Assembly: GCA_964544275.1 (NCBI GenBank)
Contig: CAZIZX010000002.1
Span: 96,100 to 160,099, forward strand
Source of the DNA: an uncultured Gammaproteobacteria bacterium
Lineage (GTDB): Bacteria; Patescibacteriota; Microgenomatia; UBA12405
Length of the DNA: 64,000 nt
Reading direction: 5' to 3'
Shown here: piece by piece, positions 1 to 64,000 of the stretch
Numbering within the stretch: position 1 is the first letter of the stretch
How the letters are laid out: every line of letters starts with the position of its first letter
The notes under the pieces: generated by a model
What the model was told of the DNA's origin: nothing
Databases searched by the model: none
What the model saw: only the letters and a program-made list of their open reading frames with translations
Program-made: the position numbers and the translations under genes

Positions 1-370
1 GTAGGTAATCCAAAAAAATTTAATGAGGTTTGTTTGGATTCAATCAAGCTGGAGGCTTCAAGAAACAGGCAGAGTTTGCCAAAGGTGTTGGAAAGGGTAA
101 GGCGGGAAATAAAAGGCCTACCGAAAGGGTGACTTCAATAGTGGCTTTTCCACGCTAAAAAAACGTGGCGGAGGACTATTTTCAGAGCCTAGACTCTAAA
201 AAACGCGACCTCCATACAAGAAGGGTAGCTAGAAAAAACACCTTCTTAAAGATCCCCTTAAGGTAGGTTGAGATAATTATAGCATTGGAAAAAGTTTTGA
301 ATTGCAAGAATAAGGTAAGAGTATTAGTTTCGGGCTATTGTTTTGAGGTGAAAAAAGATAAAATGAGAAT

Positions 371-613
371 ATGCCTAAAAAAATTAATAAAGAAATGTTG
401 ATTGGGGAGATTATCGAGAAACACCCGGAGTTAATTGAGGTATTGATGGACGATTACGGGTTTCATTGTGTGGGTTGTTTTGCGGCGGGAATGGAAACGC
501 TGGAGCAGGGAGCTGAGGTCCATGACATGACGTCAGAGGAGATAGATAAAATGGTGATGGCTTTGAACGGAATACTGGAGGGTGTAAAAAAAGAAAAAGT
601 CAGGAGTGGGTAA
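371..613 (+). CDS. DUF1858-type small redox/disulfide domain protein (hybrid-cluster-protein-associated family)
   Basis: 80 aa ORF. The HCVGC motif and overall layout resemble the ~70 aa DUF1858 family. Preceded by an AT-rich leader. Confidence 0.45.
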   Translation: MPKKINKEMLIGEIIEKHPELIEVLMDDYGFHCVGCFAAGMETLEQGAEVHDMTSEEIDKMVMALNGILEGVKKEKVRSG

Positions 614-812
614 GCGGGCGGATTTTGGGACAATCAGCAGTATGGGTGCAGCTGGGTTCGGTGTGGTTGTTTTCGGCACAAGACACGGCTAGGGCTAGGG
701 TGTCGGCGAGTTTGGCGACGATGTAGTTGGGAGTAAACCCGTCGAAACGATTCATTATGGCCTTAACATAGAGGCACTGAGAAGGCGGGATGGGAATGAT
801 CTCGTGAGTCAT
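600..812 (-). CDS. hypothetical small protein (uncertain)
   Basis: 70 aa ORF in a locally GC-rich stretch, lying between the DUF1858 gene and an M50 protease on the same strand as the protease. No recognisable motif. Confidence 0.2.
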   Translation of the reverse strand: MTHEIIPIPPSQCLYVKAIMNRFDGFTPNYIVAKLADTLALAVSCAENNHTEPSCTHTADCPKIRPLTHS

Positions 813-833
813 TAAAAAATGGTAGCATGATTT

Positions 834-1421
834 TTAGGGGAGAAGGAGGTTGAGGACGGTCTGGATGGCGGGAGACAAGATCAGCCCGACAATATTTGAA
901 CCGGCAATGGGAAAAAAGAGAACGACGATTAAGAGGATTGGGCCATAACGAGTGAGGCTGTCTTCCCATTCGAGGGAGGAGTCGATAGGAAGCAGGTTAA
1001 AAAGGATTTTGGAGCCATCCAGGGGAGGGATGGGGAGAAGATTGAAAAGGGCCAAAGAAATGTTGATGGCAACTAGGAAATATAAGGGGACCAAATAGAG
1101 AGATAGAAGTCGAATAAGAAGTGAAATAATCAGGGCGAGAATTAGATTGCTGGCCGGACCGGCCAGGGAAATCAGGAGTTCGTCGCGGCGGGGGTTTTTG
1201 AGATTATAAGGATCGATGGGGACAGGTTTGCCCCAGCCGAAACGGGCAAAAAAAATCATGATGGTGCCGATGGGGTCAAGGTGGCGGAGGGGATTGAGGC
1301 TGACACGGCCGTAAGATCTGGGGGTGGGATCACCTAGTTTGTCGGCAACAAAGGCGTGAGAAAACTCATGGACGGTGATGGCTATTGCCAGGGCCAGTAA
1401 AGATATGATTGCGTTTTCCAT
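834..1421 (-). CDS. peptidase M50 family (site-2 protease / SpoIVFB-like) membrane metalloprotease
   Basis: HEFSH zinc motif in TM1, polytopic membrane profile, and the LPIPPLDG motif typical of the M50 family. Confidence 0.6.
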   Translation of the reverse strand: MENAIISLLALAIAITVHEFSHAFVADKLGDPTPRSYGRVSLNPLRHLDPIGTIMIFFARFGWGKPVPIDPYNLKNPRRDELLISLAGPASNLILALIISLLIRLLSLYLVPLYFLVAINISLALFNLLPIPPLDGSKILFNLLPIDSSLEWEDSLTRYGPILLIVVLFFPIAGSNIVGLILSPAIQTVLNLLLP

Positions 1422-1458
1422 GTTTCAAAAATGTGGGACTAATGTTATAGTATACCCC

Positions 1459-1665
1459 ATGAGAAGATGTAGTTTATGCGGAAAAGGAACCGTTATCAGT
1501 CGAAACCGGTCTCATGCCCAAAATAGAACACCAAAAGCTTACAAGGCTAATATTCAAAAAGTAAGCTTGGATTTGGCCGGAGAGAAAATTGGCGGTTATT
1601 TTTGTACCAAGTGTATCAAAAGATTAAAGAAAGAGGTAAAAGATTCACTGCCAGTTAAGGAGTGA
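1459..1665 (+). CDS. rpmB: 50S ribosomal protein L28 (bL28)
   Basis: GKGTVISRNRSHAQNRTPKAYKANIQKV matches the L28 core (G..NRSHA.N.T). Start placed at the internal Met at 1459. TGA stop. Confidence 0.75.
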   Translation: MRRCSLCGKGTVISRNRSHAQNRTPKAYKANIQKVSLDLAGEKIGGYFCTKCIKRLKKEVKDSLPVKE

Positions 1666-2518
1666 TGCGGTAATAATTTTTGATTTGGTCCCAGGATGTG
1701 GGTTTTTTACCTTGGATTTGGACTTGATCGGGGATAAATTGGTTATCCTTGACTTTACCTGAGAATATTTTCACGGTCATTTTCACGTTATCCCGAGTTT
1801 TTATGTCAGTCCAGGCTATCGGCCAGGGTTGCATGGCACGGACGAAACGTTCAATTTTTTGGGGCTGCCAGGACCAGTCTATTTTGGCTGTATCTTTGGT
1901 GAATTTGGGAAAATAGCTTCTCTGGTGGTGATCCTGTGGGATTAGCTTGTTGGGGTTTTTAATATAGGATTTGAGAGTATTTTCCAGATTGGAGGCAGCC
2001 AAATCAAAGGCTTTTTGGTAGAAAGAACGGGTGGTTTCGGTGGGTAAGATGGGAAAGGGTATTTGGGCAATTATCGGTCCGTGGTCGGGTTTTTCATCAA
2101 TTTGAAAAAAGGTGACGGCACTTTCAGTTTCACCGTTAATAACTTGCCAGGGGCCGGGGGTGGCACCGCGATATTTGGGTAGAGGTGAGGGGTGGATATT
2201 GACAACTTTGTATTGGGGGATATTAATCATTTCCAGAGTAAAGTAAGGCGGACCATAAGCGACAATTAGTCCTAAGTCGGGCTTGAGTTTTTGGTATTGA
2301 GTAATAAATTTATTATTAAAGTCGAGAGGTTGGAGGAGAGGGAGGTGGTGTTGGCGGGCGAATTGGGATACCGGATTGGGTTGGACTTGTTGTTGGCGAC
2401 CGATGGGCTTGTCGGTTTTGCTGACAACGGTAATTACCCGGAAATCAGGAACTTTGAGTAAAGATTGTAAAATGGTGACTGAGTAGGGTGAAGAGCCAAA
2501 AAATATTATCCGATACAC
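1655..2518 (-). CDS. fmt: methionyl-tRNA formyltransferase
   Basis: N-terminal formyl-transferase fold (FFGS..., the HPSPLPKYRG motif) and the C-terminal Fmt domain. Divergent from def, which follows. Confidence 0.85.
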   Translation of the reverse strand: MYRIIFFGSSPYSVTILQSLLKVPDFRVITVVSKTDKPIGRQQQVQPNPVSQFARQHHLPLLQPLDFNNKFITQYQKLKPDLGLIVAYGPPYFTLEMINIPQYKVVNIHPSPLPKYRGATPGPWQVINGETESAVTFFQIDEKPDHGPIIAQIPFPILPTETTRSFYQKAFDLAASNLENTLKSYIKNPNKLIPQDHHQRSYFPKFTKDTAKIDWSWQPQKIERFVRAMQPWPIAWTDIKTRDNVKMTVKIFSGKVKDNQFIPDQVQIQGKKPTSWDQIKNYYRITP

Positions 2519-2538
2519 AATCAGATTATAACTTAAAT

Positions 2539-3135
2539 ATGAGTAAATTTGATAAAATAAGAACTATGAAAGATATTGTGGTGTACCCGAATAAAGTATT
2601 GCGGCTGAAAACCAAAGAAATCAAGAAAGTTGACAGCGGTCTTTTGACAGATATTAACAGTTTGACAAAAGTCCTGGAAAAAAGTGAAAACGGGGCCGGG
2701 CTGGCAGCCCCGCAGGTGGGGATGAGAAGAAGAATTTTTGCCAGAAAGGAGTTGAAATCAGGTAAAGTGATGGTGTTTGTAAATCCAAAGATAGAAAAGG
2801 TCTATGGGGTGAAAGATTATGTAAATATCATTAGTAAAGAGGTGTCGGGAGAGGAAAAGCAGGATAATTTTTTGGAAGGATGCCTGTCTTTTCCAGGGTA
2901 TTTTGGAATGGTCAAAAGACATATGAAAATTGAGGTATGGTGGCAGGAAATTGAAAAGGGGAAATTAGTTGAAAAGAGTGGTCTATTATTGGGGTTTGAA
3001 GCGGTGGTGTTTCAGCACGAGTTGGACCATTTGGACGGAATTTTGTTTGTGGACCATGTAAAGGCAGACGGAGGGAAATTTTACAAGGAAGTCGGGGGAA
3101 AACTAATCGAGTGGGATATTAACGAGTTGGTTTAG
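2539..3135 (+). CDS. def: peptide deformylase
   Basis: The three PDF motifs are present: GLAAPQVG, EGCLSFPG and HELDHLDG. The ORF opens at 2488 but the likely start is the Met at 2539. Confidence 0.85.
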   Translation: MSKFDKIRTMKDIVVYPNKVLRLKTKEIKKVDSGLLTDINSLTKVLEKSENGAGLAAPQVGMRRRIFARKELKSGKVMVFVNPKIEKVYGVKDYVNIISKEVSGEEKQDNFLEGCLSFPGYFGMVKRHMKIEVWWQEIEKGKLVEKSGLLLGFEAVVFQHELDHLDGILFVDHVKADGGKFYKEVGGKLIEWDINELV

Positions 3136-5094
3136 CAGTTCTGAAGCCTGGGTATTGGCGGGGGCGAATTTGAGGGTTAATTCCAAATTTTTGATGGCAT
3201 CGGGGATATTTTGTTGTTGGTAGTAAATTTGGGCCAGATTGAAGTAGGCGTGGTCGTAGTTGGGTTTGAGAATGATAGCTTGTTGGTAGTAGGAGATGGC
3301 CTGGTCTTTCTGGTCGACAGAGTCGAGGAACTTGCCCAGAAGATAGAAAGTTTTGGCGTCGGTGGGAGCCAGGTGGGAAACGCGAAGAAGAGAATCGATG
3401 CTTTGAAGGAAGTGTTGGGTGTCAATCGAAGACAGGTAATAAAAGACCTGGGCTCTTTCTTTCCAGAAGCTGGTATTGGCAGGAGAGAGAGTGATGGAAA
3501 TATCGGAGTGGTGAATGGCCTGATTTAAATAATACTGTTTTTTTTCGGTTTCGGGTTGAGTGATGGCCAGTTTGGCTGCCAAAGATGAGATTTTGCTATG
3601 GTAAAGTGGTTCGTTTTTGTAATTGAGGCTGCGAGTTAGCTGGTCGTAGGCAGCAGAGTAATTGTTCTGGGAGTCAAGCGTTTGGGATTGGGCATAGGTG
3701 ATATCGGCTAAATAGGAAAAAAGAATCTGGCGACTGAGTATCAGCAGTAGAAGGAAGGGTAGGTAGGTAGGTAAACGTTTGGGTTTGGTTGGTGAATAAG
3801 CGGGGGGGGTGGTGACTAGAGTAGGTAGCAAGAAGAAAAAAAGAGAAGTAATCACTACGGAAAATCCGGCAAAGTTAGTAATTAAAAGACTGATGAAGGC
3901 CGAAAAGGCGGGAAGAGCGTGGGGCAAGTTGGGTTTGGATAAATTTTTGAAGAGGAAAAAAATTATAGCTAAAATTAAAACAGCGTAACTTAATAAGCCA
4001 AAAGTTCCGGTGGTGGCCAGGTGATTTAGGTATTCGTTATGAGCTTTGTTGTAGAGGAAATCCCATTCCGAGGTAAGGTTGTGAGATGGTGGGCGGGTCC
4101 AGTAATATGAATAAGCAAATGTTTCGGTGCCGGTACCAAAATAGGGGAATTGACGCCAAAGATCCAGGGCACCTTGCCAGACGATTTGGCGGATGTCTTC
4201 GGATGGGGTGATATTGATATTGGAGTCAACCGGGGGTTGGGTTGGGGGTGGACTTTCCGGGAAGAGGTAATCATGGATGGGATTTTTGACAAGAAGGGAG
4301 AGGACCAAGATGAGCAGGATAGGGAAGAAAATGATGGGTTTGAATTTTTGGAGGCGAATTTGGCGGAGGGTGAAAATTAAGAAAAAAATGGAAAGAGAAA
4401 TAACGGCGGCGATAATTCCGGATTTGGATTTGGTAAAGAGGAGACTTAGATAAAAAGAGGCGGTGAGTAGAAGGAAATAGAAACGATGGAAGAGATGGGG
4501 TGAAGAGAAAAATTTGGACAGGGAAAAGGGAAGGAGAAGACAAAGATAAGCAGCCAACCAGTTGGGTTGACCTAAGGTAGAGAAAACCCGAGTTTGGACA
4601 TCCTGGACCCAGAGGTGTTTGTCGATGCCAAAATGTTGGAGAATGCCAAAAACGGAGACTAGTAAGCCGGAGAATAGAAAAATGTTGACGATTTTTTGTT
4701 TGAAATCGTGGTCGAAATAAATTTGAGCAATAAAAAAGAGGGTGCTAAAGGATAAAAGCGATAGAAGTCCGCCGTTGAGTCGGGAATAGTAGCCATAGAT
4801 TGAAGTGTGGAGGTCAATTGAAAGGACGGTGGAAATGACTTGGGAAAGAAGGAAAAGCAGGAGGGGGAAATTTAAAAAGGATTTTTGGACGAGAGGATAC
4901 CGACGGTTGAGGACATTAATCAGATGAAGGGAAAGAATGACGGATGTCAAAAGGTAGACGAAGTGCATTTTGGGGAGTTCGAAGAGTTCAGAATTTTGGG
5001 AAGCGAAAATCAACGGGGTGAAAAGAAAAAGCAGAAGGAAGGAAATTTTTATGAGCCGGGTGGTCTTTTCCATAAGGAATAGTATACCTTGCAT
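3103..5094 (-). CDS. O-antigen ligase (Wzy_C)-like polytopic membrane protein with C-terminal TPR repeats
   Basis: Multi-TM region with the Wzy_C-like segment (RVFSTLGQPNWLAAYL). The C-terminal ~200 aa contain TPR-like repeats (AISYYQQAI..KPNYDHAYFNLAQIYY). Confidence 0.5.
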   Translation of the reverse strand: MQGILFLMEKTTRLIKISFLLLFLFTPLIFASQNSELFELPKMHFVYLLTSVILSLHLINVLNRRYPLVQKSFLNFPLLLFLLSQVISTVLSIDLHTSIYGYYSRLNGGLLSLLSFSTLFFIAQIYFDHDFKQKIVNIFLFSGLLVSVFGILQHFGIDKHLWVQDVQTRVFSTLGQPNWLAAYLCLLLPFSLSKFFSSPHLFHRFYFLLLTASFYLSLLFTKSKSGIIAAVISLSIFFLIFTLRQIRLQKFKPIIFFPILLILVLSLLVKNPIHDYLFPESPPPTQPPVDSNINITPSEDIRQIVWQGALDLWRQFPYFGTGTETFAYSYYWTRPPSHNLTSEWDFLYNKAHNEYLNHLATTGTFGLLSYAVLILAIIFFLFKNLSKPNLPHALPAFSAFISLLITNFAGFSVVITSLFFFLLPTLVTTPPAYSPTKPKRLPTYLPFLLLLILSRQILFSYLADITYAQSQTLDSQNNYSAAYDQLTRSLNYKNEPLYHSKISSLAAKLAITQPETEKKQYYLNQAIHHSDISITLSPANTSFWKERAQVFYYLSSIDTQHFLQSIDSLLRVSHLAPTDAKTFYLLGKFLDSVDQKDQAISYYQQAIILKPNYDHAYFNLAQIYYQQQNIPDAIKNLELTLKFAPANTQASELLNQLVNIPLD

Positions 5095-5111
5095 TTTGTT
5101 ATACTTTTAGA

Positions 5112-6227
5112 GTGATTAGCCTATCTTTGACAGGAAATAAAATTGGAAATGTATTGGCGCTTTTGAGTTGGGATATTGGAGTAGATTTGGGTAGCAGCAA
5201 TGTTTTGGTTTATTTAAAAGACAGGGGGGTGGTAATTGACGAACCTTCAGTCGTTGCTAGGCAAAAAAAGAAAAGATGGACTGGGTTGTCGGCGCCGAAG
5301 AGGGGCTATGTGGGTCCAATTGCTTTTGGGTTTAAAGCCAAAGAGATGATTAACCGGGAGCCGGGGCGAATTGAAGTAGTGAGACCATTGGTTGACGGAA
5401 TTATTAACGACATGGAAGCGGCGGAAATGATGATCAGTTATTATCTGAAGTTGTTGTATGAAATTCCGAGTAAGGGGATAAAGATATTTAAACCAAGAGT
5501 GGTGGTGGGTGTCCCCAGTTTTATTAGTAATGTTCAAAAGAGAGCGGTGAAGTCAATTTTTATGAAATCAGGGGTAAGCGAAGTGGTGTTGATTGAGGAG
5601 GCGGTGTTGGCGGCGGTAGGGTTGGGTTTGGCAAGCGATAAATCAAACGGATTAGTAATCGTGGATGTGGGTGGAGGAAAGACGGAGGTGACGGTGGTGT
5701 CGATGGGAGGTATTGTTTTGGGAAAGTCGGTCAGGGTGGCAGGGGAAGACTTTGATGAGGCAATTGCCAATTATATAAAAATGAAATATGGACTTTTGAT
5801 AGGTAAGAACAGTGCCGAAAGAATTAAGATTGAGTTGGGAAATGTATCCGAAGATTTGGGGGACAAAGAAAAAAGTTCGATAGTCAGGGGCAGGGATTTG
5901 GAATCAGGATTGCCTAAATCTATCAAATTGAAGGAGAGTGAAATTCGGGAGGCCTTGAGTTTGGAAGTGGGGAAGATTGTTCGAGTGGTGGCTGAAGTAC
6001 TGGATGAGACTCCACCAGATATGATGGAGGACATTTTGAGACGGGGGATAGTGATGGTTGGGAACGGCTCGTTGATGAAGGGACTGGATGGTTTGATCGA
6101 GAAGAAAACAAAAATCAGTACCAGGGTGGCAGATGATCCTGGAACTTGCGTTATTCGAGGCTGCGGTGAATTATTGCAAAACAGATCGCTTTTTGATCGA
6201 ATAAAATTAGTTTCGGGGTTGGGCTAA
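5112..6227 (+). CDS. mreB: rod shape-determining protein MreB (actin-like ATPase)
   Basis: Actin-fold phosphate loops are present: DLGSSNVLVY, VDVGGGKTEV and MVGNGSLMKGLD. End-to-end similarity to MreB. Confidence 0.7.
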   Translation: MISLSLTGNKIGNVLALLSWDIGVDLGSSNVLVYLKDRGVVIDEPSVVARQKKKRWTGLSAPKRGYVGPIAFGFKAKEMINREPGRIEVVRPLVDGIINDMEAAEMMISYYLKLLYEIPSKGIKIFKPRVVVGVPSFISNVQKRAVKSIFMKSGVSEVVLIEEAVLAAVGLGLASDKSNGLVIVDVGGGKTEVTVVSMGGIVLGKSVRVAGEDFDEAIANYIKMKYGLLIGKNSAERIKIELGNVSEDLGDKEKSSIVRGRDLESGLPKSIKLKESEIREALSLEVGKIVRVVAEVLDETPPDMMEDILRRGIVMVGNGSLMKGLDGLIEKKTKISTRVADDPGTCVIRGCGELLQNRSLFDRIKLVSGLG

Positions 6228-7894
6228 TGAAAGAAGAACTAATTTCGTGGAAATATTGGTGCATTAGAGTGATACTTTTTTTGAGCTTTGGTTTATTGCT
6301 GGTGGCAATTTTCCGGTTAATGATAATCAGGGGTAAATATTATCAGAGTTTGGCCAGGGAAAATAAGGTTTATGAGACTTTGATACCGGCGGGCAGAGGC
6401 AAGATATTGGATCGGAAAGGCAGAGTGGTGGCTGAAAGTATTTATCAGTACTTCAGAATGGATGGAGAAGAGAAGGTTTATGAAGAAGGAGGCGAGTTTG
6501 AGGGATACAAGTTTGAAGGAAAAGATTTGGCTTATGATTTGAAAAGACAGTACCCGTATGGTGAGGCAACGGCGTTTGTCAGTGGATATGTGAGCAAGGC
6601 TGATAGTAAAGACATTGAGAATGACAGGTGTGGAATAAAAATTGGTCCGAATGATAATTTGGGACGAGGGGGGGTAGAGGAGTATTTTGATTGTGAATTG
6701 AGAGGTAGTGATGGCAGGAGGTTGATTGAAGTAGATGCCAAGGGTAAATATGTTCGGGAATTAGGCAGACAGGAGCCGGTATTGGGTAAAAATTTAAATT
6801 TAACAATAGATGCGTATTGGCAGGAAAAAATTTATAAAATGGTGAAAGGTAAGAAAGTGGTGGTGATCTTGAGCCAACCGGATACCGGGCAGATTATATC
6901 GATGGTGTCGTCGCCCGCGTTTGATCCCAACGATTTTTCCTATATGAGGGATAGCGTGGCGATAAGTAATTATTTGAATGATCGGGATAATTTGCCATTG
7001 CTGAATCGGGCAATATCAGGGCGATACCATCCGGGTTCGGTATTCAAAATCGTGGTATCTACTGCCGGTTTGGAAAGTGGACTGGTTGGCAGGAATACTT
7101 TATTTGAAGATACCGGAGTGATAAAGATCGGAGATTATTCTTATAAAAACTGGTTGTGGACGAAGAGCGGTGCTACGGATGGAATGGTTGACATGGTAAA
7201 GGCGATAAGAAGGTCGAACGATATATATTTTTATAAATTAGGAGAGACGATTGGGCCAGATAGAATAAAAGAGTGGTCGAATAGATTTGGATACGGTACG
7301 AAAACCGGGGTGGAGTTGGTGGGTGAGTTGCCGGGCGTAGTTCCGGATGATCGATGGAAACAGGAGGTTAAAGGCGAGAGATGGTATTTGGGCAACACTT
7401 ATCATTTGTCGATTGGACAGGGAGATTTGGACGTGACGCCATTACAGGTGAACCAGATGACGAATATAATTGCCAACAAGGGTGTTTGGTGTAAAATGAC
7501 TTTGAATAAGGACAGAAAAGCAGAGTGTGAAGACCTGAAAATAAAAAGAGAAAACAGGGAGACAATAATTGAAGGGCTGGTTCGGGCTTGCGGAGAGGGG
7601 GGGACGGCTTGGCCACTTTTTAACTTTAAAACAGAAATTGCCTGCAAAACGGGAACAGCAGAGGTGGGTGACGGGAGCTGGGACACCCATGCCTGGTTGA
7701 CGGCTTATGCACCAGTTGATAACCCCGAAATTTCCATCACGGTAATGGTGGAAAGGGGTGGTGAGGGTTCGGATGTGGCGGCGCCGATCGTGGGGGATAT
7801 TTTAAAAGAGTGGTTTGATGAGTCGGAGACAATTGTTCCCCGATATGATGAAAGTGGAAAAGTTATATATGGTAGAGGGGAAACGGGTGAGTAA
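6227..7894 (+). CDS. mrdA: penicillin-binding protein 2 (peptidoglycan D,D-transpeptidase)
   Basis: N-terminal TM segment. SVFK (SxxK), SND and KTGTAE motifs of the transpeptidase domain. Start codon overlaps the mreB stop. Confidence 0.8.
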   Translation: MKEELISWKYWCIRVILFLSFGLLLVAIFRLMIIRGKYYQSLARENKVYETLIPAGRGKILDRKGRVVAESIYQYFRMDGEEKVYEEGGEFEGYKFEGKDLAYDLKRQYPYGEATAFVSGYVSKADSKDIENDRCGIKIGPNDNLGRGGVEEYFDCELRGSDGRRLIEVDAKGKYVRELGRQEPVLGKNLNLTIDAYWQEKIYKMVKGKKVVVILSQPDTGQIISMVSSPAFDPNDFSYMRDSVAISNYLNDRDNLPLLNRAISGRYHPGSVFKIVVSTAGLESGLVGRNTLFEDTGVIKIGDYSYKNWLWTKSGATDGMVDMVKAIRRSNDIYFYKLGETIGPDRIKEWSNRFGYGTKTGVELVGELPGVVPDDRWKQEVKGERWYLGNTYHLSIGQGDLDVTPLQVNQMTNIIANKGVWCKMTLNKDRKAECEDLKIKRENRETIIEGLVRACGEGGTAWPLFNFKTEIACKTGTAEVGDGSWDTHAWLTAYAPVDNPEISITVMVERGGEGSDVAAPIVGDILKEWFDESETIVPRYDESGKVIYGRGETGE

Positions 7895-7910
7895 TTTTGT
7901 CGGGGTTGAA

Positions 7911-8531
7911 ATGAAAGGTTTCCCAGTTGGTTTGAGAGAGACAGTTGGAGGACTAAGAGGATTGTATTGTTTGGGAAATGCAGAATTACTAAAGAATATA
8001 AAAATGGTAGCGGTGGTGGGAAGCAGAAGTATGAGTGGGTACGGAAAAAGGGTGGTGAGAGAGTTGGTACCGGAGCTGGTGAAGGAGGGAATAATAATAG
8101 TGTCGGGAATGGCGTTTGGGATAGACGCGGAAGTACATAGGGTGTGTCTGGAAAATGAGGGAAAAACAGTGGCGGTGTTGGCCAGCGGGGTGGATATAAT
8201 CAGTCCCAAGGGAAACAGAGGAATTTATAATGAAATATTGAGTAAGGGAGGGTTGATAATATCTGAATACAAAGATGGAACAACTCCGGACAAGGTTAAA
8301 TTCCTCGAAAGAAATAGAATTGTGGCCGGGTTATCGAAGGCGGTGATGGTAGTTGAGGGTGGAAGAAAAAGTGGGACTCTGGTAACGGCCAGATTGGCTA
8401 GTGATTATGGTAAAGAGGTATGGGCGGTACCGGGAAGGATTGATGACGAAAATAGTTTTACGCCGAATTATTTGATTAAGAACGGGGCGGTACCAATTTG
8501 TGAAATTAATGATATGATAAGCCAGATATGA
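7911..8531 (+). CDS. dprA: DNA processing protein DprA (Smf)
   Basis: Rossmann-like DprA core (VVGSRSMSGYGKRV...SGMAFGIDAEVHR...). Immediately upstream of topA, which is the conserved dprA-topA arrangement. The ORF opens at 7815 and overlaps the PBP2 end; a start at the Met at 7911 was chosen. Confidence 0.7.
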   Translation: MKGFPVGLRETVGGLRGLYCLGNAELLKNIKMVAVVGSRSMSGYGKRVVRELVPELVKEGIIIVSGMAFGIDAEVHRVCLENEGKTVAVLASGVDIISPKGNRGIYNEILSKGGLIISEYKDGTTPDKVKFLERNRIVAGLSKAVMVVEGGRKSGTLVTARLASDYGKEVWAVPGRIDDENSFTPNYLIKNGAVPICEINDMISQI

Positions 8532-8829
8532 GGATTAAAGAAAAAGCTGAGCAATTATATGAAACCTGGAATATTTCCAGGATGATCGGTTCGAGGGAGA
8601 ACAGGGTGTTAATGATGGTTGGAGATGCCAATGGTGGAGGTGAGAGTCGGATTGAATTTAATGATCCGCATGAGCGGCCTTCTAGGGTAAGTGCTTTTAT
8701 CAGGGCGTGTACCGAAAGTGTGGCAGTGAAGATGTATGTTTTCGATAAAAGTGGCGATGAAATAAATGGGATGGAATTTGCGCCTAGGAAGTCTTGACAG
8801 CTTGACAGGGGTGTTAAGATAGTAGGACA

Positions 8830-10824
8830 ATGGCAGATATGCAAAAAAAATTATTGGTAGTGGAATCTCCGACTAAGGCTAGGACTATTGGAAAATATCT
8901 GGGGAAAGACTATCGGGTGTTGGCAACGGTGGGGCATTTAAGGGATTTGCCTTCGAGCAAAATGGGGGTGGACTTAGAAAATTTTGATGTTGATTACGTA
9001 ATCAGCCCGGATAAGAAAAGAGTGGTAAATGAGTTAATGAAGGCGGTGGTGGGGACAAGTTCAATATATATTGCGACAGACCCTGATCGTGAAGGCGAGG
9101 CGATAGCTTGGCATGTGCAGTGGTTGATTGAAAATTCAGGTAAGAAGAAGAAAAAAAGTAAGACTAATGTTGTTAGAGTAAGTTTTCATGAAATAACCCG
9201 ACAGGCGGTGGAAGAAGCCATAAAAGAACCTCGGGGTGTTGATTTGGATTTGGTGAATGCTCAGCAAGGGAGGCGGATCTTGGACCGGGTGGTGGGATAT
9301 AGCCTGTCACCGGTGTTATGGAAGAAGGTGAGGAGGGGATTGTCAGCGGGTAGGGTACAGTCGGTGGCGGTCAGATTAATTGTAGAAAGAGAGAGGGAAA
9401 TAGAGAAATTCAAGAAAGAAGAATATTTCAAGATTTGGGCAGATTTAGAAAAGAACGGGGAGGTATTTCGGGCTGATTTATCGAAAGTGGGCGGAAAAAA
9501 TGTATACAGAAATGAAAAAATAAGATTGTTTGACGGAGATTATTCTTATAGCCGAACTGTTTTTGATAACCAGGGAGAGGTAGATAAGTTTATTGAAAGT
9601 CTAAACAAAGAATTTAGAGTAGAAAAAGTTATTGGCAGGGAAGTGAGCAGGTCGCCGCTGCCAGCTTATACGACGTCAAAATTACAGCAAATGGCGGCCA
9701 GGAGATTTGGCTGGTCAGGAAAGCAGACAATGAGTGTGGCTCAAAGGCTTTATGAGCGGGGTTTGATTACCTATCATAGGACTGATTCGGTGTATCTGTC
9801 GGCCAGGTCCATAGAAGATTTTCGGAATTTCATTGAAGAAAAATACGGGAATGAGTATTTGTCGGCCAAATTTCGGGTTTACAAAAATACAGCTAAAAAC
9901 GCTCAGGAGGCCCATGAGGCAATCAGGCCGACGAATGTGGCGGTGATCGGTTTGGGCGAGGGAGATGCCCGGGAGAAAAAATTGTATGAAATAATCTGGA
10001 GGAGGGCAGTAGCGACCCAAGCGGCAGCAGCCAGAATGAGGAATACAACAGTAATATTGGCTAATCAAGCTGGATTGTTTCAATCTAAGGGGGTAAGGAT
10101 GTTGTTTGATGGTTATTTGAAAGTGAGCGGTGACAAGCATGAGGACCAGATATTGCCGGAACTATCAGAGGGAGAGATGGTCGAGAGTAAAAAAATTGCT
10201 CATGATAAAACCGAAACTAATCCTCCGCCTAGATATAGCGAGGCTGGCTTGGTAGCTTCTTTGGAAAAGCAGGGCATTGGCCGACCTAGTACGTATGCTC
10301 CGATTATTTCGACGATACAGCAGCGGCAGTATGTGGAGAAAGAAGAAGGAAAGTTTAAGCCAACGGTTTTGGGAATGGCGACAAATGATTTTTTGGTAAA
10401 AAATTTTGAGGATATTTTATCGTTGCCCTTTACCGCTGGGATGGAAGAAAGTTTGGATGAGGTGTCGTTGGGTAAATTAGACTGGAAGGTTATGATGAAA
10501 AAGTTTTGGGGTGGATTTGAGACGGAAGTGAAGCTGGCGGAAAAAAATGCAGAAAGAGTAAAGGTAGAAACGGAGAAGCTGGGAGAGAAGTGCCCGGAAT
10601 GCAAAGAGGGAGACTTGGTTATCCGAGTGGGTAGATTTGGTAAATTTATTTCCTGTTCCAGGTTTCCAGATTGTAAATATACGGCCCAATTTAAAGAAGC
10701 GGCAGGGTTTAAATGTCCGGAGTGTGGAGCTGAAGGAGTGGTCAAGAGGACCAAAACCGGCAGAAAATTTTTCGGTTGCAGTAACTACCCTAGTTGTAAG
10801 TGGGCCAGTTGGAAAAAGCCTTAG
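8830..10824 (+). CDS. topA: DNA topoisomerase I
   Basis: N-terminal Toprim (LLVVESPTKARTIG), an active-site Tyr region, and C-terminal C4 zinc ribbons (CPECKEGD..C..C and CPECGAEG..C..C). Confidence 0.85.
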   Translation: MADMQKKLLVVESPTKARTIGKYLGKDYRVLATVGHLRDLPSSKMGVDLENFDVDYVISPDKKRVVNELMKAVVGTSSIYIATDPDREGEAIAWHVQWLIENSGKKKKKSKTNVVRVSFHEITRQAVEEAIKEPRGVDLDLVNAQQGRRILDRVVGYSLSPVLWKKVRRGLSAGRVQSVAVRLIVEREREIEKFKKEEYFKIWADLEKNGEVFRADLSKVGGKNVYRNEKIRLFDGDYSYSRTVFDNQGEVDKFIESLNKEFRVEKVIGREVSRSPLPAYTTSKLQQMAARRFGWSGKQTMSVAQRLYERGLITYHRTDSVYLSARSIEDFRNFIEEKYGNEYLSAKFRVYKNTAKNAQEAHEAIRPTNVAVIGLGEGDAREKKLYEIIWRRAVATQAAAARMRNTTVILANQAGLFQSKGVRMLFDGYLKVSGDKHEDQILPELSEGEMVESKKIAHDKTETNPPPRYSEAGLVASLEKQGIGRPSTYAPIISTIQQRQYVEKEEGKFKPTVLGMATNDFLVKNFEDILSLPFTAGMEESLDEVSLGKLDWKVMMKKFWGGFETEVKLAEKNAERVKVETEKLGEKCPECKEGDLVIRVGRFGKFISCSRFPDCKYTAQFKEAAGFKCPECGAEGVVKRTKTGRKFFGCSNYPSCKWASWKKP

Positions 10825-11153
10825 GATTGCAGTTTGGCTTCAAGGTTTATTCTATTTTGGGATATTATTTGACGGCACTGAATGGATTCAGGCTGGACAC
10901 CGGCGATGGCACAAAAACAGTCAGTTCCGCACCTGTCACAGTTTATTTCAACCTGAGGGGAATCTATTCTGGTAAATCCCTGATGAGGAAGGCTGCCTGA
11001 TTTGGTAAACGACTTAAAGTTTTCGGGACGATTAGTAGCCATAGTATAAATGAGTTAATTGGTAATTAGACCAATGATAAAGTGGGCGTAGGGGAAATGT
11101 AAGGAATATCTTGTGAATTTATTATGGGGTATAATCAAAAGTTGGGGTGGGTC

Positions 11154-13430
11154 TTACTCGATGCTGGTACGGCGACTATCGGTTAGAGGGGTAATGTTTT
11201 TTGTTTGAGGTGGTTTTGGAGTTAGTTTTGGTGTTGAATTATTGGGAGAAAGTGAATTTTGTTTTGGTTTGCCCCAACGTTGGCGGGAGATTTGGATAAG
11301 TTTTTGGCGGGCCTGGTTTTTGCAGGAAAGAGGTGGCAGGGTGACGGCATAAAACGGATTAGTGGTTTCAGAGTCGATTGAAAGTTTGTTGATAACTTGA
11401 TAGCGGCCGATTTTGACTAAGTCTTCGGGTGGAAATTGTGGTCCAAATTCTTTGCTTAAGATAAAGGCGTCCTGGTTGCCGACAACGAAAGAGACCATGG
11501 AGCCGACGTTGCCGAAAATAGCGTCCTGAATGGGGCGTTCAAGCTGGGCCATGTATTGATTGGCAACTATCAAATTTAATTTAAATTTGCGGGCTTCGGA
11601 GAGGATTTTGATAAACGAGGTGGTGGCGAAATTTTGAAATTCGTCAACATACAGGTAGAAATCGGACCTGGCCTCGGCTTCCTGGAAAACCCGGTTCATA
11701 GCTGAAAGTTGGATTTGGGTAATTAACATGGCACCAAGAAGAGCGGAGTTGTCTTCGCCTAATTTGCCGGTAGACAGATCGGCAATAAGAATTTTTTTCT
11801 CGTCCATAATTTGCTGGATATTGATTCTGGACTTAGGATGATTGATGGTGTTTCGGATGTTGCTGGAGGCAATAAACTGACCGACTTTGTTTAAAATGGG
11901 GGCAATAGCTTCGTTTTGGAATTTGGGATCCATACGGTTGAATTCATTGATCCAGAAATTTTTGAGAGTTTGGTTTCGGAGTTTGTTGATTACTTTGTCT
12001 CGGAAATTTTTGTTGGTGAGGATTTCAACGATGTCGACCAGGGTGGTATCGGGAGTGTTGACCAAAGTTAAGACGGCGTTTCTTAAAATGTGTTCAAGTC
12101 GGGGGCCCCAAGAGACTTCACCGTAGATTTTTTTGAAAATGGAGATAACGCCTGAAGCGACAAGTTCTTTTTGAGATTCATTTTGGGCTTCGAGAACATT
12201 GAGGGGATAGACGTATTCAGGATCAGCAGGATTGAAATAACAACAATCGTTAATACGATGAGAAGGTATGTAGTCAAGGATGTTATTGCATAAATCGCCG
12301 TGAGGATCGATAACAGCAACTCCACGGCCTTTGCGAATGTCGTCAATGGCCATGTTGGAAATTAAAGTAGTCTTGCCGGTACCGGACTTGCCGATAATAT
12401 ACATATGGCGACGGCGGTCTTCGCCTTGTTTGATGCCAAAGATGGAATCTTTGTTTCGAAACTCAGTTTTGGCAAAAAAGGTTATTTCTTTTTTTTGTTC
12501 TTCGGTAGTATCGTCGGCGACAGGAAGGTTTTCGGGTGGGTCGGAAAACAAATTTTTGCCCCAGGCGATGTTGGGCAGTTTGGTAAGTTTATTGGGAAAG
12601 TGCCAGAGAGCGGAGACTTCTTCGGTGTTGAGAATTTGGGATTTGAGTTTGGTAGAAATTTTACGATTTATGATGCAGTCGGGGAGTTTGTTGCGATTAA
12701 AAAGGTTAGGAGTAAAGGTCTTGATGGAGTTACCGCGGGGAGAGGTAAAGGCTCCGAAAGAGGAGGAAACTGAAGCAATCAGGCTAGGATTGTTAGAAGC
12801 GAGATTGATTTGAGCCAGGATACCGGGGAATTGAATTTTCTGTTCAAATATTGAACGGTCGGGATGAGCTTGGCGTAAGCCTTTTTCTTTGTCAATGACA
12901 ATACCGTTTTGGATAATATCCATTATTGAACTTTGCCAGTTTTTGGAGGCAGGACCGAGGATTATTTGATAGACAAAAAAGTCAGTAGTGCTATTTGATC
13001 GGGAAAGGGGGGCTAGGACGGAAACAAGAGGATCGGTATCGCGGAAATCACGGGCGGTTTTGAGGGGATAATTGTAGGATTTGGAGAGTCCGATTTGGGA
13101 GAAGTTGAGTAACTTGGGATTCTCCAGATCGGTAAAATAGTCCAGGGTATCTTTGGTGATGGCAGAAGGATATTGGGCTAGGATTTGGGATCGGACATAT
13201 TCCATGTTGTCGGTTGGCGCGACGACATAGAAATGAATTTGACCGTGACTAAGTACAATCTCCAGGCTGGCGATGGTCTTTCTTTTACCGCTAAGGCGGT
13301 CAATAAGAGAGGTGGAGCCGGATTGGGAGAAGTTACTTAAAAGTGAGGACATGGCTTCGAGGGTAAATTCGTTTTCTTGAGGGAGGCGGATTTCCAGTAT
13401 TGACAGGTTATTTTTGACGGTGTGCGCCAT
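11154..13430 (-). CDS. VirD4/TraG/TraD-like coupling-type ATPase (FtsK-HerA superfamily), soluble
   Basis: Walker A IIGKSGTGKTT followed about 20 aa later by DPHGD, and Walker B YLYVDEFQNF. No TM segments. Long N-terminal non-ATPase region. Confidence 0.55.
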   Translation of the reverse strand: MAHTVKNNLSILEIRLPQENEFTLEAMSSLLSNFSQSGSTSLIDRLSGKRKTIASLEIVLSHGQIHFYVVAPTDNMEYVRSQILAQYPSAITKDTLDYFTDLENPKLLNFSQIGLSKSYNYPLKTARDFRDTDPLVSVLAPLSRSNSTTDFFVYQIILGPASKNWQSSIMDIIQNGIVIDKEKGLRQAHPDRSIFEQKIQFPGILAQINLASNNPSLIASVSSSFGAFTSPRGNSIKTFTPNLFNRNKLPDCIINRKISTKLKSQILNTEEVSALWHFPNKLTKLPNIAWGKNLFSDPPENLPVADDTTEEQKKEITFFAKTEFRNKDSIFGIKQGEDRRRHMYIIGKSGTGKTTLISNMAIDDIRKGRGVAVIDPHGDLCNNILDYIPSHRINDCCYFNPADPEYVYPLNVLEAQNESQKELVASGVISIFKKIYGEVSWGPRLEHILRNAVLTLVNTPDTTLVDIVEILTNKNFRDKVINKLRNQTLKNFWINEFNRMDPKFQNEAIAPILNKVGQFIASSNIRNTINHPKSRINIQQIMDEKKILIADLSTGKLGEDNSALLGAMLITQIQLSAMNRVFQEAEARSDFYLYVDEFQNFATTSFIKILSEARKFKLNLIVANQYMAQLERPIQDAIFGNVGSMVSFVVGNQDAFILSKEFGPQFPPEDLVKIGRYQVINKLSIDSETTNPFYAVTLPPLSCKNQARQKLIQISRQRWGKPKQNSLSPNNSTPKLTPKPPQTKNITPLTDSRRTSIE

Positions 13431-13688
13431 GTGTATATTTTACATTATTTAAAATGGGGTAGAGAAACTAAGTCAGTAATAACAAACGAGGACTTACTTG
13501 TTGCAAAACAATACATATTGGTGTAGTATCGCATATGGAGCTAGTAAGACTTATAGTCTTGGATTGGCAAAGAAAATGTTTTGGAGATAAAAAGGATTTC
13601 TTGCGGCTGAAATTGGGCGATGACCTTAGAAAACAAACACTTGATATTATTATATTGAGTGATAATATAAGTCTATAATATTTTGAAG

Positions 13689-13704
13689 GATATCAAAAGA
13701 TATC
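13689..13704. promoter_or_regulatory. GATATC-N4-GATATC direct repeat of palindromic hexamers in a divergent intergenic region (candidate operator)
   Basis: Seen directly in sequence, about 260 nt upstream of the VirD4-like start and 23 nt upstream of conserved motif copy 1. Confidence 0.25.
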
Positions 13705-13726
13705 AGCATCTTTTTTGTATTCTTCA

Positions 13727-13800
13727 GAAAGCACTTTGACAACCCGAAGGATTGGGATCTAAAGAGGACGTAAAAATTTGTGTTTTCTTTGGATCCCAAT
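13727..13800 (+). promoter_or_regulatory. conserved ~20-nt motif (GAAAGCACTTTGACAACCCG) followed by a long perfect hairpin (13751-13800); copy 1
   Basis: The same motif recurs at 14296-14318, followed by a different-sequence long hairpin. It contains TTGACA, but no conserved -10 follows. Confidence 0.4.
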
Positions 13801-13879
13801 AAAGAAAGAAGGTGATGCAAATTGATTGCGGGCTGAGTTTTTATCCCTCAAAAAACAACAGCGCAAAAAGGAGAGACTG

Positions 13880-13996
13880 ATGTCTGGGAAGTGCAAATCC
13901 TGTGTGTACAAAAACAACTGTGTCCGACGGAAGAAGTGCCCCGGCCCTGTTGTCAAGGGTCAGAGGTCGAGAAAAGTCTCTTCCGATGGGCGATAG
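13880..13996 (+). CDS. small Cys-rich basic peptide (38 aa, MSGKCKSCVYKNNCVRRKKCPGPVVKGQRSRKVSSDGR)
   Basis: Strong RBS (AAAGGAG, 7 nt upstream of the ATG). Lies in an atypically GC-rich segment. Followed by hairpin 14091-14120 and a T-run. Coding status uncertain. Confidence 0.3.
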   Translation: MSGKCKSCVYKNNCVRRKKCPGPVVKGQRSRKVSSDGR

Positions 13997-14090
13997 ATCG
14001 CCAGAGAAGACGCCCAAGCGGCGAGCGGGACGACCACGGAGACCTAAACCGAGGCCGAAGACTAACTGCCGTTAGGGCAAAATGTGGTGT

Positions 14091-14160
14091 GGGAGCCAAA
14101 ACAAAGCCGTTTTGGCTCCCTGCCCTGGACCTGGTGCATTGTTTATTTTTTGCTTTTTTG
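14091..14160 (+). terminator. putative intrinsic terminator (GGGAGCCAAAAC...GTTTTGGCTCCC hairpin with a downstream T-rich tract)
   Basis: Perfect 12-bp stem. The T-rich tract starts about 20 nt downstream, which is atypical spacing. Confidence 0.3.
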
Positions 14161-14295
14161 GTGTTGAGTACACATTTTTCTTTTCTTTCGGGTTGTCTTT
14201 TATTGAAATTTAGTTTTAAGGGTGACTTTGAGACTAGTTTTCAATAAAATATAAGTTTTTGGAGCTAAAGACATAAAGCTTGTCAATTTAGCTTT

Positions 14296-14374
14296 GAAAA
14301 CAGCACTTTGACAACCCGGGGAACGATAGGGACCAAGAGAGACAGTTTTTTAAACTGTTTGTCTTGGTCCCTAT
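14296..14374 (+). promoter_or_regulatory. conserved motif copy 2 (GAAAACAGCACTTTGACAACCCG) plus long hairpin (14325-14374)
   Basis: Second copy of the motif. The hairpin is about 21 bp with a different sequence from copy 1, so the structure is conserved while the sequence is not. Confidence 0.4.
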
Positions 14375-14486
14375 TTGGATCAAGAAAGGAACAGGGTGAT
14401 GCCACCGTAGTCATGCGGCAATGATGCCAAGAAATTCTAGTTTATCCGCCGAACTTGAACTCCTACCCTCAAGGAGAAAACACAAC

Positions 14487-14684
14487 ATGCTTCCGGCTAA
14501 GAAAGAAAGAGTTGTTGACGATGACGTCGTCAGCACAGAAGAATATCGACGATCTCGCCGTCCTTCTCGGCAGCGTTCGGAAACGTATTATTGTATTGAC
14601 TCGAGCGGGGTTGTTCTTACTGCTCGGGAAGTGGCCGAGGCCCGAAAGGGTAACGGTCAAGAGCCGGTGAAGTTGGACGGCTAG
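14487..14684 (+). CDS. small basic hypothetical protein (65 aa)
   Basis: RBS AAGGAG 10 nt upstream. Arg codons are mostly CGN, unlike neighbouring genes. Followed by a strong terminator. Confidence 0.3.
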   Translation: MLPAKKERVVDDDVVSTEEYRRSRRPSRQRSETYYCIDSSGVVLTAREVAEARKGNGQEPVKLDG

Positions 14685-14694
14685 AGTTCGAGAA

Positions 14695-14790
14695 GAAGGG
14701 GGCGCTGCAAGCATTTTTGCAAACAGCGCCTCCGTATTTGTGGTGGTTTTTCGTTTTTGTTTTGTTCGTTTTTTCTTTTTTGTTTCCCGG
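14695..14790 (+). terminator. intrinsic terminator (GGGGGCGCTG...CAGCGCCTCC hairpin followed by a long T-rich run)
   Basis: 10-bp GC-rich stem followed by TTTTTCGTTTTTGTTTTGTTCGTTTTTTCTTTTTTG. Confidence 0.55.
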
Positions 14791-14848
14791 GTTGTTTTTA
14801 TATATAGTATTGCTTGTTTATAAAAATTTATTAAAATTTAAATAAGCT

Positions 14849-15064
14849 ATGAGTTGGGGGTCGAAAGAAAAACCGAAGGGTTTGTATTCGAATGGTACTT
14901 TTGATGGATTTAGGCCGTGCAGAATTGACGGAAAACCGGGTGTTTTGTTGAATGGGGTAGAAATGGCAAATTTAGCAGCGTTAGGATACGATGTAAAGCC
15001 GATAGAAATCAGGGTGGCTGAAAGAAAAAAACCAAGACATAATGGGCGAGGGTCATTGGATTAA
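14849..15064 (+). CDS. hypothetical small protein (71 aa)
   Basis: ORF with a plausible upstream TTGCTT-N16-TAAAAT promoter and a very short leader. No recognisable family. Confidence 0.3.
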   Translation: MSWGSKEKPKGLYSNGTFDGFRPCRIDGKPGVLLNGVEMANLAALGYDVKPIEIRVAERKKPRHNGRGSLD

Positions 15065-15166
15065 GTTTGTGATATAATTTCGAGGTTAAAGTTATTCATT
15101 TATTTTGGGCGTTAGTCCTGGGTAGTTCCTACCCCGCCTGTTTTAGAATTTAATAAGGACAAAATT

Positions 15167-16087
15167 ATGGAAAAAAAGAAGGTAATCAGTAAAACCGTCA
15201 ATCGAACCGGTAAAAGTTTGGTTAAAAAGGCATTGGTAGTTAATTCCCGCAAGCAGTCAAGTATCAATGCAGAACAGGTGAAGAGATTGAATGAAGAAGT
15301 AAAGGCAAAAAAAGAAAAGGTGGTGCAAGGTAGAAAATATCAGGAGAACTTAAAACCGGAAAAGAATGTTAAGGCAGATACCAATAAAAAACCGGATAAG
15401 AAATATGAACTGACGGTTGACATGAAAGATATGCTGAAGGCCGGAGCACATTTAGGTCACAAAGTGTCCAAAACTCATCCGAAAGCCAGGGACTATATAT
15501 ATACTTCGAAGGACGGAATCGAAATATTGGATCTGACCAGCTCTATTAAAGAATTCGAGAAAGCCTGTAATTTTGTTTACAACGCTAAAAGAAACGGTAA
15601 GCAGGTTCTGATGGTAGGTACCAAAAGACAGGCTAGGGAAGTAGTTAAAAGAGTGGCGATGGATGCCGGGGCTGCTTATGTAACTGACAGGTGGCTGGGG
15701 GGGACTATTACTAATTGGGAGGAAATCAGAAAGAATATTAAGAAATTAAAAGATTTGCGGGCCGGAATTGAAAATGGTACTTTTACTGAGCTGACCAAAA
15801 AAGAATTGTCGGATATGCAAAAAGAAATTGGTCGATTGGAAAGGAATGTTGGTGGTTTGGTCAACTTGGACAAATTGTTTGACATTTTGTTTGTGGTTGA
15901 TGCTGGTTTTGAGAAGACGGCTGTTCGGGAAGCCAGACTTCGAGGTGTTTCGGTGGTAGCTATGATTGATACCGATAGTAATCCGGACAAGATTGATTAT
16001 CCGATTCCAGCCAATGACGACAGCGTCAAAAGCGTTAATATGGTAGTTGAAGAAATTGGTAAGGCGATAAAGGCTGCCGGAGTTTAA
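15167..16087 (+). CDS. rpsB: 30S ribosomal protein S2 with an ~85 aa Lys-rich N-terminal extension
   Basis: The S2 core starts at MKDMLKAGAHLGHK (15422). Good RBS (AAGGA) only at the 15167 start. S2 motifs include DRWLGGTITNW. Confidence 0.85.
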   Translation: MEKKKVISKTVNRTGKSLVKKALVVNSRKQSSINAEQVKRLNEEVKAKKEKVVQGRKYQENLKPEKNVKADTNKKPDKKYELTVDMKDMLKAGAHLGHKVSKTHPKARDYIYTSKDGIEILDLTSSIKEFEKACNFVYNAKRNGKQVLMVGTKRQAREVVKRVAMDAGAAYVTDRWLGGTITNWEEIRKNIKKLKDLRAGIENGTFTELTKKELSDMQKEIGRLERNVGGLVNLDKLFDILFVVDAGFEKTAVREARLRGVSVVAMIDTDSNPDKIDYPIPANDDSVKSVNMVVEEIGKAIKAAGV

Positions 16088-16107
16088 AAGTTAAGTATTT
16101 TTTAAAT

Positions 16108-16566
16108 ATGGACCAAAAACAAATTATTGAATTAGTTAAAAAAATTAGAAGTGAGACGAGTTTGGGGATCATGGAAATAAAAGCGGCCTTGGAAGAAGCC
16201 AACGGTGATGAAAAGAGAGCTAGAGAGATATTGAAAGAGAGGGGATTCAAAAAAGCCGAAAGTAAGAAAGAACGGGAAACCCGACAGGGAAGAGTGGTTA
16301 CTTATACCCATACTACCGGGAAAATTGGGGTAATGATTGAAATCTTGTGTGAGACTGATTTTGTAGCTAAGAACGAAGAGTTTATGGCTTTGAGCCGGGA
16401 TATGGCTTTGCAGGTGGCGGCGATGAATCCGGAATCGGTAGAGAAATTGATGGAGCAGGAGTTCATTAAAGATCCGACTCAAAAAGTTGGTGATTTAGTT
16501 CAGGTCTTGATCGCTAAGTTGGGTGAGAATATTAAAGTGGGTCGAATGGCAAGGTTTGAAATTTAG
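16108..16566 (+). CDS. tsf: elongation factor Ts (short form)
   Basis: N-terminal UBA-like segment (LVKKIRSETSLGIMEIKAALEEANGD), the TDFVAKNEEF motif, and conserved rpsB-tsf synteny. Confidence 0.85.
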   Translation: MDQKQIIELVKKIRSETSLGIMEIKAALEEANGDEKRAREILKERGFKKAESKKERETRQGRVVTYTHTTGKIGVMIEILCETDFVAKNEEFMALSRDMALQVAAMNPESVEKLMEQEFIKDPTQKVGDLVQVLIAKLGENIKVGRMARFEI

Positions 16567-16593
16567 GCAATAAGTAGAGGTTGTTTCTGGATG

Positions 16594-16620
16594 AAGCCCC
16601 GCTTGGCGGGGCTTTTTTGT
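16594..16620 (+). terminator. intrinsic terminator after tsf
   Basis: AAGCCCCGCTTGGCGGGGCTTTTTTGT hairpin with a T-run. Confidence 0.7.
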
Positions 16621-16633
16621 TATACTAGGCTAT

Positions 16634-17185
16634 ATGCTAAACACAATCGCAATAAGGTCGAGAATGGATAAAATTATGGAGATATTTGGAGAGGACATCG
16701 GATCGATAAGGACGGGAAGGGCGACACCGGGTTTGATTGAAAATGTTTTGGTGTCGGTATATGGCGGGCAGAAGATGAGGCTGATGGAGTTGGGGACGAT
16801 TTTGGTACCGGATGTGCGGACTTTGACTTTTCAACCTTGGGACGTGTCGGTATTGAAAGAGGTGAGTAATGGAATTGCTGTAGCCAATATTGGAATGAAT
16901 CCGGTAGTAGATGGGCAGTTGATAAGGATATCTTTGCCGGTGATGACAACGGAGCAAAGGGAAGACTATATTAAACTTTTGGGACGGAAGTTAGAAGGGG
17001 CCAGGGGAATGGTTCGGGATGTTCGGGGGGATTTCCGTAAAGATTTGCAGGATGCCAAGCAAGAGAAAACGATATCTGAGGATGAATATAAAAGAGATGA
17101 GACCGAACTGCAAAAAATTAACGATGAGTATATGTTAAAACTGGAAAAATTAGCTCAAAAGAAAGAGGAAGAAATCAGAGGATAG
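16634..17185 (+). CDS. frr: ribosome recycling factor
   Basis: The IRTGRATPGLIENV segment and the coiled-coil body are typical of RRF. The start could instead be the Met at 16664. Confidence 0.85.
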   Translation: MLNTIAIRSRMDKIMEIFGEDIGSIRTGRATPGLIENVLVSVYGGQKMRLMELGTILVPDVRTLTFQPWDVSVLKEVSNGIAVANIGMNPVVDGQLIRISLPVMTTEQREDYIKLLGRKLEGARGMVRDVRGDFRKDLQDAKQEKTISEDEYKRDETELQKINDEYMLKLEKLAQKKEEEIRG

Positions 17186-17189
17186 AGTT

Positions 17190-18239
17190 ATGAACTTAAT
17201 AATATTTATTGTGGCGTTATCTATATTAGTTTTGGTTCATGAGCTGGGGCATTATATTGCAGCCGTCAAAACGAAAGTGAAGGTGGAGGAATTTGGGTTG
17301 GGGCTGCCGCCGAGAATTACAGGAAAGAAAATCGGAGAAACGATTTTTAGTCTAAACTGGTTGCCGATTGGGGGGTTTTGTCGGTTGTACGGAGAGGATG
17401 GTGGGGGTAAAGGAGGCCGGGCGTTTAACAACAAAAATCCGTGGCAGAAATTGATAATCGTTTTGGGTGGGGTGCTGATGAACGTAGTTCTGGCAGTTTT
17501 GGTGTTTACGGTGGTTTATGCCATACTGGGAGTTCCTCAGAAGACAGATAGGGTGAAAATTATTGGGGTAGCAGCGGAATCTCCGGCGGAGGAAGTGGGG
17601 TTAGAAGAGGGGAATTGGATAAAAGAAGTGGCGGGAGAGCCAATTTCCGAACCGGAACAGCTGACTCAAAGGGTGAATGAATTTAAAGGAGAAACGGTTG
17701 AATTACTGGTGGAAAAAGATGGTGAGGAAGAAGTGGTGGGGGTTTTGGTCCGGGAGAGTCCGCCCGAGGGTGAAGGGGGTATGGGGATAGCTATATCCAA
17801 CACGGAGATGGTAAAGGTGCCCTGGTACCAGTTTTATAAGGGAGTGGTGGCGGGTTTTGAGGAGGCCTATTTTTGGGGTGAAATAATTGTGGGTGGAGTG
17901 GCCAAAATGATTGGTAGTTTGCTGAGCGGGCAAAGAGTAGAAGATGTGAGTGGGCCAATAGGAATGTTTCAGGCCACCAGTGCAATTCGGGAGAATCAGG
18001 GGATGCTGGCCGTGGTTCATTTCTTTGGAGTGGTTTCGGTTAATTTAGCGGTGGTAAATATTTTGCCTTTTCCGGCATTGGATGGAGGCAGGATTATGTT
18101 CGTGTTGTATGAGCTAATTACCAGAAGAAAACCGAACCAAAAAGTAGAGTCAATTATTAATAGTGTTGGGATGGTGGTTTTGCTGGGATTGATATTTTTG
18201 ATCACTGCCGGGGATATTGCCAGATTGGTTCGAAATTAG
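17190..18239 (+). CDS. rseP: RIP metalloprotease RseP (site-2 protease with PDZ)
   Basis: HELGHY zinc motif in TM1, a central PDZ-like region, and the C-terminal LDGG motif. Confidence 0.8.
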   Translation: MNLIIFIVALSILVLVHELGHYIAAVKTKVKVEEFGLGLPPRITGKKIGETIFSLNWLPIGGFCRLYGEDGGGKGGRAFNNKNPWQKLIIVLGGVLMNVVLAVLVFTVVYAILGVPQKTDRVKIIGVAAESPAEEVGLEEGNWIKEVAGEPISEPEQLTQRVNEFKGETVELLVEKDGEEEVVGVLVRESPPEGEGGMGIAISNTEMVKVPWYQFYKGVVAGFEEAYFWGEIIVGGVAKMIGSLLSGQRVEDVSGPIGMFQATSAIRENQGMLAVVHFFGVVSVNLAVVNILPFPALDGGRIMFVLYELITRRKPNQKVESIINSVGMVVLLGLIFLITAGDIARLVRN

Positions 18240-18335
18240 TTTTCAGGCTATTTTCATTTTTCTTTGTTGACGGGGGGTTTTAAAGGTGTTTTACTAGTTA
18301 TATTAGCTATTGTTTGCTTGATAATTAGTAAAAAA

Positions 18336-20204
18336 ATGGAAAAGAAGTTGAGGAGATTCAGGAAAAGTTTAGGCTTAGCCCAGATTCCCTTGATCATTGG
18401 TTTGCTGGTAATGGCAGTGGCGATTCCGGTGGCAACCAGGTTAGTAGAACAGAATCAGGATGTGAGGAATCGGGCGGCGAGTGACTGGATTTGTCAGGAG
18501 TCACAGTGTAAAGCAAATTGTGAAGCGCCTTGTACAACTCTACGAGTTTTTGATTCTAATACGGATGTTGGTAGATGTTCTAACGTGAGTAATACAAAAT
18601 CAATAAAGATACATTGTTCAAATACGAGTCCGCCTAAGCCGATTGCTACGGTAGGGCCACAACCATCACCCGCGCCCCACCCGGCTACTCCCATCCCGAC
18701 TCAGGGGACAGTTACACCGACAACCAAACCGACAGCGACTGTGACGACCAAGCCTACAGCAACAGCTACAACCAAACCGGCGGCTACCAGTGTTCCACAG
18801 CCAACGGCAAAGCCAACTTCAGCGCCTAGTGGCGGTACAACTTGCGCATCGAAGGGATTAAAAACATGTCAGGAAGCTTATTCTACCGATCAGGGGTGTT
18901 CGGGAGGTCAGGTTAAAGAATGTGTAAAGTATGGTTGTAATTCGACAGGTCAAGGGGGATCGGGTTGTCCTTTTGACAAAAATGAAAATGGTACTTCTTC
19001 TTGCGGTTCTTGCTTTACTCCTTCAGGCGGGGGTGGTGGGAGTAGCGGTGGTAGTGGGTATCATTCTTGTCCGTCTTCGGACGGTAATCCGAATAAGCAA
19101 GCTTGTTGTGATAGTAGTGGTAATTATGTTGATTGGTGGTTGTGCGGAGGAGCTGGGGATGGTGGTGGAGGACAAACTTTGACATCGTTTAATGGGGTGG
19201 TGGTAGACGAGACGGGAGCGAGATGGGTACCAGGGAATGATGATTGTTCGGCAAAGAAAGGAAGTGTTTCTATTAGTTCGTCTAAGGGGAATGTTAAGTG
19301 GTTGGGTCAAGGGACTCCTGATGCACGTTTTGATGTTACTGGGGTGCCTTTGTCGGAGGTGACGGTGGTGCTGAATCCTCCCGGAGGATGCGGCTACACT
19401 TGTGATAAGTGGAGGATTACTGATGTTGGGGATAATTTGAAATCTTGGAAGGTTGTTGCTGAAGGGAGCGGTTGCACTGTGAAACTTACGCCTTATAAGA
19501 AGGAATATAGGTCCGGTATAACCTTTTTTATGAAAAAAGTTACACCAACCCCTATGGTACCTCCCCGGTTTAATGTAACAATTGAAGGGCCGACAGAAGT
19601 AGTAAGGGGTGAGACGGCGACGTTTATTGCCAGATCGCAAAGTACGGATGTAAAATTAACCAATATTAAATTATATTGGGGTGATAAGGGGGTTGTGGAT
19701 AGTTTATCCGGTTCGATTAATCCATGGGCATTATTTAAAGAATGCAGCGGTAGTAATGTTACTAGTTGTCAGGGAAATTTTCCGACGGACCGTTTTGACG
19801 GGGAATATTATATTGTCGTTAATGCTTCGACTGGTAGCAACGTTCATTGCAGTGGCAATCCTACCTGCCGGAGTTATCCCTGTAGCGGATTTTATGATTG
19901 TGGAACGGGAGATAATATGGTTTTATCATTAAGTGTAGCGCCAACTAGTACGCCTGCATTAGCTCCGACGGCGATGGCTACACCAAAGCCAACAGCTGGA
20001 GTGACTGGTGTTCCGACGGGGACACCGACATTATGTGAAAAAGCCTTAAATGTTAGGCTGGAAGGCTGGAAAACAGAATATGTAGCAAACAGAGGAAGAA
20101 GAGTTTCAGGGACTTGGAATGCTGACGTCAACAGGGATGGTTATGTTGACATAGTGGATCGTTCAATCATTCTAGAATGCTTGATTAAAAACGGTATTAT
20201 GTAA
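18336..20204 (+). CDS. secreted Cys-rich protein with P/T-rich linker, Gly/Ser-rich segment and a C-terminal dockerin-like module
   Basis: N-terminal signal/anchor. TTKPTAT tandem repeats. C-terminal DVNRDGYVDIVDRSIILECLIKNG fits the dockerin Ca-loop pattern DxNxDGxVDxxD. The ORF opens at 18264. Confidence 0.5.
   Translation: MEKKLRRFRKSLGLAQIPLIIGLLVMAVAIPVATRLVEQNQDVRNRAASDWICQESQCKANCEAPCTTLRVFDSNTDVGRCSNVSNTKSIKIHCSNTSPPKPIATVGPQPSPAPHPATPIPTQGTVTPTTKPTATVTTKPTATATTKPAATSVPQPTAKPTSAPSGGTTCASKGLKTCQEAYSTDQGCSGGQVKECVKYGCNSTGQGGSGCPFDKNENGTSSCGSCFTPSGGGGGSSGGSGYHSCPSSDGNPNKQACCDSSGNYVDWWLCGGAGDGGGGQTLTSFNGVVVDETGARWVPGNDDCSAKKGSVSISSSKGNVKWLGQGTPDARFDVTGVPLSEVTVVLNPPGGCGYTCDKWRITDVGDNLKSWKVVAEGSGCTVKLTPYKKEYRSGITFFMKKVTPTPMVPPRFNVTIEGPTEVVRGETATFIARSQSTDVKLTNIKLYWGDKGVVDSLSGSINPWALFKECSGSNVTSCQGNFPTDRFDGEYYIVVNASTGSNVHCSGNPTCRSYPCSGFYDCGTGDNMVLSLSVAPTSTPALAPTAMATPKPTAGVTGVPTGTPTLCEKALNVRLEGWKTEYVANRGRRVSGTWNADVNRDGYVDIVDRSIILECLIKNGIM
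18723..18794 (+). repeat. 3 x 24-nt tandem repeat encoding a TTKPTATx linker
   Basis: The three units are ACCAAACCGACAGCGACTGTGACG, ACCAAGCCTACAGCAACAGCTACA and ACCAAACCGGCGGCTACCAGTGTT. Confidence 0.7.
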
Positions 20205-20217
20205 ATAGGGGAAAACA

Positions 20218-21414
20218 ATGAAAAACAAAACAACAATTTTGGTGATGTTGATACTGGCTGTTGCTTTGGTAGCGGTAATGGCAGTGATAAGCAGTCGGCA
20301 GGATTTGCGAAGAAGTGCCCATTATGCCAAGGGAAGTTTGTATTTAACTCCGACAGATAATGAGGTGAGGGTGGGGGATGATATTAATTTAATTTTAAAA
20401 GCTGTTCCCGGCCCAGATAGTCCGAAAATCCAAAATGTTCAGGCTTTTATCTGTTATAACAAAAGTATTTTGACGTTGGGTGATGATACAGTGGATGCTT
20501 CGGGAAATTATGTTAATGATGGTAGCTTGGCAAATATTAGGGTGATTAATAAAAACGTGTTTTTGGAAGAGCCGATAGTTTTTTTTGAGGATATTGCCGC
20601 TAAAAGATGCTTGAATTTGACAGTGGTTTCCAATAGAGCGTCAGAATTAACCAGTGAGGTGGTTGATGTGGCTTCAATTAAGTTTACAGCAATAGGTGAA
20701 GGAAACGGGGCGGTGGAGATCGTAAAAGCGGATTCGGTAATGTCGGGTTATATAGCCGATAATCTTGATAAAAGCATTGAAATTACAAACGTGGAAAATG
20801 CTAATTATTTGGTAAGGGCAGCACAGGAAGAGCCGCCAGTCGGGGAAGTTCCTTGGTTGAATTTCAAAATGGCCTTTATGGGAGTGAACAGCGAGTCATC
20901 TTGTGCAGTTAATTGGCCGATGACGTTGACAGTTTTGGGAGGTGGAGTGACCCGAGTGTACAGCAATGTTAAGGGTACAGTAGTAAGTGGAACTGAGGGT
21001 CCGGTGGTGTATAACGTAAGTTTGCCGTTGACTGGTTTTAATCAGACAGAGAAGGTGGCAGTGCTAATTAAGGGACCAAAACATCTTCAGGTAAAATATG
21101 CGGTTGATGGACAAAAGGGCTTTTACGGTGCTGCGGGAGGGGAATTGACATTGGCCAAAGACAAGGCAGCAAGTAAAGTTTACGATTTTACAGGTTATCC
21201 TTTGTTGGCGGGCGATGTGACGGGTAAAAATGGAATCCAGGATGGGTTAATTAATGGATTGGATTTTCTTTTCGTCAGAGATAAAGCCATAGCTAGGGCA
21301 AGGGATTTGCAGAATATGGACATGGCTGATTTAGATGGAAATTGTGTTCATAATTCGCTTGATATTACTTGGTTAATGCAATCACTTGCTGAAAGGCAAG
21401 AGCAAATGAATTAA
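20218..21414 (+). CDS. secreted protein with a cohesin-like beta-sandwich module and a C-terminal dockerin-like module
   Basis: N-terminal signal anchor. Cohesin-like segment (LYLTPTDNEVRVGDDINLILKAVPG...IQNVQAFICYNKSILTL). C-terminal dockerin-like ADLDGNCVHNSLDITWLMQSL. Confidence 0.4.
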   Translation: MKNKTTILVMLILAVALVAVMAVISSRQDLRRSAHYAKGSLYLTPTDNEVRVGDDINLILKAVPGPDSPKIQNVQAFICYNKSILTLGDDTVDASGNYVNDGSLANIRVINKNVFLEEPIVFFEDIAAKRCLNLTVVSNRASELTSEVVDVASIKFTAIGEGNGAVEIVKADSVMSGYIADNLDKSIEITNVENANYLVRAAQEEPPVGEVPWLNFKMAFMGVNSESSCAVNWPMTLTVLGGGVTRVYSNVKGTVVSGTEGPVVYNVSLPLTGFNQTEKVAVLIKGPKHLQVKYAVDGQKGFYGAAGGELTLAKDKAASKVYDFTGYPLLAGDVTGKNGIQDGLINGLDFLFVRDKAIARARDLQNMDMADLDGNCVHNSLDITWLMQSLAERQEQMN

Positions 21415-21429
21415 TATTAAAGGAGAAAA

Positions 21430-22038
21430 ATGATAAACAGTGAATTTGGAAAAACATTATTACCATTAGTTTCGGTGGTGGTTATTTTGCAGAGCGTTGT
21501 TTTGGTGAATAGTATTCGGGATAAAAGAAATATTGGGGTGCAGACATTGAGAAACGATGTAGACACTACTGTGGCAAGGGTAAGCGAGGCGAAAGTGTTC
21601 GATATGGTATTTGGTGTAGATTCAAAATCGATGGTTGTCGGTAAAAAATATGCGATTGACTTGAGTTTGCTGAGCAAGGAGCAAAGTAACGTTGGGTCAG
21701 TTGAAATTTATGTAAAATATGATCCAAGCGCTTTTGAGGTGAGTAATTTAAGTTATGATGGCAAATTACAAAAGCCAGATGTTTTGATTGCAGGGGAAAA
21801 GAAGGGGTTAGTGGTGGCAAATTATTATTCTCTAAATCCGGCCGGGTTTGCTTTTAATGAGGCAGAACACTATAGTCTAGTCATGTTTGATGTTAAGCCG
21901 AAGAAGGAAGGAAGCTTTGATTTTGAAATTAGTACTGGTAATGCCGGTGATGGTTCTGCTACCATGATTTTAGACAATAATACAAAGAAGGAATTGCTCT
22001 ACTCGAGCAATAAATTAACTGTTAATGTAACTAAGTAA
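21430..22038 (+). CDS. secreted protein with a cohesin-like module
   Basis: Signal anchor. Cohesin-like hallmark segment (GSVEIYVKYDPSAFEVSNLSYDG). Confidence 0.35.
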   Translation: MINSEFGKTLLPLVSVVVILQSVVLVNSIRDKRNIGVQTLRNDVDTTVARVSEAKVFDMVFGVDSKSMVVGKKYAIDLSLLSKEQSNVGSVEIYVKYDPSAFEVSNLSYDGKLQKPDVLIAGEKKGLVVANYYSLNPAGFAFNEAEHYSLVMFDVKPKKEGSFDFEISTGNAGDGSATMILDNNTKKELLYSSNKLTVNVTK

Positions 22039-22730
22039 TGAAGTATAAAAAAATTATAATTATAGGGTTAATAGTAATGGGAATGTTGGTTTCGGCCAGA
22101 GGGAGGGTGGCGCAGGCTGCGCCTCATTTTACGTTGTCACCGGCGACATACTCGGTTTCTGTGGGCAGTACTTTTGTGGTTGATCTGGGAGCCGATTCGG
22201 AGACTCAAAGTATTATTGCTATGGATGTAGTGGGTACTTTTGATCCAGTTAAGTTAGAGGTGGTATCAGTTGAGAAGAATAATACGACTAACTTTAATTT
22301 TGTGTTTGATACGACAACCCCAATTATACAAAATACCAACGGGAGGTTTGAGGTAACCTTGAGTCCGAGTAGTACCAGTGTTTATGACGCTCAGGTAGTG
22401 AAAGGAAGTTTGTTGAGGGTTAGGTTTAAAGCTAAAGCTGCTGGTGTGGCGAGTGTTAATTTGTCTTGTCAGGCTGGTTCGGTAACTGATACCAATATGT
22501 TTAATCAGAATTCAGAAGATGTAGTTAGCTGCGCTGCCAATCAAAGTGGTTCGTTTACACTGACTGCAGTGGGTGGTGATGGCGATGTCGTGAGTGATAC
22601 AACTACGGTGGCGACTACGGCCGCGCCGACGAGCGAGTTGCCGCAGACTGGTGGTATTGCTTCGACGATAGGATTGGTGTTGTTCGGGACTATCAGTGTA
22701 TTAGGCGCTCTTATGCTGAGGTTTTTATGA
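22038..22730 (+). CDS. cell-wall-anchored (LPxTG) protein with a cohesin-like module
   Basis: Signal peptide. Cohesin-like segment (VSVGSTFVVDLGADSETQSIIAMDVVGTFDPVKLEVVSVEK). C-terminal LPQTGG followed by a hydrophobic stretch and a charged tail, the classic sortase sorting signal. Confidence 0.45.
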   Translation: MKYKKIIIIGLIVMGMLVSARGRVAQAAPHFTLSPATYSVSVGSTFVVDLGADSETQSIIAMDVVGTFDPVKLEVVSVEKNNTTNFNFVFDTTTPIIQNTNGRFEVTLSPSSTSVYDAQVVKGSLLRVRFKAKAAGVASVNLSCQAGSVTDTNMFNQNSEDVVSCAANQSGSFTLTAVGGDGDVVSDTTTVATTAAPTSELPQTGGIASTIGLVLFGTISVLGALMLRFL

Positions 22731-23467
22731 AGGGAAGGGTGAATGCCAAAACTATCATTGTTTTGATAATTATGCTTTTGGTGGTGGTGTTGGGTGTTTT
22801 GGGAGCAAAAACGGTTCAAACATACTTGAGCGGTGCAACTGAAGATGTACTGCCCAGAAATGTAGTACCAACATCGAGTGAGGATGGTAGAAGTGTAGTT
22901 ATTTCCTGGATGTCGGACAAAGAATCTATGGGGGTGGTAGAGTATGGAACATCTCCGGCGTCTTTATTACTTCGGGCAATAGAGACGGGTCAAGTGACAA
23001 GCCACAAGGTAACTTTGACGCCGCTTAAACCGGGAACAGTTTATTATTTTCGGATAAAGATTGGCGAGGAGATATTTGATAACAGTGGTATACCCTATTC
23101 GGTTAAGACTAATGAGGATAAAGGAGTTGGAGTGGAAACAGAAGTAGAGACTCCAACGATAGAGTTAAAGCCGACGAGTGCGCCGGCGGGAAGCGGGGGA
23201 GATACTGAGGTGATAAGCAGCACATGCAACAGACAAACAGACTATAACGGTGATGGTGTAGTTAATGCGCTGGATCACATCCAGTGCATGAAAGGAGGGA
23301 CAGAAGGTGTTGTATCCGTGACTCCAACTCCGGCGGGAACGACACCGGTGATTCCATCCGAGGCAAGTGCAGCCAGTGAAGGTGAATGCAAGGCGGGGGT
23401 TGATTATGACGAAAACGGAGTGGTGAACAGCTTGGACATGATCAAGTGTTTACAAAATAAGAGATAA
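22727..23467 (+). CDS. secreted protein with an FN3/PAP-N-like domain and two dockerin-like repeats
   Basis: Signal anchor. FN3-like segment (VISWMSDKE...GTVYYFRIKIG). DYNGDGVVNALDHIQCMKG and DYDENGVVNSLDMIKCLQNK fit DxNxDGxVNxLD. Confidence 0.45.
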   Translation: MKGRVNAKTIIVLIIMLLVVVLGVLGAKTVQTYLSGATEDVLPRNVVPTSSEDGRSVVISWMSDKESMGVVEYGTSPASLLLRAIETGQVTSHKVTLTPLKPGTVYYFRIKIGEEIFDNSGIPYSVKTNEDKGVGVETEVETPTIELKPTSAPAGSGGDTEVISSTCNRQTDYNGDGVVNALDHIQCMKGGTEGVVSVTPTPAGTTPVIPSEASAASEGECKAGVDYDENGVVNSLDMIKCLQNKR

Positions 23468-23509
23468 TAGGTAGAATATTGAACTGTTAAAACAAAAGGG
23501 GGTGACCTG

Positions 23510-23725
23510 ATGCCAATAATCGTAAAGAAGAAAAAAGGTGAAAGTAAGGATGATGTAATCGGAAAATTCCGAAGGTTGTGTCTTGAAGAAGATATTACTG
23601 AAGAAGTGAAAAAAAGAGCTGCTTATTCTAAACCGTCTGAGGGCAGGTATGCCAAAAAGAAAATAATTTTGTGGAAAGAAAAATGCCGCAAACGAGCTAA
23701 AAATTCGAGAAAATATGTCTCTTAA
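23510..23725 (+). CDS. rpsU: 30S ribosomal protein S21
   Basis: KFRRLCLEEDITEEVKKRAAYSKPSEGRYAKKK matches the S21 core. 71 aa, basic. Confidence 0.8.
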   Translation: MPIIVKKKKGESKDDVIGKFRRLCLEEDITEEVKKRAAYSKPSEGRYAKKKIILWKEKCRKRAKNSRKYVS

Positions 23726-24158
23726 GGATCAAATTAAGTCAGACAGCGTGACTGCTTTAAAAGCGCATGAGAGCAACAGGGTGGAAGTGTTGCGGTACTT
23801 AGTATCGCTAATTGATAAGAAGGAACTGCAATTGCCACCCGGTGAAATGAAGGAAAGTGAAGCGATAAATGTTTTGAGGAAGGAGTTGAAGAATAAGGAA
23901 GAATCGAGAGAAATGTTTAAAAATGCAGGAAGGGATGATCTGGTTGAGTCTTTGGACTATGAAATTGAAATAGTGAAGAGTTATCTACCTGAAGATATGA
24001 ACGAAGAGGATATTAAAGCTATGGTGGATGGGGCGGTGGAGAAGTTTGGAGCTAATTTTGCCCTGGTAATGAGAGAGGTGATGCCTCAGGTACAGGGAAG
24101 GGCGGGAGGAGATCTGGTTTCCAGAATTGTTAAGGAAAAATTAAGTGAAGAAAAATAA
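23715..24158 (+). CDS. GatB/YqeY domain protein
   Basis: YqeY-like sequence throughout. Conserved rpsU-yqeY synteny as in Firmicutes. Confidence 0.7.
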   Translation: MSLKDQIKSDSVTALKAHESNRVEVLRYLVSLIDKKELQLPPGEMKESEAINVLRKELKNKEESREMFKNAGRDDLVESLDYEIEIVKSYLPEDMNEEDIKAMVDGAVEKFGANFALVMREVMPQVQGRAGGDLVSRIVKEKLSEEK

Positions 24159-24516
24159 TTCGGAGATATTGATTAAATACCCCAGGAATTGGGGGTTAAG
24201 TGAGGTTTGGGTGAAAAAGGCCTTGGGGAAGGGATTGGCAGAAAGGGGTTTTGGCAGAAATGTGGAAGTGAGTGTGATTTTTGTGGGTCAGGTAAGGGCT
24301 AAAAAATTAAATCAGGAATATAGACAAATGAACTATATTCCACAGGTTTTGGGATTTTCGATGTCAAAGGCAAAAGACGCGGACGGAATGATTAGGTTGG
24401 GCGATATCGTGATTTGCACCCAAAAGTTAAAGTATGAAGCCAAAATTTTGAAAAAAGATATTAAAGATGTTTTGAGCGACTGGTTGACTCATGGATTGGA
24501 CAATTTGCTTAAGTGA
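24145..24516 (+). CDS. YbeY-like protein (endoribonuclease fold, metal-binding His triad apparently degenerate)
   Basis: The N-terminal half aligns to YbeY (VIFVGQVRAKKLNQEYRQ...PQVLGF...LGDIVIC). The H3xH5xH motif is replaced by LTHGLDNLL. Confidence 0.4.
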   Translation: MKKNNSEILIKYPRNWGLSEVWVKKALGKGLAERGFGRNVEVSVIFVGQVRAKKLNQEYRQMNYIPQVLGFSMSKAKDADGMIRLGDIVICTQKLKYEAKILKKDIKDVLSDWLTHGLDNLLK

Positions 24517-24550
24517 TACATAAGAGACTAATTGCCAAGTTGGATAGTCT

Positions 24551-26089
24551 TTGATTAAATGGGAAGAGATGGCAGTTTTTCATTTGAAGTACAGACCACT
24601 TAAAATAGCGGACTTGGACTTGGCCGATGTATCAGCGAAATTTGCCAGTATATTGGGTAATAGGGATATACCCCAATGCTTTTTATTTGCCGGGCCGAAA
24701 GGGGCTGGGAAGACTTCAGCTGCCAGGATTTTGGCCAGAGCGATAAATTGTGAGGATAAACAAGGGGTAGAGCCTTGCGGTAAGTGTGGGAATTGTAAGG
24801 AAATATTGAGTGGATCGAGTATGGATATTATGGAAATCGATGCTGCTTCGAACAGGGGGATTGAGGATGTGCGGGCACTAAGAGATAAGGCGTATTTACT
24901 GCCGAGCAAATTGAGTCGGAAAGTATTTATTGTGGATGAGGTTCATATGATGACGAAGGAGGCGTTTAATGCTCTTTTGAAGTTGATTGAGGAGCCTCCG
25001 GTTCACACCATGTTTATTTTGTGTACAACTGACGCGCAAAAGATTCCGGAAACGGTGTTGTCTCGGTTGATGAGGGTTGACTTTCGGAAAGGGGAGAAAA
25101 GTGAGTTGGTCAAGTCGCTTAAGAGGGTGGTAAAAGGGGAAAAGCTGGAAATAGAAAAAGAAATTTTGGAGTTGATAGCTGAAAAGAGTGACGGGAGTTT
25201 CCGGAACGTACAAAAGGCGTTGAATGAAATGTTTTTACTTTTTGGAAAAAAGTTGGACAAGGATTTGGTTGAAAAATATTTTGCTAGCAAGGGTGGAGAT
25301 TATACCGAGGAAGAGTTTGAGACAGATTTAAAGAATAGGGAGGTGAGAAAGATTCTGGAAAGGATGGAAAAAATGGCTGATGTGGGAGTGGATTTTACAA
25401 GTTTTAGAGAGAAAATAATCAGTTATTTCCAGAAGCAGATATTGGCAGTTTATGGAGTGGGAGAGAAAAGGAAAGGAGGATTGGGAGTAGGAGATATGGT
25501 GAGGCTGATAAACTTGCTGATTTTGGCTAGCAGAAAAGAGAAAGATATCAGTGTTGATCAGCTACCAATGGAGTTGGCGGTGATTGAATTTTTGGGTGAG
25601 AGCATGGATGGCAAGGGTGAAAATAAAAAATCAGAGGAGGAGACGAGGGCGGCTAAAAATGGAGTTGAGAAGAAACAAGAAACTAAGAAGGTAAACAAAG
25701 GGTTGGATGTTTCGATTGAAATGAAAGAGGTAGAGGAGGCTTGGGGGAAGGTGCTGTTGGCGGTAAAACCGTTTAATCACTCGGTGGAAGCGTTTTTGAG
25801 AGCGGTTAGACCGAGAGAGGTGAGTGGGGATTGTTTGGTGCTGGAAGTATTTTATCCTTTCCATAAAGAAAAGTTGGAGGAGAATAAGAATCGTCGAATA
25901 GTAGAAACAGGACTTAAAAAAGTATTTGGTTGCGATATGGGTTTTGAGTGTATTTTGAGCCAAACCCGGAAAAAACCATTAATAATAGATAATAATACTC
26001 CAATTGAAGTGGTGAGCGACGATGGTAGTCTGGGAGATAAGCAGACGGACAGGGAAATGTATGATGTAGCTAAAGAGATTTTTGGGTAG
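24551..26089 (+). CDS. dnaX: DNA polymerase III subunit gamma/tau
   Basis: Walker A GPKGAGKTSAARILARAINC, the zinc module CGKCGNC, and the sensor/SRC region. Confidence 0.85.
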   Translation: MIKWEEMAVFHLKYRPLKIADLDLADVSAKFASILGNRDIPQCFLFAGPKGAGKTSAARILARAINCEDKQGVEPCGKCGNCKEILSGSSMDIMEIDAASNRGIEDVRALRDKAYLLPSKLSRKVFIVDEVHMMTKEAFNALLKLIEEPPVHTMFILCTTDAQKIPETVLSRLMRVDFRKGEKSELVKSLKRVVKGEKLEIEKEILELIAEKSDGSFRNVQKALNEMFLLFGKKLDKDLVEKYFASKGGDYTEEEFETDLKNREVRKILERMEKMADVGVDFTSFREKIISYFQKQILAVYGVGEKRKGGLGVGDMVRLINLLILASRKEKDISVDQLPMELAVIEFLGESMDGKGENKKSEEETRAAKNGVEKKQETKKVNKGLDVSIEMKEVEEAWGKVLLAVKPFNHSVEAFLRAVRPREVSGDCLVLEVFYPFHKEKLEENKNRRIVETGLKKVFGCDMGFECILSQTRKKPLIIDNNTPIEVVSDDGSLGDKQTDREMYDVAKEIFG

Positions 26090-26137
26090 AGGGGTGATAA
26101 AATGGATTGTTGTTATAAATTCTTTTAAATTACTTTT

Positions 26138-26386
26138 ATGTTTGATAAAGCAAAAATGTTGGCCCAGGCTTTGAAGCTGAAAAAAGCTGTTGAAGCGGAA
26201 ACCGTTGAGGTGGAAGAGGGTGGAGTTAGAGTGGTGGCCAGTGGAGATCAGAGAGTGAAACATTTATCGGTCAACGGGGTGGAAAATAAACTTTTAGTTG
26301 ATACGGTTAACAAAGCTTTGAAAAAATCACAGGAAGCCGCCGCTAAAAAAATGAAAGACATGGGTGGAATAGAGGGTTTATTTTAA
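26138..26386 (+). CDS. ybaB: nucleoid-associated protein YbaB/EbfC
   Basis: 82 aa. Conserved dnaX-ybaB-recR synteny. YbaB-like segment VVASGDQRVKHLSVNG. Confidence 0.7.
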   Translation: MFDKAKMLAQALKLKKAVEAETVEVEEGGVRVVASGDQRVKHLSVNGVENKLLVDTVNKALKKSQEAAAKKMKDMGGIEGLF

Positions 26387-26395
26387 AAAATATAT

Positions 26396-27019
26396 ATGGC
26401 TCAATTTCCAGCAGCAATCAGTAAGTTGATTGCCATGTTTGAAAGGTTGCCCGGGGTGGGGCCAAAAAGTGCAACCAGGCTAGTCTTTTATTTGCTGAAT
26501 ACACCAGAAAGTTACGTGAAAGAATTTTCGGAGGCATTAGTGGAAATCAAAAGCAGAATCAAGACGTGCAGAGAGTGTTTTTCGGTAAGTGAAGACGAAT
26601 TGTGTGATATATGTAGTAAAAAGGATCGGAAGAAAAATTTGATTTGTGTGGTGGAACGGGCAATAGACGTTATGGCTATTGAAAACACGGGAGGATTTGA
26701 GGGAGTTTATCATGTTTTGGGTGGGGTAATTAATCCGTTGGATCATGTCGGGCCGGATGATTTGAAGATTGATGAGTTAATCCAGAGAATTAAGCAAATT
26801 TATGCTGATAGCAAAAGTAAAAAGCTAGAAATTATCTTGGCGACGAATCCGACGATGGAAGGGGAAGCAACGGCACTTTATATAAATAAACAGATTGAGG
26901 CTTTGGGGGTGGAGGCTCAGGTGAGTCGGATTGGCAGTGGATTGCCAATCGGAGCGGATCTGGAATATGCTGATGCCAGTACTTTAACAAGGGCACTGGA
27001 AAGTCGCAGAGCAATTTAA
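26396..27019 (+). CDS. recR: recombination protein RecR
   Basis: HhH segment LPGVGPKSATRL, C4 zinc finger (CRECFSVSEDELCDIC) and a Toprim domain. Confidence 0.9.
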   Translation: MAQFPAAISKLIAMFERLPGVGPKSATRLVFYLLNTPESYVKEFSEALVEIKSRIKTCRECFSVSEDELCDICSKKDRKKNLICVVERAIDVMAIENTGGFEGVYHVLGGVINPLDHVGPDDLKIDELIQRIKQIYADSKSKKLEIILATNPTMEGEATALYINKQIEALGVEAQVSRIGSGLPIGADLEYADASTLTRALESRRAI

Positions 27020-27032
27020 TATAGTTTAATAA

Positions 27033-27539
27033 ATGAAAAAGATAATCAGTGATACGGCCAGGGCTTTGGGTGAGTTAACGGTGGAGACGGGAAAAGAGGC
27101 GGTTAAACAGGCTGGGGAAATGGGCCGTACAGTAGCGACAACGATTACCGGAAGTGATCTTTTGGGAGATATGGTAAAAATGAGTGATGGGGAGATGAGT
27201 CAAAAGAAAGAACAGGATGAGGCAGTTAAAAATGAGGAGATGGAAAGATTGAGGCGGCAGATGCAAACAGGCCGAAACGTGGAAAGAGAGCTGGAAGAAT
27301 TGAGACAGGAAAGGGAGATTGAGGAAAAGAAGAAGGAAGAGGTGTTTTTGGAGAATATTAGAGTACAGCGAGAGGAAGAGGAGGAAGAGAGACAGCGGAT
27401 GTTGGCACAACAGGAAAGTTCCAATCCTTCAAAAAGGAAAAAGAAAAGAGGAAGTGCTTTTGCTAGGGGTAAGCAGGGCCAGGCATCATTGTCGGAGATG
27501 TCGGCAACGAGTGAGTTTCCAAAAAAGTCAGATCAATAG
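27033..27539 (+). CDS. hypothetical Glu/Arg/Lys-rich coiled-coil protein
   Basis: Highly charged low-complexity ORF with no catalytic motifs. Confidence 0.35.
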   Translation: MKKIISDTARALGELTVETGKEAVKQAGEMGRTVATTITGSDLLGDMVKMSDGEMSQKKEQDEAVKNEEMERLRRQMQTGRNVERELEELRQEREIEEKKKEEVFLENIRVQREEEEEERQRMLAQQESSNPSKRKKKRGSAFARGKQGQASLSEMSATSEFPKKSDQ

Positions 27540-27553
27540 GGTATAATCAGGAA

Positions 27554-28939
27554 ATGAGTAAAAAAATTTATCTTTATAATACTGCTAGTAGACAGAAGGA
27601 AGAGCTGAGGCCGATAAGTGAAAACAAGATTGGAATCTATTCATGCGGACCGACCATCTATTGGAATCAACATATTGGCAATATGTATGCTTATGTTGTT
27701 TGGGATGCGTTGGTCAGGTTTTTGCGGTATGATGGTTTTGAAGTGAAGTGGGTGATGAATATGACCGATGTGGGCCATATGACTTCGGATGAAGATAGCG
27801 GTGAAGATAAAATGGAAAAAGGAGCCAGAAGAGAAGGTTTGACGCCTTTGGAGTTGGCTAAGAAGTATGAAGCTCAATTTTTAAAGAGTCTGGAATTGTT
27901 AAATATTGACAGACCTGATCATTTACCTCGGGCAACGGAACATATTGAGGAGCAAATTAAATTGGCTAAGAAGATGGAAGATCGGGGTTTTACCTATAAA
28001 ACCAAGACGGGGTTGGTATTTGATACCAGTAAATTTCCGGAATATGGCCGTTTGGCTAATTTAAAATTGGACAAAATGGAGGCGGGAGCGAGGGTGGAAG
28101 TTGATCCGGACAAAAGACGGCCGTGGGATTTTTTGTTGTGGGTAACTAATCAACCAAATCATATAATGAAATGGGATTCACCTTGGGGAGAGGGATTTCC
28201 CGGTTGGCACTTGGAGTGCACGGCCATGTCGACTAAGTATCTGGGTGAGAGATTTGATATCCACACGGGAGGAATTGAGCATATCGGAGTGCATCATACT
28301 AATGAAGTGGCTCAGGCTTATGGTGCCTTTGGGGATAAGACAGCCAATATGTGGCTACATAATGCCTGGTTGACTTTGAAAGATGCCAAGATGAGTAAAT
28401 CTGAAGGGAGGGTATACACAATAGAGCAGTTGGGGGAAATGGGATACAATCCGTTGGCTTTCCGGTATTTGGTTTTGACATCTCATTACAGAAAAGGGTT
28501 GGTGTTTTCTTTTGAGTCATTGGAGGCTGCTGGCAAAGCTTTAGATCGGTTGAGGAACTTTGTGGTTGAGTGGAGCGGAGGGGAGACGGGTAAAATTAGT
28601 TTGAAGTACAAAAACCAGTTTAAAGAGGCGGTGGCCGACGACTTAGCTCTGCCGGAAGGGATGGCTGTTTTGTGGAAAATGGTAAAAGATACTGGTTTGA
28701 GTAGTGGAGATAAACTGGCAACGTTACTTGATTTTGATCGGGTGTTAGGGTTAAATTTGAATAGGCCCGTAGATAAATTATTGGTTCCCAAGGAGGTTGC
28801 GGCATTAGTTTCCGAGAGGAATAAAGCTAGAGAGAGTAAAGATTGGCGTCGAGCAGATGAGTTAAGAAAAAAAATTACTGAGTCAGGATATGTAGTGGAA
28901 GATGTGGAAGGTGAGAGTGTGATTAGGAAAATAAAATAA
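27554..28939 (+). CDS. cysS: cysteine--tRNA ligase
   Basis: Class I HIGH region ([13 protein letters not shown]), KMSKSEG, and the C-terminal anticodon-binding DALR-like domain. Confidence 0.9.
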
Positions 28940-28977
28940 TTGTAATTATAAGTATAATGTGTTAATCTAGAGCGTTT

Positions 28978-29268
28978 ATGAATGACAACAAAGATCGATA
29001 TCAGATAGTTTCAGTTTTGAACCCGAAAACTGAGGAGAAAGAAACTGTGCTAAAAAAAATATCTTCTTGGATTGAAGAGCAGGGCGCGGCGGTAACTAAC
29101 TCGATTAATTGGGGAAATAAGGAATTGGCCTATGATATTCAGAAGCTGAATAAGGGGGATTTTTGGATCATGGAGGTGGAGAGCGAAAAGCCTTTGAATG
29201 TGCGGAATTTTAATGTATTTTTAAATAGAGAACCTAGTGTTATTCGTTATATCATTTTGAAAAAGTAA
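28978..29268 (+). CDS. rpsF: 30S ribosomal protein S6
   Basis: S6-like sequence. Conserved rpsF-ssb-rpsR operon. Confidence 0.8.
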   Translation: MNDNKDRYQIVSVLNPKTEEKETVLKKISSWIEEQGAAVTNSINWGNKELAYDIQKLNKGDFWIMEVESEKPLNVRNFNVFLNREPSVIRYIILKK

Positions 29269-29277
29269 GGAGACAAC

Positions 29278-29829
29278 ATGCCTAGTCGATGTTTGAACCG
29301 TGTGATGTTAATTGGTAATTTAACCCGTGATCCGGAATTGAGGTACACCCCTGGAGGAATGGCGGTGACTTCTTTTGGGATGGCGACAAATCGGGTATGG
29401 GTGACTAAGCAGGGTGAAAGAAAGGAAGACGCTCAGTTTCACCGAATTGTAGCTTGGAATAAGTTAGCCGAGCTTTGCTCGCAATTATTAAGCAAGGGAC
29501 GAAGAGTGTTTGTGGAAGGCAGAATCCAATATCGGGAAATTACAGACCAGCAGGGTGTTAGAAAACAGGTATCAGAAATCGTGATTGATGATATGGTTAT
29601 TTTGGATAATAAAGGGGTTCAGTCGAATGAAATGAGAGATAGTGCTGACATGGATAGAGGAATGGAAGAATCCGGCGCTCCGGTGGATGACGATGGAAAG
29701 ATTGAAGATATTGTGATTCCAGATGAAATTATGGATGAGGCGGAGCCTGAAGTTAAAAAAGAGGACCAAGAGGTGACTACTGAACCAGCTGATGCGGACA
29801 AGCCAGCTGAAGAGGAGATGCCCTTTTAA
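29278..29829 (+). CDS. ssb: single-stranded DNA-binding protein
   Basis: OB-fold segment (LNRVMLIGNLTRDPELRYTPGG), an acidic C-terminal tail ending in EEEMPF. Confidence 0.85.
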   Translation: MPSRCLNRVMLIGNLTRDPELRYTPGGMAVTSFGMATNRVWVTKQGERKEDAQFHRIVAWNKLAELCSQLLSKGRRVFVEGRIQYREITDQQGVRKQVSEIVIDDMVILDNKGVQSNEMRDSADMDRGMEESGAPVDDDGKIEDIVIPDEIMDEAEPEVKKEDQEVTTEPADADKPAEEEMPF

Positions 29830-29849
29830 TTAAACAAGGAACAGAAAAT

Positions 29850-30089
29850 ATGGTAAGACCCAAGAAAGCTTTTGTAATTCAACCGAGATCAAAAGAATGC
29901 CATTTTTGTAAGACGGCAACTGAGCCGGTATGGCAGGAATATGAGGTTTTGAGGGATTACTTATCCTCACGAGGGAGAATTTTGAGTTCTCAATATACGG
30001 GCGTGTGTGTGAGGCATCAGAAGGGTTTGGCAAGAGCGATTAAGCAAGCCAGGCACTTGGCGTTGATACCTTTTACTACGCAAGAATAA
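29850..30089 (+). CDS. rpsR: 30S ribosomal protein S18
   Basis: CHFCK...RDYLSSRGRILSSQYTGVCVRHQKGLARAIKQARHLALIPF matches S18. Confidence 0.85.
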   Translation: MVRPKKAFVIQPRSKECHFCKTATEPVWQEYEVLRDYLSSRGRILSSQYTGVCVRHQKGLARAIKQARHLALIPFTTQE

Positions 30090-30112
30090 AGCGTGGTGTT
30101 AGTTTTTTAAAG

Positions 30113-30146
30113 AGACCCTCCTTTTTATAAAGGAGGGTTTTTGTTT
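30113..30146 (+). terminator. intrinsic terminator after rpsR
   Basis: AGACCCTCC-TTTTTATAA-AGGAGGGTTTTTGTTT. Confidence 0.65.
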
Positions 30147-30911
30147 ATAATAAGGAAGATGAGACAAAAAAAGATTAAAGCCAGGTGGGTAATCAAATTA
30201 CCAAGTGGGGCAAAGATGGCGGTTAAGGCAGGGGTGAAGGTGGCAGAAGGTGAAGTTTTGGCCAGCGTAGTCCAGGGTTTGGTGGAGACAGTTGATATGT
30301 CGCTGATACTTCATGAAATAAAGGCGGAAGAAGCAGATATTTTTCGCCAAACTTGGATTGATAAGGAGGTGGCTGAGGGTGAGGTGTTGTTGAAAAAGGG
30401 AGGTCTTTTTCCGAGAGTAATAACTTCTCCTAAAAGTGGGGTGGTAAGGAAAATTGATGAGTTTTTTAATTTTGAGTATTGGCAGAAGGTTAATCTGTCA
30501 AGAGAGATAAAAAGTCCGGTGGCGGCTAAGGTGGCGGAATTGGATAAAGGAAGGTTGGTTTTGGAGTTTAGTGCTTTTGAGTTTAAAGGGGTTGGTTTGA
30601 CTTTGGGAAAGGTTTGGAGCAATGGAACTATTCCTTTGGTTGAGAAAATTAGTGATTTGAACCATCAGATGAAAGGGCAGATTGTGGCTTTGAGAAATTT
30701 TAGTAGTGTGATGCTGATGAAGGCGGAGGTAATTGGGATAGGGGGGATTTTGGTAATTGGGGAGGAGGTATCTGACTTGAAGTCAGAGATTCCGACTATG
30801 GTGATTGAAGAAGAGGAGTGGGATAAATTGGATGCGGCGACAGAAAGAGGTGGGGGGGCGAGGTTTTTGTTAAATTCGAAATCGGGGAGATTGTTGGCCG
30901 TGGTAGAATGA
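30141..30911 (+). CDS. hypothetical protein with barrel-sandwich-hybrid-like repeats
   Basis: VKAGVKVAEGEVLASV and EVAEGEVLLKKGG resemble lipoyl/BSH motifs. Start uncertain because it overlaps the terminator. Upstream of ctpA. Confidence 0.3.
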   Translation: MFIIRKMRQKKIKARWVIKLPSGAKMAVKAGVKVAEGEVLASVVQGLVETVDMSLILHEIKAEEADIFRQTWIDKEVAEGEVLLKKGGLFPRVITSPKSGVVRKIDEFFNFEYWQKVNLSREIKSPVAAKVAELDKGRLVLEFSAFEFKGVGLTLGKVWSNGTIPLVEKISDLNHQMKGQIVALRNFSSVMLMKAEVIGIGGILVIGEEVSDLKSEIPTMVIEEEEWDKLDAATERGGGARFLLNSKSGRLLAVVE

Positions 30912-32107
30912 AAAGATCAATGAAAAAAATTAGAAATGTAGTACTGGTGGTGGCCTTGGTAATATTGACTTCAGTGGTGAGTTTTCGCTTGGGTCAATCC
31001 AATAGTAGACAGACTGCTGGTGGAGAACTGGACTTGTCGATGATGTGGACGGTTAAATCTCGATTGGAGAAGGTCTTTTTGGATAAGGATACGATGGACG
31101 AAAAAGGAATGACTTACGGTGCGATTTCAGGAATGGTGTCGGCGTTGGGTGATCCTTATACGGTATACTTACCGCCAAAGGATAATAAGAGCTCGAACGA
31201 AGATTTGGCCGGTGAGTTTGGAGGAGTGGGTATCTCTTTGGGTTATAAGGATAAAACATTGGCGGTAATGACTCCGTTGCCCAAAACTCCGGCAGAAGTG
31301 GCGGGCATAAAAGCAGGTGATTTGATTGTAAGGATTAAAGACAGTGGAAAGAACATTGATAGAGATACTGTGGGTATCGCTTTAGATGAGGCAGTTGAGA
31401 TTATACGGGGAAAAGTAGGTACTGAAGTTATTTTGACTTTATTGCGAGAGGGAAAAGATGGTTCGTTTGAGGTGGTGCTGAAAAGAGATAATATTGTTGT
31501 ACCAAGTGTAGAAATGGAGTGGAAAGAGAAAGATGGTAAGAAATTTGCTTGGTTAAAGGTCTACAAATTTACTGAAAGGTTGAGTGTGGAATGGAATGAA
31601 GCGGTAGAGAAGATTGTTAAAGAGAAGGGCACTGATTATGGTGGGGTGGTACTGGATTTGAGGAATAATCCTGGAGGATACTTGCAATCGAGTGTGATGG
31701 TGGCATCGGATTTTCTATCTGAAGGTGTGGTAGTGAAGCAGGAATCGGGTGACGGAAAAGTTGAAATCTATAATGTGGAAAAAAGAAAACAAAGATTATT
31801 GAATGACAAAATGGTAATTTTGATGAACGGTGGTTCGGCGTCAGCATCGGAAATTCTGGCTGGGGCGCTGAGTGAACATGGCCGGGGTAAAATGGTGGGT
31901 GAGACGACTTTTGGTAAAGGGACTGTCCAGCAACCGGAAAATTTTGATGATGGGTCAGGTCTTCATGTGACGGTGGCGAAATGGCTATTGCCAAGCGGGA
32001 AAAATATTCACAAGGAGGGCGTGAGTCCGGATGTTGAAATAAGTGATGATAGTGAAACGGAAGAAGATGAGCAACTGGAGAGAGCGATGCAAGTCCTACT
32101 TGAGTAG
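30908..32107 (+). CDS. ctpA: carboxyl-terminal processing protease (S41)
   Basis: N-terminal anchor, PDZ domain and S41 catalytic region (ILMNGGSASASEILAGAL...GKGTVQ). Confidence 0.85.
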   Translation: MKRSMKKIRNVVLVVALVILTSVVSFRLGQSNSRQTAGGELDLSMMWTVKSRLEKVFLDKDTMDEKGMTYGAISGMVSALGDPYTVYLPPKDNKSSNEDLAGEFGGVGISLGYKDKTLAVMTPLPKTPAEVAGIKAGDLIVRIKDSGKNIDRDTVGIALDEAVEIIRGKVGTEVILTLLREGKDGSFEVVLKRDNIVVPSVEMEWKEKDGKKFAWLKVYKFTERLSVEWNEAVEKIVKEKGTDYGGVVLDLRNNPGGYLQSSVMVASDFLSEGVVVKQESGDGKVEIYNVEKRKQRLLNDKMVILMNGGSASASEILAGALSEHGRGKMVGETTFGKGTVQQPENFDDGSGLHVTVAKWLLPSGKNIHKEGVSPDVEISDDSETEEDEQLERAMQVLLE

Positions 32108-32134
32108 ATTAAAAAAATATTTTATTATATTATT

Positions 32135-33316
32135 TTGAATATGGAAGGAAAAACGATAAGAGGCTTTTTGTTGGGTTTGTTATTGGGTGGTGTTTTGGTG
32201 ACTGGAGTGGTGGGTGGGGCTGCGGCTGACAGGGTTTTTGGATTTAGTTTTTTGGATAAGTTAATTAACAGGAGTAGTCAGGGTGGTCCGGCATTGATAA
32301 CCGACAGGGAGGTAGTAAATGAAGAATCGGTAGTGACATCAGTGGTGGAAAGTGCGACGCCAAGTGTGGTGACGGTGTCAATTAGTAAAACTCAAGTTTA
32401 TAGCGCTGATCCATTTGATTTTTTTGGAAGTTTTTTTGGAATTCCCCGAGGCGAGACGCGTCAGGAGAATATCGAACAGGATATCGGGACGGGATTTGTT
32501 ATATCGGCCAGCGGGTTGATTGTAACGAATAAACATGTGGTATCAGACACCAATGCTAAGTATCGGGTGGTGGCTGGCAAAGATGAGGTGATTGAAGTAG
32601 AAAAGATATATCGTGATCCGACGAATGATTTGGCAATTTTGAAAGTCAACAAAACCGGATTGATCCCGGTGGAAATGGGGGATTCGGATGAACTAAAGGT
32701 GGGTCAAACAGTGATAGCTATCGGGACGGCTTTGGGTGAGTTTAGATCGACAGTAACAACCGGAGTAATATCGGGATTGGGAAGGGGTATTGTGGCGGGT
32801 TCTCCGCTGTCTGGATCCGAGAAACTTGATAATGTTATCCAGACCGATGCGGCAATTAATCCAGGAAATTCGGGAGGGCCTTTGTTCAATAGTCAGGGAC
32901 AGGTGATCGGAGTAAATGTAGCAGTGTCTCAATCAGGGCAAAATATTGGATTTGCTCTGCCGATAAATTTGGTAAAAGATTCAATAACTAATTTTGAAAC
33001 AACCGGGGCGTTTGATAGACCGTATATGGGCGTTTCCTATAGAACGATATCCAAACAGGCGGCTTTGTTAAACGAAGTCCCTGCAGGGGCTTTTGTGCAG
33101 GAAGTTATTGAGGGTAGTCCGGCAGCAAAGTCAGGGATAAAGGAGGGGGATATTATAGTTGAGATGGATGGGAAAAAACTTGGCGAGAATGAAGATTCGT
33201 TAACTGAAATTATTAACAAGAAGAAAATAGGTGATTTGGTGAAGGTGAAATACTGGAGGAATGGAGAAGACACAACTGTAGATGTCAGACTGGAACAGCG
33301 GGATATGAGTAATTAG
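32135..33316 (+). CDS. htrA: HtrA/DegP-family serine protease with C-terminal PDZ
   Basis: Catalytic triad context ([19 protein letters not shown]...D...[11 protein letters not shown]) and a PDZ domain. Confidence 0.85.
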
Positions 33317-34035
33317 AGGGTTGTTGTTTGGTTGCTGTCCAGAACGGAGAGTTCCAATAAAAGATCTTCGAGGTCGCCTTGCATAGTTTTATCTAGATTA
33401 AATGTTTTGTCTATCCTGTGGTCTTTTATTTGATTTCTGGGAAAATTATATGTTCGGATTTTGTCGGCCCTATTTCCCTGGCCAATAGAGGCCCTGGTGC
33501 CGGTAATTTGAGAGGTTCTTTTTTCTTCTTCAATTTGCCAGAGTTTGGCTCGGAGTAGGTCCATGGCGATTTCACGGTTTTGTTGTTGAGACCGTTCCTG
33601 ACGGACGGAGAAAGTTAGCCCAGTGGGTTTGTGAACAATTCTGACAGCAGTTGACACCTTGTTGACATTCTGGCCGCCTTTGCCCCCAGCCCTTGATGCA
33701 GTCATGTCGACATCATCGGGGTTGAGGATGACATCTTTGGCTTCAATCTGAGGATAAACAACCACTGAGGCAGTAGAAGTTTGGATACGGCCCCTTTTTT
33801 CAGTAAGGGGGATTCTTTGGACACGATGGGTGCCGGTCTCGAACCTCAATTGGTTATAAGCATCGAAACCCGAAATTTTTATAATGTTGTCGTCAATCTG
33901 GGAAACCTTCCAACCAACTTTATTGGCATAGCGAATGTACATGTTTTGCAGGTCCTGGGCCCAAATAGCCGCTTCTTGGCCTCCAGGACCCAAATAGAAC
34001 TCCAAGATGGCTACATGGGAATCTATGATGGGCAT
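33313..34035 (-). CDS. prfA: peptide chain release factor, RF1-type, lacking N-terminal domain 1
   Basis: GGQ ([13 protein letters not shown]), PxT-type tripeptide (QRIPLTE), and the RF1-specific [16 protein letters not shown] segment. Only 240 aa and starts 14 nt after the rpmE stop. Alignment begins at about residue 107 of E. coli RF1. Confidence 0.65.
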
Positions 34036-34049
34036 AAGAAGTTTGAGGT

Positions 34050-34286
34050 TTAAGCTTTTTTGGCTTGTTTTTTGGCAAATTCTTGACCTTGGGTAACTTT
34101 GCGCTTGAATTTATCAATACGACCGCGGGTGTCAACAAATTTTTGTTGGCCGGTAAAGAAAGGATGACATTTGGAGCAGACTTCAACTTCGATTTTTTCG
34201 ACAGTTGAGCCGGTAGTGAAGTTGTTGCCGCAGGTGCAAGTAACCTGACATTGTGAATAAAATTTTGGGTGTATACCTTGTTTCAT
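34050..34286 (-). CDS. rpmE: 50S ribosomal protein L31
   Basis: [10 protein letters not shown]...CTCG...[10 protein letters not shown] is the L31 type A signature with a CxxC zinc motif. Confidence 0.85.
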
Positions 34287-34305
34287 AGCTTCTTATTATA
34301 CCAGA

Positions 34306-35571
34306 TTATTGGCGATTTAAAATTTTTATTAGTTGTTCTCGAGAAACTTTGCTTTGTTTGTTTTGGGCTAAATCTTTGATAACAACTTTATTTTCCTTGA
34401 TTTCATCGGGTCCAATGATACAAAGGTAGGGTATGGCCAAATCAAGAGCGTATTTGATTTGTTTACCCAACTTGTCGGCCTTGGGGTAAAAAACGACACT
34501 TAAATTATTTTGGCGCAAGAAATTGGCTAATTTGAGGCTATCTGTTTCAGTTTCTGGGTCGAAATTGGCAACGAGAATATTAATTTTGGTTTTGGGTAAG
34601 TTAGGTAGTAAGTTTAGCTCGATGATGCAGTCAACAATGCGGTCCAGACCGATAGTAGTACCAACGGCAGGAATATCCGGACCACCCAGATCTTTGACTA
34701 AACTATCATAACGGCCGCCTCCAGTAATTGATCCGATTCTTGGTTCTTCGACATAAGTTTCGAATATTGGTCCAGTATAATAATCCAAGCCTCGAACCAT
34801 GGTCGGGTCAAAAGTATAGGCCGTGTCCGGTACGTCAAAGTTTTTGATTTTGGAAAACATTTCCTGAAGGTATTCGTCAGGTTGAGCTGATTTGATATAT
34901 TCAAAAAGACGGTTGATTGAGCCTGGTTGGAGGCCTTTACCGACGAGTTCATTTTTTACTCCTTCTTGACCTATTTTCTGGAATTTATCGAGACTTTGTA
35001 GTACAGAATTTTGTTGTTCTTTGATGCCGGATTTTTCGATAATTTGCTTTAGGACCTGGCGGCTGTTGATTCGGATAGAATATTTTTTGAAATTGAGTTT
35101 TTCTAAAACTGTATAGATAACGGCTATTGTTTCGGCGTCGGAAAGGGGAGAAGAAGACCCGAAAGTATCTATATCACATTGAAGCACTTCACGATAGCGG
35201 CCTTTCTGGGGTTTTTCCGAGCGCCAAACAGGTTGGATTTGGTAACGCTTAAAAGGGAGTGGCAGTTTGTTGGAGTAAAGACTGAGGACTCTGGAAACTG
35301 GTACGGTCAAGTCGTAGCGAAGACCTATTTGGCGCTGACCTTGGTCCTGAAAGGTATAAACGAGCTTGTCGGCTTCAGGGCCATATTTGCCCAGAAGAGT
35401 GGCGGAATATTCAAGTGAAGGTGTCTCCAGGGGGAGAAAGCCGAAACTTTCAAAAACTTCAATAAGTAAGTTTTTGACGTAATTTCTGACAATCATTGTT
35501 TCGGGAAGAAAGTCACGAAAGCCTTTTAGTGTTTGTGATTTGTTTTTGGCGGGTGGATTTACTCGATTCAT
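34306..35571 (-). CDS. hisS: histidine--tRNA ligase
   Basis: Class II motifs (GFRDFLPE, RYDLTVP, YYTGPIFE, GGGRYD) and a C-terminal anticodon-binding domain. Confidence 0.9.
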   Translation of the reverse strand: MNRVNPPAKNKSQTLKGFRDFLPETMIVRNYVKNLLIEVFESFGFLPLETPSLEYSATLLGKYGPEADKLVYTFQDQGQRQIGLRYDLTVPVSRVLSLYSNKLPLPFKRYQIQPVWRSEKPQKGRYREVLQCDIDTFGSSSPLSDAETIAVIYTVLEKLNFKKYSIRINSRQVLKQIIEKSGIKEQQNSVLQSLDKFQKIGQEGVKNELVGKGLQPGSINRLFEYIKSAQPDEYLQEMFSKIKNFDVPDTAYTFDPTMVRGLDYYTGPIFETYVEEPRIGSITGGGRYDSLVKDLGGPDIPAVGTTIGLDRIVDCIIELNLLPNLPKTKINILVANFDPETETDSLKLANFLRQNNLSVVFYPKADKLGKQIKYALDLAIPYLCIIGPDEIKENKVVIKDLAQNKQSKVSREQLIKILNRQ

Positions 35572-35593
35572 AGTTTGATTGTAGCATTAAGTA

Positions 35594-35613
35594 AAAAGCC
35601 CCGAAGGGGCTTT
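35594..35613 (-). terminator. GC hairpin (AAAGCCCCTTCGGGGCTTTTT on the minus strand) between tRNA-His and the hisS start
   Basis: Perfect 7-bp stem with a GAAG-type loop and a T5 tract on the minus strand, ending about 22 nt before the hisS ATG. Either a terminator or an attenuator. Confidence 0.45.
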
Positions 35614-35614
35614 G

Positions 35615-35689
35615 GGTGGTACACCGGACTTGAACCGGCAACCTTCTGCTCCACAGGCAGATGCTCTAACCAATTGAGCTAGTACCACC
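35615..35689 (-). tRNA. tRNA-His (anticodon GTG), with encoded G-1 and C73 discriminator; CCA not encoded
   Basis: Manual cloverleaf. G-1 plus the GTGGTAC/GTACCAC acceptor stem, D-arm GCTC/GAGC, anticodon stem TCTGC/GCAGA with loop CTGTGGA, T-arm GCCGG-TTCAAGT-CCGGT. Confidence 0.8.
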
Positions 35690-35748
35690 ATAAATTAGGG
35701 ACATGGATAGTATAGGCGAAAAAGAGGCAAAATTAAAGTATTTGAGAA

Positions 35749-36447
35749 TTATTGTTCAGGTACCGGAGTTGGGGTGGGTATACTTTGTTGAAATATTTTG
35801 ACTGCGTAAAATGTTTTGGCCATAGTCGGGTGGGGCTTAATGATACAAATTATTTTTTGTCCCGTTACTATGGTAGTATCAGTCGGTTTTTTGTTATTTT
35901 TGTCGAGGATTATAGTTTTGGTGTCGGTAGTTATCTGGTATTGCTGGTCTTTGTTTTGGGTGGGTATGAGGACAAAAACGGGAGAGGAGACGGAGGCATC
36001 GACGACAGCGCCGATTAAAACTTGTTCCTGACTTTGAATTGTTTTTATGTCCATAAAAATAAGTCTTTTGGTTTCTAGGACGTTGGGTTCGGTAAGATAA
36101 CCCATAGCCAGTACATCCTGACCAACCTGTATCTTGTCAAACTGAGTTTTGTTTCTTTTGGAATCAATATAAGTTGTATCGTCGTTGACGATAAGGGTCA
36201 GGTTTTGGGAATTGTGGGTTATTAATATTTGATTTTGGTTTATTTGCGATACTGTGCCGATATGACCCTTTTTGGTTGATTCGGGATCGGTAATGTCTTT
36301 AATTTTTTCCAGGACTTTATCCTGAACCACCTGTCTTATTTTTTGGATTTCATCCAGATTGACTGGGTTGGGGGTGGGTGTATTGGCGTAGACAAATTGG
36401 GTGGTAAAAACAAGGGAAAGAATAAGGCTAATGATGGTAATTATCAT
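35749..36447 (-). CDS. hypothetical secreted/membrane-anchored protein
   Basis: N-terminal hydrophobic anchor, a Pro/Thr linker and beta-rich repeats. No catalytic motif. Confidence 0.3.
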   Translation of the reverse strand: MIITIISLILSLVFTTQFVYANTPTPNPVNLDEIQKIRQVVQDKVLEKIKDITDPESTKKGHIGTVSQINQNQILITHNSQNLTLIVNDDTTYIDSKRNKTQFDKIQVGQDVLAMGYLTEPNVLETKRLIFMDIKTIQSQEQVLIGAVVDASVSSPVFVLIPTQNKDQQYQITTDTKTIILDKNNKKPTDTTIVTGQKIICIIKPHPTMAKTFYAVKIFQQSIPTPTPVPEQ

Positions 36448-36450
36448 AGA

Positions 36451-36915
36451 CTAGAATTGAGCAGTTGAATATGTAACCATTAGTTGAGTGTCTGATTGAT
36501 TATCGTCTGGATCGATAGCGTTTATTTTGATGAGGTTGACTCCGGATTCTATATTGACTTGGAGTTCAAATTTGCCGGATTTATCGGCAGTAGTGTTGAA
36601 ATCACCTAAGGGGGTGAGGATAATTAGAAAACTATCAGGTGCGGTTGTACCGGATATTTTCAGTTTGGAGGTATCAACGACAGCATTGTCGGCTGGAGTG
36701 TCGATGGTAATGTTTGAGCTGGTGGACGAGGGACCAGTATCGGATATGGTTGATATGTCAGAACCGGAAGTTTCGGTTTCTTGGTTGGTAGCAGTTGGCG
36801 TGGGGGTGGGTTGATTCCTGGAGGAATTTTGGTTTTTGAGGGAGAAGTAGCCACCAGTAATTCCGAAGCCGAGGAGGGCACCAAGGGCGATAGCAAGGAA
36901 GAGTTCTTTTATCAT
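36451..36915 (-). CDS. hypothetical membrane-anchored protein with a Thr/Ser/Pro-rich linker
   Basis: N-terminal TM, a PTPTPTAT linker, and an Ig-like C-terminal region. Confidence 0.3.
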   Translation of the reverse strand: MIKELFLAIALGALLGFGITGGYFSLKNQNSSRNQPTPTPTATNQETETSGSDISTISDTGPSSTSSNITIDTPADNAVVDTSKLKISGTTAPDSFLIILTPLGDFNTTADKSGKFELQVNIESGVNLIKINAIDPDDNQSDTQLMVTYSTAQF

Positions 36916-36946
36916 AAGAGTTTTATGTTTTTATAAATGATAACAC

Positions 36947-37558
36947 ATGATCATTTGGAGTGGTGATAGAATTACATATATGGAAATCAGGAGAACAAGC
37001 AAGCATGCCGTTTGGTTGAAGGGTAAAAAAGAAAATGTTTTTGTCAATCCTTCGGAAGATAATTTGAAATTAAAAAAATATCAACCAACAAGGATTGTGT
37101 TGTTAACCGGGGAAGAACATGATTTTTTGGGTTTGGGTGAAGAAACGGTTATTATAAGGGGCCCGGGAGAATATGAAGTCGGTGGGGTGGAGATAGTAGG
37201 AATAAATGGTATGCATGGGTTTGTGTATGTGGTTAGCATGGATGGGGTGAGAATTGGAGTTTTGGGAGAAATCGATGAAGCTTTGTCCGACAAGAAAATT
37301 GAGAGGATAAATGCTTTGGATGTTTTGGTAGTTCCAATTAAAAATAAAAATGTGGGGACTAAACTAAAATTAGAATGGGCGAAGAAGTGGGGGGCTAATT
37401 ATGTTATACCGGTGGGATATGAAGAGGACGATGAGGAATATGGCACTTTTTTGGATGAGGCCGATAGGGAAGATGCTAAAAAAGTAGAGTTACTAAAAAT
37501 TGATAAAATCGAGGATTTGCCTGAAGGAAGGGAAGTAGTAATCCTAAAGATTCAGTAA
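36947..37558 (+). CDS. MBL-fold (UPF0173-like) hydrolase homolog with a degenerate metal-binding motif
   Basis: The layout resembles Lactamase_B_3 family proteins, but HxHxDH is replaced by GEEHDF. The likely start is the Met at 36980. Confidence 0.3.
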   Translation: MIIWSGDRITYMEIRRTSKHAVWLKGKKENVFVNPSEDNLKLKKYQPTRIVLLTGEEHDFLGLGEETVIIRGPGEYEVGGVEIVGINGMHGFVYVVSMDGVRIGVLGEIDEALSDKKIERINALDVLVVPIKNKNVGTKLKLEWAKKWGANYVIPVGYEEDDEEYGTFLDEADREDAKKVELLKIDKIEDLPEGREVVILKIQ

Positions 37559-37562
37559 AAAT

Positions 37563-38873
37563 ATGAGTGATGTAATGAGATTGCCGCCAAGTTCAGAAGA
37601 AGCAGAACTGTCTGTTTTGGGGTCAATACTGATCGATAATGATGCGATTTTGAATGTGTCTGAATTTTTGAGGCCGGAAAATTTCTATAATTTCAATAAC
37701 GGATCGATTTTTGAGGCGATGATGAAATTGTACGAGGAGAGATCGCCGATTGATATTGTGACAGTGTCGGAAAAGCTGAAGGAACTAAAGCAATTAAAAA
37801 GGATTGGTGGCAAAGCATTTTTGACAAAGTTGGCCAATGAGGTACCAACGGCAGCGAATGTGGAAAGTTACGGGCAAATTATAAAATCATTATCGGCCAA
37901 AAGAGAGTTAATAACGGCAGCGGGGAAAATAGGGGAAATGGCTTTCGATGATGGTATGGGTTCGAATGAGTTATTGGACGCGGCGGAGCAAGCAATCTTT
38001 TCATTGTCACAAAAACACTTAAAGTCAGTGCCAATATCGATAAAAGAAGTATTGACTGCAAGTTTTGACCGGTTGGATGAGCTGCAAAAAATGGGAAATG
38101 GGTTGCGGGGGGTGCCGTGCGGGTTTAAGGCATTAGATACTTTGTTAGCAGGAATGCAAAACAGTAATTTGATTATTTTGGCGGCTAGACCGGGCGTAGG
38201 GAAGACAGCTTTTGGGTTGAATATTGCTAGGCATGTGGCGGTGGAAGAAAAATTGCCGACATGTGTGTTTTCGTTGGAAATGAGCAAGGAGGAGCTGGTG
38301 GACAGGTTGTTGGTGAGGCAGGGTTTGATTGATGCTTGGAAGTTAAAAACCGGTCAATTGTCGGAGCATGATTTTGGTTCATTATCGGAAGCTATGGGAA
38401 TATTAGCTGAAGCACCGTTGTATATCGATGACACCCCAGGGTTGACGGTAACGGAATTAAGAACGAAGGCGCGCAGGTTGCAGGTGGACAAGGGAATCAA
38501 GTTTATTATTGTTGATTATTTGCAGTTGATGCATGGATTGACCCGAGATAATCGGGTCCAGGAAGTTTCGGAAATATCTCAGGGCTTGAAGAATCTAGCT
38601 AGAGAATTGGGAGTTCCGGTGCTGGCGGCGGCCCAGTTATCAAGGGCAATGGAGACGCGGGGAGGCAAGCCGAGATTGTCTGACCTGAGGGAATCGGGGA
38701 GCATAGAACAGGATGCCGATGTGGTGATGTTTCTGCATCGGGAAAATGAGGAAGTTCGGGAGATGGTGACGTGCAGTATTGAAAAACATAGAAATGGCCC
38801 TACTGGCCAATTTAATTTATTTTTCAATGGTAAACAGGTAAGTTTTTTTGATGTGGAGCAAAAGCCGGAATAA
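37563..38873 (+). CDS. dnaB: replicative DNA helicase DnaB
   Basis: N-terminal DnaB domain and RecA-like core with Walker A ARPGVGKTAF, plus the SLEMS and HRN motifs. Confidence 0.9.
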   Translation: MSDVMRLPPSSEEAELSVLGSILIDNDAILNVSEFLRPENFYNFNNGSIFEAMMKLYEERSPIDIVTVSEKLKELKQLKRIGGKAFLTKLANEVPTAANVESYGQIIKSLSAKRELITAAGKIGEMAFDDGMGSNELLDAAEQAIFSLSQKHLKSVPISIKEVLTASFDRLDELQKMGNGLRGVPCGFKALDTLLAGMQNSNLIILAARPGVGKTAFGLNIARHVAVEEKLPTCVFSLEMSKEELVDRLLVRQGLIDAWKLKTGQLSEHDFGSLSEAMGILAEAPLYIDDTPGLTVTELRTKARRLQVDKGIKFIIVDYLQLMHGLTRDNRVQEVSEISQGLKNLARELGVPVLAAAQLSRAMETRGGKPRLSDLRESGSIEQDADVVMFLHRENEEVREMVTCSIEKHRNGPTGQFNLFFNGKQVSFFDVEQKPE

Positions 38874-38904
38874 ATAAAAGTTTGGTATACTAGGTAAGTT
38901 TTTG

Positions 38905-38988
38905 GCCGGAGTGGCGGAATTGGTAGACGCGCACGACTCAAAATCGTGTGACAGCAATGTCATCTGGGTTCGATTCCCGGCTTCGGCA
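38905..38988 (+). tRNA. tRNA-Leu (anticodon CAA), class II long variable arm
   Basis: Manual cloverleaf. Acceptor GCCGGAG/CTTCGGC, anticodon stem CACGA/TCGTG with loop CTCAAAA, variable arm GACAgcaaTGTC, T-arm CTGGG-TTCGATT-CCCGG. Confidence 0.8.
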
Positions 38989-39027
38989 CATATAAAAAAG
39001 GGTGGGGATATTATAGAATATATATAG

Positions 39028-39714
39028 ATGCAAATTGGAATATTAAAAGCTATAGGTGTGGTTGTTTTTTTGTATCTTACCTGGAGGAATTCCAAGGAAA
39101 ACTATGGTGATGAGAAATTGATTTCGTATTCGTGGTTAAGTTTGCTGGTTTTTTTGGTAGGCGGGAGATTGACGTATGGCTTGCTTAATTTTGGGGCGTG
39201 GAATGATTCGATAGCAAATTGGTTTTTGGTTTGGCAGAAGCCGGGAATGAACTATATCGGGGCGTATTTGTTCTGGGTTCTAGCGTCGATAATATACGCG
39301 CAAAAAAACGAGTGGAGAGTGTGGTCATTTTTGGAGGAAAGTATCGGTAACTTTGGAATATTTATTCTATTTATTATGGCAGATGAGATATTGCGGGGTG
39401 GGGGAGAAAGTTTGGGGTTGCAAGTTTTGCTGCTGTTGGTGGGAACAGGTATTTTAACGGTGGTTTTGGGCAAGAAATATAGATCGTTTGTGTGGTATAG
39501 AAGCGGGAAAAAGGGATTTTTGTTTTTCTTTTCGAACATGATATTTTGGTTTTTGATGGTAATTAGGGCGTTTATATTTAAAGATGGGTTTCAGCCTTGG
39601 GGGTTGTACCTAACTTTGTGTTTGATTTCTGTGGCGGGATTGTTTATTCTAGGAGAAGTGTTTGGCCAATTATCGTTATTGTTTGTCGGGAAAAGGAGAA
39701 AAAATGAAAAATGA
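39028..39714 (+). CDS. lgt: Lgt-like polytopic membrane protein (prolipoprotein diacylglyceryl transferase-like)
   Basis: VFLVGGRLTYGLLNFGAW resembles the Lgt signature GGRIGYVLF. 6-7 TM segments. Sits in a cluster with lspA. Confidence 0.4.
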   Translation: MQIGILKAIGVVVFLYLTWRNSKENYGDEKLISYSWLSLLVFLVGGRLTYGLLNFGAWNDSIANWFLVWQKPGMNYIGAYLFWVLASIIYAQKNEWRVWSFLEESIGNFGIFILFIMADEILRGGGESLGLQVLLLLVGTGILTVVLGKKYRSFVWYRSGKKGFLFFFSNMIFWFLMVIRAFIFKDGFQPWGLYLTLCLISVAGLFILGEVFGQLSLLFVGKRRKNEK

Positions 39715-40084
39715 TAAGAGTCACGGAAACTTGACATTTCCCAGTCGATTAATTAATCCGATAAGAAAATTTTTGGAAGATGAAATAGTTTTACTGAAGA
39801 GAAGGCAAAAAAATATTAAGGCCGGAGATCCTTTTGTAAATGAAGACAGAAGCGGGGAAAACTCACTGGAGGAGGATGTTGACGAGCAACTGGGTCATTT
39901 TGAGGCTGAAGTTAAGTCTAATTTTATCGGAAAACAACTGGTCCAACTCCGAAAAGCGTTAACACGGATTAAGTTGGGGAAGTATGGAATGTGTGAAAAT
40001 TGTGGCAAAATGATAGATACTGACAGGTTGGCCGCTAAGCCTGACACCACTATTTGTATAGATTGTGAAAAAGAGCAGGAATAG
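39704..40084 (+). CDS. DksA/TraR-family C4 zinc-finger protein
   Basis: C-terminal CENCGKMIDTDRLAAKPDTTICIDCE and an upstream coiled coil. The ORF opens at 39662 and overlaps lgt; a start at the Met at 39704 was chosen. Confidence 0.55.
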   Translation: MKNDKSHGNLTFPSRLINPIRKFLEDEIVLLKRRQKNIKAGDPFVNEDRSGENSLEEDVDEQLGHFEAEVKSNFIGKQLVQLRKALTRIKLGKYGMCENCGKMIDTDRLAAKPDTTICIDCEKEQE

Positions 40085-40454
40085 TCGATGGGCGAAATGG
40101 CTGGTATCAGCCATTTTCTGGTATGGAGTACATGAACTAATTTGGGGGAGTGTTGGAGTAGATGGGGGAGTGAAAAATAGCGGAATGAGTTTCGGTTGGC
40201 TGAATGATGCTTGGTGGTTGGTGCTGGTGGCGTTTATTGTCTTTTTTATTTACTTTCGAAGAGAGAAAAGGGTGGGTTTCTGGCTGGTTTTGATGGGTGG
40301 GGCGGCAAACTTAGTCGACAGGTTCAGGTTTGGGTATGTAAGGGATTATTGGTTATTGTCGAGGCTGGGTTTGTACAATAATATAAACGACTGGCTTATT
40401 ACAATTGGAGCTGTTATGTTTATTTATAGCTTATGGAAAAGCAGATTAAAATAA
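40065..40454 (+). CDS. lspA: lipoprotein signal peptidase (signal peptidase II)
   Basis: 4-TM small protein with the LspA-like motifs GMSFGWLN, GGAANLVDR and NNINDWLITIG. Confidence 0.6.
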   Translation: MKKSRNSRWAKWLVSAIFWYGVHELIWGSVGVDGGVKNSGMSFGWLNDAWWLVLVAFIVFFIYFRREKRVGFWLVLMGGAANLVDRFRFGYVRDYWLLSRLGLYNNINDWLITIGAVMFIYSLWKSRLK

Positions 40455-41113
40455 TTTTTGAGGATGATTATTTGATGGTAATAGATAAGCCCGATGGGGT
40501 AGTTGCCACCGAAGAGGGGCGGACCAATGAGCAGATTACGGTGGAAGACTGGTCAAGCCGGGTTATGAAAGTGGCGGTGGAGAGGGGTGGCGTGGTTCAC
40601 CGACTGGACAAAGACACAACCGGTCTATTATTGGTAGCCAAGAAAAGTGAAGTTTGGAGAAAGCTTAAGGGGCAGTTTAAGAGGAGGCAGGTAGAGAAAA
40701 AATATTTGGCGTTGGCGTCAGGAGATTTGCCGCTTAAGGGTCAAATAAATGTGCCGGTGGGGAGATCGAAATATGTTTTTGGGAAATTTGGAGTGAGACC
40801 GGAGGGGAAGGCAGCTATGACATGCTTTTCTACTTTAGCGAAGTATCGGATGGAAGGGAGAATTTACAGCCTGATTGAGGTGAACTTGGTGACCGGCAGG
40901 ACTCACCAAATTAGAGTTCACATGTCATATATGGGTTGGCCATTGGCTGGCGATAGAAATTATGGAGGAAAGGAGGTTGGTGGACTAAAAAGACAATTTT
41001 TGCATGCATATAAAATCAGTTTTGACCATCCGATGTCGGGCGAGAAAATGAGTTTTGAATCTCAGCTGCCGGATGACCTGAAGGAGTTAATTAATAAGAG
41101 TGAAAAAGTATAA
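40433..41113 (+). CDS. RluA/RluD-family pseudouridine synthase (no S4 domain)
   Basis: Catalytic-Asp motif HRLDKDTTGLLLVAK and the RluA-family core. Confidence 0.8.
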   Translation: MEKQIKIIFEDDYLMVIDKPDGVVATEEGRTNEQITVEDWSSRVMKVAVERGGVVHRLDKDTTGLLLVAKKSEVWRKLKGQFKRRQVEKKYLALASGDLPLKGQINVPVGRSKYVFGKFGVRPEGKAAMTCFSTLAKYRMEGRIYSLIEVNLVTGRTHQIRVHMSYMGWPLAGDRNYGGKEVGGLKRQFLHAYKISFDHPMSGEKMSFESQLPDDLKELINKSEKV

Positions 41114-41945
41114 ATATATAATGCCGGTTTTGGTTATTTTGGTGTTGGCGGGTTTGGGCGTTTTGGCTTTTGATAGAGTTTATAATGATGTATGGGATGG
41201 TAAAAATGATTTAAAGCTGGGAGTAATAAGTAAAGACAGACTGGCGTTGGTGTCGGTGTCGAGCGAGAGGAAAATGATCAATGTAATGAAATTGGACGGG
41301 AAGGTGATGGTGTGGATTCCAAAAGGTCTGAGCTGGTATCAGGCTGATCGGGTCGAGAGGCTTTTGGGTTTGGAAAAAGACGGCGATGAACTGGCGAGAT
41401 TATTATTTTTTTATAACTTTGGATTTATCAGCGATAAGATTGTGTATCTAGAGGAGGTTGATGACTGGCGGAACGACAAGGTATTACTAGAAGAAATTGG
41501 CCTGATTAACTGGGTCAGGTTTCGGCGGATGAGTGGAGAGATGTTATATAAGGAGGAAAACGTGACTGAGAATTTAGCGGATGAGGCGATCTTACTGGAT
41601 GAGGTTATGATGCGTGATTTTGCTGATAATAGGGTACTTAAGGGAGATTTAAGAATTAATACGATGAATACGACGGAGATTTCGGGACTGGCAAATTTTT
41701 TGGCGACTAAATTGGAGTGGGCCGGTTTTTCGGTGATCGGTGTGGATAATGTCGAAGCTGAGGTGAAAAATTGTTTGATGGTAAAAGGTGAGAATAGCGA
41801 AAATGAGTATTCCCTGAAAGTCCTGGAGAGTATTTTGGGTTGTCAGGTGAGTGAGAGTAAGGGTGGACAACATGAAACAGAGTTGTATTTTGGAGAGGGT
41901 TTCGCGGAAATGTTAAAATATTCAAGCTATGTCAGGACATTCTAA
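41100..41945 (+). CDS. membrane-anchored protein with LytR_C-like C-terminal domain (LCP-related)
   Basis: N-terminal TM segment. C-terminal LRINTMNTTEISGLANFLATKLEWAGFSVIGVDNVEAEV fits the LytR_C pattern. Confidence 0.35.
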   Translation: MKKYKYIMPVLVILVLAGLGVLAFDRVYNDVWDGKNDLKLGVISKDRLALVSVSSERKMINVMKLDGKVMVWIPKGLSWYQADRVERLLGLEKDGDELARLLFFYNFGFISDKIVYLEEVDDWRNDKVLLEEIGLINWVRFRRMSGEMLYKEENVTENLADEAILLDEVMMRDFADNRVLKGDLRINTMNTTEISGLANFLATKLEWAGFSVIGVDNVEAEVKNCLMVKGENSENEYSLKVLESILGCQVSESKGGQHETELYFGEGFAEMLKYSSYVRTF

Positions 41946-42642
41946 GTGGGCAAATATCAAACAGAGGAAGGGTTCGCAGGATAAAAAAAGAAGCGAGTCT
42001 TTTACCCGGGTAGCGAAAGATATCCTAACGGCGATTAGATTGGGTGGTGGGGTGACTAATTCGGAGACGAATAGCTATTTGAAGAAGGCTATCGACAAAG
42101 CTCGAGAAGTAAATATGCCAAAGGAAAATGTTGCCAGGCTAATTGATAGTTTTGAGGCCAAAAAGGCGAAGTTGAGTAATTATATATTGGAAGGATACGG
42201 GTCTTTTGGAGTTCCTTTGGTAATCGAAGTGGAGACTGACAACAAGAACAGAATTTTGGCTGAAGTGAAGTCAGCTTTGAAAGTTTATGGCGGTAGTTTG
42301 GGTGAAACCAATTCGGTTATGTATCAATTTGAAAAAAGGGGTGAAGTTGAACTGGAAAGTATTAATGATGAGGACCAATTAACGTTGATTGATTGGGGGG
42401 CACAGGATTTTGACGAAAATATAGTGATTGTAAATCCGGGCGAGTTGGGTGATCTGGTCAAAAAGTTGGAGTCAAGTGGAAAAAATGTGGTGAGAGCGGA
42501 GGTGGTGTTGAGATCGAGTATGCCAGTGATGCTGAAGAGTGAAGATGAGTTAAACAGAGTTCTGGATTTGATGGCCGATTTGGAGGAGAATGAAGATGTG
42601 ATAAATGTTTTTGCCGGTTTTGATTATGAACAAAAGGATTAA
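41929..42642 (+). CDS. yebC: YebC/PmpR-family transcriptional regulator
   Basis: MSGHSKWANIKQRKG N-terminus and the conserved YebC body. Confidence 0.85.
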   Translation: MSGHSKWANIKQRKGSQDKKRSESFTRVAKDILTAIRLGGGVTNSETNSYLKKAIDKAREVNMPKENVARLIDSFEAKKAKLSNYILEGYGSFGVPLVIEVETDNKNRILAEVKSALKVYGGSLGETNSVMYQFEKRGEVELESINDEDQLTLIDWGAQDFDENIVIVNPGELGDLVKKLESSGKNVVRAEVVLRSSMPVMLKSEDELNRVLDLMADLEENEDVINVFAGFDYEQKD

Positions 42643-43411
42643 GTATTTATTGTCGTCATTATTGTCGGCTTTTGGGTTTTTCCTTTTGATAACTTTACCG
42701 TATGAATCCCATTATTATGGTCTGTTTGCGGGAATTGTTTTGATTTCGGTGTGTTTCTGGTTTGGTTTGGGGATAATTTTTGAAAAGGATTGGTTTAACA
42801 AGATGATGTCGACAATTTTGCCAGTATGTTTTTTTGTTGGTTCCGGGTTGTTTGTGGCGTTATTACCGTTAAATATGGTGGGATCTTTATTTTTGAGTGT
42901 GTTGTTCGGGGTGGTTTGTTACGTCATATTTTTGGTGGAAAATGTATTTTTGGTGGCAATTGGATATAAAACGGTGCCTTTGTATCGGGCGGCTTACACG
43001 GTGAGCTTGATAATACTTTTGCTGTGTTCATTTTTGCTGTTTAACAGCGTTTTTTCTTTCAGGTTTAACTATGGAATAAATATGCTTTTAGTGTTTTTGG
43101 TGTCGATATTGGTGTATTTGTACCAGTTTTGGGCAATAGCTATTGAACTGCCCGATGATGGTAGAGGGAAGAATATAATTGTCTACGTTTTGGTACCGGC
43201 ATTGCTGATGGCTGAGTTATCTTTGGTCTTTTCTTTTTGGCCCGTAGGTATTTTTAAGGGCTCAATCTATCTGGTGTCAGCGATTTATGTCTTGAGCGGA
43301 CTTTTGCAGGCTGATATTAGAGATCGGTTGTTTAAGAGGACCTGGCTATCGAATATTTGGATTGGGGTGGCTATACTTCTGGGCGTAGTGATAATGACCA
43401 GGTGGAAATAA
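42605..43411 (+). CDS. hypothetical polytopic membrane protein
   Basis: About 8 predicted TM helices. No motif recognised. Confidence 0.35.
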   Translation: MFLPVLIMNKRIKYLLSSLLSAFGFFLLITLPYESHYYGLFAGIVLISVCFWFGLGIIFEKDWFNKMMSTILPVCFFVGSGLFVALLPLNMVGSLFLSVLFGVVCYVIFLVENVFLVAIGYKTVPLYRAAYTVSLIILLLCSFLLFNSVFSFRFNYGINMLLVFLVSILVYLYQFWAIAIELPDDGRGKNIIVYVLVPALLMAELSLVFSFWPVGIFKGSIYLVSAIYVLSGLLQADIRDRLFKRTWLSNIWIGVAILLGVVIMTRWK

Positions 43412-43614
43412 ATATAAATTATACCTAAAGATAGGTTAAAACTTAATATTTGTGATTTAGAAAGGGGATTGTAGGTGAGTTGAAGCAGCTTTAGGGTTTG
43501 GTTTAGATGAAAGTTCGTGAGTGAGGTTTTGCGGTTAGTTGTGGCAATGATTTAGCGGGATTTGGGATAAAAACTGGGAAAAATATTTTGACAAGGGTGG
43601 GAGAGTAGGGAAGT

Positions 43615-43650
43615 GTCCTATAATATTTATATCCTATAATAATATTATTT
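43615..43650. repeat. bipartite CCTATAATA...CCTATAATAATATTATT motif with a palindromic AATAATATTATT core, upstream of the recombinase gene
   Basis: Seen in sequence. Related copies occur at 45382-45404 and 45478-45519. Confidence 0.45.
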
Positions 43651-44271
43651 TCACGGTATTGGTAATAATTTTCACATAATTATATGATATACAATGATAT
43701 AGTCTGTGTGGAAAAGTTAGAGGATGATGAATGTATCAGGAGAAGTGCTTGTTTGTAGTGAGAGTAGAGGGGGTAAGCAGTCAAATAACAAGCAAGCGAA
43801 GAAAATTAAAAAAGTAATAAAGTGGATGTGTTGGTAAGTGATAATATATACCTTCCCTAAGCAGGAGGAGGGTATCTTTGCTATGTCGCACAATGTATCT
43901 TTTACGACTAGGAAGCTGGAAAAAGGGAGGGGAGGTAGCGTGGATTTATTTTCTAAATTATTTAAAAATAGTTCCTGGTATTTTGGTAATTAAAGTTTTG
44001 GGGATTTTAAAAATGGCATTATTTGTCCTCTGGCGACTTTGGATCCATCTCAAATTGTCAGGCATAAATTTGATTTTTGACTCCCCTGAAGAGAAAATCC
44101 GGGGATATAGATAAAAATAACGAAAAGATAGGTAAAAAATGATATGACTTCACCAGAGGCTCTGTAATTAAAGATTTGAACAAAATGATATTCAGTATCC
44201 TTGGTTTTGGTAAATTTGAGCTAAGTTCGACAAAAATTGTGACAAACAAATAAAACTGTTAAGATGAAGTT

Positions 44272-45207
44272 ATGGAAAATGATTTAAGAGTTCTTGTTAG
44301 AAGATTTTTGGAATATCTGGAAGTGGAAAGAAACTGCTCGAAATTAACAATCAGGAATTATGAGCACTATCTTGATGTATTACTAAATTATTTGTCAGAG
44401 GGAAAAGAAGAAAAGGTTTTGACGATTTTTGATGTGAACGTTGAGAGTGTGAGGAAGTTTCGATTATATTTGAGCCGGCAGAAAGGAGTCAAGGGAGAAA
44501 TGAAACCGGTAACTCAGGGGTATTATATTATTGCTCTAAGGTCGTTGCTGAAGTGGTTGGTGAAGAATGATTATGTGGTTTTGCAGCCGGAAAAGTTGGA
44601 AGTACCAAAGAGTAAAGATCATTCATTAAAGTTTTTGGACGATAGTCAGATGGACAGGCTTTTGGGACAGCCGTTGTCGTCAACGATTAATGGCCTGCGG
44701 GATAAGGTGATATTGGAATTATTGTTTTCTACGGGCTTGAGGGTGTCGGAGTTGGTGTCCTTGGATCGGGATCAGGTAGATTTAGCGACGCGTGAGTTTG
44801 GGGTTGTGGGCAAGGGTGGTAGGTCGCGAGTGGTATTTATTTCGAAAAGAGCAGCTGATTACATGGATAAATACTTAAAAAACCGAAGGGATCACTTCAG
44901 ACCGCTGTTTATTCGGTATTCGGGTAAAAGAGATGTGGTCGTCAGTGACCAAGGTATGAGGTTGACAGTAAGATCGGTGCAGAGATTGGTCAAAAAATAT
45001 GTTAGGCAGGCTCGCCTACCGGTTGAGGCCACACCCCATACTTTGAGGCATTCGATGGCGACTGATTTGTTGAGGGCCGGAGCCGATTTGAGATCGGTGC
45101 AGGAAATATTGGGACACAAAAATATTGCCACCACTCAAATTTATACCCACGTGACAGATGCCCGGCTGAGGGAAATTCATGAAAAATTTCATAAAGGTAA
45201 TAAATAA
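44272..45207 (+). CDS. XerC/XerD-like tyrosine site-specific recombinase
   Basis: Catalytic residues in context: R (GLRVSEL), HxxR (HTLRHS) and Y (TTQIYTHV). N-terminal SAM-like core-binding domain. Confidence 0.8.
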   Translation: MENDLRVLVRRFLEYLEVERNCSKLTIRNYEHYLDVLLNYLSEGKEEKVLTIFDVNVESVRKFRLYLSRQKGVKGEMKPVTQGYYIIALRSLLKWLVKNDYVVLQPEKLEVPKSKDHSLKFLDDSQMDRLLGQPLSSTINGLRDKVILELLFSTGLRVSELVSLDRDQVDLATREFGVVGKGGRSRVVFISKRAADYMDKYLKNRRDHFRPLFIRYSGKRDVVVSDQGMRLTVRSVQRLVKKYVRQARLPVEATPHTLRHSMATDLLRAGADLRSVQEILGHKNIATTQIYTHVTDARLREIHEKFHKGNK

Positions 45208-45381
45208 AAGGTGGTGCCGGGCAGTATCCTTATAGTAGTGGTTTAGCAGGAGATGTCAGTGTACGAATGCAATTGTGATGTGTACTAGTTACTTATGGTT
45301 TAATTTATCCGTATCTTAGGTTAATATATAAATTGTGTGCCTGATTAGCAGTAGTGGTTGGTAACTGCTAATATCCCCCAC

Positions 45382-45519
45382 CCTATAGTTAATGACCTAT
45401 AATTTTGATACGACTCCCCTACCCTACCGATTTATTAAATAAAAAATTTAGCCAAAAGTGTGAACAATATTATTAATTGTCCTATAGTAATTGGTGCATT
45501 AATCCTATAATATTATTAG
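45382..45519. repeat. two further bipartite CCTATAGT..CCTATAAT motif pairs plus CCCCTACCCTA-type C-rich repeats between the recombinase and the gyrA 3' end
   Basis: CCCTATAGTTAATGACCTATAAT at 45382-45404. TGTCCTATAGTAATTGGTGCATTAATCCTATAATATTATTAG at 45478-45519, which contains the palindrome ATAATATTAT. Confidence 0.45.
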
Positions 45520-45561
45520 TCCCCTACTCTGATTACTAAGATGGTGACAGTCTAAGGAAGT

Positions 45562-48186
45562 TTACTGAGCTTCTTCTGTTTCAGGTTTTTGGAGTACGGT
45601 CAGAGTGCTAACTTTGTCATCTTCGGCCTTTATTCTCATCAGGATTACTCCTTGGGTGTTTCGGCTGAGAATGGGAATATTTTTTAGGGGTAGCTTGATA
45701 GTAATGGCTTTTTTGGAGACGAGAATCACCTGTTCGTCATTTTCGGTGACTACTTGAGCAACTGCTACTTTGCCGGTCTTGGAGGTTAAACTGGAGACCT
45801 TGACACCAACGCCGCCCCGTTTTTGGAGAGGATATTGGTAGATGTCGGTACGTTTACCGATACCTTTTTCGGTGCAGACTAAAAGATGTCGGAAACTTTT
45901 GTCCTTTTTGCCTTTTTCTTTGGGAATAGAAGGTGGAACTACCCCAACACTGACAAGGTAATCGTTCTCTTTGAGAAAAATACCCCGAATACCCCGGGTG
46001 TGGCGACCCATGGGCCGGGCGTCTTTTTCATCAAAACGGATACACTTGCCTTCGTGGGTAATCATAAAAATGTGGCAGTTGCCGTCAGTACTTTTGGCCC
46101 AGACAAGCTGGTCGTTAGGATCAAGCTTGATAGCAGTCAGGCCGTTTTGGCGAATATTGTTGAATTTCTCGACGGCAGTTTTCTTAATGACACCTTTTTT
46201 GGTAGCTAGGAGAATATATTTGATGGGATCTTCTTTTCTAATTGAAAGTACGGCTTGAACTGTTTCTCCCTGGGAGATGTTGATGAGGTTAATGATAGCC
46301 TGTCCTTTGGACTGGCGGTTGGCTTCATTTAGATCCCAGACTTTGGTTTTGAAAACCCGACCTTTGTTGGTAAAGAAAAGGAGGTCGTCGTGAGTGGTGA
46401 CGTTGAGCATGTTTTCGATTTCGTCTTCCTCCTTGGTAGTCATGCCTAAGACTCCGATGCCACCGCGTTTCTGGGTGCGATAAGTGTCCTTGGAAACTCT
46501 TTTTATGTAGCCGGTTTTGGTGATGGTAACAAAGGTTGATTCTTTGGAGATCAGGTCTTCTTCGGAAAAGTCTTCCAGTCCCCGAGAATAAATTTTGGTA
46601 CGACGAGTATCACTGTATTTTTCGAGTATATCTTTGTTGTCGGATTTGATAACGCCAATCATGCGGTCTTCCCGGGTGATGATGGCGGTTAAGTCGTCGA
46701 TTACCGCTTTGATGGCGTTATATTCTTCTTCGATCTTTTGACGTTCGAGAGCAGCCAGACGTCGGAGCTGCATTTCCAGAATGGCATTGGCCTGAACGTC
46801 GGTAAAGTTGAATTTAGCCATTAAATTATTTCGAGCGTCTTCGGTGCTTTGTGAGGCGCGGATAGTTTTGATAACTTCGTCGATATTGTCCAGAGCAATT
46901 TTGAGACCTTCTAGAATGTGAGCCCGCATCAGCGCACCCTTGAGATCAAAAAGGGTGGCCCGACGGATGATATTTTCTCGATGACGAAGAAAGAGGAGCA
47001 GCATCTGACGGAGGTTTAGAGTTTGAGGAATACCGTTGACCAAAGCCAATATATTGGCAGAATAGGAGCTTTGGAGGGCGGTAAATTTGTAGAGTTTATT
47101 TAAAATTGTTTTGGGTTTGCCAGTTTTCCTGATTTCTATGACTATCCGGATACCATGGCGGTCAGATTCGTCGCGAAGATCGGAGATACCAATTATTTTT
47201 TTGTCGCGAACCAGATCGGCGATTTTTTTGATGAGTTCAGACTTATTAACCTGATAGGGCAACTCGGTGACGATAATTCTGATTTTGCCTGATTTGGTTT
47301 CTTCAATAGTGGATTTGCCCCTGATTTTGAATTTGCCTCGGCCAGTATTGTACATTTCAAGGATGCCGCTTTTGCCGTAAATTTCTCCGGCTGTGGGGAA
47401 ATCAGGGCCCTGGACGTATTTGACCAAGTTATCAATGGTGGCATTTGATTCCAGATTAAAACGGAGTTTTTGGAGGTCGTAGAGTGGTTTTAGAATTATG
47501 TCTTCGGTGGTTTGTTTTTTGTTGATCGGTTCAATCTCAATTTCGGGTTCAACTTTTTCCAGATGGGCATGATCGAGCATGTGATCTAGGGCAAGACAGA
47601 GCTCTTTGAGGTTGTGAGGTGGAATTCGGGTGGCCATGCCGACAGCAATACCGTCAGCTCCGTTGAGTAAGAGGTTGGGCACGCGGGCAGGCAGTACGGT
47701 TGGTTCTTTGAGGGTAGCGTCAAAATTTTCACTCATGTCAACAGTTTCTTTGTTGATGTCGGAAATCATTTCATTGGTTAATTTGGCCATTTTGACTTCG
47801 GTATACCTCATGGCCGCTGGAGGATCACCGTCGATAGAACCAAAATTGCCTTGGCCAGTGACTAGCGGATAGCGCATGGAAAATTCCTGGGCCATACGGA
47901 CCATGGCAAAGTAAACCGAAATGTCGCCGTGAGGGTGGTATTTACCCAAAACTTCACCCACAACTTTGGCTGATTTTGAGTTTTTGCCTCCAGGAGTCAA
48001 GCCCATTTGGTTCATGGCATAGATAATGCGGCGGTGGACGGGTTTTAGCCCATCGCGGACATCAGGAAGTGCTCGTTGGACGATGACACTCATGGCATAG
48101 TCCAGATAAGATTTTTCCATTTCCGGGACGATGTCTACCGCAAGTATTTTGCCGATATTGTTTTTTGAGGTGTTTGAATCTGCCAT
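45562..48186 (-). CDS. gyrA: DNA gyrase subunit A
   Basis: N-terminal region [24 protein letters not shown] with the active-site Tyr region, and C-terminal beta-pinwheel repeats. Confidence 0.95.
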
Positions 48187-48192
48187 GATTTA

Positions 48193-50142
48193 TTAAATGT
48201 CTAATGTAGCCAAGTGGGCGTGGGTCTGAATAAATTTTTTTCGAGGCGGAACATCGCTACTCATTAAAACCCTAAAAGTTTCGTCAGTTTTCTGGGCATC
48301 TTCGATAGAAACTTTCTTAAGAAGCCTGGTTTCGGGATTCATGGTGGTATCCCAGAGTTGTTGAGGATTCATTTCTCCCAAACCCTTATAACGCTGGATG
48401 TCGAAGGCTTTGCTGGTATCGATTGATTTGAGGTAAGTTTCTTTTTCTTCTTCGGTATAGACATATTTGACTGTTTTGCCCTGCTGGATTCGATAAAGAG
48501 GCGGCATGGCAATATAGACATAACCGTTTTCGATGGTGTAGGGCATGTGGCGGAAGAGAAAAGTTAGAAGGAGGGTGGAAATATGGGCGCCATCAACGTC
48601 AGCGTCAGCCATGAGGATGATACGGTGATAACGGAGTTTCTCCGGGTTGAGGGTTTCCCCTATTCCCATGCCCAGAGCGATAATCAGGTCTTTCAGCTTA
48701 TCAGAGCCGACAATTTTGTCTAGGCGCATACCTTCGGTGTTGAGGGCTTTGCCCCAAAGTGGCAAAATGGCCTGGAAGCGGCGGTCTCTTCCTTGTTTGG
48801 CGCTACCGCCAGCCGAATCGCCTTCGACGATATATATTTCCGAATCCTGTGGGTTTTTTGATTGACAGTCGGCCAGTTTGCCGGGAAGTCCGAGAGAGTC
48901 GAAAACGCCTTTGCGCATAATTGCCTCCTTGGCGGCTTTGGCAGCTTTGCGGATTTGGATGGCCAATAATGATTTTTGGACGATTGATCGGGCGACATCG
49001 GGATGTTCTTCAAAAAACATATCAAGTTCTTCTTTGACGATTTTGGTGACTATGGGTTGGACTTCGCTGTTGCCAAGTCGACCTTTGGTTTGACCTTCGA
49101 ATTGAAGATCGCGACTAGGCATTTTGACGGAGATAACGGCAGTTAGGCCTTCGCGGGTATCGTCGCCGGTGATATTATCATCTTTGTTTTTGAGTAATTC
49201 TTTTTTGATAGCATAATCTTTGACGGATCGGGTGAGGGCTGTTTTGAAACCGGACAAATGAGTGCCGCCCTCATGAGTGTTGATAATATTGACGTAAGAA
49301 GGGGTATTTTCCTGAAAAGTATCGTTATATTGGATAGCAACTTCCAGATCAACGCCATTAGCCTGATCCTGGCCGTGGATGTAAATTGGTTCGTGGACAG
49401 TAACTTTATTTTTGTTGAGTTCGGTCAGAAGTGATACGATGCCGCCTTCGAAGTAATAGTGGTGTTGGGTATTGTGTCTTTCGTCGAAATAATGAAAGTA
49501 TATTTTGGAGGTCAGGTAAGCTCGATCTTTGAGGGATTTTAAAATGATTTTGGAATCAAACTCGGTGGTTTCTTTGAAAATTACAGGGTCCGGGAGGAAG
49601 GTAACGGTGGTACCGGTGGTACCTTGGGGGATAATTTTACTTAATAGTTTGACGTTGGTTTGAGGTATTTGGGTTAGTTTGGTTTTGACTTTGCCTCGAC
49701 TGAATTCCATGAGATAGATCTTGTCGTCCCGGCGAACTTCGACTCGGTAGGCCTGGGACAAGGCGTTAACGCAGGCGGCACCGACACCGTGCAATCCTCC
49801 AGAAACTTTGTAGGCGGCACCTTCAAATTTGCCGCCAGAGTGGAGGGTGGTCATAATGACTTCCAGGGCTGGCTTATTGTATTTGGGCATGATGTCGATG
49901 GGGATTCCCCTACCGTCGTCGGCAACAGAAATGGAGTTGTCAGGATGAACAACAACCCAAATATTTTTGGCAAAACCGGCCAGGGCTTCATCGATGGAGT
50001 TGTCAACAATTTCGGTTAGACAATGGTGGAGTCCTCGAACATCAGTGGTGCCGATATACATGGCAGGCCGTTTTCTGACCGGCTCAAGACCTTCTAAAAC
50101 TACAATTTGTTGGCTGGTATATTCTTGTTTTGGGGCTGGCAT
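48193..50142 (-). CDS. gyrB: DNA gyrase subunit B
   Basis: GHKL ATPase, transducer and Toprim (EGDSAGGS) domains. Conserved gyrB-gyrA order. Confidence 0.95.
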   Translation of the reverse strand: MPAPKQEYTSQQIVVLEGLEPVRKRPAMYIGTTDVRGLHHCLTEIVDNSIDEALAGFAKNIWVVVHPDNSISVADDGRGIPIDIMPKYNKPALEVIMTTLHSGGKFEGAAYKVSGGLHGVGAACVNALSQAYRVEVRRDDKIYLMEFSRGKVKTKLTQIPQTNVKLLSKIIPQGTTGTTVTFLPDPVIFKETTEFDSKIILKSLKDRAYLTSKIYFHYFDERHNTQHHYYFEGGIVSLLTELNKNKVTVHEPIYIHGQDQANGVDLEVAIQYNDTFQENTPSYVNIINTHEGGTHLSGFKTALTRSVKDYAIKKELLKNKDDNITGDDTREGLTAVISVKMPSRDLQFEGQTKGRLGNSEVQPIVTKIVKEELDMFFEEHPDVARSIVQKSLLAIQIRKAAKAAKEAIMRKGVFDSLGLPGKLADCQSKNPQDSEIYIVEGDSAGGSAKQGRDRRFQAILPLWGKALNTEGMRLDKIVGSDKLKDLIIALGMGIGETLNPEKLRYHRIILMADADVDGAHISTLLLTFLFRHMPYTIENGYVYIAMPPLYRIQQGKTVKYVYTEEEKETYLKSIDTSKAFDIQRYKGLGEMNPQQLWDTTMNPETRLLKKVSIEDAQKTDETFRVLMSSDVPPRKKFIQTHAHLATLDI

Positions 50143-50378
50143 GATTTGATTTTAGGGCTTTTTTTAATACATAAACATTCTAACAGAGCTAAGTTAGCTT
50201 TACAATAAGCAAATTATGCCTATAGATAGGGTAAATAAAGTACATTTTTGACAAGAAAACAGAATGAAATATTTTGCCTTAGTTTGGGTGAAAGTATTAT
50301 CGTTGGACTAGGACCCATAATAATGGTATAATTAAGTTATAGGGATATAAATATACACATCGATATGGTTTGGTAGGA

Positions 50379-50915
50379 TTAGTTACTCTGGCTGATTATA
50401 TGGAAGGAAATTACCGAGGCGGCGACCAGGACATTTAAGGACTTATTGATACCGTACATGGGAATTTCTACAATCTGATCGACGTGTTGGAGAGTTTTTG
50501 GGGAAATTCCCAGAGATTCACTGCCGACGATGAGTGCCAGGGGAAATTTGTAGCTGGCGTTGAGATAAGAAGCGCTGTTGGGCGCTTGTTCGATAGCAAC
50601 GGTGTAGTAGCCGTTTTTTTTGAGGTGTTTGATGCAATCGATCGTAGATGGGCAGTGTTCCCAGGGAATCCATTTCCAAGTACCGATGGAAGAGCGGTGG
50701 ATTTTGATATTGGGCGGAGTGACTACCGGGCCGCAAAGATAAATTTTTTCGGCAGCCAGGGCGTCGGCCAGGCGGAAAAAAGTACCGACATTGTAAGTGT
50801 CAACGACGTTGTCCAGTACCAGGACCAGAGGATGACGCTTGATATTTTTTTGATTTTTGCCAGCTGAGGCTGGGTGGCTTTTTCTGATTTGATGAGAATT
50901 TAGCTTTTGGGACAT
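50379..50915 (-). CDS. SpoU/TrmH-family RNA 2'-O-methyltransferase
   Basis: SPOUT motifs LVLDNVVDTYNVGTFFRLADA and LIVGSESLGISPK...EIPMYG...SLNV. Confidence 0.75.
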   Translation of the reverse strand: MSQKLNSHQIRKSHPASAGKNQKNIKRHPLVLVLDNVVDTYNVGTFFRLADALAAEKIYLCGPVVTPPNIKIHRSSIGTWKWIPWEHCPSTIDCIKHLKKNGYYTVAIEQAPNSASYLNASYKFPLALIVGSESLGISPKTLQHVDQIVEIPMYGINKSLNVLVAASVISFHIISQSN

Positions 50916-50926
50916 GAATAGATTCT

Positions 50927-50956
50927 AACAAAAAAAGCCGCTAAAAGCGGCTTTAA
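50927..50956 (-). terminator. intrinsic terminator (AAAGCCGCTTTTAGCGGCTTTTTTT on the minus strand) after the 50975-51952 gene
   Basis: 8-bp stem followed by T7. Confidence 0.65.
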
Positions 50957-50974
50957 TTGAAAACAAAGTGGTTT

Positions 50975-51952
50975 TTAGTTGCAAGCAGCGCCGGTTTGGG
51001 CAACGGCTTGAGCTTCGGGTACTGAGTCAAGTGTGGTGTTGCACTCTCTGGGAGATTTTTTGAAGGCAGAGCAAACAGCTTCCTTGATGGTATTGGGTGA
51101 TCGGTATTGACTTTGTTGAATAGTTTTTTTACCTACTTTGAGAGAGCCGGTGCCATCTTGGGTGTAGGCTTCCTGAGGTGGGAAGTTAACGCCGTTGACC
51201 AGGACTGTGGGCGAGGCGGTGACCTGTTTGGCGGTGGTGGCGGCGATTTCTGCTTCAATCAAGTCAATTGTTTGCTCATTGAAACAGGTAGTAATCTGAT
51301 TGACGTCAAGTCCGGATTTCTGGGCCTGGTCTTGCCAGCAGGTATCGGCATTTTGGTCGTTACAGTTTAGGTTGACGTTGTCGACAAAATTCCACCACAT
51401 TTTTTTGTCTTGGGCTAGGTTATAGGCGCAAATTTCACGGACGTTTTGATTAGCTTCTACCCGACCGTGCAAAGAGGAGTAATAAACACCATTTTCGGCT
51501 TTAATGTAAGCACTTTCGTTGGTGCAGGTTTTTTTGCTGTCTTCGATGGTTTTCTTGCAGGTAGCTTCATCCTGGAAATAACCGTTTTGGACATAAACAG
51601 AGCAAAGAGAAGGATCGCCAACCCGTTGAGGACCGCAATAGCTGGCAAGACCACCTTCAATTTTGTCGAAAATGTAGCGAGGACGGATATTGGCTTTGTC
51701 GCCAAGAAGGTCAGCCACTGGTCTGATAACATCTTCGATTTGATTACCATAAGGACAAAAGCTCATGACGTAAAATTCCAACTCCGGAGTCTCGGACTTT
51801 TCGACAGCGAAGACGTTTTTGGCACTGAGGGTGTCACCCTGCAATTTTGATCTGGTGAAGGTTACTCCAGAATAAAAAGAAGTGGCAAAAAACAGGACAA
51901 TGAATAATATAGCGGCCGGGGTGGGTACTTTCAAATATTTTTTGGTTTTCAT
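50975..51952 (-). CDS. secreted Cys-rich thioredoxin-fold (DsbA-like) protein with monothiol CPYG site
   Basis: Signal anchor. SFCPYGNQ where CxxC is expected, and SPTVLVNG resembling the cis-Pro loop. About 16 Cys. Confidence 0.35.
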   Translation of the reverse strand: MKTKKYLKVPTPAAILFIVLFFATSFYSGVTFTRSKLQGDTLSAKNVFAVEKSETPELEFYVMSFCPYGNQIEDVIRPVADLLGDKANIRPRYIFDKIEGGLASYCGPQRVGDPSLCSVYVQNGYFQDEATCKKTIEDSKKTCTNESAYIKAENGVYYSSLHGRVEANQNVREICAYNLAQDKKMWWNFVDNVNLNCNDQNADTCWQDQAQKSGLDVNQITTCFNEQTIDLIEAEIAATTAKQVTASPTVLVNGVNFPPQEAYTQDGTGSLKVGKKTIQQSQYRSPNTIKEAVCSAFKKSPRECNTTLDSVPEAQAVAQTGAACN

Positions 51953-51969
51953 ATTTTTTAAAGTAATAA

Positions 51970-52170
51970 TTATTTTTCGACAACAGTAATGGCTGCTACC
52001 GGACAGGAGTCGATAACAGTTTGAATGTCGGGAGTAATTTCTTGGGGTTGGCGGATGACTTTGGCTTTGAAAGTGTCTTTATCCAGCTCGAAGATGTCCG
52101 GGGCCATCAGAGGACAGGTGTTGCAACCGATGCAGGTTTCCTGGTCAACATTAATTAACTTTTTTGGCAT
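51970..52170 (-). CDS. 4Fe-4S ferredoxin
   Basis: CIGCNTCP...CP cluster-binding motif. 66 aa. Confidence 0.7.
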   Translation of the reverse strand: MPKKLINVDQETCIGCNTCPLMAPDIFELDKDTFKAKVIRQPQEITPDIQTVIDSCPVAAITVVEK

Positions 52171-52193
52171 GATTCTTTTAGATTAACAGATCA

Positions 52194-52700
52194 TTATAGC
52201 ATTTTGGAATAGGTAGGTTGATTTTCTTTGGCGAACTGCCCGGAAGTAATGATGGCGTTCATGATAAGAGCGATCCTTTCTTCGGCTTCCGATTGGGTTA
52301 ATTTTTTTAAATTATTGGGGAAGTAATGAAGAATTTCGTTGCGTCCAAATTTCCAGGCGTCCCAGAGAGTTTCAGCAAGCTCCTCTCCCCTATCGTGTAA
52401 GTCGGTAAGTTTTTGGAAAATGGAAAAGCGCTTGTAGCGAAGCGAGGGGTTGAGGGTTTTACCGACACGAAAACGGTCGCTTTCGTAATTAAATTTATCG
52501 ATGATGCCAACTTTCAGAAAAAAGTCTTTGAGATAACCTTCGTAGGCTTTGGCGGCGGGAGCTACCAGGAAGGAATAATCTGAAATATGGTTTTGCTGGA
52601 GACATTGTCTGATGGTCTGAATGTCGGAAATAAGTGATTGTTGTTGAGTCGATAAGTGGCCTTTGGCCTTTTCCAGGAGGTGGTCAGATAGTTGGGTCAT
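52194..52700 (-). CDS. hypothetical protein with HEPN-like Rx4H motif
   Basis: Mostly helical. GRNEILHY fits the HEPN/HepT-type RNxxxH motif. Family not identified. Confidence 0.3.
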   Translation of the reverse strand: MTQLSDHLLEKAKGHLSTQQQSLISDIQTIRQCLQQNHISDYSFLVAPAAKAYEGYLKDFFLKVGIIDKFNYESDRFRVGKTLNPSLRYKRFSIFQKLTDLHDRGEELAETLWDAWKFGRNEILHYFPNNLKKLTQSEAEERIALIMNAIITSGQFAKENQPTYSKML

Positions 52701-53260
52701 ATATTAGTTCTGGTGAGGATATAAACAAAAAGACAGGTAGTCAAGAGAAAGAATAGAATATAGTGCTTGAGATAATCTATGGGCAATTGCTTTTTTTCCC
52801 GGGCAAACAGCCAATTTTGGAGACGTTTCTTGTCCTGGTTATAATCGATAATTTCCTCGATTAAAAGATGGACGTTGAGAGCCAGAACCACGGCTTTGGT
52901 GAAAATGCCGGAAGTTGAGGTAAAGACAAAGAATGAAATTAAGACTAAAACGACTTGAAAAAAATAGTGATGAAAGATGAGGTTGGTGTGACTTTGTCGG
53001 GTTTGTCTATAGATTTCCAGGAGTGATTTGTAATCTTTATTTTTAAGGGCGGTTTGGGCCAGACGGCTTTCTTCAATATTGGGCTTGAGGTAAAACCAGA
53101 AAATAAGGTGGTCCAGTTCAAGAAGAAAAGCTCCCCAGGCGAGTCCAAAAAAAAGATAAACAAAGTCAAAAATTCTGACCTGCTCGATGAGCCAAAAGAT
53201 ACTGATGAATATAAATATTCCCAGCAGAGGGAATAGATGCTGCCTAAATTCTTGTTTCAC
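52697..53260 (-). CDS. hypothetical membrane protein (4-5 TM)
   Basis: Hydrophobic profile only. Confidence 0.3.
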   Translation of the reverse strand: MKQEFRQHLFPLLGIFIFISIFWLIEQVRIFDFVYLFFGLAWGAFLLELDHLIFWFYLKPNIEESRLAQTALKNKDYKSLLEIYRQTRQSHTNLIFHHYFFQVVLVLISFFVFTSTSGIFTKAVVLALNVHLLIEEIIDYNQDKKRLQNWLFAREKKQLPIDYLKHYILFFLLTTCLFVYILTRTNI

Positions 53261-53281
53261 TAAATCAATAATAGCAGAAGA

Positions 53282-53602
53282 TCAGGACGGGTTATTTTGT
53301 TTTGCCTCCGTTTTTATTTGTTTTAGTTTCCACATGAAAAGCTTGTAGGGTGTTTTGATGCTGCCGGTTGTTTGGTCTTTGACAAAGTAGCGGGCTTTTT
53401 CCAGTAATCCCCTATCGATTTGTTTGGCCAGACGGATATAAAGAGAGCGGTTTTTCCAATCACCTAATTCTTTGGCCAGCTCTAGGCCGTAGGCCTGGTA
53501 TTCATTTTTGACGTATTTCTGGCGGCCTTTTAGGGTCTGTTTAAAGAGATCAAGCTGGTCTTTGATGGATGAGGTGTTGTCGGCCACATCTAATTTTACC
53601 AA
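53282..53602 (-). CDS. hypothetical basic protein (106 aa)
   Basis: ORF only. Confidence 0.3.
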   Translation of the reverse strand: MVKLDVADNTSSIKDQLDLFKQTLKGRQKYVKNEYQAYGLELAKELGDWKNRSLYIRLAKQIDRGLLEKARYFVKDQTTGSIKTPYKLFMWKLKQIKTEAKQNNPS

Positions 53603-53626
53603 CTGGAAAGCAAGAAAACCTTTATT

Positions 53627-53830
53627 TTAGGTGTAGAGGTGGCGAGCCATGTCTTCAGGTCTGATAACGGTAACCTGTTCCCCGTTCCTGGTTTCAGTAA
53701 AGGGAGTTTTCCAGGTTTCGCCATCGTCGGCCAGTACTGTTCTTTGGCCGGCAATTATTTGAGGGAGTGAGTTGAGATCGATAGACTTGGGTTGGTTTGT
53801 AACTTTAGGACTTTCGACATTGTTGGTCAT
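53627..53830 (-). CDS. hypothetical small protein (67 aa)
   Basis: ORF only. Confidence 0.25.
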   Translation of the reverse strand: MTNNVESPKVTNQPKSIDLNSLPQIIAGQRTVLADDGETWKTPFTETRNGEQVTVIRPEDMARHLYT

Positions 53831-53960
53831 GGTGTCTATGTTTTGTAAATTAATAATGAAAAAGTAAGTTTAGGTGGGCTTTAAGTGGGCGTGAGCCGAA
53901 GGAATTCTTGTTGGGAGTAGACTTTGATTTTAGGATACTAAAAAGCGGTTGTCAAATTGA

Positions 53961-54037
53961 GTGGTGGACCGTGGGGGAGTTGAACCCCCGACCTCACCCA
54001 TGCGAAGGGTGCGCTCTAGCCAACTGAGCTAACGGCC
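53961..54037 (-). tRNA. tRNA-Ala (anticodon CGC), CCA encoded
   Basis: Manual cloverleaf. Acceptor GGGCCGT/ACGGTCC with G3:U70, anticodon loop TTCGCAT, T-arm GGGGG-TTCAACT-CCCCC, 3' ACCA. Confidence 0.8.
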
Positions 54038-54038
54038 C

Positions 54039-54569
54039 TTAGAGTAAGTTTTTTAAATCGATCAGGACTTGATTGATGGTGGTATCTATTATAACTCTTT
54101 CTGCTGGTGTGAAGGGTAAAAGTACGAATTTTTCGACCGGGGTTTGATCAGGGGGGTGGCCGATACCAAGGCGAATCCGATGAAAAGCCTGAGTGTTGAG
54201 GTGTTCGATAATGGAGAGGATACCATTGTGGCCGGCGGGTCCCCGGTCAAATTGGAGCCGGTAATCCCCTACTGGCAAGTCAAGGTCATCGTGGATAATG
54301 TAAATGTTTTTAGTTGAAATTTTGTAATAATCAGCCAGGGCCTTGACGGTGACGCCTGAGTTATTCATGTACTGGCCGGCATAAGCTAAAATTTTTTTTT
54401 GACCACTCCCCCACCCTGTTGCCTGGGTCAGGTGAGCCTGAAGTTTGGGGTGATAGTTTGTTTTCAGATTTAATTCCGAAATTAATTTTTTTATGACGGT
54501 TTGGCCCAAATTATGGCGGGTATTTTGATATTGTTTATCCGGGTTTCCCAGACCGATTATTAGTTTCAT
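54039..54569 (-). CDS. pth: peptidyl-tRNA hydrolase
   Basis: MKLIIGLGNPDKQYQNTRHN is the Pth N-terminal signature. 176 aa. Confidence 0.85.
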   Translation of the reverse strand: MKLIIGLGNPDKQYQNTRHNLGQTVIKKLISELNLKTNYHPKLQAHLTQATGWGSGQKKILAYAGQYMNNSGVTVKALADYYKISTKNIYIIHDDLDLPVGDYRLQFDRGPAGHNGILSIIEHLNTQAFHRIRLGIGHPPDQTPVEKFVLLPFTPAERVIIDTTINQVLIDLKNLL

Positions 54570-54687
54570 GTGTTATTTTAACGCTTGAGTGATCAGAAAT
54601 ATACTGATGTATAAAGTGTATTTAAATTATATAAAGATTCTTAGTGATATATTTTGATATATAAATATCCCCTGAGCTTGGGACAAA

Positions 54688-54732
54688 TTTAAAATCAGGT
54701 TTAAACTAGCAGTCGTAAGCATAGACTGCTAG
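54688..54732 (-). terminator. putative terminator hairpin (CTAGCAGTC...GACTGCTAG) after the ligA-associated operon
   Basis: Perfect 9-bp stem. Only a modest T-tract follows on the minus strand. Confidence 0.35.
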
Positions 54733-54749
54733 TATGTAATGGATGTGTT

Positions 54750-55088
54750 TTATTTTTGGTTGGAATAAAATTGGGAAAGGGAAAAGAAAAGAGGTTCGAT
54801 ATGAAGAGTTATCAGCCTGTCGGAAGCATCTTTGAGCATGGCTTCTTCGGTTTGGGGAATGACGGGAGTGGCGATAATAATTTGGGTTTGAGGGAGTAAT
54901 TTTCTGATGATATCAGTGTATTCATTGTATTCTTGACCCCTGGTCTCACCGGTGTCACAGATAACAAGGTAAGAAGCTGGTTTATGACTTTTTGACTTAA
55001 TAATCTGAGGGAGAAATTCGGCTTTTAGTTTTAGATTTTTCCCCCAGAAGCTGGCAATAAGTTTGTGCGTCCGGGTTGATGTAGCCAA
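54750..55088 (-). CDS. hypothetical protein (112 aa) co-oriented downstream of ligA
   Basis: ORF. Rossmann-like segment LVICDTGETRG. No family assigned. Confidence 0.3.
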   Translation of the reverse strand: MATSTRTHKLIASFWGKNLKLKAEFLPQIIKSKSHKPASYLVICDTGETRGQEYNEYTDIIRKLLPQTQIIIATPVIPQTEEAMLKDASDRLITLHIEPLFFSLSQFYSNQK

Positions 55089-55172
55089 AGATGGTGTTCT
55101 GGTTGGTTAATTTCAATTCTCCGGTTATTTTCTGGCAGAGTAAAGAAGCCGATTCGGTTTTGTTTTTGAAAA

Positions 55173-57110
55173 TCATGGTTTATTTTGGGAGAGTAAATCA
55201 TTAAACTGTTCTTCGCTGATGATGGGTATGCCCAGCTTGAGGGCGGTTTTGTATTTACTGGAAGCAGAGTTGGTTTGGTTGGTTAAAAGAAAGTTAGTGG
55301 TGACGGAAACAGACGAAGATACTCTGCCGCCCTGGGATTCTATGTCGGCAATGATGTCTTTTCGGGGACGGGAGAGGCTGCCGGTAATGACGAAGGTCTG
55401 ATTGCCTAATTTATTTGGGGTTGATTCTTTTTTGATGTCGATTTGACCAAGAAGGGATAAAATAAAATCCCGGCGGTTTTTTATGCCCTCAACAATTTTT
55501 TGGGCTAGTGTACTTTTGATGCCGGGAAGATTTTCCAGGTCAGTTTGAGTGATATTCAGGATTTTTTGGGGTGTATCGAAGCCCGAGGTAATAAGTTGCT
55601 GGATTCTTTGGGAGCTGAAGTTGGGGATGACTGAGGCGTCGAATAATTGGCGCAGGGTAAGCTGTTTTTTGGTTTGGATTTCTCTGACAATGTTGGTGCC
55701 CGATTTGTCACCCAAGCCCTCCAACTCCTTGAAGTCTTCGATTTTGAGCTGGTAGAAATCACCTGGGAGGCGGACTTTTTCGGCTTCAAAAAGTTTTTTG
55801 ATGGTTTTTTTGGAGATATTTTTGATGTCGAGAGTTTTTATAAAAAGATTGAGACTGCCTAGGATTTGGGCGGGGCAATTGAAAATATTGGGACAGGATA
55901 TGTGTTTTTCGTCAATAATTAGGTTGGTGTTACAAGAGGGACATTTCTTTGGAGGGTAAGCGTGGCTTGGAGTGACTTTACTGGCAACTTTTTCAACATA
56001 AGGGATGACGTCGCCTCGGCGGCTGATTTCGACAATATCGCCGACATTAATATTTTTTTCCCGGATTAAATCATAATTAGCCAGAGAGGCAAAAGTTATG
56101 ACTGCTCCTGAAATTTCCACCGGTTCGACTTGGGCAACCGGAGTGACTGACCCCATAGGTCCGGTTTGCCAGTTGATACCGAGAATACGAGTTTCGTCAG
56201 TGTTGGCCGGGAATTTGTAAGCTACTTGACCTTTGGGGCGGTTGTTGTGGAAGCCCAGGGATTGTTGTAATTCCAAGTCGTTACTTTTTATAACTAAACC
56301 GTCTATCTCAAAGGGATAAGCCAATCTTTTTTGATTTAGAAATTGAGTATAGATTGATTCAACTTGAGAAAGGTTGGCACAATAGTAATTTTCGACAGTG
56401 ACAATGTTCATATTTTGGAGATAATCCATTTTTTCTTTTTCTGATTTGGGATTACTTTCCAAATTGATTAGATCGACGGCCATCAGGGTGCATAGTTGGC
56501 TATATTTACCGTCAAGGCGTTGGGAGATACCGGAAGCTGCGTTTCTGGGGTTACTGTAATTTTCGTCAGACAGGCGGTTTAAGTTGGCAAAATCTTTGTA
56601 GGTTACTAACAGTTCGCATCGGATGGAACCATTAAAGTTTTGATTCAAGTTTGGGCGGAAATTTTTCATTTTGACAACGTTTTGGGTAATGACATCGCCG
56701 ATCAGGCCGTCACCTCGAGTAATGGCATCGACTACCCTACCCTGACGGTATTCAATTTCAAGGGAAATTCCGTCACACTTGGGTTGAACCAGAAAATCGG
56801 TAGAATCGGGAATCTTTTTGAGACGGAAATAATTTTCTAGATCAGAAAAGTTGCTAACCTTGTTTTGAGATCCCATGGGGATAAGGTGTGGCTTTTTTTC
56901 AAAACCGGTATCGAACGAGGGTGTACCAACTTTGGAAAATAAACGGTGATGGGGATTTTTTTGGCGCAGGATTTCTTCGAGAGTATCGTAAGTGTGATCG
57001 TCCATGATGGGTTTGCCGGTGGTGTAATAGGCTTTTTTGGCATTGATCAAAATCTCTCCCAGATCTTGCGGGGAGATATTTTCCAAATCAATATCTTTGA
57101 GAGTAATCAT
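55173..57110 (-). CDS. ligA: NAD-dependent DNA ligase
   Basis: Domain Ia. Adenylation motif KxDG (PKCDGISLE). OB fold, Zn finger (CPSCNTNL..C..C), HhH and C-terminal BRCT. Confidence 0.9.
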   Translation of the reverse strand: MITLKDIDLENISPQDLGEILINAKKAYYTTGKPIMDDHTYDTLEEILRQKNPHHRLFSKVGTPSFDTGFEKKPHLIPMGSQNKVSNFSDLENYFRLKKIPDSTDFLVQPKCDGISLEIEYRQGRVVDAITRGDGLIGDVITQNVVKMKNFRPNLNQNFNGSIRCELLVTYKDFANLNRLSDENYSNPRNAASGISQRLDGKYSQLCTLMAVDLINLESNPKSEKEKMDYLQNMNIVTVENYYCANLSQVESIYTQFLNQKRLAYPFEIDGLVIKSNDLELQQSLGFHNNRPKGQVAYKFPANTDETRILGINWQTGPMGSVTPVAQVEPVEISGAVITFASLANYDLIREKNINVGDIVEISRRGDVIPYVEKVASKVTPSHAYPPKKCPSCNTNLIIDEKHISCPNIFNCPAQILGSLNLFIKTLDIKNISKKTIKKLFEAEKVRLPGDFYQLKIEDFKELEGLGDKSGTNIVREIQTKKQLTLRQLFDASVIPNFSSQRIQQLITSGFDTPQKILNITQTDLENLPGIKSTLAQKIVEGIKNRRDFILSLLGQIDIKKESTPNKLGNQTFVITGSLSRPRKDIIADIESQGGRVSSSVSVTTNFLLTNQTNSASSKYKTALKLGIPIISEEQFNDLLSQNKP

Positions 57111-57122
57111 TGATTTATTTTA

Positions 57123-58256
57123 CTAGACGTTGGAGAGGCAGTAGTAGGCCCCTTTGGTGGAGCCGCGTTTTTCGACAACTTTGTCATCGATGAGTTTCTT
57201 GAGGTCACGCCAAATAGTATCGTCAGAAACCATGGGGAGAAGTTGTTGGGCGTCGGGCATGCGAAGACCGCCAAATTGCTGCATGTATTCGACTAATTTG
57301 ATCTGGCGTTCGGAAAGATGGATTTGTTTACCACCCAGCTTTTGTTTGAATTTAATATCACGGGAAAGACTTTGAACTTTTTCTTTGACCCGAGTCAGTT
57401 CGATGGACAGGGCCTGGGTAAAATATTCAATCCAAGCGGTCATGTCTCTTTTGAAAATATCGGAAGAAGAATTGTGGGTTTGCTGGATGGTGTTGTAATA
57501 GCTTTCAGCATTTCGGTCAAAATATTCTTCGAGGGAGAAAAGACGGCGGATGTCGTAACCTTCGACAAAGAGGGGCAACATGGCAAAAGCCCGGGAACAA
57601 CGGCCATTACCTTCGATAAAAGGATGAATGGCGACCAGGACATATTGAGTGATAGCTGATCGGATAGACGGATGAACATCGCGAGAGGAGGGATGGTTGA
57701 GCCAGTCAAGAAAATCAACTATCAGGTATGGAACTTCGATGGCAGGTGGTGGACGATGGGCGATTTCGCCGGTACGGGTGTTTTTGAGGACCACTTGTTG
57801 ATGACGGTATTTACCAACTTCCGAGTCAGGGATAACTTTGGTGGTGGTCAATTCGTGGATTCTTTTGATAATTATTTGGCTGTAGAAAAATGGTCTTTTT
57901 TCATTTTCGTCATTAGCAGGAACAGTTTTTTCTTCGGGCAGGGGCATGTTGGCATCGTAGAGCGACCAGAGCTCCTCGAGGTAGTTCATAACGTTTCTAT
58001 AGTTAATTACCTCCTGAATATCCCGGTCGGTAGCAGTAATTTTTTGACCCTCAACCACTCGGGCGACTTCCTGAAAAGTGAGATCGTTGCCTTCGATTCG
58101 GGTACCAAAATGAACAGTCCGAACGATAGCTTCCTGCTGAAATTGTTTTTCGTAGGCCGGTATAAGTGGGGCTTCGTCAATGATCGCCTTGGCTCCTTCA
58201 ATGGTGGCTATGTTTTTTAGAATCTGATTATTGATGGTAAACAAAGGCGAAAACAT
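57123..58256 (-). CDS. Fic-family protein (AMPylator-type motif) with C-terminal winged-helix
   Basis: Canonical Fic motif HPFIEGNGRCSRAF. Confidence 0.8.
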   Translation of the reverse strand: MFSPLFTINNQILKNIATIEGAKAIIDEAPLIPAYEKQFQQEAIVRTVHFGTRIEGNDLTFQEVARVVEGQKITATDRDIQEVINYRNVMNYLEELWSLYDANMPLPEEKTVPANDENEKRPFFYSQIIIKRIHELTTTKVIPDSEVGKYRHQQVVLKNTRTGEIAHRPPPAIEVPYLIVDFLDWLNHPSSRDVHPSIRSAITQYVLVAIHPFIEGNGRCSRAFAMLPLFVEGYDIRRLFSLEEYFDRNAESYYNTIQQTHNSSSDIFKRDMTAWIEYFTQALSIELTRVKEKVQSLSRDIKFKQKLGGKQIHLSERQIKLVEYMQQFGGLRMPDAQQLLPMVSDDTIWRDLKKLIDDKVVEKRGSTKGAYYCLSNV

Positions 58257-58325
58257 TTGATTGATTATATCATTTTTATTAACATTTGTGAGGTGAAAAT
58301 GCGGTTATTTGAAAATACAATTTTT

Positions 58326-58973
58326 TCAGGAAAGAAAATAGTAGTCAAGAGCAGATTTGGGGTCAACGTTGTGCTTGATCATGGAGATGGCCTTGATGAT
58401 CTTGTTGATGTGTCCGGCTTTGATAGGTGTGGGGTGGTTTAATAGCTGCTGTTTTTGGAGTAATAGCTGTTCTTCCAGGATTGACAAGATTTGGTTTTTG
58501 TTTTGGGCAATCTTTTCTGAGGAAAGAAGGTTGGTTTGGATGTTGTGGCTGATTGAAAGGAGGTCGGTTTTTGGGACTTGGTTTGAGCTGGCGGCCTTTA
58601 TAATGTGAACCCGGGAAATAATGGTGGGCAGAAGGGCAGATGAGTTGGGAGCGGTCAGGATTAAGTAATTATCTTTACCGGGTTCTTCCAGAGTTTTTAG
58701 TAATGCATTTTGGGATTCTAAATTAAGCTGTTGAGCGTCGGAAATAATTACGATTTTGTTTTGGTGGCAAAACGGCTTTTGGGACAAAAAGTTTTTGATT
58801 TTTCGGATGACATCGATCCCCCAGCCTGAGTTCTGGTCGATATTGAGAATATCAGGGTTGTTGGGTGTGGGCAGGTTTTCTAAGGACAGGCAGATCAGGC
58901 TGATCTGTTTTCGGATAACAGAAAAGTTATTTGAGACGATGAGAGTGCTTTGGAAGTTACCGACTGTTGTCAA
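58326..58973 (-). CDS. holB: DNA polymerase III delta'-like clamp-loader subunit (degenerate N-terminus)
   Basis: AAA+ sensor/SRC region (NALLKTLEEP...LLPTIISRV). No Walker A. The ORF extends to 59138 but would overlap pilB by 134 nt. A TTG start at 58973 is proposed; the true start is uncertain. Confidence 0.5.
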   Translation of the reverse strand: MTTVGNFQSTLIVSNNFSVIRKQISLICLSLENLPTPNNPDILNIDQNSGWGIDVIRKIKNFLSQKPFCHQNKIVIISDAQQLNLESQNALLKTLEEPGKDNYLILTAPNSSALLPTIISRVHIIKAASSNQVPKTDLLSISHNIQTNLLSSEKIAQNKNQILSILEEQLLLQKQQLLNHPTPIKAGHINKIIKAISMIKHNVDPKSALDYYFLS

Positions 58974-58995
58974 GCTTATTAGAAAACTGTAATAT
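58967..58995 (+). promoter_or_regulatory. sigma70-like promoter for pilB (TTGTCA-N17-TAATAT), with the ATG 9 nt downstream (near-leaderless)
   Basis: Both hexamers seen in sequence, with a 17-nt spacer. Confidence 0.45.
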
Positions 58996-59004
58996 GTTGT
59001 TATT

Positions 59005-60744
59005 ATGAATGATACTGCCCAAAAAAGGTACAAGAACTTAACGGAGGTGTTGAAGGGCAAAGGTTTGATAGACGAAGAAAAGGCCAAGGAGATCCATTTA
59101 AGGCAGTTGAAGACGGGTGAAACGGAAGAAGAAATCATTAAGTCTTTGAGAGTAGTTACCGACGGAGAGTTTGTCCAAGCAAAGGCAGATTTACTGCGGA
59201 TCCCTTATGTTGATCTGGAGGCAATCGGGTTCTCGCCTGAAGCTTTGGCACTGGTTCCGGAAGGTGTAGCCACAAAATACAAGGTTTTTCCTTATAAACT
59301 GGATGCAAAGACGAAGACTATTTATGTGGCTATGGCTAATCCGTTGGATTTGGAGACGGTAGAATTTATCGAGAAAAAAACCAGTCTTAAGGTAGCGACC
59401 GCGATTTCGACAGAAAAACAGATAATGTCGTTTATTCGGGAGAAATATGAAAGAGAAAAAGGAATAACTTCTGAGGTGACCAAGGCTTTGGACGAGCAAA
59501 AGAAAGAAGAAAAGATAATCAAGGAAACTCAAAGAAAAGTTTCTTCAGAGGCACCAGTGGCCAAAATTGTAGAAACGATATTGGAATACGCAGTCAAATC
59601 CAGAGCTTCCGATGTCCATATCGAGCCGCAGGAGGACAATGTCCGGGTAAGGTACCGGATTGACGGAATATTGCAGGAAAAATATTTATTACCTCGTAAT
59701 GTCCAAGAGGCGGTGGTGTCGAGAATCAAGATTTTGGCCGATTTGAAAATTGATGAAAAAAGAGTACCTCAGGATGGCAGGTTTTTCTTCTCATCAGACG
59801 GCAACGATGTTGATTTGCGTATTTCTACTTTGCCGGCAACTTATGGTGAAAAGGTGGTAATGCGGTTGCTGAAGAAGTCACAGAAGGTACCAACCTTACC
59901 GGAGTTGGGATTGAGAGGTCTGGCTTTGAAAAATTTATCAAATAGTATTTTGAGGCCGCATGGAATTATTATTGTCTGCGGGCCGACCGGTTCAGGTAAG
60001 ACGACTACTTTATATTCGATATTGGACATCGTATCGACAACCAAGGTGAACGTGGTGACGATTGAGGATCCGGTAGAGTACCAAATGAAAGGGGTAAACC
60101 AGGTCCAGGTCAATGTCCAGGCCGGTTTAAGTTTCGCTTCGGCTTTGAGGTCTTTTTTGAGGCAGGATCCGGATGTTATTATGGTGGGCGAGGTTCGGGA
60201 TGCGGAGACAGCCGAGTTAGCAGTAAATGCCGCCTTGACCGGCCACTTAGTTTTCTCTACCTTGCACACGAACGATGCTGCCGGTGTGCCACCGAGACTG
60301 TTGGATATGGGGGTGGAGCCTTTTTTGCTGGTTTCCTCGTTAAACTGCGTGGTGGGACAGAGGGTATTGCGTCGGGTATGTCCCAATTGTGTTTCTCAGG
60401 AGGAAGCGTCGGCCGATGTTGAGGCAGAGATGAAGGTAACTTTGGGCCCGATTTACGACATGATTGAAGACAAATGGAAAAAGGAGGGCAAAAAAATCTT
60501 GTTGCCCAAGGTTGTGGGTTGTGAAAAGTGTAATAACTCAGGTTATTTTGGCAGGATTGCTATTTACGAAGTTATGCCGGTGACGGAAAAAATTAGTAAA
60601 CTGATAATTGAGAAAGCAGCAGCATCAGCGGTACAGAGGTTGGCTATGGAGGAAGGGATGCTGACAATGAAACAAGACGGATACGTTAAAGTATTAGAGG
60701 GGGTGACGACGATGGAGGAAGTCGTTCGGGTAGCCCAATATTAA
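59005..60744 (+). CDS. pilB: type IV pilus assembly ATPase PilB (GspE family)
   Basis: N-terminal GSPII_N domain, Walker A GPTGSGKTTT, Asp and His boxes, and a tetracysteine motif (CPNC...C..C). Confidence 0.9.
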   Translation: MNDTAQKRYKNLTEVLKGKGLIDEEKAKEIHLRQLKTGETEEEIIKSLRVVTDGEFVQAKADLLRIPYVDLEAIGFSPEALALVPEGVATKYKVFPYKLDAKTKTIYVAMANPLDLETVEFIEKKTSLKVATAISTEKQIMSFIREKYEREKGITSEVTKALDEQKKEEKIIKETQRKVSSEAPVAKIVETILEYAVKSRASDVHIEPQEDNVRVRYRIDGILQEKYLLPRNVQEAVVSRIKILADLKIDEKRVPQDGRFFFSSDGNDVDLRISTLPATYGEKVVMRLLKKSQKVPTLPELGLRGLALKNLSNSILRPHGIIIVCGPTGSGKTTTLYSILDIVSTTKVNVVTIEDPVEYQMKGVNQVQVNVQAGLSFASALRSFLRQDPDVIMVGEVRDAETAELAVNAALTGHLVFSTLHTNDAAGVPPRLLDMGVEPFLLVSSLNCVVGQRVLRRVCPNCVSQEEASADVEAEMKVTLGPIYDMIEDKWKKEGKKILLPKVVGCEKCNNSGYFGRIAIYEVMPVTEKISKLIIEKAAASAVQRLAMEEGMLTMKQDGYVKVLEGVTTMEEVVRVAQY

Positions 60745-60753
60745 TTAAAATAT

Positions 60754-61827
60754 ATGAACACAAAAATAAGAGAACTGATCAAACTGGCAGTAGCAAACAA
60801 GGCGTCGGATATTCATCTGACTGGCGGCGATGTTCCAAAAATCAGGGTTAACGGGGAATTAAAGGAAGTGCCGAGTTTTGGTGTGGCGGGTAATGCCCAG
60901 GAAATGGAAGGAATGATTTTCTCGATGTTGTCGCAGGAACAGAAAAATAAAGTGATTGAGGAGAGAGAGTTTGATTTGTCGGTGGCAGTGGAAGAGACAA
61001 GGTTGAGGGCTAATGTTTATTATCAGATGGGAAAGCTGTCATGTGCATTGAGGTTGGTGGCGGGAGAAATCCCAAGTTTTGAGCAATTGAATCTGCCCAA
61101 GAATTTCGTTTCGTTTGCCAGTTTGAAACAGGGATTTGTTCTGGTTACCGGTCCGACCGGGCACGGGAAATCTACTACCGTGGCTTCGATGTTGAATGAA
61201 ATAAATAATACCCGAAACTGTCATCTGGTGACGATAGAAGACCCGATTGAATACGTGATCAAACCGAAAAAAGCCCTGATCTCTCAAAGAGAGTTGGGTT
61301 CGGACACATTATCGTTTGATATGTCTTTGAGGTCTTGTTTGAGGCAGGATCCAAATGTGGTATTTGTAGGTGAGATGAGAGACCTGGAGACAATTTCGTC
61401 GGCTTTGACGGTGGCAGAGACGGGCCATTTAGTCTTCTCTACCTTGCACACCAATTCTGCTGCCCAGACTATTGACAGGATTATTGATGTGTTTCCCGAC
61501 GGTGTCAAAGGTCAAGTGAGAGTGCAGTTGGCTTCGGTGATTACGGCAGTTATTTCACAAAGATTATTACCTCGATTAAGTGGCGGGTTAATACCGGCAT
61601 TTGAAATGATGTTTGCCAGTGGTGCGGTTAAAAATGCTATTAGAGAGGGAAAAACCCACATGCTGGACAACATAATTCAAACCAGCGCTGATGTGGGGAT
61701 GATGAATCTGGAGACTTATCTGGCGACTTTGGTGAAACAGGGCGAGGTGAGCGAGGAGGTGGCAATGGATTATTGTTTGCGGCCGTCAGAATTACAAAGT
61801 AAGTTAAGAAGTGTAAGGATAAAATGA
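60754..61827 (+). CDS. pilT: twitching motility / retraction ATPase PilT
   Basis: Walker A GPTGHGKSTT, and the PilT-type core lacking the N1 domain. Confidence 0.85.
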   Translation: MNTKIRELIKLAVANKASDIHLTGGDVPKIRVNGELKEVPSFGVAGNAQEMEGMIFSMLSQEQKNKVIEEREFDLSVAVEETRLRANVYYQMGKLSCALRLVAGEIPSFEQLNLPKNFVSFASLKQGFVLVTGPTGHGKSTTVASMLNEINNTRNCHLVTIEDPIEYVIKPKKALISQRELGSDTLSFDMSLRSCLRQDPNVVFVGEMRDLETISSALTVAETGHLVFSTLHTNSAAQTIDRIIDVFPDGVKGQVRVQLASVITAVISQRLLPRLSGGLIPAFEMMFASGAVKNAIREGKTHMLDNIIQTSADVGMMNLETYLATLVKQGEVSEEVAMDYCLRPSELQSKLRSVRIK

Positions 61828-63038
61828 CAAAATATTCTTTTCGGGCAAAAGACTGGAATGGTAAAACTGTAAAGGGCGTGCTGGATGTGACCAGCAAAAA
61901 GGATGTTTTGGAGTCGGTCAAAAGCAGTGGTCTGGTGCCTTTGTTTGTGGCGGAGAAGAAAACAGGATTTTTGGACGAGATGAACAAGAAGGTCCTGGGA
62001 AAAGCGAACCTGAAGAGGATTACAGGGTTTACGAGGCAGTTGTCAACGATGATGACGGCCGGATTGCCCTTAACCGATGCGTTGTCGATGTTGAAAAACC
62101 AGATGGAGGAGAGCAGTCAGTTGTATGAGATTGTCGACGATGCTCTAAATACGGTTCGGGGTGGACATTCGTTGGGAAGCGCTCTGGAGAGATACCGGGG
62201 AGTATTCGGGGAGGCTTATGTGGCATCAATTAATGCCGGTGAAGAAGGAGGGGTGTTGGAGGAGGTATTGGCCAAGCTGGCGGTTGGACTGGAAAATGAG
62301 AGCGAGTTTCAGGGAAAGGTGAAAGGGGCGATGGTTTATCCGGCAATTGTGGTGACGGGAATGATTGCGGTGGCGATTTTGATGATGGTAGTGGTAATTC
62401 CGAAGTTGATGAGTCTGTACGATGATTTTGGGACGGCGGAGTTGCCGACGGCAACGAGAGTCCTGATGTCGATTTCCGGTGCCGCAGCCAAATTCTGGTT
62501 TTTGATTCCACTGGGGTTTTTTGGGGTGTTTTCGGCTCTGAGAACGGCCTATCAAAATAAAGAAATGAAGTTAAAACTGGACGGTTATAAGTTCAAGATC
62601 CCGATTGTTGGTGATTTGATTCGGAAAACGGTAATGGCCAATACTTCCAGGACCCTGTCGATGTTGTTGTCGGCTGGTATTTCTTTGGTTGAGGCGTTGA
62701 GGATAGTTTCCAATGTAGCTGGCAATGAGTTGTATTACAGGGCTTACAACAGAATCGCCGAAAGAGTCCAAAAAGGCTTTGGGATTGCTAACTCATTTGA
62801 TGAAGCGGGTGTTTTTCCTCCGATAGTTAATCAGATGGTGGAAACGGGTGAAGCCACCGGTAAACTGGACGAAGTGCTGATGAGGGTTTCGGATTATTTT
62901 TCGACGGAAGCGGAGCAGTCGGTAAAAGCGTTGACTTCGGCTATGGAACCTTTGATTATGATTGTTTTGGGTATCGGGGTGGCTTTTTTGGTAATTGCGG
63001 TGATAATGCCGATTTATAACTTGACATCGTCATTTTAG
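61824..63038 (+). CDS. pilC: type IV pilus inner-membrane platform protein PilC (GspF family)
   Basis: Two GspF repeats and 3 TM segments. Confidence 0.85.
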   Translation: MTKYSFRAKDWNGKTVKGVLDVTSKKDVLESVKSSGLVPLFVAEKKTGFLDEMNKKVLGKANLKRITGFTRQLSTMMTAGLPLTDALSMLKNQMEESSQLYEIVDDALNTVRGGHSLGSALERYRGVFGEAYVASINAGEEGGVLEEVLAKLAVGLENESEFQGKVKGAMVYPAIVVTGMIAVAILMMVVVIPKLMSLYDDFGTAELPTATRVLMSISGAAAKFWFLIPLGFFGVFSALRTAYQNKEMKLKLDGYKFKIPIVGDLIRKTVMANTSRTLSMLLSAGISLVEALRIVSNVAGNELYYRAYNRIAERVQKGFGIANSFDEAGVFPPIVNQMVETGEATGKLDEVLMRVSDYFSTEAEQSVKALTSAMEPLIMIVLGIGVAFLVIAVIMPIYNLTSSF

Positions 63039-63084
63039 TAGTCAATAATGATTGTTAACAAGCAATTAATTGTTAAATAAATAG

Positions 63085-63774
63085 ATGAAAAGAAAATTAA
63101 GATATACACAGGGCTTTACCCTGGTGGAGTTGTTAATTGTTATCGCACTGATCGCTATTTTGGCGGTAGGTATCTTGGCAACCATCAACCCGGTGGAACA
63201 GAGGAATAAAGCGAGTGATTCGAACACGTTGAATGATGCAGGTGAAGTGTTGAACGCTTATGAGAGGTATTATGCTAATACGAATTATTATCCGTGGATG
63301 ATTATTGATAATACCTATTTGACTGATACGGCCTATGGTACAGTGAGTAACAGAATTGGTGGAGGACTTTGTGGTACGAATACAGCAACTACTAATTCGC
63401 AGACAACTTGTTCAGGTTATGATTATCAGGGAGGGTTAATTGCAACCGATGAGTTGAAAGCTTCGTTTTTAAATAAGGGCTATACGTATAATGAAGGTTC
63501 TGTACCGGCAGGTACTACTTATAACTTGTTGAACATGTTGTTTGTCTTCAAGACTGGGGCTGAGCAGAATAACTCGATATATGTGTGTCATGTACCTAAA
63601 GCCAAGGCTAACAGGACTAGTGCTAACAGGTTGAAGGTGATTACGTTTGATGTAAATGGTACTCCAAGTGATCTTTCAGACGCGCCGGCTAGTGCTTTTG
63701 ATGCCAGTGGGAATCCAGTTTCCACCTACACTTTTCAAGATGTAGCCACGTCGCTATTTAAATGTGTGCCTTAG
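63085..63774 (+). CDS. type IV pilin (prepilin-type N-terminal cleavage/methylation domain)
   Basis: Class III signal RYTQG/FTLVELLIVIALIAILA. Variable C-terminal domain with Cys. Confidence 0.75.
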   Translation: MKRKLRYTQGFTLVELLIVIALIAILAVGILATINPVEQRNKASDSNTLNDAGEVLNAYERYYANTNYYPWMIIDNTYLTDTAYGTVSNRIGGGLCGTNTATTNSQTTCSGYDYQGGLIATDELKASFLNKGYTYNEGSVPAGTTYNLLNMLFVFKTGAEQNNSIYVCHVPKAKANRTSANRLKVITFDVNGTPSDLSDAPASAFDASGNPVSTYTFQDVATSLFKCVP

Positions 63775-63861
63775 GGTTTTTAAGTAAGGCTGATTAAAAC
63801 CCCGGTCGTGAGATCGGGGTTTTTGGTTGGAATAGAGGTTCCTTTACAGTAGAATGAAGGC

Positions 63862-64000
63862 ATGGATTTGATTGTTAGTTTTTTTATTTTTGCCTTAGGT
63901 TTGTGTTTTGGGTCATTTATTAACATGTTGGTATATCGGACGGCAGTTAACTACGAACTGAGGAGTAAGTTAAAAGTTGACAATGACAAGTACAGTTTTT
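63862..64000 (+). CDS. pilD: prepilin peptidase PilD (A24), 5' partial, continues beyond window
   Basis: N-terminus MDLIVSFFIFALGLCFGSFINMLVYR matches the PilD TM1 consensus. Confidence 0.55.
   Translation, partial: MDLIVSFFIFALGLCFGSFINMLVYRTAVNYELRSKLKVDNDKYSF

Follow-up and report, generated by a model that had tools for sequence, protein, structure and literature searches.

The RF1 gene (prfA) located in the 64-kb stretch of DNA analysed here (hereafter, the window), which comes from an ultra-small bacterium of the Candidate Phyla Radiation (CPR/Patescibacteria), encodes a protein of 240 amino acids that consists of domains 2, 3, and 4 only. Judging from its sequence, this gene is the organism's own prfA and its product, although devoid of domain 1 and of a hairpin of ~10 residues in domain 2, is probably still a release factor specific for UAA and UAG. 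Domain-1-less RF1 is not a peculiarity of the window but a lineage-wide trait in two large groups of CPR.

The RF1 gene and its locus

The gene, its motifs, and its neighbours are listed below. Residue conservation refers to a family of 121 members, namely, the window protein and its best 120 homologues.

33313..34035, minus strand: prfA', a 240-aa RF1 with domains 2, 3, and 4 only, as delimited by profile and PDB alignments; start codon ATG, stop codon TAA at 33313-33315 (minus strand)
33973..33990, minus strand: GPGGQE, aa 16-21; G16, P17, G18, G19, and E21 invariant in 121 members
33802..33810, minus strand: PLT, aa 76-78, the RF1-type PxT 'tripeptide anticodon'; P76 and T78 invariant (n = 121)
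33781..33783, minus strand: Gln85, aligned with the decoding His that other RF1s have in GRIHTS
33670..33678, minus strand: catalytic GGQ of domain 3 (aa 120-122), present in every one of the 121 members
33412..33456, minus strand: RTYNFP..DHRI, aa 194-208, a motif typical of RF1 that follows the switch loop, from sequence and alignment
34036..34049, minus strand: intergenic spacer of 14 nt, from the rpmE stop to the RF1 start, the same in two independent assemblies
34050..34286, minus strand: rpmE (L31, 78 aa), directly upstream of the RF1 gene; Pfam L31 matched at positions 1-63 of 65
34306..35571, minus strand: hisS, a member of the conserved neighbourhood
35614..35688, minus strand: tRNA-His (GTG), upstream of hisS
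32135..33316, plus strand: htrA-like serine protease gene, in convergent orientation to the RF1 gene, with a 4-nt overlap of their ends

The initial annotation had described an RF1-type factor that lacks the whole of domain 1, and the Pfam, NCBIfam, and PDB alignments, all of which start at approximately residue 107 of E. coli RF1, bear this out. Pfam PCRF was matched at profile positions 98-194 of 194 only, leaving the domain-1 half unmatched, and the Pfam RF-1 (GGQ) domain is essentially whole (profile positions 4-116 of 116, E = 3.5e-34). Among the NCBIfam profiles, prfA (TIGR00019) was the top model, with 277 bits over profile positions 112-351 of 361. The equivalog cutoff of this model (423.25 bits) was not reached, because the N-terminal third of the model is unmatched. 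The scores against the other models were 192 bits for prfB (cutoff, 370), 68.6 bits for prfH (cutoff, 166.65), and 42.5 bits for ArfB (cutoff, 100), the last match covering residues 100-134 only. The SPF tripeptide of RF2 is absent, and PLT is found in its place. In the PDB sequence search, residues 5-229 and 7-230 of the protein were aligned with residues 107-343 of E. coli RF1 and residues 86-321 of T. maritima RF1, respectively, and the E-values of the PDB alignments ranged from 1e-50 to 1e-63. Columns 1-117 of alignment A1 are empty for the window protein, that is, domain 1 is gone. The AlphaFold model of the protein (mean pLDDT, 79.6) superposes best on RF1 in its extended, ribosome-bound form (9mtq and 4v63; TM-score of 0.76-0.77 on the query) and more poorly on closed RF1 crystal forms (TM-score, 0.57). 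The coverage of RF1 residues ~107-343 by the profile and PDB alignments, a score for RF1 far above that for RF2 and further still above those for PrfH and ArfB, and the fit of the model to ribosome-bound RF1 together identify the protein as RF1.

The retention of PLT, GGQ, and RTYNFP..DHRI, also pointed out in the initial annotation, can be read directly in the sequence. In all 121 members, the predicted decoding elements (GPGGQE, PxT, Q73, E79, and T86) are intact, as are GGQ and RTYNFP..DHRI. More specifically, Q73, P76, T78, E79, and T86 are invariant across the family, the middle residue of PxT is V, I, L, A, or T, and R194, Y196, N197, D205, H206, and R207 are invariant in alignment A3. 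The GPGGQE segment (the G.GG.E motif) is presumably the tip of helix alpha5, the reader of stop-codon U1, and its G18, G19, and E21 are invariant also in comparison with full-length RF1s (alignment A1). The family shows two further peculiarities. At the position of the decoding His, 90 of the 121 members, including the window protein, contain Gln, and the remaining 31 contain His, the residue found in the other RF1 lineages aligned (alignment A1). The domain 2 hairpin of ~10 residues is missing in the Shapirobacteria/Amesbacteria branch, the window protein included (alignment A1).

Since rpmE ends at position 34050, 14 nt before the ATG of the RF1 gene, there is no room upstream for domain 1, just as initially annotated. 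The reading frame of the RF1 gene above the ATG is open for 25 codons only, and these lie within the 3' end of rpmE. The gene order (tRNA-His)-hisS-rpmE-RF1, convergent with htrA and an S41 peptidase gene and then S18-SSB-S6, recurs in Microgenomates relatives. The RF1 encoded at that locus is 331 aa long in L007/L008, 303 aa in L006, 256 aa in Amesbacteria (L004/L005), 240 aa in the window, and 236 aa in L001 (an 823-kb JGI contig), and in alignment A1 these proteins stand as a graded series, with N-terminal helices lost step by step. In most CPR loci, irrespective of RF1 length, and in 11 of the 60 non-CPR loci, the gene immediately preceding that for RF1 is the L31 gene; therefore, the rpmE-prfA adjacency is ancestral. 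ORF 33313-34035 is the positional orthologue of prfA.

No second RF-like ORF was found in the 64-kb window, and each of the 88 RF1 loci inspected contained a single RF-family ORF. Likewise, no RF2 gene was found in the window or in these 88 loci. The neighbours of the RF1 gene are rpmE and htrA, with no rtcB-like gene beside it. There is no prmC between the RF1 gene and htrA; in Saccharibacteria ML1, prmC lies beside RF1. An HMM for PrmC built from non-CPR neighbours had no match in the window or near the truncated RF1s, and its sole match among the CPR loci was in L014. The frr gene is present in the window. A promoter/terminator scan of positions 33000-36000 returned sites that are no commoner than those in shuffled sequence.

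Conservation of the short RF1 and its spread across CPR

The short RF1 is real and conserved and does not result from an assembly error or a frameshift. The hisS protein of the window was found in identical form on two short contigs from independent assemblies (runs SRR8925753 and SRR27197518), and across the 1150 bases from rpmE through the spacer to the RF gene both contigs show 0 mismatches to the window. The identity of this junction in two independent assemblies disposes of the sequencing or assembly error that had been considered in the initial annotation. When 5.8 billion proteins were searched, the best 120 homologues were all 226-246 aa in length and, where named, were assigned to Shapirobacteria or the 'Patescibacteria group'; identity to the window protein is 68-85% across the family. 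These homologues share not only the short form but also its start: Met1 and Pro2 are each kept in 114 of the 121 family members, and the N-terminus, MP(T/I)IN(P/S)N, is followed immediately by the first beta-strand of domain 2. In one member (P0001), the gene caller took a TTG located 14 codons further in, which yields a protein of 226 aa. The ATG is the better start, because the residues before the TTG are conserved. In every truncated locus examined, an in-frame stop codon is present 12-31 codons upstream of the motif. Neither the window nor 13 short-RF1 loci yielded a free-standing domain-1 ORF when searched with domain-1 HMMs (built on 53 full-length and 9 intermediate RF1s), and a split gene with domain 1 as an ORF of its own was therefore rejected. 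The sole match of these HMMs (E = 0.004) was to the coiled-coil hairpin of rpsB (S2) and is spurious.

The extent of domain 1 was measured across lineages by counting the residues that precede G.GG.E. In all of the 60 non-CPR RF1s that served as a control, taken from among the matches listed by a genome scan (a broad sample of RF1 loci), this number is 112-134, as compared with ~15 in the window protein. It is 10-15 in Shapirobacteria, Gottesmanbacteria, and several 'Patescibacteria' MAGs, 29-33 in Amesbacteria and L018, 67-93 in many CPR RF1s, including those of Kaiserbacteria, and ~120 in L044, with 99-122 in Peribacteria (L079). In addition, a second family of short RF1s (seed P0123), comprising at least 120 proteins of 230-255 aa, is present in Parcubacteria under the names Zambryski-, Lipton-, and Colwellbacteria, Paceibacterota, and Minisyncoccia. 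Natural RF1s without domain 1, which the initial annotation took to be unusual, were not found among the 60 non-CPR RF1s and are common in two large groups of CPR. In a rough NJ tree of the common core, short and intermediate forms are adjacent in both the Microgenomates-like and the Parcubacteria-like groups, which suggests, as far as an unsupported tree allows, several independent complete losses of domain 1 from an already shortened ancestor.

The short RF1s are labelled 'PCRF domain-containing', 'release factor-like', or 'hypothetical' in public records. In a search of the openly accessible literature, no description of domain-1-less RF1 in CPR was found. What appears to be new here is the natural loss of domain 1 from CPR RF1; that domain 1 is dispensable was already known from experiments. 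TIGR00019 belongs to the GTDB marker set (PMC12281837), and because the short RF1s fall under the prfA cutoff, many CPR genomes may be recorded as lacking this marker.

The base composition of the window is also uneven, with 28.7% G and 14.1% C on one strand. A similar strand disparity has been reported for Microgenomates of the order UBA1400 (Kadnikov et al. 2020, PMC7143001). This disparity is shared by the Shapirobacteria-like loci L001 and L002 and is absent from the other CPR loci with a short RF1; therefore, the short RF1 and the strand disparity are independent traits.

RF2 of CPR and the stop codons of the window

RF2 genes were searched for in metagenome contigs by using a degenerate DNA pattern for E.G.HRLVR.SPF, which yielded at least 120 loci, mostly non-CPR. 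All complete RF2s among these loci are full length. Wherever the regular expression placed the motif, at least 111 codons are open before it in loci uncut by a contig or locus end, and two complete RF2 ORFs without a regular expression match encode 371 and 390 aa. One of the loci (L126, on a 792-kb contig) is a CPR locus, as indicated by its gene order and homologues, and was used as the seed of a CPR RF2 set. Its gene order is LytR_C-x-x-RF2-x-ftsE-ftsX, the RF2-x-ftsE part of which is also the order in the cultivated Saccharibacterium Southlakia ML1, and the best 120 homologues of its RF2 carry the names Saccharimonadales, Woesebacteria, Microgenomates, or Patescibacteria. All 120 of the CPR RF2s sampled contain SPF, are 336-373 aa in length, and have 103-139 residues before the motif. 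The sequence identity is 62-73% in 118 of the 119 non-self matches, and the closest match (P0397) shows 84% identity. In the sampled CPR, RF2 thus keeps domain 1 and is well conserved, whereas RF1 has eroded. No RF2 with the G/C strand disparity of the window was found by third-position skew or by the amino-acid index, and no contig carried both RF2 and a short RF1 among the RF1 and RF2 matches compared.

Of 60 non-overlapping window ORFs (90 aa or longer), 36 end in TAA, 15 in TAG, and 9 in TGA, in agreement with the initial statement that TGA serves as a stop here; several of the TGA stops lie in ATGA overlaps. TAG is not readable by RF2, and the genome needs RF1, since TAG ends 15 of the 60 ORFs. 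Given the use of TGA as a stop and the full length of CPR RF2s, an RF2 may reasonably be expected elsewhere in the genome.

Proposed mode of action, rival explanations, and significance

At the edge of the A site, domain 1 connects the two subunits (PMC6742477); it is the least conserved domain of release factors (Baranov et al. 2006, PMC1586002). As far as the account of the work of Mora et al. (2003) in PMC1586002 goes, neither codon recognition nor hydrolysis depends on domain 1, truncated RF1 is active in vivo, and nucleotide exchange on RF3 requires domain 1. A reviewer remark in the same paper adds that domain 1 seemingly matters more for RF2 than for RF1. RF3 is dispensable and is missing from several phyla, and release factors dissociate spontaneously through intersubunit rotation (PMC6742477).

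Given the normal roles of domain 1, which links the subunits close to the L11 stalk and is required by RF3, the short RF1 would act as a tRNA-shaped minimal release factor, which binds, decodes, and hydrolyses at UAA and UAG with neither stalk nor RF3 contacts. It would then depart from the ribosome spontaneously via intersubunit rotation, without RF3. RRF and EF-G would act after this rotation, and the release of the short RF1 may be passive or brought about by RRF/EF-G. RF3 is probably absent from these reduced genomes, and its absence may have relaxed selection on domain 1 of RF1. The reading of UGA would fall to a separate RF2, a factor that retains domain 1 in the sampled CPR genomes. Termination-recycling may be altered with the short RF1, as suggested in the initial annotation. 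Termination without RF3 is found in Thermus, Thermotoga, and Chlamydiales (PMC6742477) and in Southlakia ML1, whose complete gene table contains an essential RF1 of 355 aa, an essential RF2 of 360 aa, and PrmC, with RF3 unlisted (PMC10633639 supplement). These RF3-less bacteria keep domain 1, as seen in the RF1 of T. maritima (342 aa) and in that of ML1, and loss of RF3 would therefore be permissive, but not sufficient, for the deletion. It is possible, although we put this forward only tentatively, that much of CPR terminates at UAA and UAG by means of a minimal tRNA-shaped RF1 without the domain that contacts the L11 stalk, bridges the subunits, and couples to RF3, this domain having been whittled down and lost repeatedly (in Microgenomates and Parcubacteria) and being kept in RF2.

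Two observations count against the short RF1 as a working UAA/UAG-specific factor, namely, the replacement of the decoding His by Gln in 90 of the 121 members and the score below the NCBIfam prfA cutoff. The replacement of this universally conserved His would also fit an RF1 that is decaying or sidelined, with termination mainly by RF2 or a factor of altered specificity, for example through a broadening or shift of the stop codons read that is caused by the His-to-Gln change. The additional deletion in domain 2 and the full length and much better conservation of CPR RF2 (62-73% identity in 118 of 119 matches) point in the same direction. However, the 68-85% identity of the members to the window protein and the invariance of GGQ, PxT, Q73, E79, and T86 argue for purifying selection on decoding and catalysis, and TAG, which RF2 cannot read, ends 15 of the 60 ORFs. 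In addition, PxT chemistry refuses G at codon position 2. We therefore regard a sidelined RF1 as quite improbable.

It is very unlikely that the gene encodes a rescue-type paralogue, PrfH-like or ArfB-like, with a true full-length prfA elsewhere in the genome. PrfH and ArfB are likewise devoid of domain 1 (PMC1586002), the search for release factors in this organism covered the 64-kb window only, and some members carry the NCBI label 'release factor-like protein'. Nevertheless, the score for prfA (277 bits) far exceeds those for prfH (69 bits) and ArfB (42 bits), PxT and the RF1 decoding residues are kept, although PrfH has these changed (PMC1586002), and no RtcB gene is adjacent. The gene occupies the ancestral rpmE-prfA locus, which holds longer RF1s of graded length in relatives, and no second release factor was found in the window or in the RF1 loci inspected. 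These data speak against the PrfH-like paralogue envisaged in the initial annotation. Explanation as an artefact, be it through misassembly, a frameshift, an incorrectly called start, or a separate ORF for domain 1, is extremely unlikely, because the ambiguity of start calling (a later TTG in P0001) is outweighed by DNA identical in two independent assemblies, in-frame stops 12-31 codons upstream of the motif, the occupation of the upstream space by rpmE, the conserved N-terminus MP(T/I)IN.N, and domain-1 HMMs that, apart from the rpsB match, remained empty in the window and 13 loci.

Read as the RF1 of its own organism, the window protein resembles canonical RF1 (E. coli, T. thermophilus, and T. 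maritima) in that domains 2, 3, and 4 align end to end with 40-50% identity, in the presence of PxT, GGQ, and RTYNFP..DHRI, in the location of its gene downstream of rpmE, and in the fold of ribosome-bound RF1. It differs from canonical RF1 in lacking domain 1 and the domain 2 hairpin of ~10 aa, in having Gln for the decoding His, and in falling under the NCBIfam equivalog cutoff. The same architecture as that of the window protein was obtained in engineered, truncated E. coli RF1 and RF2 (Mora, Zavialov, Ehrenberg & Buckingham 2003, via PMC1586002), which, according to the account given there, keep codon specificity and release activity, the truncated RF1 working in vivo. These truncated factors are the best functional model for the window protein. 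However, they are, in the same account, laboratory-made factors in an RF3-containing host and have lost stimulation by RF3, whereas the deletion in the window protein is natural, fixed, and lineage-wide and concerns RF1 only, while RF2 is full length.

PrfH (RF-H) is a class I release factor homologue of ~200 aa with GGQ and without domain 1 (PMC1586002). The decoding motifs of this RtcB2 partner are altered, an rtcB-like gene invariably lies upstream of its gene, and its role is the rescue of damaged ribosomes; in contrast, the window protein scores 69 bits (cutoff, 167), keeps PxT, and has no RtcB neighbour. ArfB (YaeJ)/ICT1 also has a GGQ domain and no domain 1. Unlike the window protein, in which domains 2 and 4 are present, ArfB is ~140 aa in length, lacks these codon-reading domains, and uses a basic C-terminal tail, and the match between the two is limited to ~35 residues around GGQ.

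Domain 1 has been deemed non-essential on the basis of engineered deletions. The natural, fixed, lineage-wide deletion in CPR, which ranks among the largest bacterial radiations, indicates that evolution has used that freedom, and has used it for RF1 alone, CPR RF2 being intact in our sample. The interest of the finding is raised by this asymmetry between RF1 and RF2 and by the apparently repeated losses, and is limited by the previous experimental demonstration that domain 1 is dispensable and by the fact that the trait is the norm of its lineage. The minimal RF1s are ready-made for biochemistry and cryo-EM, and they offer a comparative handle on the role of domain 1 without RF3 and on the difference between RF1 and RF2. 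If the tentative view of a minimal RF1 across much of CPR is true, CPR would represent a natural experiment in which RF2 requires domain 1 and RF1 does not, and CPR ribosomes would run an asymmetric, RF3-free termination, possibly with decoding re-tuned by the His-to-Gln change.

RF1 residue 85 and the surroundings of RF and RF-related genes

The RF1 lacking domain 1 that is encoded in the window carries glutamine at the position of the decoding histidine, which is located as follows.

33781-33783, minus strand: codon for Gln85 (Q85) of the window RF1, position of the decoding His (GRIHTS)

In the alignment, this Q was found in 90 of the 121 Shapirobacteria-like RF1s, including the window protein, and the His is kept in the other 31. 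The remaining RF1 lineages that were aligned have a conserved His at this site (GRIHTS). The top-scoring 50%-cluster representative, P0121, is a 477-aa RF1 homologue that was matched in two stretches and looks like an RF1 carrying a large internal insertion.

The RF1 gene is convergent with htrA (32135-33316), and the ends of the two genes overlap by 4 nt (33313-33316). This arrangement differs from the htrA-prmC-prfA order of the cultivated Saccharibacterium Southlakia ML1 (PMC10633639, supplement): in the window, htrA directly adjoins prfA without an intervening prmC, and no match to the PrmC HMM was detected anywhere in the 64-kb window. As for RF2, three CPR loci (L126, L211, and L212) share the downstream order prfB-small ORF-ftsE-ftsX, the prfB-x-ftsE part of which is the same in ML1, and all three contain a LytR_C gene upstream of prfB. 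In L211 and L212, a tgt gene is present upstream of the LytR_C gene and an M23-type peptidase gene follows ftsX; several other genes intervene in L212.

Other translation genes

The tsf (EF-Ts) ORF (16108-16566, plus strand) encodes just 152 aa, and its match to Pfam EF_TS is limited to profile positions 1-76 of 204. The tsf product may be a second shortened translation factor beside RF1. Read as its longest ORF (15167-16087, plus strand), the gene for ribosomal protein S2 encodes 306 aa, with the Pfam S2 domain beginning at residue 89, giving an apparent N-terminal extension of ~88 residues. A weak match of the RF1 domain-1 HMM to S2 falls in the coiled-coil hairpin of S2 and was regarded as spurious.

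DNA-uptake or conjugation-type, recombinase, and cohesin/dockerin-like genes

Several genes outside the translation apparatus were also identified.

7815-8531, plus strand: DprA
11154-13430, minus strand: VirD4/TrwB-like coupling ATPase
22038-22730, plus strand: ORF with a cohesin-like domain
22727-23467, plus strand: ORF with purple-acid-phosphatase-N and dockerin-like domains
44272-45207, plus strand: tyrosine recombinase (XerC/D or phage-integrase type)
59005-63774, plus strand: type IV pilus block (PilB-like, PilT-like, PilC-like, and prepilin)

The coupling ATPase, the pilus block, and DprA together represent a predicted DNA-uptake or conjugation-type toolkit. The tyrosine recombinase gene adjoins gyrA-gyrB and is flanked by gaps (43412-44271 and 45208-45561) in which ORFs of at least 90 aa are absent. 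The adjacent cohesin- and dockerin-like ORFs (22038-23467) are preceded by three large ORFs (18264-22038) yielding no Pfam matches, and a dockerin-type gene is present at the same place in the Shapirobacteria-like relatives L001 and L002.

Strand asymmetry

The plus strand of the window (1-64000) contains 18354 G and 9027 C residues, an extreme strand asymmetry. GC skew ranges from +0.16 to +0.50 across all 2-kb bins, independent of gene orientation. At third codon positions, genes on the plus strand have GC skew values of approximately +0.3 to +0.65 and those on the minus strand have values of -0.36 to -0.68; amino-acid usage moves along with this third-position skew. This asymmetry is shared by L001 and L002 and matches the strand disparity published for UBA1400 Microgenomates (PMC7143001).

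Follow-up and report, generated by a model that had tools for sequence, protein, structure and literature searches.

A candidate dif-type site upstream of a conserved, syntenic xer gene in a Shapirobacteria-like bacterium

A syntenic recombinase gene and its candidate core site

The interval between two opposed gene blocks in the stretch of DNA analyzed here (64 kb in full, hereafter the window) is probably the chromosome-dimer-resolution locus of a Shapirobacteria-like bacterium, made up of a housekeeping Xer recombinase and a dif-type core site situated 361 bp upstream of its gene, as judged from the conservation, geometry and context of the sequences themselves. The recombinase of the locus is a single, highly conserved and syntenic Xer. 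Its gene is preceded by a plus-strand block that ends at 43411 with DUF5656 and followed by gyrA and gyrB, which lie on the minus strand from 45562, and the flanks of 860 and 354 nt hold no convincing open reading frame (ORF). A first reading of this DNA, made without database searches (the sequence-only reading), had described a lone XerC/D-like recombinase in an ORF-poor interval between plus- and minus-strand blocks, and the domains, catalytic residues and flanks all agree with that description. The second Xer paralog that it had proposed to look for was searched for in the 64-kb window, and none is present there.

The catalytic set of the protein is complete (R157, K181, H256, R259, H282 and Y291), and its closest solved structure is XerD (1a0p). 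XerA is the sole NCBIfam Xer model whose cutoff the protein reaches, and the pass is marginal, by 1.5 bits (NF040815; 221.5 versus 220); the scores for XerC (254 versus 335) and XerD (240 versus 330) fall below their cutoffs, and that for XerS (126.6 versus 267) indicates that the protein is not XerS-type. An integron was considered as well and ruled out: the IntI model (TIGR02249) scores 104 versus 265 and matches residues 233-298 only, the downstream neighbor is gyrA, and there are no cassettes. Homologs with 72-85% identity occur in many Shapirobacteria (Microgenomates, CPR), and orthologous genes in more than 40 species stand in strict synteny, always between DUF5656 and gyrA, in the conserved order YebC-DUF5656-[gap]-xer-gyrA-gyrB-SpoU. 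Two Logan contigs encoding an identical Xer protein are 100% identical to the window.

The best-conserved non-coding element of the locus is an 11-6-11 quasi-palindrome, which we take as the candidate core. Both the 64-kb window and each retrieved locus hold a single copy, and in about 60 xer loci it lies upstream of xer on the same strand. Across these roughly 60 loci, the arms are conserved and the center depends on lineage (TGTATC, TATAAC, TAATAC, TGTTAC or TGTAAC). Between the family consensus arms, ATGTCGCACAA and ATGTCGCAAAA, 10 of 11 positions agree; between those of the window's own core, only 7 of 11 do. The sequence-only reading had proposed dif-like or att-like sites in this interval and a comparison with the dif consensus. 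A dif-like site is indeed present, though not at the CCTATART motifs to which that reading had pointed: it is the 28-mer that shows the 11-6-11 geometry and, in register, identity to Escherichia coli dif at 15 of 28 positions. The evidence thus essentially matches an outcome which the same reading had named as counting against it, namely a single chromosomal Xer whose dif is not at the motifs. An ORF of 78 aa (43878-44114) is called over the core and matches no Pfam family; we do not take it as a gene, because the DNA of the core is conserved without third-position variation and that of its flanks is not.

If the core is a dif site, a single recombinase species would bind both of its arms, since these are nearly identical in the family. 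A tetramer would then bring together two core sites on a dimeric chromosome, and strand exchange across the 6-bp center would return dimers to monomers.

The same core is also carried by at least 120 viral contigs and by about 100 other contigs from metagenomes, all of them without xer as judged by tblastn with the window's Xer as the sole query on partial loci, so that divergent integrases on these contigs could be missed. One core-bearing viral contig is inovirus-like (4.7 kb, with no integrase); elsewhere the core adjoins TrwB-type coupling proteins, or sits on a 2.4-kb unit that is assembled in tandem and carries one HTH-type ORF. A Parcubacteria-type chromosome also has it, at a distance from xer (L270), and of 15 further metagenome loci that bear the site, 7 have it at a convergent switch of gene orientation. 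An alignment of the mobile-element module profile to the window extends over the 28-bp core and no farther. This distribution suggests that mobile elements rely on the host Xer: contigs resembling phages, conjugative elements and small plasmids would presumably use it for integration or multimer resolution.

Conserved non-coding elements around core and gene

The core and xer are flanked on either side by a fixed array of CCTATART, TTTTCAC, TGATATAGT, a DnaA-box-like 9-mer, and G-rich and C-rich motifs (Table 1).

Table 1. Features of the xer locus, in window coordinates
Feature	Position	Strand	Basis or remark
G-rich element AGGGTGGGAGAGTAGGGAAGT, reverse complement type of the C-rich motif	43594-43614	+	Conserved in relatives, just left of the M1 cluster
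Upstream M1 (CCTATART) pair, CCTATAAT, like promoter -10 boxes	43617-43640	+	Motif search, relatives
Two ATTTTCAC(G/A) elements, 21 bp apart	43647-43676	+	About 90-100% conservation, 44 species
TGATATAcaaTGATATAGT direct repeat (extended -10-like), then TGTGGAAAA	43685-43715	+	Conservation
DnaA-box-like TTTTCCACA	43707-43715	-	Minus-strand reading of TGTGGAAAA
Candidate dif-type core ATGTCGCACAA/TGTATC/TTTTACGACTA, two 11-bp inverted arms and 6-bp center	43883-43910	+	Conservation, geometry
G-rich block AAGGGAGGGGAGG	43923-43935	+	Fixed distance right of core
AT-rich tract, GC minimum of locus	43936-44076	.	GC profile, 44 species
TTGACTCCCCT, C-rich (M2 type), complementary to G-rich block	44077-44087	+	Conserved about 200 nt right of core
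Block ATAGGTAAAAAATGATATGACTTCACCAGAGGC, probable proximal xer promoter or leader element	44126-44165	+	Conservation profile (function inferred only)
xer, XerA/XerCD-type tyrosine recombinase, 311 aa	44272-45207	+	Pfam PF02899 and PF00589
Degenerate M1 copy CCTTATAGT just past xer stop codon	45228-45236	+	Matches conserved GTGTCCTATAGT of relatives
Small palindrome/hairpin CCGTATCTTAGG, consensus CCCTAwTTTAGGG	45309-45320	+	Conserved; a few compensated variants (CGTA...TACG)
Inverted repeat ATTAGCAG-N13-CTGCTAAT, probable xer terminator or operator	45345-45372	+	Half-sites and spacing conserved
Second M1 pair (CCTATAGT, CCTATAAT), then ACTCCCCTACCCT	45381-45425	+	Order M1 then C-rich, before gyrA stop codon, conserved
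Third M1 pair, then AGTCCCCTACTCT	45481-45530	+	Most relatives have one M1 plus C-rich unit here, some a further copy

The window holds seven copies of CCTATART versus 2.95 expected, and six of them fall within 43617-45511, all on the plus strand, as three pairs with spacings of 16, 14 and 23 nt (43617 and 43633, 45382 and 45396, 45481 and 45504). About 0.1 copies would be expected in this 2.15-kb interval (Poisson P(>=6) ~1.2e-9), a roughly 60-fold excess over background that upholds the sequence-only reading in its claim of reiterated motifs bracketing the recombinase and disposes of its own caveat that they might recur at background frequency. The comparison with orthologous regions that it had recommended bears this out as well: the array recurs around orthologous xer in Shapirobacteria-like (Microgenomates, CPR) genomes, more than 40 of them. 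Pairs of ATTTTCACG found elsewhere (1767-1787) fall within the coding sequence of fmt, and we ascribe them to chance.

Relatives carry one to four copies of the motif 210-290 nt left of the core and at least two downstream; in most species these are same-strand direct repeats of variable number and spacing (14-39 nt), and some species have inverted copies (for example, CCTATAATATTATAGG in L026). The perfect AT palindrome that had been ascribed to every copy is present in two of the three pairs (AATAATATTATT and ATAATATTAT) and missing from the other, and it is not conserved in orthologous loci, where TTTCACG usually follows the motif. Because the palindromes are not conserved, we do not regard the CCTATART motifs as recombinase core sites. 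Near the cores of mobile elements the motif occurs in 6 of 204 cases, which is no enrichment, so the core does not need it. On sequence criteria, CCTATART is a separate class of conserved element that resembles a -10 box and is not the crossover site. Most likely, the motifs act in transcription, or bind accessory factors that steer xer expression or the direction of recombination; their roles, like those of TTTTCAC and of the G-rich and C-rich motifs, are read from position and resemblance only.

Among the other elements, most relatives have one CCTATAAT between the two ATTTTCAC(G/A) elements. In nearly all species, GGGGA follows 44-45 nt after the GTCGCACAA arm core begins (window 43885). 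The inverted repeat ATTAGCAG-N13-CTGCTAAT is conserved in 43 species, with compensatory cases in only two. The C-rich repeats mentioned in the sequence-only reading are there in three copies (45374-45384, 45413-45425 and 45518-45530).

It is possible, if somewhat unlikely, that the CCTATART motifs are promoters and that the conserved blocks belong to small non-coding RNAs or to a long structured xer leader. TATAAT and TATAGT fit the -10 consensus and TGATATAGT fits an extended -10 box, and the conserved blocks of the upstream region are separated by variable spacers. The small hairpins 3' of xer show a few compensated changes, and the complementary G-rich block and TTGACTCCCCT are paired by RNAalifold. 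Yet a consistent -35 box at 16-18 nt is absent, the downstream CCTATART copies point into the 3' end of gyrA, and the motif is absent from the ordinary promoters of the window, which have no CC prefix. In the 44-species upstream alignment, RNAalifold finds weak structure with an unfavorable covariation term, and we therefore keep the RNA idea as a rival only. Rfam searches (of the whole window at gathering thresholds, and of 43300-45700 at E<=10) matched no family at the locus, returning three tRNAs and two chance-level matches only, and ARAGORN detected no tmRNA.

A different role for the conserved 250-300 bp beside the core, which we hold to be rather unlikely, is that of accessory sequences comparable to those of cer and psi, whose bound proteins would give resolution its selectivity without FtsK or a position at the terminus. 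The motifs stand at fixed distances from the chromosomal core, the core is not at a skew inversion, and the Xer just passes the model for XerA, the archaeal form of which recombines dif in vitro without partner proteins; inverted repeats also flank archaeal dif (PMC2958812). TTWTCCACA and CCCCTACCCT-like motifs accompany the core on a subset of the mobile elements, but the motifs are absent from most mobile copies, the DnaA-type box stands there across the core from its chromosomal position, and chromosomal and mobile copies align nowhere beyond the 28-bp core.

Replication context and the less probable readings

In a typical bacterium, the absence of a GC-skew inversion at a site would argue against its being the replication terminus. 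Third-codon-position (GC3) skew is +0.55/+0.62 left of the core and +0.47/+0.52 right of it, with no change of sign, and in the window and the 20 loci examined for it, of which 7 belong to the 44-species Shapirobacteria-like set, it is one-signed, at about +0.5, on both sides and in both gene orientations. With the skew at about +0.5 on both sides, it cannot place the terminus, and the GC-skew check proposed in the sequence-only reading proves uninformative, the sign being the same over the whole window. Related Microgenomates have a skew of one sign chromosome-wide, for which an adjacent origin and terminus or unidirectional theta replication has been proposed (Kadnikov et al. 2020, PMC7143001), and the skew test for a terminus is therefore low in power in this clade. 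Gene orientation converges at the locus, 77% of genes being on the plus strand to the left and 69% on the minus strand to the right. In a KOPS-like polarity test, counts of GGGNAGGG, AGGGGA and GGGGA drop or reverse right of the core. Taken over 44 species, the reversal does not reach beyond about 2.4 kb of conserved motifs and is absent from gyrA, so we make no genome-scale claim from it.

The DnaA-box-like 9-mer and the AT-rich tract flank the core, and for this reason an adjacent origin and terminus stays a minority possibility. Under such an arrangement, which we think unlikely, replication would start in the AT-rich tract, proceed in one direction round the chromosome and end at dif; the assignment of the origin's parts to the DnaA-box-like 9-mer, the iteron-like CCTATAAT/TTTTCAC units of 21-23-bp periodicity and the AT-rich tract is an unlikely one too. 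The one-signed GC3 skew on both sides of the core, and its chromosome-wide counterpart in the Microgenomates of Kadnikov et al. 2020 (PMC7143001), would fit such a mode of replication. In about 53 of 61 loci, distant lineages included, TGTGGAWAA is found to the left of the core at a distance of 155-290 nt, and 19 of these roughly 53 loci have the perfect consensus box TGTGGATAA; among about 200 non-syntenic contigs, 37 have TTWTCCACA at 136-360 nt from the core. Mean GC reaches its minimum at +50 to +150 from the core (17.5-22%, versus a background of about 35%, in 44 species). Against this, there is a single conserved DnaA box and no cluster, no DnaA-trio periodicity was found by eye beside it, and the box might merely regulate a promoter. 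Neither dnaA nor dnaN lies within -44 or +20 kb, the converging gene orientation is that of an ordinary terminus, and a rightward fork would meet 13 kb of essential genes head-on. Were the arrangement real, the dif core and xer would stand in or beside the origin, where a single fork ends its round; this would explain the one-signed GC skew of the group and provide the first concrete coordinates for testing it. Given the lack of a skew inversion at the core, the DnaA-box-like element and the AT-rich tract, it is testable by read-coverage profiles.

Quite improbable, in our assessment, is that the 28-bp palindrome serves a rolling-circle (HUH) protein as its hairpin origin or nick site, or is an operator, with its adjacency to xer a coincidence. 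Small circular, inovirus-like and conjugative-type contigs, on which one would expect nick sites, commonly carry the core; nevertheless, some chromosomal copies have no HUH gene nearby, the linkage of core and xer is tight and ancient across Microgenomates, and the exact 11-6-11 geometry, the likeness to bacterial dif and the combination of constant arms with a variable center are what a recombinase site would be expected to show.

The proposal with which the sequence-only reading began, that bipartite CCTATARTAAT motifs with AT palindromes are themselves the recombinase core (dif or att) sites bracketing the gene, appears very improbable. The strong clustering around xer, its conservation in orthologous loci and the inverted copies of some species speak for it, but the motifs lack inverted arms around a 6-8-bp spacer and hence any 11-6-11 geometry, are in most species direct repeats of varying number and spacing without the window's palindromes, and show no association with the 28-bp core on mobile elements; a far better candidate lies 240 nt away. 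Scarcely credible is the further suggestion that recombinase and flanks are what is left of an integrated mobile element after decay of its cargo: the gene is isolated in AT-rich, ORF-poor DNA and the G-rich left and C-rich right elements are in inverted relation, but the suggestion is contradicted by 72-85% identity and constant placement between DUF5656 and gyrA in more than 40 species, by scores of the XerC/XerD/XerA kind and not of a phage integrase, by the conservation of the flanking non-coding blocks themselves and by a GC3 skew of xer equal to that of its neighbors. An integrated phage or ICE remnant was likewise rejected on the strict synteny and high identity across these species.

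Comparison with known Xer systems and origins

The dimer-resolution reading would supply a concrete candidate dif site for Patescibacteria/CPR, for which our literature searches found no description of one. The core would also be a fixed landmark in a clade whose chromosomes have a one-signed GC skew, and, being carried by many contigs of inovirus-like, phage-like, conjugative-type and tiny circular kinds, it offers a handle by which to recognize mobile elements and link them to uncultured hosts.

Iteron- and DnaA-dependent origins resemble the locus in the DnaA-box-like 9-mer (one here), the direct repeats of 21-23-bp periodicity and the adjoining AT-rich tract. They differ from it in that no initiator gene or dnaA is nearby here, only two to four repeat units are present, and gene orientation converges instead of diverging. 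Plasmid cer and psi sites and the IMEX class (CTXphi, VGJphi, GGI) offer a parallel for the mobile elements, being replicons without a recombinase of their own that use the host Xer through a dif-like core (PMC5357621); their counterparts here are the inovirus-like, phage-like, T4SS-element and 2.4-kb contigs, with the differences that the hosts would be Patescibacteria and that no integration junctions were observed.

The XerCD/dif system of E. coli and Bacillus shares the 11-6-11 architecture, identity at 15 of 28 positions to E. coli dif, and XerD as the best solved relative. The classical system, however, has two paralogs, asymmetric arms and xer genes unlinked to dif, whereas here there is one recombinase, the arms are near-symmetric and gene and site are linked; classical dif also lies at a skew inversion, under FtsK/KOPS control, and this core shows no skew inversion. 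XerS/difSL of streptococci and lactococci is closer in organization, a single recombinase gene standing directly beside its site as one module (PMC5357621), but difSL is 31 bp long with an 11-bp center versus 28 bp with a 6-bp center here, and XerS has 356 aa versus 311 aa for the protein here, which scores below the XerS cutoff.

The archaeal XerA/dif system likewise pairs a single recombinase with a 28-bp site, flanked by conserved repeats, in which a spacer of 6 bp separates nearly perfect inverted arms of 11 bp each (PMC2958812). It differs in that the host here is bacterial, the arm sequences are not the same, the XerA cutoff is only narrowly passed, and xerA of Thermococcales is not adjacent to dif. 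The locus would represent, in bacteria, an Xer module in which the gene of a single recombinase is linked to a canonical 28-bp site, placed between the XerS and the archaeal XerA arrangements.

The recombinase gene and its dif-type site

The sole ORF of the interval between the DUF5656 gene and gyrA, xer, encodes a protein with the N-terminal SAM-like and C-terminal catalytic domains of tyrosine recombinases and with six of six catalytic residues. NCBIfam scoring places the product among Xer proteins: XerA was the only model to reach its cutoff, and barely (221.5 versus 220), while the product fell below cutoff for XerC, XerD, XerS, and integron integrases; the closest solved structure is XerD. 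Hundreds of homologs share 72–85% identity, the named ones belonging to Candidatus Shapirobacteria or Patescibacteria, and gene order is uniform in all contexts fetched: YebC, DUF5656, a non-coding gap (0.85–2.1 kb), xer, a second gap (0.3–0.4 kb), and then gyrA, gyrB, and SpoU on the opposite strand. Given this conservation, we reject the earlier suggestion that the recombinase is left over from a decayed integrated element; xer is a core housekeeping gene. A search of the 64-kb window for a second Xer paralog found none.

The strongest non-coding conservation of the locus is a 28-bp core, present once in the window, in which two 11-bp inverted arms surround a 6-bp centre (family consensus arms ATGTCGCACAA and ATGTCGCAAAA, agreeing at 10 of 11 positions). 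It lies upstream of xer on the same strand in about 60 loci, at 300–550 nt in Shapirobacteria, 1.1–1.25 kb in more distant lineages, and about 200 nt in two others. The arms are constant across lineages and the centre differs (TGTATC, TATAAC, TAATAC, TGTTAC, or TGTAAC). Compared in register with E. coli dif, the window core is identical at 15 of 28 positions, and judged by its sequence it conforms to how dif sites are defined in the literature. Because the arms are nearly identical, one recombinase species would bind both, consistent with the single xer gene. We identify the locus as a predicted xer–dif module in a CPR bacterium, flanked by motifs that form a conserved set. In distant lineages (L052, L053, L057-L063, L083), another short motif, AAAACCCGAA, is repeated on both sides of the core, and an extra ORF lies between core and xer.

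Features of the locus and of the surrounding window (window coordinates)
Feature	Position	Strand	Remark
YebC, then DUF5656 membrane protein	block end 43411	+	close + block left of xer
CCTATART, six copies	43617-45511	+
dif-type core	43883-43910	+	ATGTCGCACAA TGTATC TTTTACGACTA
xer	44272-45207	+	311 aa
gyrA, gyrB	from 45562	-	right of xer
TAGCAG-N13-CTGCTA	54707-54731		between two - strand genes
Two long gaps with GCACTTTGACAACCCG	13431-15166		copies at ~13732 and ~14304
TrwB/HerA-like coupling ATPase	11154-13430	-	758 aa
Replication/repair gene stretches	8830-10824, 7815-8531, 24551-29829, 37563-38873, 45562-50142, 55173-59138

CCTATART repeats and neighbouring motifs

The sequence-only reading had drawn attention to CCTATART motifs and C-rich repeats around the recombinase. 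Both are confirmed, and the clustering is far above chance: six of the seven CCTATART copies in the window, arranged as three pairs, fall in an interval where about 0.1 would be expected (P ~1e-9). The perfect AT palindrome ascribed to each pair is present in two of the three and missing from the third, and these palindromes are peculiar to this genome. In relatives, CCTATART is kept at three positions: 210–290 nt left of the central conserved block, directly behind the stop codon of xer, and shortly before that of gyrA. Across 44 species with Shapirobacteria-like orthologous loci, the typical upstream array starts with a G-rich element, followed by one to four copies of CCTATAAT, then ATTTTCACG, a spacer of about 7 nt, CCTATAAT joined directly to TTTCAC, in some cases inverted copies of ATTATAGG, and finally TGATATAnnnTGATATAGT and TGTGGAWAA. 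Because CCTATART motifs are direct repeats of variable copy number and spacing, they lack the geometry of recombinase core sites. The proposal of a dif- or att-like site at this locus therefore stands in that a dif-type site does lie inside the interval, but fails as to CCTATART, which is a different sequence. The motifs resemble -10 hexamers; no -35 box was found at a consistent position relative to them, and the ordinary promoters of the window, unlike CCTATART, have no CC prefix. Their function is one that we infer.

Several assemblies (L003/L010, L007, L016, L039, also L005, L006, L008) end 80–200 nt upstream of the CCTATAAT cluster, and the spacer from DUF5656 to this cluster is anywhere between 0.2 and 1.3 kb long; sequence left of the cluster may be strain-variable or hard to assemble. 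Between the first two CCTATART copies downstream of xer are two small conserved palindromes, CCCTAwTTTAGGG and TTAGCA-N15-TGCTAA. Both keep their half-sites and the distance between them, with few compensated changes, and TTAGCA-N15-TGCTAA probably serves as the xer terminator or as an operator. An inverted repeat of this latter type, TAGCAG-N13-CTGCTA, occurs twice in the window (0.13 expected), and sequence near the second copy (GATATATTTTGATATATAAATATCCCCTGAGC) resembles motifs downstream of xer in relatives. Elsewhere in the window, a small arginine- and proline-rich ORF follows each copy of GCACTTTGACAACCCG, which may reflect duplication of a small gene together with its promoter.

Skew, gene orientation, and replication signals

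GC skew had been proposed as a check for the replication terminus. The + strand is G-rich over the entire window (1–64000), and third-codon-position skew measures +0.55 for + genes and +0.62 for - genes left of the core, and +0.47 and +0.52, in that order, to its right. In 20 loci (seven from the 44-species set), nearly all genes to either side of the core likewise share one sign of this skew, with no inversion at the core in these loci or the window. The window agrees with closed Microgenomates genomes, whose cumulative skew is near-linear across the whole chromosome, for which Kadnikov et al. (PMC7143001) proposed either that origin and terminus adjoin or that replication is unidirectional. 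Since skew is one-signed chromosome-wide in this group, the test is powerless here. Gene orientation does switch at the locus (77% of coding bases on + to the left, 69% on - to the right), as would be seen at an ordinary terminus.

About 53 of 61 loci, Chisholmbacteria-like and other distant lineages among them, carry a DnaA-box-like 9-mer, TGTGGAWAA, 155–290 nt to the left of the core; it matches the DnaA-box consensus perfectly in 19, and the loci checked hold no further DnaA-box cluster. The AT-richest 100 bp of the locus, spanning +50 to +150 relative to the core, has a G-rich block at one end and the complementary TTGACTCCCCT at the other. In 37 of about 200 non-syntenic contigs, TTWTCCACA occurs 136–360 nt away from the core, and a C-rich CCCCTACCCT-like motif often comes after it. 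These elements fit cer/psi-like accessory sequences, which would free resolution from position dependence, and equally an origin beside the terminus. The latter would also account for the one-signed skew; we consider it unlikely, as only a single box is conserved, no dnaA or dnaN gene occurs between -44 and +20 kb, and gene orientation converges here. Genes for replication and repair are closely packed in the neighbourhood (topA, dprA, dnaX, recR, ssb, dnaB, gyrA, gyrB, ligA, holB-like), with no dnaA, dnaN, or ftsK among the ORFs scanned.

Core copies on viral and metagenome contigs

Searching viral and metagenome collections with a 24-nt pattern for the core (GTCGCACAA-N6-TTTTRCGAC) gave at least 120 matches in each. 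Most of those listed lack xer (L089-L208 viral, L209-L328 metagenome), and none of the 120 viral loci listed encodes a close Xer relative. The core occurs in an inovirus-like family, where a 4.7-kb contig encodes a Zot-type ATPase but no integrase, and on another viral contig carrying a terminase. About 16 of the metagenome loci listed show the xer/DUF5656/YebC synteny; among the remainder are chromosomal settings, for example a Parcubacteria-type contig with the core beside gltX, and elements with T4SS coupling proteins (TrwB-type). One metagenome contig, L244, holds cores at 772-795, 3170-3193, and 5568-5591, exactly 2398 bp apart and each adjoining an identical single 169-aa HTH/excisionase-like ORF; this threefold tandem of a 2.4-kb unit looks like a circular element assembled as a concatemer. 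In 7 of 15 further site-bearing metagenome loci the core lies where gene orientation converges. Nothing beyond the 28-bp core aligns between the copies on mobile elements and the window. On many viral contigs (e.g., L118, L165, L206, L091, L182), repeats of ACCCCTGTTA or its complement TAACAGGGGT flank the core and may be iterons or accessory sites. The TrwB/HerA-like protein type encoded in the window also adjoins the core on L216 and L314.

Such a distribution would be expected for a phylum-wide dif type exploited by mobile elements, as known from IMEX elements and plasmid cer sites. An Xer gene adjoining its own site as a single-recombinase system has a precedent in XerS/difSL (PMC5357621; PMC2958812), where, as at the window locus, one Xer gene lies beside its site.
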